Part shown: positions 1 through 26,274 of the stretch, in pieces | Numbering within the stretch: the first letter of the stretch is position 1 | How the letters are laid out: each line of letters opens with the position of its first letter | IMG/VR virus record: IMGVR_UViG_3300038808_000034 | Span: 1-26,274 of that record | Source of the DNA: a virus | Taxonomy: Duplodnaviria; Caudoviricetes | Length of the DNA: 26,274 bases | Strand: one strand, 5' to 3' | The notes under the pieces: generated by a model | What the model was told of the DNA's origin: nothing | The model's input: the letters and a program-made list of their open reading frames with translations, nothing else | Database searches by the model: none | Made by a program: the position numbers and the translations under genes

Positions 1-834
1 CAGGCGGCCCTCGCCGGTGCTGCGCCGCGTGGCCTGCCCACCCCCGACGCCATGGCCGCCGCTGATGCACTGGCCCAGCGCTCGCAGCAGGCCAGCGCCG
101 GCCGCGTGGCCGCAGCCGCCGCAGCGCCAGTAGAGCGTGGCTGGTCTGGCGTGATCGGCATGGATCCGGCGGCCGGGCGCGAGCGCCGCGAACTGGTGTC
201 CGCGCTGACCACGCCCGTGGCTGGCGCGCGCGGCCTGACCGCCGCACAGCGAAACGGCATGCTCTCCCTGCTGGACCAGGAGGCACGCGGCGCCCAGGCG
301 AAGGCCAACAACGCCACGGCGCTGCAGCAGACCGAGATACAGACCGGCACACAGCGCGATCTGGCCGCCATGCGCGAGGCTGGCGACAACGGGCGCGCCG
401 TGCTGCGCGAGGCTGGCGAGGCGAACCGGGCAGGGGCGCGCAACTCCATCGACCAAGGGCGTCTGGGCTTGGAACAGCAGGTGCGTGGCTTTGACATTCG
501 CGCTGGCCAGCGCCAGGAGCGGCTGCACCAGCGTTACGAGGCCGCGAAGACGCCCGAGGAACGCAGCGCGATTGCCCAGCAAATCCGCGACCTGTCGGGC
601 AAGACCGAGCAGGCCAATCGCTTCACGGTGGTGTCAGGTGGCCAGGAGTGGGACGCCGCTGCCGGCGCCATGCGCAACGTGCCGGCCCGCGTGCTCAACA
701 ACCAAACCGGCCAGTTCGTTGGCCAGCAAGGCGGGGCGGGTCATGAGGCTTCCCCTTATCAAGATGGGCAGCGCCTTAAAGGAAAGGATGGCAGGGACTA
801 TATTGTGCGCAATGGCCGTCCGGAACCAATTTAG
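1..834 (+). CDS. Probable virion internal/ejection protein, 5'-truncated
   Basis: Frame is open from base 1; Ala/Gln/Arg-rich helical protein upstream of the giant virion gene; short C-terminal motif PYQDGQRLKGKDGRDYIVRNGRP. Confidence 0.6.
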   Translation, partial: QAALAGAAPRGLPTPDAMAAADALAQRSQQASAGRVAAAAAAPVERGWSGVIGMDPAAGRERRELVSALTTPVAGARGLTAAQRNGMLSLLDQEARGAQAKANNATALQQTEIQTGTQRDLAAMREAGDNGRAVLREAGEANRAGARNSIDQGRLGLEQQVRGFDIRAGQRQERLHQRYEAAKTPEERSAIAQQIRDLSGKTEQANRFTVVSGGQEWDAAAGAMRNVPARVLNNQTGQFVGQQGGAGHEASPYQDGQRLKGKDGRDYIVRNGRPEPI

Positions 835-1634
835 CCCCTAATTCGAGAAATGATGAGGCACCCATTTGCCTTGGGGATATTTTCGCCGGAAATGAGTTTT
901 ATTAAAGCCTGCGATCCGGGTTCAATAGGTCGTGCCAGTGGCAAGGTGAAGTGTAAATAGTCACTGATTGTTGCCATTTCGCACGAGCCTAAAGCATGTT
1001 TGATTTCAAGCACTCCAATTTTTTTATTCGATGAGTTGATTATGTGTATCCCAATCACATCACCTCTAATCCACCAAGTTTGCCAATCTTCAATTGCGGA
1101 AACTTCGCTTTCAGACCATTCTTTGAAATCCCCATCGGTCGCTTCCGGCCGTCTTGTGAACACAATAGAAAGTGCGCCTGCTTCGGCTGCTTGTTCAAGC
1201 ACGGCAACTCTAGATCGATAGTCTTGTGGAAGTGGTGGTAGTTCCTTAAGGATGTCGTTGACCGATTTCTGTGAGTTGATAGGAGCCGAGGCGGGTTGCT
1301 GAGCACTCCCTGAGTTGTTCTGTTCGGCTATTCGCGTATTGGCGTCTGTGACTCTGTTGACCCACGGGCCAGCCAGCGACAGTGCGAGTAGCACCCAAGC
1401 CAGCATGAAAAATCGACCTGGCCAAGTCATCTTTGCGCGTTGCGTTAGGAACAGCCAATACAGTCCAAAGAATGCGCCAGCAACCACCAACGGGCCGACC
1501 CAAGTGCCTACCCAGAACTCCACTGCGTCGTTGCTGTACCAGATCAGTGGATTGGCCAGCGCCACAAGCGCCATACCGACGATGTGCCGAGCAAAAATGA
1601 GTGCTGACGGTGTTTGTTTCTCCGCTGCTTCCAT
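831..1634 (-). CDS. Membrane protein (3 N-terminal TM helices plus soluble domain), moron; possible superinfection exclusion
   Basis: AGGAGG SD before ATG; three hydrophobic segments; opposite orientation to late genes; AT-richer 3' half. Confidence 0.75.
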   Translation of the reverse strand: MEAAEKQTPSALIFARHIVGMALVALANPLIWYSNDAVEFWVGTWVGPLVVAGAFFGLYWLFLTQRAKMTWPGRFFMLAWVLLALSLAGPWVNRVTDANTRIAEQNNSGSAQQPASAPINSQKSVNDILKELPPLPQDYRSRVAVLEQAAEAGALSIVFTRRPEATDGDFKEWSESEVSAIEDWQTWWIRGDVIGIHIINSSNKKIGVLEIKHALGSCEMATISDYLHFTLPLARPIEPGSQALIKLISGENIPKANGCLIISRIRG

Positions 1635-1768
1635 GGGGTCCCTCCTGTGTCGGAATGTAGCAGACCTACAAGAGATCCGTCCGTTTCGTCAGAGGGCTTT
1701 CGCCTTGGCGCTCGGTTGAACCGTGGCAACGTCGGCAGCACGGATTCATCCGAGATACGCCACACAGC

Positions 1769-1804
1769 ATAGGGTTCGACTGATGCGCGACTCGCGGAGA
1801 GAGT
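1769..1804 (+). promoter_or_regulatory. Putative late promoter, copy 1 (ATAGGGTTCGAC-N18-GAGAGT)
   Basis: 12-mer identical to 13415..13426; both copies lie upstream of late genes with the same spacing. Confidence 0.55.
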
Positions 1805-1810
1805 GGCGGG

Positions 1811-4800
1811 ATGGAAAACCCAAAAACCGATACCGATTGGAGCAATTTCACCCCCGCTGATGCTGGAGGGAAGGCGGTTCCCACGGCTGGTAGAGCTACC
1901 AATTGGAATGATTTCAAGCCGCTTGAAGAACCACCAGCGCGCGGCCTCAAGGGGTGGGCGCGGGACATTGGTGCAGGGCTGGTGGACACAGCCATCGGTG
2001 TTCCCGAGGCGCTGGTGGGTTTGGCCGACATTCCAACGGGCGGCCGGGTTGGCAAGTTCCTGGAGAACGAGGGCGGGGCGGTAGGTCTGCGTTTTAAGGA
2101 CGCGCGGGAAGTCACCAGCAAGCTGTACTCGGATGCGACCCAGGAGGCAGAGCGCATGTTCCAAGCTGCTGATGGCCTCGTAGACAAGGCCGCGACTGCG
2201 ATCCAAAACCCCAGCGTAATCGCTAAATCCGTTGGCACATCGCTGGGTTCCATGGGGTTGGGCGGTGTGGCCGCCCGGGGCCTGTTGGCCGCCGCGCCGC
2301 GCATTGCGCCATGGGTGGCCGGCGCTGCCGGTGAGGGCGCCACGATGGCGGGCTCCCAGGCAGAGCAGATTCGCCAGGAAACCGAGGACGGCCTGTTGAC
2401 GCCTAGCCAAGTTGCGGCGGCTGTCGGAACGGGCGTTTTGGGCGGCGCCTTCAGCGTTGCGGGCGGCAAGGTGGCCCAGCGCCTGGGCATCGGCGACGCC
2501 GACACCATGATGGCCCAGGGCCTCAAGGGTGTGGACGAACAGATCGCGGGCAAGGCCGCCCAGGCCGCCGCGAATCCCCTGGTGGCTGAGGCCGCCGTCA
2601 AGAGCATCCCGCGCAAGGTCATCGAGGGCGCTATCGCCGAGGGCTTCCTGGAGGAACTGCCCCAGTCCATGGCAGAGCAGATTTTCCAGAATGTTGCCCT
2701 GGGCAAGCCCTGGCACGAAGAACTCGATTCGGCCGCAGTCATGGGCGTGCTGTCCGGCGGCACCATGGGCGCTGGTGCTGCAGGTTTCAAGGGATTCCGC
2801 GATGCATCGTCCCGGGAAGGCGATGCAGCGGCGCCCGCGCCAGGCGATGCTGCGCCTGCTGTGTCCAGCGCAGCGCCTGCCTCCCCCAACGCGGGGCTGG
2901 AGCGCGTGAGCAACGAATTCGCCGCGCGCCTCAAGGCGCTGCAGGAGCAGGAGCAGGGCGAGCCCATGGTGCCGCAGGCCGCGCCACCTGATGGCGCCGC
3001 AGCGCTGGCGCGCCAGCAGGCCCAGGCACAGGCCGAGCGCGATGCGCAAATCGCAGCTGGCCGCGCTGCGGAGGGCCCGGACGACGAGATATTCCAATCC
3101 ACAGGCGCAACGGTGCAGCGCCCCTCAGAGGCCATGGGCCTGCGCCCAGGCCCTGCAGCCGGCGCACTGGAGAACGCAGCCGCGCTGGCCGTGGATACCG
3201 GCGCCAGTGCCCAGGTGCAGCAGGCCACCATGCTGGCGCAGGCGGCCGAGGAGGCCAAGAAGGCAAAGCCCCAGCAGCAGCGCGAGCAGCAACGCACGCC
3301 CCAAGCGCCCGCAGTGGACCCCGACACAGGGGAAATCGCGGGCATGGGCATGTCTGGCTGGAGCGATGCGGACCTTTCCACGGCATACCGCTCTGCCCAG
3401 TCCCTGGAAGTGCGCCGCCAGATGGCCCAGGAACTGAGCCGCCGCCGTGCCAATCGTGAAGAGGCTGCATTGCAGGCCGAACTGCAGGCGGAGCAGTCGG
3501 CCCCCGACATGCCTGGTGAGCCCGACAGCGGCTTCGCCAGCGTTCAAGAGGATGCTGGCCCGGTGCCTGAGCGCATCGAGATCCAGGGCGCTGGCGAAAC
3601 GTCCCCTGCAGCTCAACCAGTGGCGCCCGGTGCCAAGGCCGAGGGCGCCAACGTGGCGACAGTCGCCCAGCTCAACCGTAAGCAACTGGCTGACCTGAGC
3701 ACGGACGAGCTGCATCAGCTTGCAGGCCTGTTGCCTGCCGAACACGGCCGCCAAAAGAAGATTCAGAAAGAGATTCAAACCCGCGCAGATGCGGCGCAGA
3801 CAGCTATCAATGAAGGAGCGAAAACCAATGGCACGGAAACCCCTCAAGCCCAGCAAGGCAGCACGCAACCACCGCAAGCAGGAACAGCACCGGCAGGCGC
3901 AGTTGTCCAACAAGCAGCAGGCCCTGAATCAGCTCGCGCAGCACCTGCAACTGTTGCCCAAGGACTGACCAATGGCGCCGCCCCGACTCCGAACGCTGGA
4001 GCGCAAGCAGGCGCGCCGGTTGCAACGAAAGCTCAAGCGCAAGACAACGGCCTCGCTCAGCGCGCCCAACTGCTGGCCGCCAGCGAGCGCTGGACCAGCA
4101 TGCCGGCGGCCGAGCGCCAGACTGTGGCCAAGGCCGCGAAGGGCCTGAACGCCGCGGCGCGGGCGGGTGCCCACACGCGGGCATGGGCTGACCTGGCACC
4201 CACGGTGCGCGAGAAGCTGGCCGCTGCCATGCCCGATGCTGCTGCAGCACCTGCAGCACCTGCAGCACCTGCAGCACCTGCCGTGACCTCGGCGCAGGCC
4301 CAGGCCGCTCCCTTACCGGCCGCTGCAGCGGTGAACGCCGCCGCTCAAGAGGCCGCCACCAGCCAGGCCAACGACCTGCCCGAGCCCACCGATGCCCAGA
4401 AGGAGGCGGGCAACTACCGCAAGGGCCACGTCCGCCTGAATGGCCTGGACATCAGCATAGAGAACCCGGCCGGCAGCCGCCGCCGTCCCGAATGGCCGCA
4501 ACTGAAGCACCACTACGGCTACTTCAAGGGTTCTGTGGGCGCGGACAAGGACCATGTGGACGTGTTCATGACCGACCGCGCGAGCGACCCGGACCTGCCG
4601 GTGTTCGTGGTGGACCAGGTGAACCGCGATGGCTCGTTCGATGAGCACAAGGTGGTGCTGGGCGCGGCCGACGAGGCCGATGCGCGGAGCACCTACCTGG
4701 GGAACTATGAGAAGGGGTGGACTGGCCTCGGCGCGATCACGCAGATGACGCAAGAGGATTTCAAGGCCTGGGTGCGGGATCCAGCCAAGACCAAGAGGCC

Positions 4801-7800
4801 GGCTGCAAAGATCGATTCCGCGATCACGGTGCATGCCTCGGAAGAATTCCCCCTGCAGGAGGCAGCCGCCAGCTACTCTGGCATTTCGCACCAGGGCACC
4901 ACCAGAGCGAAGAGCGACCGAGCGGCCTTCGAGACCTTCCTGACCGGCCAGCGCGACGATGGCTTGTCCGTGGCCAAGACCGAAGCCCAGCGGGCGGCCG
5001 TGGAAGCAGAAGTGCAGCAGTTGCGCAAAGAGTATTTGCAGCAGTACCGCATGCTGATGGGCGTGCGCTCCGGCACGTATAGCGGCTTCGTGGCAGGCCG
5101 CAGCGGCCTGAACTCCAAGCAGGCCGGCAAAAGGAACAGCAGCCTGGATCGGGCCATGGAGCGCTTTGCGTCCTGGGAGTCTGGGGCCAATGGCCGCGCA
5201 CGCAGGGCAGCGTTGGCCGCCCGCACTCCCGCTGAAGTGCAGGCTGAACGGAAGGCGGCTGCCGCTGCGCGCCAGGAAAAGGACGCTGCACGGCTTGCGA
5301 AGGACTTGGCGCTGGTGGGCCGGGTTCTCGATTGGAAGAAGGGCGACCGTTCGGAATTTGCCAAAGGCACAACCTTGGTCGGCGTGAACAAGGACCGCGC
5401 GGGATACCCCAACAGCGTGCTGCTGGAGCCCACCGATGGCGCGCCCCTGGTGGACAACAAGTTCGACTTGGCCGGGCTGCTTCGCCGCAAAGGTGAAAGC
5501 GTGCCCGAATCGCGCCAGCGCGTGCGTGAGCTGGTGGACCAGGTGCGTGCCGAGCGTGGACTGAACGGCAGCGAGACTGCTGAAGTCACGCCCAAGCGGC
5601 CTCGCGGGGTCCTGGCAAAGAAAGCCGCAGCCGAAGAGGCCGCCCGCGCCAACTACTTCACCCCTGGCAACATCTTGAAGAGATACGGCGGCGGGTTCGA
5701 TCGCGTCGTCTCCTACACGCCTATCAATGCCGATGGCGCCTGGAGCGTGAACGTTCGGGAGGTGGAGAAGACGGAATCGGGCTGGGACGATGTGCCAGGT
5801 GCGCGCGAGCGTACCCACGCCACACCGCCGGCCGCGAGCGAGTTGAAGGCAGGCCCGGTCGATCGCATCGCGGCAACGGAGCCCGAAGCGGCGCAGGTTG
5901 AAGCCGGCGACGCGGGCCAGGCCTCGGTGGCTGAGCACACGAGCTCGAAGACCCCCACAGTTGATTCGCATGTGGATCTGATGAACCGCGTGCGCAGTGG
6001 GGAGGCCTCCGCCGACGAGTACCGGCAATCGTTCGCGCGCACCGATGCCAGCCAGCAGGCGATGACCGCAGAGCTGAACACCTTGAAGAAGGACAATTTG
6101 CTGCGTTCTGGCGGCTACAACTTCGCACAGCGCTACCGCAACGACAAGAAGGATGTGATTGTTCAGGCCCTGGTGAATCGCATCCTGGACGAGTATTCGC
6201 TGGGCCGCCGCTATGGCTCATCCTCCTATGTAATGAGCACCAGCGGCCTGGTTGCGCACCGTGAGGCCCAGGATGCCGCCCTGCGCGAACTGGTGGCCAA
6301 CACCACCGACGAGGACCTGCAGCAGCATGCGCAGGAGGTGGCTGCCGCGCGCGCCGAGGCTGCGGGCCGCAAGGAGGCGCACGCCCAGACCCTGGCCAAC
6401 CCCCAAACCCTGGCGGACTTCCGCGCCGTGATGCGTCACCACATTGCCAAAGGTGAAAGCCGCGAGGAAGCCTTCTTGCGCCTGACCCCGGAGCAGCGCG
6501 CCAACTTCGACGCGCTGGAGGCCGAAAGCACCCGGGAGACGCGGGAACAGGAGAAAGCCAAGCTGCGCACCAAAGTGGCCGCCGCCGGCCAGTTGACGAC
6601 TGGCGAGGTGGTCGAGACGAAGCACACCAAGCATGGACACGACCTGTTTGTGGTGCAGCTCGCGGAGCGGGTCAGCCGCGAGGACTATGAAACCCTGAAC
6701 GCCAGCGCCAAGCGCATGGGCGGCAGCTACAGCAGCTATCGCGGCAATGGCGCGGTCCCGGGTTTCCAGTTCCGTACCCGCGAGGCCGCCGATGCCTTTG
6801 GCAAGCTGGTGACTGGTGATTCCGCCGACGCCCAGGCCGTGGCCGAGGCGCGGCGCGATGCTTTCGATGACGACCGCAGCCAGTCGGCCGTGGAGCGCCT
6901 GCGGACCATGGCTCATGCTCTGCATGAACGCGCCGACGAGTCGCTGGGGCGTGAGCGCAAGGCCAACACCGACCGCCGCGCTCGCATGGCTGCCAGTGCT
7001 GACGCCTCCGCCCGTGCCGACAAGGCACTGGCGGGCACCATGGAGAACCTGGCCCAGGCCATCGAGGACGGCAAGGCGAAGTTCCTGGATGCCGTCCGCC
7101 AGAAACTGCAGGTGGAGTTCCTGGCCAGCGAGTTACGCAGCGCCAAAGACGCCCAAATACGTGCCAAGTACCGAACCTATGGGGAGCAGGAGCGGCACCG
7201 CGGCGAACCGATGGACGCTGAAACCGTGGATTTTTCCACCTTCCCCACATATACCGCCATGCGTTCGGACCTAGCCTCGCTGGGCCGGCAAATGCTGGAG
7301 GTGGATGGCGCCAAGAAGCTGGGCGCGCGCTTGATGAGCGTGGCCGACGACGTGAGCGAGGCCTACACGGACTGGGCCAAGCAGAACCTGCGGGATGTCT
7401 CCCACTTCGGCATGGATGGAGGCATGGCCGAGTTTGGCAGCCGTGAGGAGGCAGAGCGCGCCATCCGCCGCTCTGGCATCGCGGATCGTGCCATTGTTCT
7501 TCCCATCAAGCGCGGCCAGAACCGTGTGGTCCTTTCGCCCAGCGAGGCCATGAAGCGGGGGCTGTGGAACGGCGATGGCGACAAGCGCATTACGCTGAGC
7601 AGCGAATTCGGCGCGGAACTGGTTGAAGCCGTTGGGCGCCGCGCGGGCGGTGCTATCCGGATGCCTTGGGTTCTGGAAGCGGCCCATGCCAAGCGCAAGC
7701 GCCTGCACGGCATGGGGATTTTTACAGGCAGCGAGTACCGGGCTGCATTGCGCGAATTCGCTGGCATTCAGGAAGCCATCGCCACGCCGAACAAAATCAA

Positions 7801-10800
7801 GGAAATGGAACGCGCGATGGTCGGCCGCCGCGCCGATGGATTGGACTTCTTCCCGACCAGCGCCGAGGTGGTGGATAGCATGCTGTCCGCAGCGGACATA
7901 CAGCCCGGCATGGCGGTGCTGGAGCCGTCGGCAGGCATGGGCCATATTGCCGATGCCATCCGGGAGCATGCTGGCGTCGAGCCCGACGTGGTGGAAATGT
8001 CGGGCGAGCGCCGCGAGCTGCTGGAAGCCAAGGGTTATACCCTAGTGGGCAGCGACTTCACTGCCATGAAGCCTCGCGCAGGCTTCACTTACGGCGATGT
8101 GTTTAGGGATTCGGATGGCACGCTGGGAGTGATGCGCGGTTCGCGCGGCATGGCCAGCGGCCGGGTGGGGTTCCAGCCGCTGGACGAAAACGGCCAGCCG
8201 GATGCGCACATCGCGCGCTGGGTGAACCGCGACGAATTGGTCGGCGTGGAACAGCGAGATAGCGACAGCGGGTACGACCGTATCGTGATGAACCCGCCTT
8301 TCTCCAAGGGCCGGGACATTCAGCATGTGCGCCACGCCTTCGACCTGTTGCGGCCAGGCGGGCGGCTGGTGGCAATCATGGGTGAGGGTGCATTTTTCCA
8401 TTCCAACAAGCAGGCGGAAAGCTTCCGCGAGTGGTTGGAGACCTTGGGCGCCACGAGCGAGAAGCTGCCCGAAGGCTCCTTCATGGACTCGACGCTGCCG
8501 GTGAACACCGGGGTGTCGGCGCGCATGGTGGTGATCGACAAACCGGAAAACTTGCAAGAACCTCAACCTGAGGATGCTGCATTTCGCCGCTGGTTCGGTG
8601 ACAGCAAAGCGGTGGATTCGCAGGGCCGGCCTCTGGTGCTGTACCACGGTACGGATGCTGACATCACGGCCTTCCAGCAGTCGGAAAATGGGGAATCCGG
8701 CGCCGGCATTTATGCCACTGATGACCCTGACCGTGCTTCGGTCTATGCCGGCGATGGCTACGGCCGTGGCGGGAACGTGATGCCCATCTACATGAGCATC
8801 CGCAACCCTGCCACCACCGCCGATGTGGAGGCCGCGCGCAGCACGCCTGCCATCGAGAAGTTGACCGATGTGGCAGAGCGTGGCGCGGCAGTGCAGCAGG
8901 CGCTTATGGCCCAGGGTTTTGATGGTGTCATTGGCGAGAATCCGACCGAGTATGTGGCGTTCCGGCCTGAGCAGGTCAAGAGTGCCATCGGCAACGATGG
9001 GAACTTCGATCCGACCAAGGCTGATATCCGCTTCCGCCGTGCTGAAGCTGAAGGCCAGGGCCTTACCGATGGACAGATGGCCGACTTGCTGCGCATCATG
9101 CGCCCCGCGCCGGCGGCGTTTTCCGACGCGGCGCGCGCCCAGGCTGTGGGCCAGGTGCGCGAGACGGTGGATGCAATCCGCAAGGGCTGGACCAACGGCC
9201 CCGAGGTTGTGGTGGCCTTCGACATGTCCGACCCGGCCGTGCCCGAGGCAGCGCGGCGTGCGGATTTGCGCCAGCGCAGTGGCGGCGCCACGGGCGCGCC
9301 GGAGGGCTTCTACTGGCGTGGCAAGGCATACCTGCTGGCCAGCAAGCTGAACACGCCTGCCGACGCGGCCCGCGTGCTGCACCACGAGGTGCTGGGCCAC
9401 CACGGCCTGCGCGGCATGTTCGGGCCGGAACTGAACAAGATCCTCCAGCAGGTGGCCACCATGCGCCAGGCCGAGGTGGCGGCCAAGATCGCGGAATACG
9501 GCCTGCGCGGCGTCACGGACCTGAGCCGGCGCCACGCGGCCGAGGAAGTGCTGGCAGAGATGGCCGAGAAGACGCCTCAGCTGCATTTCGTCCGCCGCGC
9601 CGTGGCGGCCATCAGGAACTGGCTGCGCGCCAACGTCCCCGGGTTTGCAGGCCTGAAACTCTCTGACGCGGACATCATCCAGGCCTACATCCTGCCGGCG
9701 CGCGGTTTCGTGGAGCGCGGGCAGCGTGCCGCGACCGACCGCATCGAGCCTGTGTTCAGCCGCTCGGACGCGCCGGCCACCACGCCTGATGCGATCATCG
9801 GAAGCACGCTGGGCAGCGCATCGAAGCACCCGGACTACGCGGCAGCCAAGGCCGGGGACATCGAGGCAGCGGTGCGTGTGGCACAGAGCCTGGTGAGCCC
9901 CGAACTGGTGGCCCAGGTGAAAGCCGTCATCGGCAACACCCGCCCACGCATCGTCCCCGTGGTTGCCGAAGAAGCGGCCGGGCGCAACAAGATTCCATTG
10001 ACCGCCGCCGAGGTGCTGGCCGGCCAGCTGGGCCTGGACGTGGCAACGAGCATCGTGCAGGCCAACCGCGCGCACCGCACCGGATTGGACGGACTGGATC
10101 GCATCTTCGCGCCTGTGGATTTCGCTGGTGCTGTCGTGCCTGGTCCCTATCTGCTGCTGGACGACACCCTGACGCAGGGCGGCACGTTCGCGGCGCTCGC
10201 CAGCCATATCCGCGACGGCGGTGGCGAGGTGGTGGGCGTGGTTGCATTGACCGGCAAGCAGTACAGTGCAAAAATCCAGCCCTCTCCCGAAACTCTGACC
10301 TCTCTCCGGCAAAAACATGGTGACCTCGAAGACCAATTCCGTGCCGCAACCGGCTACGGCTTCGACGCGCTCACAGAGTCGGAAGCCCGGTATCTCGCAC
10401 GCTACGAACCGGCTGACCGACTCCGAGATCGAATCGCTGCAGAAGGACGCCGAGCAGGCGAGCGTGCAGATCAAGGCGATCTTGGCCAGGCAGACGCAGA
10501 CGACGCACTGAGCTTCAGCCGCTCCCGGCTGTCGGCCGTCAAGGACAGCGCCCTCGATCAGATCACGCAGACTTTCAGCCACCCTGGCAAGGTGTCGCTG
10601 TGGGACAAGACCGTGGGCACCATGCGCAACCTGGGCGAGCGGGTGCCTCAGTTCAAGCCGGTGTTCGACGCCGCGCAGCGCTTCATCGATGACGTGTCCA
10701 TGCTGGCCAACGACGCGGCCGACTTCGCGCCGCGCCTGATGCCCCGCGTGGAGACCCTGGCCGACCTCAAGAAAAAGCCCATCACGGCCGCAGACAACAA

Positions 10801-13408
10801 GGCTGTGGCGAAACCGCTTTTCGAGGGCACGCTGCTGTGGGCGCGCGACATCGACGGCCAGCCCCTGACCACCGAAGCGCTCAACGCCAAGTACGCCAAG
10901 GCGACGGCGGACGAGAAGGCGCAGATTCTGTTGCGCACCGGCAAGATCCAGGACCAGATGTTGAAGGTGTGGCGCGGCCAGCCGCTGGACCGTTTTGAAA
11001 CCATCATCAACAACAAATTTGAGAGCACGATTCTCAAGCCTGGCGTAGTCTGGAGCGATTCGGAATTGAAATCCATATTCGGGCTGTCCGCTGACCAGGT
11101 GAGCCTGTATCGGGAGGCGCGGTCGGCCATCGACCGAAGCATCGACATGACAGCCCGCACCGACATGCTGCGCATGCTCGGCGAGGACTACGCGCCCATG
11201 CGGGATGCGGTGCTGGACCAGCAGAACCTGCAGGATGCCTTTGACCTGGTGGTGGAGACGTTGCAGGCTGACGCACGCGCCAACCCGGGCATGGCCGACC
11301 GGCTGCTGAGCATCAACAATTCCGTGGTCCAGCGCTTCGAGATGGCCAACGAGCTGACCAGCCATGGCTATGCGCCGTTGTCGCGTTTCGGCACGTACAC
11401 CGTGGACGTGGTGGACCAGGCCGGCGAGCGCCAGTATTTCGGCATGTTCGAGAGCAAGCGCGAGGCCAACCAGATGGCTCTCAAGATGCGGGACGTGTTC
11501 AAGGGTGCGGCCGTGACGCAGGGCACCATGAGCGAGCAGGCATTCAAGCTGTTTCAGGGCATCACCCCGGAAAGCCTGGAGCAGTTCGGCTCCATGCTTG
11601 GGCTCAAGAGCGACGGCAACGAGGCGAAGGACAAGGCATTCCAGGCCTACCTGCAGTTGGCCAAGAACAACCACAGCGCGCTCAAGCGCCTGATTCACCG
11701 CAAGGGCATCGATGGCTACAGCGAAGACGTGGGCCGCGTGCTCGCCAGCTTCGTCTACTCGAATGCCCGTCTGGGCTCCGGTGGGCTGAACGCCGGCACG
11801 ATGGAGAACGCCGTCGAGGCGATCCCCAGGGAAATGGGCGAGCTGCGCGATGTGGCCATGGGCCTGCGCAGCTACATCCAAGACCCGCAGGAAGAAGGGC
11901 AGGCGGTGCGCGGCCTGCTGTTCGCCCAGTACCTGGGAGGCTCGGTGGCTTCTGCCATGGTCAACATGACCCAGCCTTTCCAGATCACCATGCCTTGGCT
12001 GTCTCAGTTTGGCGGCATGCGCAAGGCCGCCAGCCAGATGGCGCGGGCCCTCAAGGACATGGGCACCAAGGGATTCAAGTACGAGCCCGACCTGGCCAAG
12101 GCCCTGCAGGATGCCGTGGACGATGGCACCGTGAGCCCGCAGGAAATCCACCAGTTGATGGCCCAGGCGCGCGGGACCGGATCGCTGCGCACGGGCGACG
12201 GTACCCGCCTGGGCGATGCCCGCGCCACGGCCGCCAACAACTGGGAGCGCGTGAAGGTGGCTTGGGGGCAGCCGTTCGCCCTGGCCGAGCAGTTCAACCG
12301 CCGCAGCACCTTCATCGCCGCGTACCGCACGGCGAAGGAGCAGGGCATGGCGAAGCCGGCCGAGTTCGCGCGCCAGGCTGTGCTCGAAACTCAGTTCCTC
12401 TATAGCAAGGCCAACAAGATGCGCTGGGCGCGCGGCGCGGTGGGCGGCACCCTTATGACGTTCAAGACCTATTCCGTCAGCTACCTGGAGTTGATGCACC
12501 GGATGTGGAACCAGGGCGAGCCGGGCAGCCCAGAGCGTGCGGCCGGCCGCCGCGCGGTGGGCTGGGCTTTGGCCATGCTGCTGCTGATGGCTGGCGCCGG
12601 GGGCCTGCCGTTCATGGAGGATGCCGAGGACCTGATCGACGGCGCCGGCCAGATGATGGGCTACAACGTCAGCGCCAAGCAGTGGCGCAAGGAGTTCCTG
12701 CAGAGCGTTGTCGGCAAGGAGCTGGCCGAGTTCATGGAGCAGGGTATGTCCGGGCTGCCCGGTGCACCTATCGACATCTCTGGCCGCCTGGGGCTGGGCA
12801 ATCTCATCCCCGGTACCGGCCTATTCCTGACAAAGCAGAACCGCGAGCGCGACCTGCTGGAGATCGCGGGGCCTGCCGGCGACCTGGTTGCCCGTGGCTT
12901 CACGGGCGCCCGCAAGGCGCTGACCGGGGACGTGGGCGGCGCAGCGATGGAGTTTTCGCCCACGGCTGTGCGCAATCTGGTGAAGGGGGCGGACATGGCT
13001 GCGACTGGCATGTACCGCGACCAGAAGGGCTACAAAGTGCTGGACACCACGCTCGCGGAAGCTGTGTCCAAGGCCATCGGCTTCCAGCCGAAGTCGGTCT
13101 CTGAGGTGCAGGAGGCCAACAGCTTCATGCTGCGCAGCAAGTCCTTCTACACGCAGACCTCCTCTGAGATCAAAGCCCAATGGGCGCAGGCGCTTTTTGA
13201 GCAGGATGAGGCTGCCCTGCAGCGTGTTCGTGACCGGGTTGCGGCCTGGAACCGCGACAACCCGGAGCAGCCCATCGTGGTCAAGATCCCCGATGTGATG
13301 AAGCGCGTGCGCGAAATGGGCAAGCCGCGCACAGATCGGATTGCCGATACCGCCCCCAAGGCATTGCGGCAACAGATGCGCGAAATGGCCCAAGAGGCGG
13401 GCCGCTGA
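1811..13408 (+). CDS. Giant polyvalent virion-associated protein, 3865 aa
   Basis: iPPase-like GNYRKGH..ISIENP..HYGY..GADKDHVDVF..FDEHK (~4340-4800); N6-MTase DFFPT/VLEPSAGMG/NPPF (~7841-8545); ART-PolyVal-like FRRWFGDSK..YHGT..GIY..GFDG..EYVAF (~8575-9035); zincin HEVLGHHG (~9380); PRTase LLLDDTLTQGGT (~10151); PLSRFG (~11375). Confidence 0.92.
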   Translation: MENPKTDTDWSNFTPADAGGKAVPTAGRATNWNDFKPLEEPPARGLKGWARDIGAGLVDTAIGVPEALVGLADIPTGGRVGKFLENEGGAVGLRFKDAREVTSKLYSDATQEAERMFQAADGLVDKAATAIQNPSVIAKSVGTSLGSMGLGGVAARGLLAAAPRIAPWVAGAAGEGATMAGSQAEQIRQETEDGLLTPSQVAAAVGTGVLGGAFSVAGGKVAQRLGIGDADTMMAQGLKGVDEQIAGKAAQAAANPLVAEAAVKSIPRKVIEGAIAEGFLEELPQSMAEQIFQNVALGKPWHEELDSAAVMGVLSGGTMGAGAAGFKGFRDASSREGDAAAPAPGDAAPAVSSAAPASPNAGLERVSNEFAARLKALQEQEQGEPMVPQAAPPDGAAALARQQAQAQAERDAQIAAGRAAEGPDDEIFQSTGATVQRPSEAMGLRPGPAAGALENAAALAVDTGASAQVQQATMLAQAAEEAKKAKPQQQREQQRTPQAPAVDPDTGEIAGMGMSGWSDADLSTAYRSAQSLEVRRQMAQELSRRRANREEAALQAELQAEQSAPDMPGEPDSGFASVQEDAGPVPERIEIQGAGETSPAAQPVAPGAKAEGANVATVAQLNRKQLADLSTDELHQLAGLLPAEHGRQKKIQKEIQTRADAAQTAINEGAKTNGTETPQAQQGSTQPPQAGTAPAGAVVQQAAGPESARAAPATVAQGLTNGAAPTPNAGAQAGAPVATKAQAQDNGLAQRAQLLAASERWTSMPAAERQTVAKAAKGLNAAARAGAHTRAWADLAPTVREKLAAAMPDAAAAPAAPAAPAAPAVTSAQAQAAPLPAAAAVNAAAQEAATSQANDLPEPTDAQKEAGNYRKGHVRLNGLDISIENPAGSRRRPEWPQLKHHYGYFKGSVGADKDHVDVFMTDRASDPDLPVFVVDQVNRDGSFDEHKVVLGAADEADARSTYLGNYEKGWTGLGAITQMTQEDFKAWVRDPAKTKRPAAKIDSAITVHASEEFPLQEAAASYSGISHQGTTRAKSDRAAFETFLTGQRDDGLSVAKTEAQRAAVEAEVQQLRKEYLQQYRMLMGVRSGTYSGFVAGRSGLNSKQAGKRNSSLDRAMERFASWESGANGRARRAALAARTPAEVQAERKAAAAARQEKDAARLAKDLALVGRVLDWKKGDRSEFAKGTTLVGVNKDRAGYPNSVLLEPTDGAPLVDNKFDLAGLLRRKGESVPESRQRVRELVDQVRAERGLNGSETAEVTPKRPRGVLAKKAAAEEAARANYFTPGNILKRYGGGFDRVVSYTPINADGAWSVNVREVEKTESGWDDVPGARERTHATPPAASELKAGPVDRIAATEPEAAQVEAGDAGQASVAEHTSSKTPTVDSHVDLMNRVRSGEASADEYRQSFARTDASQQAMTAELNTLKKDNLLRSGGYNFAQRYRNDKKDVIVQALVNRILDEYSLGRRYGSSSYVMSTSGLVAHREAQDAALRELVANTTDEDLQQHAQEVAAARAEAAGRKEAHAQTLANPQTLADFRAVMRHHIAKGESREEAFLRLTPEQRANFDALEAESTRETREQEKAKLRTKVAAAGQLTTGEVVETKHTKHGHDLFVVQLAERVSREDYETLNASAKRMGGSYSSYRGNGAVPGFQFRTREAADAFGKLVTGDSADAQAVAEARRDAFDDDRSQSAVERLRTMAHALHERADESLGRERKANTDRRARMAASADASARADKALAGTMENLAQAIEDGKAKFLDAVRQKLQVEFLASELRSAKDAQIRAKYRTYGEQERHRGEPMDAETVDFSTFPTYTAMRSDLASLGRQMLEVDGAKKLGARLMSVADDVSEAYTDWAKQNLRDVSHFGMDGGMAEFGSREEAERAIRRSGIADRAIVLPIKRGQNRVVLSPSEAMKRGLWNGDGDKRITLSSEFGAELVEAVGRRAGGAIRMPWVLEAAHAKRKRLHGMGIFTGSEYRAALREFAGIQEAIATPNKIKEMERAMVGRRADGLDFFPTSAEVVDSMLSAADIQPGMAVLEPSAGMGHIADAIREHAGVEPDVVEMSGERRELLEAKGYTLVGSDFTAMKPRAGFTYGDVFRDSDGTLGVMRGSRGMASGRVGFQPLDENGQPDAHIARWVNRDELVGVEQRDSDSGYDRIVMNPPFSKGRDIQHVRHAFDLLRPGGRLVAIMGEGAFFHSNKQAESFREWLETLGATSEKLPEGSFMDSTLPVNTGVSARMVVIDKPENLQEPQPEDAAFRRWFGDSKAVDSQGRPLVLYHGTDADITAFQQSENGESGAGIYATDDPDRASVYAGDGYGRGGNVMPIYMSIRNPATTADVEAARSTPAIEKLTDVAERGAAVQQALMAQGFDGVIGENPTEYVAFRPEQVKSAIGNDGNFDPTKADIRFRRAEAEGQGLTDGQMADLLRIMRPAPAAFSDAARAQAVGQVRETVDAIRKGWTNGPEVVVAFDMSDPAVPEAARRADLRQRSGGATGAPEGFYWRGKAYLLASKLNTPADAARVLHHEVLGHHGLRGMFGPELNKILQQVATMRQAEVAAKIAEYGLRGVTDLSRRHAAEEVLAEMAEKTPQLHFVRRAVAAIRNWLRANVPGFAGLKLSDADIIQAYILPARGFVERGQRAATDRIEPVFSRSDAPATTPDAIIGSTLGSASKHPDYAAAKAGDIEAAVRVAQSLVSPELVAQVKAVIGNTRPRIVPVVAEEAAGRNKIPLTAAEVLAGQLGLDVATSIVQANRAHRTGLDGLDRIFAPVDFAGAVVPGPYLLLDDTLTQGGTFAALASHIRDGGGEVVGVVALTGKQYSAKIQPSPETLTSLRQKHGDLEDQFRAATGYGFDALTESEARYLARYEPADRLRDRIAAEGRRAGERADQGDLGQADADDALSFSRSRLSAVKDSALDQITQTFSHPGKVSLWDKTVGTMRNLGERVPQFKPVFDAAQRFIDDVSMLANDAADFAPRLMPRVETLADLKKKPITAADNKAVAKPLFEGTLLWARDIDGQPLTTEALNAKYAKATADEKAQILLRTGKIQDQMLKVWRGQPLDRFETIINNKFESTILKPGVVWSDSELKSIFGLSADQVSLYREARSAIDRSIDMTARTDMLRMLGEDYAPMRDAVLDQQNLQDAFDLVVETLQADARANPGMADRLLSINNSVVQRFEMANELTSHGYAPLSRFGTYTVDVVDQAGERQYFGMFESKREANQMALKMRDVFKGAAVTQGTMSEQAFKLFQGITPESLEQFGSMLGLKSDGNEAKDKAFQAYLQLAKNNHSALKRLIHRKGIDGYSEDVGRVLASFVYSNARLGSGGLNAGTMENAVEAIPREMGELRDVAMGLRSYIQDPQEEGQAVRGLLFAQYLGGSVASAMVNMTQPFQITMPWLSQFGGMRKAASQMARALKDMGTKGFKYEPDLAKALQDAVDDGTVSPQEIHQLMAQARGTGSLRTGDGTRLGDARATAANNWERVKVAWGQPFALAEQFNRRSTFIAAYRTAKEQGMAKPAEFARQAVLETQFLYSKANKMRWARGAVGGTLMTFKTYSVSYLELMHRMWNQGEPGSPERAAGRRAVGWALAMLLLMAGAGGLPFMEDAEDLIDGAGQMMGYNVSAKQWRKEFLQSVVGKELAEFMEQGMSGLPGAPIDISGRLGLGNLIPGTGLFLTKQNRERDLLEIAGPAGDLVARGFTGARKALTGDVGGAAMEFSPTAVRNLVKGADMAATGMYRDQKGYKVLDTTLAEAVSKAIGFQPKSVSEVQEANSFMLRSKSFYTQTSSEIKAQWAQALFEQDEAALQRVRDRVAAWNRDNPEQPIVVKIPDVMKRVREMGKPRTDRIADTAPKALRQQMREMAQEAGR
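4242..4277 (+). repeat. In-frame tandem repeat (CTGCAGCAC)x4 encoding an Ala-Ala-Pro linker
   Basis: Four exact 9-bp copies. Confidence 0.9.
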
Positions 13409-13414
13409 CCCGGT

Positions 13415-13450
13415 ATAGGGTTCGACGGTGAGAGGGAGCCCCGGAAAACT
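13415..13450 (+). promoter_or_regulatory. Putative late promoter, copy 2 (ATAGGGTTCGAC-N18-AAAACT), upstream of the lysis cassette
   Basis: Identical 12-mer to 1769..1780. Confidence 0.55.
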
Positions 13451-13512
13451 CCGGGACATGTTTCAAAAACCCCTCCCGCTGGCCACCGTCAGCATCCAAG
13501 TACGGAGCTGAC

Positions 13513-13764
13513 ATGGACCGCGAAACCATTGTGCGAACCGCCCTCGTCGAAGGTGCGAAGGCCGCCCCTCCCGTCACCGTGGTGGCCAACAGTGTGGCCA
13601 ATGGCTGGACCATGACCCACACGGCCACCGCACTCACCATCATCTACGTGCTGCTGCAGGCCGTCTACCTGCTGTGGCGCTGGAGCAATGAGCGCGAGGA
13701 CCGCCGCGCCAAAAAGGCGCGCGATCTCATCGACCAGGCCGAAGCCTGCAAGGTCCTGCCATGA
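13513..13764 (+). CDS. Holin
   Basis: 83 aa; KAAPPV..TM..YVLLQAVYLLWRW then a charged tail; GGAG SD; ATGA overlap with the endolysin. Confidence 0.8.
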   Translation: MDRETIVRTALVEGAKAAPPVTVVANSVANGWTMTHTATALTIIYVLLQAVYLLWRWSNEREDRRAKKARDLIDQAEACKVLP

Positions 13765-14294
13765 GCCAGGTCCGCATGCCCGCTGCGTTGCTGCGCAAGG
13801 GCGCCATCCCCGCCGCCCTTCTGGCAGCCCTGACCAGCCCACTGGCATTCCAGACTCTGGAGCGCTGGGAGGGCAATGTGCTGCAGGTCTATGCTGACCA
13901 TCTGGCTGGCGGCCTGCCCACCTACTGCGCGGGCCGCACGGACCCGAGCGCCGTGGTGGGCACCAAGCTGACCAGCGACCAGTGCCAGGCCATCAACAAG
14001 ACCACGCTCCTCGAATATGGCTATGCCGTGCTGGGCTGCGTGAACTGGGACTACCTGACGGCGCGGCGCTTGATCGGCCTGACGGTGTTCGCCATCAACG
14101 TGGGCAAGGACGGGGCCTGCGGTTCGCAGGCGGTGCGCCAGATCAATGCGGGCAATCTGCGGGCTGGCTGCGACCTGATCGCGCGAACGCCGGATGGGCG
14201 GCCGAACTGGTCCTATGCGGGCGGTGTGTTTGTGCAGGGCCTGCAGAACCGGCGCCAAGCTGAGCGGGCGCTGTGCCTGGAGGCCCAGCCGTGA
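13761..14294 (+). CDS. Endolysin, GH24 lysozyme, probable SAR type
   Basis: Ala/Leu-rich N-terminal segment, then E-x8-D..PT (WEGNVLQVYADHLAGGLPT); C-terminal GLQNRRQAERALC. Confidence 0.92.
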   Translation: MSQVRMPAALLRKGAIPAALLAALTSPLAFQTLERWEGNVLQVYADHLAGGLPTYCAGRTDPSAVVGTKLTSDQCQAINKTTLLEYGYAVLGCVNWDYLTARRLIGLTVFAINVGKDGACGSQAVRQINAGNLRAGCDLIARTPDGRPNWSYAGGVFVQGLQNRRQAERALCLEAQP

Positions 14295-14803
14295 GCATCC
14301 GTGCTGCCACCCACCTGGCCGCCGCCGCCGTGGCCGCCGCGTTGGCATGGCAGTTCCAGGGCGCGCGCCTGGGCGCCGAGCTGGCCGAGGCCCGGCTGGA
14401 AACCACCATGGAGCGGCTGGCCACCAGCACCGCCCAGCGGGCAGCAGATGCCCGCGTGCGCCAGGCCGAGCAGGCCGTGGCCACCACCTACCAAGGAGCC
14501 CTGAACGATGCCCTCAAGAAGCAAACCGCGCTGCAGGCTGCTGCTGCTGGTGCTGGCCGCGAGCGTGACAGCCTGCGCAAGCAACTGTCCGCTGCCGAGC
14601 AGCGACTTGCCGACGCTTCCCCCGACGCCCTCATCGAGTACGCCAGCACCCTCAACGACCTATTCGGACAGTGCAGCAGCAGATACACGGAGCTGGCAGC
14701 AGCGGCTGACGGCCACGCAACTGATGCAGCTACCTGTCGCGCGGCCTGGCCCGTGATTCAAACACCGCGCCTGCCGGCCGCAGGCACCATCCCCAACCCC
14801 TGA
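14291..14803 (+). CDS. i-spanin (Rz-like)
   Basis: GTG start overlapping the endolysin stop; N-terminal TM, coiled coil, C-terminal ADGHATD..AWP. Confidence 0.85.
   Translation: MSIRAATHLAAAAVAAALAWQFQGARLGAELAEARLETTMERLATSTAQRAADARVRQAEQAVATTYQGALNDALKKQTALQAAAAGAGRERDSLRKQLSAAEQRLADASPDALIEYASTLNDLFGQCSSRYTELAAAADGHATDAATCRAAWPVIQTPRLPAAGTIPNP
14508..14756 (+). CDS. o-spanin (Rz1-like lipoprotein) embedded in the +1 frame of Rz
   Basis: AGGAG SD at 14494; basic n-region, LLLLVLAASVTA-C lipobox, Pro-rich mature part. Confidence 0.85.
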   Translation: MPSRSKPRCRLLLLVLAASVTACASNCPLPSSDLPTLPPTPSSSTPAPSTTYSDSAAADTRSWQQRLTATQLMQLPVARPGP

Positions 14804-14804
14804 C

Positions 14805-15203
14805 ATGGCATCCACCACCATCAAGTATTTCGCCCACGCTCACCTGCCTCCCAAGCTGCAGGCAGTGAGCAAGCCCGTGGGCCTGCTGGCCGAGCTGCTG
14901 GAAAAGCAGCTGCCCGATGGCCCCGAGAAAAGCGCCGGCATGCGCAAGCTGCTGGAGGCCAAGGACTGCTTTGTCCGCGTAGCTCTGGATATGCCCGAGC
15001 CGCTGGCCAGCACGCTGGCGCAGAAGAACGTGCTGGACCAGAAGATGGACTGCGACCAGGACATCAGCCGCCTGGACACGTTCATCCGCGAGAACGCCGC
15101 ATTGCCCGCGCTGCCCGCCGACGAGCAGGCCCGCCTGCGCCGACAGCTGGACGTGATGCACGAGCTGTCCACGATCCTGGGCGAGCGCATCGCCAATTTC
15201 TGA
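14805..15203 (+). CDS. Two-domain helical protein: Acb2/Tad1-hairpin-like domain plus crAss001_48-like domain (putative sponge fusion)
   Basis: N-domain YFAHAHLPPKLQ..LPDGPEKSAGMRKLLEAKDCFVR; C-domain ..EQARLRRQLDVMHELSTILGERIANF. The ORF is solid; family names are from recalled motifs. Confidence 0.6.
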   Translation: MASTTIKYFAHAHLPPKLQAVSKPVGLLAELLEKQLPDGPEKSAGMRKLLEAKDCFVRVALDMPEPLASTLAQKNVLDQKMDCDQDISRLDTFIRENAALPALPADEQARLRRQLDVMHELSTILGERIANF

Positions 15204-15248
15204 GCCAGCCGGCCCGCACCGGCCGGCCGCCGGACATCGGAGATACCT

Positions 15249-16100
15249 GTGAAATTCGCTTTCAATACCACCCCCAAGATGATCGCCACAGCCGTCGCGG
15301 TGCTGGGCGCCGTGCTGGCACTGGCCGCCTACAAGGTGGGAGCGTCCCCCAGTGGTGCCGCATTGCCCGTCTTCGTGGGCGTCTGCGCTTTCCTGGTCCT
15401 GCTGTTCTGCGCCACGCAGATTAACCTGGCGTTCCAGGTGCCCAGCCAGCCGGCGCCGCCTGAACCCCGCGAGCGCTCCCACCGTCAGGAGCTTGAGCTG
15501 GCCATGGCGCACGGCATGGGGGCATTGGTAGCCAATCCCGCTTACCCGGGCAAGCCCGTGGGCAACAACATCCGCGATGCGCTGGACGCGATGCTGGCGC
15601 AGTCGGCCCCTTCGTCAGTGGCCGAGCTGCGCTGGGGGATGAATGCTTACCCTGGCCGCGCCGACCAACACAAATGCCTGGTACATAGCGTGGTGGAATG
15701 CCCCTGTCAAAAGGCCAGCGACGATCTGATGCGCAGCGCTGGCTTCGAGGGCGAGCAGGCCCCAACCAGCAGCGGCCCGCGCGTGACGCCGGCGGACGTG
15801 GAAGCCGAGATCGCTCGTGAGCACTATTTCACCGCCGAGCAGGGCGCCAAGCATCCTGACGCAGTCGCAGAGCCCTACGACTTCGGCGATGTCTGGAAGA
15901 GCAGCAACCTGGGCGCCTTGACCTTCTGCGTGCTGGTCCTGAAGAACGGCACCAAGGTCGTGGGGATCAACTATGGCGCCATCGATTCCGCGCAACACAG
16001 TGCGGAGCGCGGCCGTGAAGAAGCACGCGCTCAGGCCGTGGAGAAGATTTGGGAGCTGCTGGGCTTCCGGCTGCGCGACAAGCTGGCAAAGCAGGCCTGA
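15249..16100 (+). CDS. 2-TM protein with C-terminal N4 Gp49/Sf6 gene 66 (Acb4-like) domain
   Basis: GGAG SD plus GTG; two hydrophobic helices; 15774..16100 PRVTPADVEAEI..EHYFTA..LTFCVLVLKNG..KIWELLGFRLRDKL. Confidence 0.8.
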   Translation: MKFAFNTTPKMIATAVAVLGAVLALAAYKVGASPSGAALPVFVGVCAFLVLLFCATQINLAFQVPSQPAPPEPRERSHRQELELAMAHGMGALVANPAYPGKPVGNNIRDALDAMLAQSAPSSVAELRWGMNAYPGRADQHKCLVHSVVECPCQKASDDLMRSAGFEGEQAPTSSGPRVTPADVEAEIAREHYFTAEQGAKHPDAVAEPYDFGDVWKSSNLGALTFCVLVLKNGTKVVGINYGAIDSAQHSAERGREEARAQAVEKIWELLGFRLRDKLAKQA

Positions 16101-16194
16101 CAGGCCGTCATCCATGAAAAGTCAGGGAGATCGAAGATCCTGTCACAGTGCCAATGTCGGCTGGCGTGTAGCGCATACGCATGACACCACGCAT

Positions 16195-16233
16195 AAAAAA
16201 GGAAAAGGCCGGCGATCAGCCGGCCTTTTCGTT
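16195..16233. terminator. Bidirectional intrinsic terminator
   Basis: GAAAAGGCCGGC-GATCA-GCCGGCCTTTTC with a flanking A6 run, between convergent genes. Confidence 0.85.
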
Positions 16234-16241
16234 AAATGCGC

Positions 16242-16406
16242 CTATTCAGACTGCACAGGACTGGGCGCGGAACCACCTACGTCCAGTGATACAGACCCAA
16301 AAACAGCAACAGTCAAGACCGCAGGAAGGAGTAGTTTGTAGGACCACTTTGACTTAATTTCAGCTTGCAACTGAACCTTGCCGTGGAGGTGAGCCTTAGC
16401 GTTCAT
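16242..16406 (-). CDS. Small protein (54 aa) with one hydrophobic segment
   Basis: Very strong SD AAGGAGAAGGAGGT before ATG at 16406; LLLPAVLTVAVFGSVSL; terminator downstream. Confidence 0.55.
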   Translation of the reverse strand: MNAKAHLHGKVQLQAEIKSKWSYKLLLPAVLTVAVFGSVSLDVGGSAPSPVQSE

Positions 16407-16705
16407 GGTGACCTCCTTCTCCTTAATAGTCTTAGTGAAATGCTCGTTGGAATGATCAGGCGGATTCGAACCGCCAAACTCTGACAACTTCGAGTGCGTG
16501 GGTTGGTAGGCCTTGCAGTCTTGGGTGCTGAGAGTCTTTCCCACTCCTATGTAGTCTTTTCTAAGCGCTCAGTGATTGTAGCGCAAGCCATGGATCCGTA
16601 GAAAACGGATGCCTTGCAAAGCGCAAAGGCTTCAAAATGGTGCCGACGAGCGGATCGCTGTCATAGACCAGAAGGCCCAATACACGATTAGGCCGCCTGG
16701 GCCCA

Positions 16706-16813
16706 ATCGAGGTCCTGGCAGAGCGCGGTGCAGATATCACGCGAGCGGCTGATGGTCACGCCGCTGACGCCGCGCTAATGAAGGACGCGTGGCCAATGGT
16801 GAAGCTGTGGTAG
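16706..16813 (+). pseudogene. Remnant of an Rz (i-spanin) C-terminus
   Basis: Translates IEVLAERGADITRAADGHAADAALMKDAWPMVKLW*, matching AAADGHATDAATCRAAWP of the intact Rz; in-frame stop upstream and no start. Confidence 0.75.
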
Positions 16814-16975
16814 TAAAGCGTGTCGACCTGTCCTGATTGCTGACGACGTCGTTCGGTGGCAGCAGGACTGCATGTTTAGAGTTTAATTGATGACGTTTCT
16901 AACGAATAAGAATTTTCTACAAACACAGGGTAATTCTGAGTTATATTCTGGGAGACTACAATCAGAGGTTTAAAT

Positions 16976-17746
16976 TTGAATATCGCGTCTCCTATAGAGT
17001 TCACTCACACTGTTGTGATTAAGTGGGACTGGCCAACTGAATTTGTTCAATTGCATCTTGGCAAAAAGAGGTACAGGAAGGGTGAGTTCATTGAGACGTG
17101 CGAGCGCTGGCCTGATCTTCCCTATGACTTGGTGTACGCGGCGCGCGTTGAAGAGCATAAGATCGCTGATAAACAGCACTACCTGCGATTGATTTATGAG
17201 AGAGAAAATAATGATGACGCTGGAGTAATTAACAAGGCGTGGGGATACTCGGAGTTGAAGATTGACCTTGAGGCGGGAACGGTCATTGCACAATGGATTA
17301 ATGATGCTCCGTATGAGTATTACAGCGGGTTAGGTGAAGCGGCACTGGTTTCTGAAGCGCTACTCGCAGACATTGAATACGAGTGTATCCGAAGGATCAA
17401 ACGCCAGCAAGCGAAGTTTAGAAATCAATTGTTGAAGCGCTATAAGAAATGCGTTCTTACTGGGGAATCTTGCCCGGAACTGCTAGATGCTGCTCATATT
17501 ATTGATATGCAGGATGGTGGTGCTAATGGGATGATGAATGGTATCCTGTTGAGAACCGATCTTCATAGACTCTTCGATCGGCGTCTTTTGATTATTCGGG
17601 AGGACGGATCCGTAAATATATTGCCTCAAGCAAAGGTCTTAGGAGAATATCGAGATTATGTTGAGTCGCTAAATGTTAAGCCAGACGTTCTCAAGGGCAT
17701 AAAATCCAAACTGCATATTCGAAATTCGAAAAAATTTAGTAAATAA
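16976..17746 (+). CDS. HNH endonuclease (HNH_2-type) with uncharacterised beta-rich N-terminal domain
   Basis: QAKFRNQLL..CVLTG..LDAAHI..NGILLRTDLHRLFD; AT-rich; TTG start after GAGG. Confidence 0.85.
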   Translation: MNIASPIEFTHTVVIKWDWPTEFVQLHLGKKRYRKGEFIETCERWPDLPYDLVYAARVEEHKIADKQHYLRLIYERENNDDAGVINKAWGYSELKIDLEAGTVIAQWINDAPYEYYSGLGEAALVSEALLADIEYECIRRIKRQQAKFRNQLLKRYKKCVLTGESCPELLDAAHIIDMQDGGANGMMNGILLRTDLHRLFDRRLLIIREDGSVNILPQAKVLGEYRDYVESLNVKPDVLKGIKSKLHIRNSKKFSK

Positions 17747-17838
17747 TTTTTATGTTGATAAAGTGGTTGAGTTACCCAATATACAAATTACTCAATTTGC
17801 ATGCTTGACTTGCTCCGATAAGTCTTTCGGGATTCGGC

Positions 17839-18123
17839 TTCGCAAAGCGCCGCTGCGCCTTGGTCTTGACCAGCTTTGCACTGTCTCTCATGGCCTGCGC
17901 GAGCAATCCGCAGATGACTCCCGCCGACTTGCCAGCGCTCCCTTCGCCGCCGTCCTTGTGTACGCCACTGCCCTCGGGCTCGTATTTGAAGACTGTCGTG
18001 CAGTATGGAGCCATGGCTGCAAAGTCGGCAGGGCACGCAGCTGATGTCCAGACCTTACCGGACGCTTGGCCCCTGATTAACACCCCAAGCCTACCTGCCA
18101 GAGGCACTCCCTCAAAAGACTGA
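17839..18123 (+). pseudogene. Decayed Rz/Rz1 pair with a frameshift near 18000
   Basis: One frame reads GLREQSADDSRRLASAPFAAVLVYATALGLVFEDC (Rz-like); the +1 frame reads LMAC-ASNPQMTPADLPALPSPP (Rz1-like) and runs into GHAADVQTLPDAWPLINTPSLPA (Rz C-terminus). Confidence 0.8.
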
Positions 18124-18276
18124 TATACCCTCCACCAGCGCCAAGTATTTGGCGCGCGCGTACTTGCTGACCGATTTTTTGGATTAAGTAGTATTTAAAT
18201 TTCGGTGCTTGGTATTTTGGGTAATTTAATTGTGATAGGTGTGCCTGGGTGTGAATTCATAGAAAATATACTATGC

Positions 18277-19116
18277 TCATCTATTTTGCTGCGGTTTAGT
18301 TTCTTTATGTAGTTTGCTTTTTTTTGTTAAATCTCTCTCAAATGCTATCTCCAACTTTTCTATGTGAAGCAAAAGATGCGAAAAAGACTCTAATAAATCT
18401 TTGCCTTCATTAAATAGCCGTAACTTTGATTCGTCTGCGGATTTTATTTCAACTAACTGCACGTTGGAATGCGCTGCTTGAGAATTCCTTTTTTTGTTTG
18501 TTATATCCATGTGGTCATTTGCGCATAATTCAAATTCTCTACAAAGACCATAAGGATGAGCAAGCGTTCCAATTAGCGAAATTTTATGCTGCTCCAGGTT
18601 GGCATCTTTTTTGCAGCTCTTGCAGTTTGAAGATAATAGTCCGCCAAGCGCCATGCGTTTATAAAATGATTCTGGTATGGCTGTGCAATATAACAGTTGC
18701 TTTATTGAAACTTCACATAATCTGGCGGCATACATTAACAATTCATTATATATTCGAATTCGCTCAATTTCAGCATCTAATTGATTGTGACTTGGTGAAT
18801 CGCCTGTTGCGTAATCGTAGAAACCGTTGACACACCGTGCAAAAATTAAGCAAAGAGTTGTTCCGCTAGCCGAGTATGGGTTTGTGTATCCGTATCGCAG
18901 GCTCGCTTTCTCCTTGGTAACTACTGATAGTTCGCCAATCTGCATTAGCCAAGCACGCATTTCTTTTGCAATGCAAATGAAATTAATTCCGTCAATAATT
19001 TCATTGTCCCAACGAAACGCCTGTTTCCTATATTCCCACTCGTGGTGAGAACCATTCCATTTATTGTGCTCGTTTGCCGCTGGTGACGTCGAGGGAGAAG
19101 GAGGGGTGTACATCAT
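18277..19116 (-). CDS. AT-rich protein with HEPN-like RxxxxxH motif and Cys cluster; candidate defence RNase
   Basis: LCEVSIKQL helix, CKSC, CREFELC, RNSQAAH at 18469..18489. Confidence 0.6.
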   Translation of the reverse strand: MMYTPPSPSTSPAANEHNKWNGSHHEWEYRKQAFRWDNEIIDGINFICIAKEMRAWLMQIGELSVVTKEKASLRYGYTNPYSASGTTLCLIFARCVNGFYDYATGDSPSHNQLDAEIERIRIYNELLMYAARLCEVSIKQLLYCTAIPESFYKRMALGGLLSSNCKSCKKDANLEQHKISLIGTLAHPYGLCREFELCANDHMDITNKKRNSQAAHSNVQLVEIKSADESKLRLFNEGKDLLESFSHLLLHIEKLEIAFERDLTKKSKLHKETKPQQNR

Positions 19117-19131
19117 GAGTCTATTCTGCCG

Positions 19132-19338
19132 TCAGTCCTCTGGACAGCGCTCCATAGCCCAACCGAGCGCTGCATCGGCGTCAGCGTGCGGCCCATCGAA
19201 TGCGCGGATGCCGCGCTCATCGTCCCAGAGCGCCCCTGTCCAGCGCCTGGCTGCTGGAAAGGGCAGGTGGCCGTAGTCCACGACACAGGCGTACCAGCCT
19301 GGCGCCGTGGGCTGGCCACCCCACATGAGCGAGTCCAT
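19132..19338 (-). CDS. Small hypothetical phage protein
   Basis: MDSLMWGGQPTAPGWY..; tightly packed in the leftward operon. Confidence 0.6.
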   Translation of the reverse strand: MDSLMWGGQPTAPGWYACVVDYGHLPFPAARRWTGALWDDERGIRAFDGPHADADAALGWAMERCPED

Positions 19339-19343
19339 GTGGC

Positions 19344-19592
19344 TCAGCCAGCGGGCTGCTCCAGTTGCACGGCTCCACGACCACACCAGTGCCAGAAATG
19401 ATTGCGGCCGTGCGAATAGCGCTGCAGTTCAAAAGTGATGCGCACTCGGCCTGCAAGCAGGGTGTCAATCTCACTGGTTATGTACTGCGGCTGCCCACGC
19501 TCGGGAGGGGGCAGCAGGCGCTGAGCTGCCGACATCTCTTCGCCGCGCACTTTTGCGATCACGCCGCGTTCGATCTGGTGTTGGTTTTGCAT
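19344..19592 (-). CDS. Small hypothetical phage protein
   Basis: MQNQHQIERG..RVRITFELQRYSHGRNHFWHW; operon spacing. Confidence 0.65.
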   Translation of the reverse strand: MQNQHQIERGVIAKVRGEEMSAAQRLLPPPERGQPQYITSEIDTLLAGRVRITFELQRYSHGRNHFWHWCGRGAVQLEQPAG

Positions 19593-19600
19593 GGTGAGCT

Positions 19601-19807
19601 TCAGAAAGGGGCCGGCGACCGGTCCACGGAGACCGGGCCGCAGCCGCTGTACACACGGTCGTCTCCCGGGCCCCAGACGACGAACCAATCGTTGTGGATT
19701 TGCTCGATGCGATAGTCCTCAGGCAGCCCTGGAAGCACCTGCTGTGTTGGCCAATCCAGCCATTTCGGGTAGGTGAGCAGCGTCGGAAATTCTTCGTACT
19801 TGAGCAT
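19601..19807 (-). CDS. Small hypothetical phage protein
   Basis: GGAG SD before MLKYEEF; alternative start at 19819 overlaps the upstream stop (TGATG). Confidence 0.65.
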   Translation of the reverse strand: MLKYEEFPTLLTYPKWLDWPTQQVLPGLPEDYRIEQIHNDWFVVWGPGDDRVYSGCGPVSVDRSPAPF

Positions 19808-19818
19808 GACGAACTCCA

Positions 19819-20097
19819 TCAGTAGTCGAACTCGCAGGACCACTCCTGCGCGTGCCATGCGCGGTCACAGTGCTCCAACCCGCTGAACTTCATCTTGCCC
19901 GCGCACGCGTAGATCAGCCGCGGCTCGAACAGTTGGTTCTTGCCGTCGTCTCCGAGGATGCGCAGCACGGGAACGGTCCGCTTCTCGCCAGGCACGGGTG
20001 CGTGCAGCAGGTCCAGCTCGCCCTTGACGTACTGCAGCGGGCCACGGTGGTAGCTGCGTGCGCCTGCCTCGCGGAGGATGGTGACTTTGACTTTCAT
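19819..20097 (-). CDS. SOS-box-controlled hypothetical protein (92 aa)
   Basis: ATG 2 nt from the LexA box; MKVKVTILREAG..LFEPRL..MKFSGLE..AQEW. Confidence 0.75.
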   Translation of the reverse strand: MKVKVTILREAGARSYHRGPLQYVKGELDLLHAPVPGEKRTVPVLRILGDDGKNQLFEPRLIYACAGKMKFSGLEHCDRAWHAQEWSCEFDY

Positions 20098-20099
20098 GA

Positions 20100-20115
20100 C
20101 TGTATAAATATACAG
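20100..20115. promoter_or_regulatory. LexA (SOS) box
   Basis: CTGT-ATAAATAT-ACAG, matches the CTGT-N8-ACAG consensus, intergenic. Confidence 0.92.
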
Positions 20116-20144
20116 TAATACTATGCGTAAGTCAGCGTGCACTT

Positions 20145-20636
20145 CTACAAAGTGTTCCCCTCGTGCATCGATCGCTTCGCTTCGACGTAAGCTGCGTGAG
20201 CCTCTTCCGGGGTGTCGTACAGGCCGAGGTGATGCGTCTTGCCATGCACATGGAGAAAAGCTCGCCACCTGTTTTGGTGAGGGGAGACGCCGAGCAGTCC
20301 AGACTTGTTGCCCGCCTTGGCTGAGCGAAGGTTTTGAGTGTTGCGAAAGCGATCCGCCAAACGAAGGTTGGCGATCCTGTTGTCATCCCGGGCTCCATTG
20401 ATGTGGTCGACTTGATCGGGCGGCCAAGCCCCATGAACGTAGAGCCATGCCAAGCGATGGGCGTAGTACAGCTTGAAGTTGATGCGGATTGCGATGTAGC
20501 CGCTTCGCATCTTTGCCCCCACCTGTGTCCCGGCCTGGTAGCGCCCCATGCGAACAAGGCGCTCAAATTGGCCAGTATCTGGGGCGTACTTCAGCAAAGA
20601 TCGCAATTGGATGTCAGTGAGAGCTTCGCTTGTCAT
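20145..20636 (-). CDS. HNH-AP2 homing endonuclease
   Basis: AHRLAW..VDHING..DNRIANLR (HNH_3) plus SG..GVS..WRA..HLGLYDTPEEAHAAY (AP2). Confidence 0.92.
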   Translation of the reverse strand: MTSEALTDIQLRSLLKYAPDTGQFERLVRMGRYQAGTQVGAKMRSGYIAIRINFKLYYAHRLAWLYVHGAWPPDQVDHINGARDDNRIANLRLADRFRNTQNLRSAKAGNKSGLLGVSPHQNRWRAFLHVHGKTHHLGLYDTPEEAHAAYVEAKRSMHEGNTL

Positions 20637-20709
20637 GGTCAGATGTCAGAGATGTAGAGAGTGAGTATGGGAAGGGCAGTAGTTTGGGTCATCACAAACG
20701 GAGGCCGCT

Positions 20710-21408
20710 ATCTGTAATCGCTACAACACCCCACGAGAAACCGAGATCGAGCGCATGTGGCGCGTGGGATCGCAGAACCCACCACGCTGGTGGAAGCCGC
20801 ACGTCACGCCGCTGGCCCTAGGGCCATACATCAAGCCAGGCGGCGAGATTGAGGTAGGGCAGTGGGGCATGATCCCGCGCAGCTCGAAGACGCGGCGGCC
20901 CATGACGGCCGATGGCAAGCCGATGAGCACGAACAACGCTCGGCGCGAGACGCTGGTCAAGTCTTGGACGTTCGCACCGGCTTGGCGCGCGGGCCAGCGC
21001 TGCCTGATTCCGGTGGAAAGCTGGGTGGAGCCATACTGGGGTCTCGGGTCGCGCAATGTGTGGTGGTCGTTCCGGCGGGCTGATGGCGAGCCTGCGGCCC
21101 TGGCAGGCCTGTATTCGGAGTGGGTAGATCCGGCGACTAGCGAGGTCGTGCCGAACTACACGATGATCACCCAGCCGGCCGACGGCCACCCGGTACTCTC
21201 GTTGATGCATCGGCCGGGAAAAGAAAAGCGTGCTGTTGTGATGCTGGAGCCCAGCGACTGGGATGCCTGGCTGCACGGCACGGCCGCGCAGGCGGGTGCA
21301 CTGATCAAGCTGCCGCCGCTGGGCGTTCTGAGATCCGGCGCGGAGAAGCAGGAGGAAGAGGCTCTCCTGCCGGCCGAGCAGCTGCAGGCGCTGCGTGCGG
21401 AAATCTGA
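20710..21408 (+). CDS. SRAP (SOS response-associated peptidase, YedK/HMCES family) with ATC in place of ATG
   Basis: GGAGG SD, then ATC-TGT-AAT-CGC-TAC = (M)CNRY in frame with WGMIP, NNARRE, RCLIP, AGLY, MH. Confidence 0.85.
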   Translation: MCNRYNTPRETEIERMWRVGSQNPPRWWKPHVTPLALGPYIKPGGEIEVGQWGMIPRSSKTRRPMTADGKPMSTNNARRETLVKSWTFAPAWRAGQRCLIPVESWVEPYWGLGSRNVWWSFRRADGEPAALAGLYSEWVDPATSEVVPNYTMITQPADGHPVLSLMHRPGKEKRAVVMLEPSDWDAWLHGTAAQAGALIKLPPLGVLRSGAEKQEEEALLPAEQLQALRAEI

Positions 21409-21468
21409 AGCGATCCGAAGTCTCACCAAAAAGACAACCCACGACGGGGCCTTTTGGGTGTCCAGTTC

Positions 21469-21491
21469 GGCGTAGGTTTTGGCGTAGGTTT
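21469..21491 (+). repeat. Tandem GGCGTAGGTTT x2, probable integrase arm-type sites
   Basis: Two exact 11-mers with a 12-bp period, about 25 bp inside the att junction. Confidence 0.65.
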
Positions 21492-21515
21492 CCGGGAATT
21501 CTCGCTGTTTCCAGA

Positions 21516-21549
21516 GGAGGCTTACGTTCTGCCATTGAACGACGCCCGC
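21516..21549 (-). pseudogene. 5' half of a tRNA (Gly-like), prophage att junction
   Basis: GCGGGCG TC GTTC AATGGCA GAAC G TAAGC CTCC: acceptor 5' strand, D arm and anticodon 5' strand, broken in the anticodon loop. Confidence 0.75.
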
Positions 21550-21567
21550 CTCTTCTGGTGGATCAGC

Positions 21568-21596
21568 ATCTTACGCGATGCCGGCATTTGACCCAA
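21568..21596 (-). promoter_or_regulatory. Sigma70-like promoter of the tRNA fragment
   Basis: TTGGGT-N17-TAAGAT, 18 nt upstream of the fragment. Confidence 0.5.
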
Positions 21597-21760
21597 TGCG
21601 GAGCGCTCCGCATCTTCAACATCCTGTCCTTCATGCCGCACTGGCACAAGCCTCTGCTTGGTCGCCTGAACCTTGGCGCCGCTGGCACTTCGCTGTGCGC
21701 ACCCGATGTATGCCCGCCTTGCATCTCTGCAAAGCGGGCCAAAGCCGCAAGCGGACCCCG

Positions 21761-21897
21761 AAAAAAAGAAGCCCGCCAGCGGTGCTGCGAGCTTGTGAAT
21801 GCCTGCGACGTGCAGGCACGGGGAAGAAAAAGTCCGGTGCCCCTTTCAGGGCATGCCTATGAATTCCAGGAGGAGAACCATGAGTCAACCATAGGCC
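21761..21897 (-). ncRNA. sRNA-like element 1 (stem-loop with TTCTCCTCC, U-rich linker, terminator)
   Basis: GCCTATG/CATAGGC stem, anti-SD loop, TTTTTCTTCC, terminator with U7; architecture repeated at 22393..22505. Confidence 0.5.
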
Positions 21898-21914
21898 CGG
21901 CTGTTAACCGCATT

Positions 21915-22013
21915 TCAGCTCGTGACGGGGAACATCGGCCCTGCCAGCGTGGAGATGTACAGCGAGATGAGGGTCACGACGGACCAGAAAAATGTGAGAA
22001 AGATATGTCGCAT
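21915..22013 (-). CDS. 32-aa hydrophobic peptide MRHIFLTFFWSVVTLISLYISTLAGPMFPVTS
   Basis: AAGGAG SD, single TM helix; below the size of ORFs in the track. Confidence 0.55.
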   Translation of the reverse strand: MRHIFLTFFWSVVTLISLYISTLAGPMFPVTS

Positions 22014-22029
22014 CACAATCTCCTTCAAG

Positions 22030-22218
22030 TCATTGAACAAGTGCGCGAACCGCCCGAATGCAAGCCTTCGCAAAACGTCGGAAGGGGCTGCGAGGTCTGG
22101 TGCTGCGCAACTGAATGAGCTGGTAGCTGCCCCTTACCGGAAAGGCATCCAGGAGACTCCGGTGGTAGCGGGCATCAGGGTCCGGATTGAAAGACTCACT
22201 CGGTACGACTTGACTCAT
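22030..22218 (-). CDS. Small hypothetical protein (62 aa)
   Basis: GGAG SD before MSQVVPS; basic amphipathic C-terminus. Confidence 0.45.
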   Translation of the reverse strand: MSQVVPSESFNPDPDARYHRSLLDAFPVRGSYQLIQLRSTRPRSPFRRFAKACIRAVRALVQ

Positions 22219-22392
22219 GCTTATCTCCATCAGCAGGGCATTGCGGGTCTCGGGACAGACGCTATTTCAACTGCTTGTGAGGCTTCCCTGTGCGAGCCAA
22301 GTCAGGGTGCTCATGTAGGTCGAGCATGCCCCGTATGTATGAGTTCTTTCGACACGGTGTCCGCTTGGAGCTGCGGCCGTTGAAGGGGCAAC

Positions 22393-22505
22393 GAAAAGGG
22401 CCCGCAAGCGGCGAAGCTGCGGGCCCTGGAAGAAAAATGCCGATGCCGTGGTGGCGTGCCTGGGGAAGGGATTTGAGAGGGAGGGAGGAGAAAGCTCCCA
22501 GGCTC
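22393..22505 (-). ncRNA. sRNA-like element 2 with CU-rich anti-SD loop
   Basis: GCCTGGG/CCCAGGC stem enclosing TTTCTCCTCCCTCCCTCTC, then TTTTTCTTCC and an AGGGCCCGCA/TGCGGGCCCT terminator; CATACT upstream. Confidence 0.6.
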
Positions 22506-22552
22506 GGCGGAATCCGTTGCTGGCCAGTATGCAGACCTTTTCTGAAGGAAAG

Positions 22553-22569
22553 CTTTACGTCGTGTAAAG
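22553..22569. promoter_or_regulatory. Palindrome CTTTAC-N5-GTAAAG, possible TF site upstream of sRNA-like element 2
   Basis: Perfect 6-bp inverted repeat in intergenic DNA. Confidence 0.35.
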
Positions 22570-22917
22570 AAGTTGCAGGTCTGCTGTGTGATGCAGTTGG
22601 GTCGTGGCTTGACGGCGGCCGTGTTCGCGCCTGCTCCGCGCGTAGGATGTTCAGAACGCGGCCAAGATCCCCTCCAGTCGTCGCGGCGTCAGGCCGCTGA
22701 TTGCCGCCATTCTATGCAGGACCTGGCTGCACCCTTCTTTAGGGTGTCCAGCGCGGGTCTCGTCATTTAAGGGGCGGCTGGTACGCCCTGGGAGGAACTA
22801 CTTTCACACCCTGGAGTGATGCTGACCAGTGAGCCGCTGAGGTCACCACGAGCTGCCTACAATGGGCCTGGCCCTAGATATTTCCCAGAAGATCACGCAC
22901 TGCCAGCCGCCCCACAT

Positions 22918-23217
22918 ATGAGCCGTCCAACTCCAGCACCGCACCTGCGAGACCCAAACTTGAACAATCCGCTGAGCTTCGAAGAGGCTTGGCATCAGGC
23001 CCATACGCAGCCCGAGCGGATCTACCATACCGCGAGAGGGTCAGCTTTTCGCGTGCGTGCCGCCTTGGCCGGCAGAGGGCCGCGCAAAGGCCAACGGGTT
23101 CTGCGGTTCATGCGCCCGTCTGGCGAGAGTAGCCGGGCATATCAAGAATGCTGGGGCTGCGTCTCCAACGTGAACCGCACCTATATCGACGTCTACACGC
23201 AGGCAATGCACCCGTAG
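22918..23217 (+). CDS. Hypothetical protein (~99 aa)
   Basis: Protein-like composition, followed by a terminator; start uncertain. Confidence 0.6.
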   Translation: MSRPTPAPHLRDPNLNNPLSFEEAWHQAHTQPERIYHTARGSAFRVRAALAGRGPRKGQRVLRFMRPSGESSRAYQECWGCVSNVNRTYIDVYTQAMHP

Positions 23218-23240
23218 TCGCAGGTCACCGCTCGTTCCTC

Positions 23241-23269
23241 AAGCCCGCCCCGCGCGGGCTTCGTCTTTT
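23241..23269 (+). terminator. Intrinsic terminator
   Basis: AAGCCCGC-CCCGC-GCGGGCTT followed by CGTCTTTT. Confidence 0.6.
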
Positions 23270-23304
23270 CAGGGCGCTGGTGCCACGAGCCAGCAACTGT
23301 GACA

Positions 23305-23499
23305 ATGCCCCGCATGCACGAATGCGTCTTCACTCACAACGGCGTTGAGTTCAGCGCAGACTACGAGGCCTGTGGCGACGTGCTTCTGGTCTTCTTGCCG
23401 GACGACTCTGCCAGGGAATCGCCGTTGAGAGGTCGTGACCCGCACGCTGTAGCTCTGGATCACCTCATGTTCTACGTGGACACGCTGGGGACGAGGTAA
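23305..23499 (+). CDS. Small hypothetical protein
   Basis: Compact alpha/beta-like sequence with normal codon usage. Confidence 0.5.
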   Translation: MPRMHECVFTHNGVEFSADYEACGDVLLVFLPDDSARESPLRGRDPHAVALDHLMFYVDTLGTR

Positions 23500-23515
23500 A
23501 GCGCTGGGTCTCTGC

Positions 23516-23647
23516 CTATCCGTTGATCAGCAGCGTCAGCACACCCAGCACCACAGCCAGCCGAACGATGGCCAGCGCGGCCAAGCCAACGGTCACGGCT
23601 GGGCTGTTGTCGTCGTCTTCGTCCCGCTCCCTGTCTCGGCCTTCCAT
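23516..23647 (-). CDS. 43-aa membrane peptide (acidic N-terminus plus TM)
   Basis: GGAGGA SD; MEGRDRERDEDDDNSPAVTVGLAALAIVRLAVVLGVLTLLING. Confidence 0.55.
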   Translation of the reverse strand: MEGRDRERDEDDDNSPAVTVGLAALAIVRLAVVLGVLTLLING

Positions 23648-23742
23648 CGTTCCTCCGGTGCACGGCCATTGGGTGATCCTATGCACCAGCATGGGGCCGC
23701 CGCATTGGGATCATTCCTGTGGCGAGGGAGAGAGCGACACAC

Positions 23743-23770
23743 GAAAAAGGCCCGTTGTACGGGCCTATTC
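23743..23770 (-). terminator. Intrinsic terminator
   Basis: AAAAAGGCCCGT-TGT-ACGGGCCT directly after the stop of 23772..24077. Confidence 0.7.
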
Positions 23771-23771
23771 G

Positions 23772-24077
23772 TCAGTAGTCGCCAGGCTTCGTCCCTGGCT
23801 TGCCTGTGTGCGGATTCACGTTCCCCTGCGTGGTCCAGTTATTGTTCTTTGTGTCGTCTCGATTGGTGGCGTGGTGGGGGGCGACATAGGTGCCATCTTT
23901 GCGGGTGTAGCCCTGAACAGAGTGGCTGCTTGACGAGCCACCGCTGTGCGAACCGGAGTAGCTGTGGGAACTGCTGCTTCCCCGGCTCGAAGACCCTCCG
24001 CTGTGGCCACCTCCGCCTTTGGCCTGCGCCAATGTGCATGCCGAAATTGCCGCTATCAGGATCACTGTTTTCTTCAT
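23772..24077 (-). CDS. Small secreted protein with Gly/Ser linker and VxGYxRKDGTYV..GNxNPxTG motif
   Basis: Signal peptide ending AQA; widespread uncharacterised motif. Confidence 0.8.
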   Translation of the reverse strand: MKKTVILIAAISACTLAQAKGGGGHSGGSSSRGSSSSHSYSGSHSGGSSSSHSVQGYTRKDGTYVAPHHATNRDDTKNNNWTTQGNVNPHTGKPGTKPGDY

Positions 24078-24456
24078 TCTGACTTCCTTTAAACGTTCGG
24101 GTAGACGCACCGGTATGGGGCGTCTGTGACATTCTGCTACAGGTGTCGGATGAGAGCTGTTGGCCTTTTACGATGCGGGAATGGCCATGTCGACAGACGG
24201 TGTCAGCTGCTGCTGAGCGCCTGCGCTGAGCATCAGTTACACCAGCGCGATTCCAGAGAGTTCGAGTGCTTTGGTCGTGGGGTAGCTCTATGTGCCCTCT
24301 GAGCGCTACTGGGGCGGTGGTTGCCGACATGTGCGATCGCCAGCGCTCCAGAGGGGGTTCGGACAACCCCTAACTCGGCGCTTGATTTTGGGGCGTGCCT
24401 GTGGGGTACAACAGGTTCAGCGCATTTTTTCGCACAGTTTTACCCGGGGTGTCGCC

Positions 24457-24753
24457 ATGCCAGATTCCATCCAAAGTCCATGCCCCTTGTGCAATCTTCC
24501 CTGCATCGCCTATCTCGAAGACTATGGAAAGTGGATGCACTTTTCCTGTCGCTGTTGTCACGAACTGAAGGTGAGCAAGATGGTGATCAGCAAACTGCGT
24601 GCCGAATCTGTCGATGTGCGCGAGCAGCTGTCGCAGCGTGCGCGGGCCCTAAGGGATGGCGAATACCTTCACATCGCTGCGACGGATCAGGGCTCGTTAC
24701 AGCCCAGAGGGCAATCTGCCTGGACAGCTGAGGTGCGGACGCGGCCGGTTTGA
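24457..24753 (+). CDS. Zn-ribbon hypothetical protein (98 aa)
   Basis: CPLC..CRCC; GGGG-rich SD. Confidence 0.65.
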   Translation: MPDSIQSPCPLCNLPCIAYLEDYGKWMHFSCRCCHELKVSKMVISKLRAESVDVREQLSQRARALRDGEYLHIAATDQGSLQPRGQSAWTAEVRTRPV

Positions 24754-24993
24754 GCATTGCCCAAGAAAAAGGCTGCATGGGCGGGCCTGGCTGCCTGTGC
24801 GGCAGATGAGCGGGCTGAGCACTCGAAGAAGGAGGGCTCGATTTCTGAACTGCCTATGCGGCAGCGCACTCTCTGATCATCACCATCATCTCCATCGCCC
24901 TTTTCTGAGCAGCCTCATTGGCGGTGCCCAAAGCGTACCACTCCACGCCGGACGGGCACCCGCCTACGCCAGCGTGGCAGCGATCAACGCTGC

Positions 24994-25326
24994 TTACAGC
25001 CGAAACTGATATGTGCGGTACTCCAGACTCCGGTCACCAGCGATGTGCGTAAAGTCAAAACTGATCATCGCCAGCGTCAGGCATTCTGCGAGCGCAGAGC
25101 ACTGCACAGCCAAGGACTCAGCAGGAATGTCGTATCCATCGCCGTGAATCTCAAATGGCACCTTGGGGTCGATATTGCCCACATATCCAATCTCGAATTG
25201 TTCAAAGCGCAGTGCCCATTGACCGACTTCCACGGCGAATCCGGCAGACGTGAGGACCTCTGCCAAGGCCTCCTTGGAACCAAAAAAGTAGACAGTTCCC
25301 GCTGCATAGGATTCTTGATCGATCAT
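24994..25326 (-). CDS. Acidic hypothetical protein (110 aa)
   Basis: Protein-like ORF; start uncertain. Confidence 0.55.
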   Translation of the reverse strand: MIDQESYAAGTVYFFGSKEALAEVLTSAGFAVEVGQWALRFEQFEIGYVGNIDPKVPFEIHGDGYDIPAESLAVQCSALAECLTLAMISFDFTHIAGDRSLEYRTYQFRL

Positions 25327-25509
25327 TGCTTGTCTGGTTTCTGAAATACCTGCTTGGCAGTGCGCAGAGCCTACCATCTGCGACCCCGCCCTGGGTTTGC
25401 GCGATCCCGCACCGGTGCTGAGTCGGGGTAAAAAAATGCGCACATCCGGTAAGCACCATGCACGGCTCAGCTATAGTTCGGCCGGTCCCGCTTTCTCACC
25501 TGGATACCA

Positions 25510-25986
25510 ATGCGCAGTCGCTTTTCGTTGCTTGCAGTTGTTTGCACGGTTCTGTTCTGCGGCGGAGCGGCGGCGGCGCCGCAATGTAGTAGCCCTGAAA
25601 AGATCGACGCGACCGCGAACCAAGCGCTAGATCGCTTGCAGAGCCTAGTGAACGCTCAGGAAGAACAGGGTGAGCGCCTAAAGAGCATCGCCATGGAGAA
25701 GGCACGGGAGAACAACTGGGATGCGGCCAAAATCCGTGAAGAGGTGCAGCGGTACCTCTCCTCTCCAGAGTATCTGGCAATGGAGAAGGAAAGGGTGCCT
25801 CACCTGCAGCAGATTAGTGAAATTAAGGCGCTCCTCAGAACTGGACTGCAGCCGGGCAAGCAGTCTCAGGTTGAACAGCAATTCTGCATGGACAGCGAAC
25901 GGCTGATGGAGGCGATCGAAGCGAGTTTTGCGATCAATACGCGCGAAGTCGCTCTCGGCGCGAAGTTCTTTTCGGTTGAGAAGTAG
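25510..25986 (+). CDS. Secreted helical hypothetical protein
   Basis: Sec signal peptide ending AAA; two Cys in the mature region. Confidence 0.7.
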   Translation: MRSRFSLLAVVCTVLFCGGAAAAPQCSSPEKIDATANQALDRLQSLVNAQEEQGERLKSIAMEKARENNWDAAKIREEVQRYLSSPEYLAMEKERVPHLQQISEIKALLRTGLQPGKQSQVEQQFCMDSERLMEAIEASFAINTREVALGAKFFSVEK

Positions 25987-26036
25987 CCACGCCTACGTCG
26001 CCGAGCTCCGGGACAAAGTGGCGCGACGTGTACCTA

Positions 26037-26149
26037 TGAGATAGCCCCCCCGATTCCCCGGCGCCGGCCTATCGCTTATCTTTGAAGATAGGAACAGGAC
26101 TGTGCATATGACTAGGCATATGGAGTCAATCGAGGTAGTCGTGAAGGGG
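26037..26149 (+). mobile_element. Left end of an IS3-family (IS2 group) element, truncated
   Basis: TG..GCCCCCCCGATT..TATCGCTTA..GATAG..GACTAGGCATATGGAG resembles the IS2 left end as recalled; OrfA-like start MESIEVVVKG. Confidence 0.6.
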
Positions 26150-26274
26150 CCCCCCCCCCCGCGCGGGGCCCCCCCCCCGGGGGCGGGGCGGGGGGGGGCC
26201 CCCCCCCAAACGGGGAATAGCGGGGGAATTTTAGGGGGGCGGGGAGGCGGTTTGGGGGGGTGGGGTTTCAGTGG
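26146..26274. other. Low-complexity G/C runs, probable contig-end sequencing artefact
   Basis: Abrupt poly-G/poly-C replacing the expected transposase ORF. Confidence 0.75.

What the first reader, a model, noticed from the sequence alone, without database searches (positions are those of the whole stretch)
15249..16100. Membrane-anchored Gp49/Acb4-like domain with a rewritten conserved core
Seen: two TM helices, a ~110-aa linker with a C-x7-CPC cluster, then a clear Gp49-family domain. The usual GF.V.GESAC.S.ENFD.E.G segment, as recalled, is replaced by GTKVVGINYGAIDSAQHSAERG. Known: Acb4 belongs to this family and is a small soluble cyclic-dinucleotide sponge. Inference: a membrane-tethered sponge that protects against TM effectors and may bind a different, perhaps unknown, signal. 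Best candidate for a new system here, together with the upstream gene.
Basis: partly seen in the sequence, partly recalled or inferred. Interest (0 to 1): 0.88.

Follow-up and report, generated by a model that had tools for sequence, protein, structure and literature searches.

The report
Membrane-tethered phage immune-signal sponge
This phage gene joins a known type of "sponge" domain (Acb4), which likely still soaks up the bacterium's cyclic-dinucleotide alarm molecules despite a remodelled pocket, to a predicted membrane anchor of unknown role that related phages also carry as a gene of its own.

Summary
15249-16100 encodes one 283-aa protein: two hydrophobic helices, a helical hairpin, a Cys/His cluster and a PF13876 (Acb4) domain whose model best matches the Acb4 crystal structure. 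It lies after the lysis genes and a Sequestin gene of a Delftia-like phage.

(1) The rewritten core marks a broad Acb4 subclade that is mostly soluble (95 of 132 sequences lack a hydrophobic N-terminus). One of the eight homologs reported by Chang et al. to bind 3'3'-cGAMP (Variovorax PAMC26660) carries its first half, so a wholly new ligand is not the default. That homolog lacks the near-invariant His250, which leaves room for a changed preference. (2) The anchor is translated and under purifying selection, but is a separate mobile module: it sits on three Acb4 subtypes and, without any Acb4, forms a stand-alone gene family in Comamonas prophages. Nothing here links it to transmembrane effectors.

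I found no tethered sponge in the papers searched. The scan had noted other Acb4 fusions on other DNA, none with this anchor. Verdict: new variant of a known kind; the anchor-hairpin-Cys module is the most open part.

The parts
15249..16100 (+). 283-aa ORF: 2 TM helices + helical hairpin + Cys/His cluster + Acb4 (PF13876) domain
   Evidence: full-length relatives of 244-283 aa in Delftia and related records
15239..15242 (+). Shine-Dalgarno GGAG, 6 nt before the GTG start
   Evidence: GGAG before the start in 13 of 15 TM-bearing loci; best-scoring in-frame start, tied with Met86 whose AGGAG lies 12 nt away
15282..15338 (+). predicted TM helix 1 (aa 12-30)
   Evidence: hydropathy 2.05; helix 9-32 in the model
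15357..15413 (+). predicted TM helix 2 (aa 37-55)
   Evidence: hydropathy 2.66; helix 38-63 in the model
15471..15602 (+). helical hairpin module (aa 75-118, HRxxLE...LDA), no Pfam or PHROG family, shuffled among sponge fusions
15669..15707 (+). Cys/His cluster H141, C143, H146, C151, C153; possible metal site, optional in relatives
   Evidence: metal binding is inference
15780..16085 (+). Acb4 / Gp49 domain (aa 178-279)
15945..16013 (+). remodelled pocket segment N233-G255 (beta2 end, beta3, beta3-alpha4 loop); N241, Y242, D246, H250 nearly invariant in the subclade
14805..15203 (+). upstream 132-aa gene: N-terminal helical domain (phrog_1761/5120; Acb2/Tad1-hairpin-like as a lead only) fused to Sequestin (PF21825)
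13513..14803 (+). lysis cassette: holin 13513-13764, endolysin 13761-14294, Rz-like spanin ending 14803 with an embedded Rz1-like ORF 14508-14756
   Evidence: the Rz1 reading is from the sequence
16202..16230 (.). 12-bp-stem hairpin with A/T runs on both sides; likely terminator closing the operon
   Evidence: scored on the - strand; 3 sites found against 2.6 expected, so only its position supports it

Best explanation
The gene encodes an Acb4-family domain fused behind a predicted two-helix membrane anchor; it likely forms a tetramer on the cytoplasmic face of the inner membrane and likely still sequesters known cyclic dinucleotides such as 3'3'-cGAMP through a remodelled pocket. It sits in a sponge slot between the spanin gene and the operon's likely terminator, where Comamonadaceae prophages shuffle small modules (Acb4, Sequestin, Tad2 and unnamed ones). 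The anchor, hairpin and Cys cluster form their own unit, which recombination joins to different Acb4 subtypes or leaves alone. Shown: ORF, family, fold, selection on the anchor, modular distribution. Inferred: topology, tetramer, ligand, co-expression with late genes, and that tethering is not needed for binding.
For: Family and fold. Ligand: all eight tested homologs bound 3'3'-cGAMP and none bound c-di-GMP (text). One is Variovorax PAMC26660 (named in Fig S4A), whose Table S3 sequence has NGAKVLGHNYGSID, 10 of 14 identical to the query's NGTKVVGINYGAID by eye. Like the query it lacks SPO1's F48, F62 and I66 (mapping), so those losses do not by themselves abolish binding. The core is under strong purifying selection within the subclade (dN/dS 0.06 and 0.14), and this segment averages net +0.7 against -0.9 in canonical cores, which suits a phosphate-bearing ligand. 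Modularity: the MKFxFNTT-type anchor is on NYG (window), GES (L228, P0025) and, in its MNLSFNTS form, a third Acb4 subtype (L304, L305); 17 of 117 hairpin hits are 143-211-aa TM-hairpin-Cys proteins with no PF13876; the 2-TM state changes 18 times on the domain tree against 39 when shuffled. Context: a spanin lies just upstream in 16 of 17 TM loci and a Sequestin gene directly upstream in 13 (several loci are near-duplicates). Acb4 fusions that keep function are published.
Against: The tested Variovorax protein differs from the query in all 8 residues after the Asp and lacks His250, which 131 of 132 NYG-type sequences keep. It also has an extra N-terminal domain that could be the binder, and I could not see the gel or Fig 5C. 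The query has Glu at the positions of two SPO1 mutants made to weaken binding (T70E, K81E), although Glu at the K81 position also occurs in the tested Variovorax and Parasporobacterium homologs. The anchor is conserved and recurs in several unrelated sequence types, which suggests that membrane location is selected for something. No tetramer or ligand model could be made.
Confidence: 0.55

Rival explanations
1. The His250-type pocket has changed its preference: it binds a different or undescribed signal, or is tuned to avoid decoy dinucleotides of Panoptes/PanDA-type guards that canonical Acb4 triggers.
For: All ten SPO1 contact positions differ in the query. The subclade forms one group (3 changes against 128 shuffled), reached through a graded series GES > NEG/NTG > NHG > NYG, and keeps N, Y, D, H almost invariant. 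Canonical Acb4 triggers Panoptes and PanDA (passages), which gives a selective reason. Subgroups of other sponge families changed ligand, and 19 of 84 tested sponges inhibited none of seven systems (passages; review).
Against: The nearest tested homolog bound cGAMP. A canonical tested binder (Pseudomonas PA15) also differs from SPO1 at 7 of the 10 positions, so contact residues are loose in this family.
Confidence: 0.22
2. One reading: the anchor was selected to place the sponge beside transmembrane effectors (Cap15-type, PycTM, ThsA macro-TM), and protection against them depends on it.
For: Anchor under purifying selection; several unrelated two-helix sequences recur at the N-terminus; Cap15-type effector domains exist in 4 of 77 and SMODS domains in 11 of 77 genomes of the host's genus group.
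Against: The anchor travels with the hairpin and persists with no sponge domain attached. Soluble SPO1 Acb4 already overcomes a CBASS system whose effector is transmembrane. Most Acb4 genes in the same slot are soluble.
Confidence: 0.12
3. The fusion is loose: a soluble Acb4 is made from an internal start (Met86, Met90 or Met161) or released by cleavage in the disordered linker, and the TM part works alone, for example in lysis control or superinfection exclusion.
For: Low-confidence linker 119-175 and pTM 0.37; an AGGAG 12 nt before Met86; frameshift-truncated forms P0024 and P0247; stand-alone TM family next to lysis genes.
Against: No good SD at Met90 or Met161; Met86 is Leu in L005 and L026; length differences between seven aligned loci keep one frame through the fused genes; a search of 30-154-aa proteins with aa 1-125 gave 1 hit among 133 candidates.
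Confidence: 0.07
4. The remodelled domain is no longer a sponge: the invariant N/Y/D/H/E set forms a hydrolytic site for nucleotide signals, or the pocket is closed.
For: Polar invariants N241, D246, H250 and frequent E258 replace hydrophobic contacts.
Against: No catalytic Acb4 appears in the papers read; the related tested homolog gave a binding shift; this is inference from residues only.
Confidence: 0.04

Closest known systems
Acb4 of Bacillus phage SPO1 (PDB 9E4W; PF13876; Chang et al., 10.1101/2024.12.30.630793 / PMC11722364)
   Same: Pfam family, fold (Z 8.2, rmsd 2.7 A over 76 residues), conserved G52, G67-R68 and helix pattern, phage origin, place among anti-defence genes
   Different: 96-aa soluble protein against 283 aa with a predicted anchor; one-residue insertion and all ten listed ligand contacts changed (K36A, F48T, E49K, V56A, Y57I, F62H, N63S, I66R, T70E, K81E by my sequence mapping)
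Variovorax sp. PAMC26660 Acb4 homolog A0A7G8VM63 (one of eight tested in Chang et al.)
   Same: NG-x-K-V-x-G-x-NYG-x-ID core, loss of F48/F62/I66, an extra N-terminal module; reported as binding 3'3'-cGAMP with the other seven
   Different: no His at 250, different second half of the loop, lacks the long insertion after the first strand, no TM helices
Acb4-Tad2 (Pasteurella phage Pm86) and Acb4-Sequestin (Pseudomonas phages YH6, Ab09 gp59) fusions (10.1101/2025.07.12.664507; 10.64898/2026.06.04.730250)
   Same: Acb4 as one module of a multi-domain anti-defence protein in a hotspot with Sequestin and Tad2
   Different: partners there are known soluble sponges; here they are a TM pair, an unnamed hairpin and a Cys/His cluster, with Sequestin on the neighbouring gene
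Delftia sp. CH05 A0A6N8S0S7 and Comamonas aquatica A0AA42L7J6 (rows of Chang et al. Table S3)
   Same: same architecture with hydrophobic N-terminus and NYGAID core, already in the public family list
   Different: listed only; the parts of the text I read mention only 'additional extensions' and do not test these

Membership tests
Acb4 / PF13876 | Pfam match above curated cut-off | tested here: met
   81.2 bits against 27, model 1-82 of 82
Acb4 / PF13876 | dsRBD-like fold matching 9E4W | tested here: met
   top hit Z 8.2, rmsd 2.7, 76 aligned; ranks 1-10 in Foldseek, E 3e-3 to 1.5e-2
Acb4 / PF13876 | SPO1 ligand-contact residues conserved | tested here: not met
   0 of 10 kept by sequence mapping; but tested binders keep few of them too (3 of 10 in PA15, 0 of 10 in the Variovorax protein), so this describes SPO1, not the family
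Acb4 / PF13876 | homotetramer with pockets formed by three protomers | not testable with these tools
Acb4 / PF13876 | binds cyclic dinucleotides and inhibits CBASS | not testable with these tools
   indirect only: a related NYG-type homolog reported to bind
Acb4 / PF13876 | encoded by phage or prophage | tested here: met
   virus record, beside holin, endolysin and spanin
Acb4 / PF13876 | small soluble protein | tested here: not met
   two predicted TM helices under selection; extensions are known in the family, TM ones not described in what I read
Sequestin / PF21825 (upstream gene, C-terminal half) | Pfam match above cut-off | tested here: met
   33.1 bits against 24.8, aa 87-130; PF21825 named Sequestin
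Acb2/Tad1 hairpin / PF24729 (upstream gene, N-terminal half) | profile or structural match to Acb2 or Tad1 | tested here: inconclusive
   language-model neighbours score 0.87-0.88 with PF24729 on 12-51% of members; Pfam E 0.22 in 1 of 5 domains scanned; confident three-helix model, only generic helical matches

The most novel reading that the evidence does not exclude
The two-helix anchor plus hairpin plus Cys cluster is an undescribed membrane-located anti-defence unit in its own right: it stands alone in Comamonas prophages, and its hairpin is welded into Acb4 and Tad2 fusions, the same signature that revealed Sequestin. Here it carries an Acb4 whose His250-type pocket binds a signal not yet described or evades decoy guards.
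Probability: 0.22. Interest if true: 0.8.

Novelty: new variant of a known kind. Interest (0 to 1): 0.48.

Why it matters
The characterised sponge families in the papers read are small oligomers, and none is described there as membrane-bound. A tethered one would show that phages can place signal interception at the membrane, and natural matched sets (same anchor with NYG, GES or no Acb4; same core with or without anchor) make this easy to test. The NYG/His subclade offers a natural series for how a sponge pocket changes specificity under pressure from decoy guards. The stand-alone anchor-hairpin-Cys family is a candidate new anti-defence protein. If the domain simply binds cGAMP and the anchor is dispensable, this is an ordinary product of module shuffling.

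Tried and rejected
Idea that the 30-aa core alone is routinely swapped as a specificity cassette: only one clear pair was found (P0081 against L212, 85% identical outside the core, 36% inside), and with the core included the insertion type is nearly one clade, so whole-domain exchange fits better. Test of coupling between anchor and NYG core by independent pairs: 6 supported pairs, no power. Genome scan with the full protein: 36 pattern hits, none confirmed. Direct phmmer or profile search of the variant domain against PDB sequences did not find 9E4W; a canonical relative did at E 0.019. The hairpin module matched nothing in Pfam, PHROGs or PDB sequences and is not related to the upstream N-domain (hhalign probability 1.5%); it was not folded alone, so its fold is untested. 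ESM Atlas gave no usable hit for aa 1-125. Fold searches for the upstream N-domain gave only generic helical matches. RNA runs: contigs of relatives in three RNA libraries cover parts of 14308-16087, one spanning the Sequestin gene and this gene, but they are contigs of other strains and may be DNA, so no expression claim. No sigma-70 promoter found in 13300-17000; no tRNA. Host effector counts say nothing about the anchor. Our earlier notes held nothing by sequence or place.

Full report
Setting. The window is a 26,274-base virus record. A 3,865-aa polyvalent protein gene (InPase and ART-PolyVal domains) is followed by holin, endolysin and Rz-like spanin genes, a 132-aa gene (14805-15203), the target ORF (15249-16100) and a hairpin at 16202-16230, all on + with gaps of 1 and 45 bases between the last three genes. 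GC falls after 16,100. The closest named proteins are from Delftia.

The ORF. Residues 12-30 and 37-55 are hydrophobic. The N-terminus has two lysines and no acidic residue and the loop is short and uncharged (on the 94% identical P0001), so by the positive-inside rule (my own knowledge) both ends likely face the cytoplasm. Residues 75-118 form a helical hairpin, 141-153 a Cys/His cluster, and 178-279 a PF13876 domain. The model's best match is SPO1 Acb4. The modules have no fixed arrangement in the model (pTM 0.37).

The anchor is translated. GGAG precedes the start in 13 of 15 TM-bearing loci; the exceptions are L026 and L306, whose start looks frameshifted in a C run. Over the first 61 codons the window differs from L001 by 5 synonymous and 0 non-synonymous changes (P 0.002), and from L005 and L228 with dN/dS 0.15 (P about 3e-5). 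Of 11 pairs tested, 8 had P below 0.05 for the TM part and 3 did not (pairs are not independent). No internal start has a well-spaced SD; Met86 scores as well as the true start but at 12 nt spacing, and is Leu in L005 and L026.

The rewritten core is a subclade trait. Of the 120 listed hits (401 in all), 96 had a variant core, 21 the canonical core and 3 were unclassified; a hydrophobic N-terminal segment was found in 33 of 96 and 7 of 21. Pooling all fetched proteins and loci gave 401 distinct domains: 132 NYG (30 with two TM, 7 with one, 95 none), 79 intermediate NxG (1, 1, 77), 177 GxS (9 with two, 168 none) and 13 other (110 of 511 hits were dropped as duplicates or short; at least one row, P0053, is mis-binned; sampling is biased towards the query). 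Cores form a series GES, NEG/NTG-PVS, NHG-PVD, NYG-AID. On a FastTree of 89 columns the insertion type needs 3 changes against 128 for shuffled labels; with the core columns removed (62 columns) 34 against 127. Named carriers of the NYG core include Delftia, Acidovorax, Comamonas, Diaphorobacter, Hydrogenophaga and Aromatoleum, and Table S3 adds Aeromonas, Stenotrophomonas, Pseudoxanthomonas, Rhodoferax and Methylobacillus; 11 of its 1,331 sequences have NYG.

What the pocket change means. Chang et al. list K36, F48, E49, V56, Y57, F62, N63, I66, T70 and K81 as contacts. Mapped through the alignment, the query has A, T, K, A, I, H, S, R, E, E. Two of these, T70E and K81E, are mutants the authors made. 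But the eight homologs tested all bound 3'3'-cGAMP, and one of them, Variovorax PAMC26660 (Fig S4A; Table S3 row 759), has NGAKVLGHNYGSID: 10 of 14 identical to the query and likewise without F48, F62 and I66. The invariant Tyr may replace the lost aromatic contacts (inference). Limits: its next 8 residues share nothing with the query, it lacks His250 (131 of 132 NYG-type sequences), it has an extra N-terminal domain, and the figures were not visible to me. Aromatoleum L023 bridges the two types. So a known dinucleotide is the default and a shifted preference is the main rival. A reason for a shift exists: canonical Acb4 triggers Panoptes, PanDA and Panoptoo guards.

The anchor is its own module. 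Identity to the window changes module by module: L228 is 0.87 in the TM part but 0.30 in the core; L026 is 0.21 in the TM part but 0.91 in the hairpin; L003 is 0.37 in the TM part but 0.91 in the domain's first half. The related MNLSFNTS anchor is joined to a third Acb4 subtype in L304 and L305 and to no Acb4 in L306 and L307, whose genomes gave no PF13876 match. A profile of the hairpin found 117 proteins, 83 with PF13876 and 34 without. Seventeen of the 34 are 143-211-aa proteins with TM part, hairpin and C-x-C-x5-C-x2-C, those with names from Comamonas, using three different TM sequences; two more have TM part and hairpin with another C-terminus; most of the rest are soluble, and many lie on short contigs and may be cut. 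The hairpin also occurs in soluble fusions with an unnamed N-terminal domain and Acb4, or with a Tad2-like domain by motif (L052, L064). One of three Cys/His patterns follows the hairpin in 48 of 61 TM-type proteins examined and none in 13. The 2-TM state changes 18 times on the tree against 39 shuffled. A spanin lies upstream in 16 of 17 TM loci and a Sequestin gene directly upstream in 13, there fused to Tad2, to the window's N-domain or to others.

Upstream gene. Its C-half is PF21825, the Sequestin family. Its N-half is very conserved and common (545 confirmed stretches for the whole protein in viral contigs; alignment) and folds as three helices; an Acb2/Tad1 link is only a lead. It is not a fixed partner of the target: L026 and L027 lack the gene, and L003, L012 and L014 have Sequestin with other partners.

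Mechanism, with status. Late co-transcription with the lysis genes (inferred from spacing), insertion by two helices (predicted), tetramer formation through the Acb4 domain (inferred from family), capture of cyclic dinucleotides (inferred from one related tested homolog), and protection of the phage from CBASS (inferred). The benefit of the tether is unknown; soluble SPO1 Acb4 already defeats a CBASS with a TM effector.

Literature seen. Chang et al. (10.1101/2024.12.30.630793, PMC11722364): abstract, text parts 2-4 of 7, SI legends, text of supplement 1 (the core block of Fig S4A was not extracted), searched rows of Table S3; no figures; journal version not seen. Tal et al. (10.1101/2025.07.12.664507): passages and section 7. 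10.64898/2026.06.04.730250, PMC13640721, 10.64898/2026.08.10.743927, 10.1101/2025.08.24.671296, PMC13728456: passages. PMC13712596: part 1 of 3. No TM-fused Acb4 or tethered sponge appeared in searches; 'transmembrane' occurs 0 times in two of these papers and once, for an effector, in two others. Three papers listed and the one were seen only as listings. bioRxiv supplements were closed and subscription papers are mostly missing, so absence from print is not shown.

Verdict. A real, conserved, membrane-anchored variant of a known sponge family in a known kind of hotspot. The two odd features are independent; one is partly explained by published data, the other is an unstudied module. Interest 0.48.

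Noticed in passing
window 17841-18170 (+): A second, partial spanin copy: 79% identical to the 3' half of the spanin region of L215 and L228, with an Rz1-like ORF at 17860-18123; looks like a remnant of an earlier recombination at the lysis end.
   Followed up: partly
window 14805-14993 (+): N-terminal domain of the upstream gene (YFxxxHLP...GPEKSAGMRKLLEAKDCFVR) is highly conserved and common in viral contigs, alone or fused to Sequestin; a candidate sponge with no Pfam family above cut-off.
   Followed up: partly
L306:1510-2070, L307:1495-2040; P0307, P0314 and 15 others: Stand-alone 2TM-hairpin-Cys gene family of Comamonas prophages, in the same slot after spanin and a Sequestin fusion, with interchangeable TM sequences and no Pfam match.
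   Followed up: partly
L007, L008, L112, L154, L210, L212 (Acb4 gene N-termini); P0088, P0113: An unnamed ~90-aa domain starting PTVGRxVWF is a very frequent N-terminal partner of Acb4 and of the hairpin; no Pfam match.
   Followed up: no
window 1811-13408 (+): 3,865-aa polyvalent protein with InPase, a methyltransferase-like part and ART-PolyVal domains.
   Followed up: no
window 16976-17746 (+) and 20755-21408 (+): Low-GC HNH_2 endonuclease gene right after the terminator, and an SRAP gene further on.
   Followed up: no
L104:3974-4372 (Pseudomonas phage Bise, OR683401.1): Best match of the domain among deposited phages (56%) lies among head and tail genes of a Mu-like layout; a weaker match in vB_PaeS-D14C is annotated 'Anti-CRISPR protein'.
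   Followed up: no
L306:1495-1512: A C run two bases longer than in relatives appears to shift the start of the stand-alone TM gene out of frame; could be a sequencing error or decay.
   Followed up: no
P0008, P0010: Near-identical proteins are labelled Acinetobacter pragensis and Fusarium proliferatum, probably contamination or mis-binning of Delftia-type prophage DNA.
   Followed up: no
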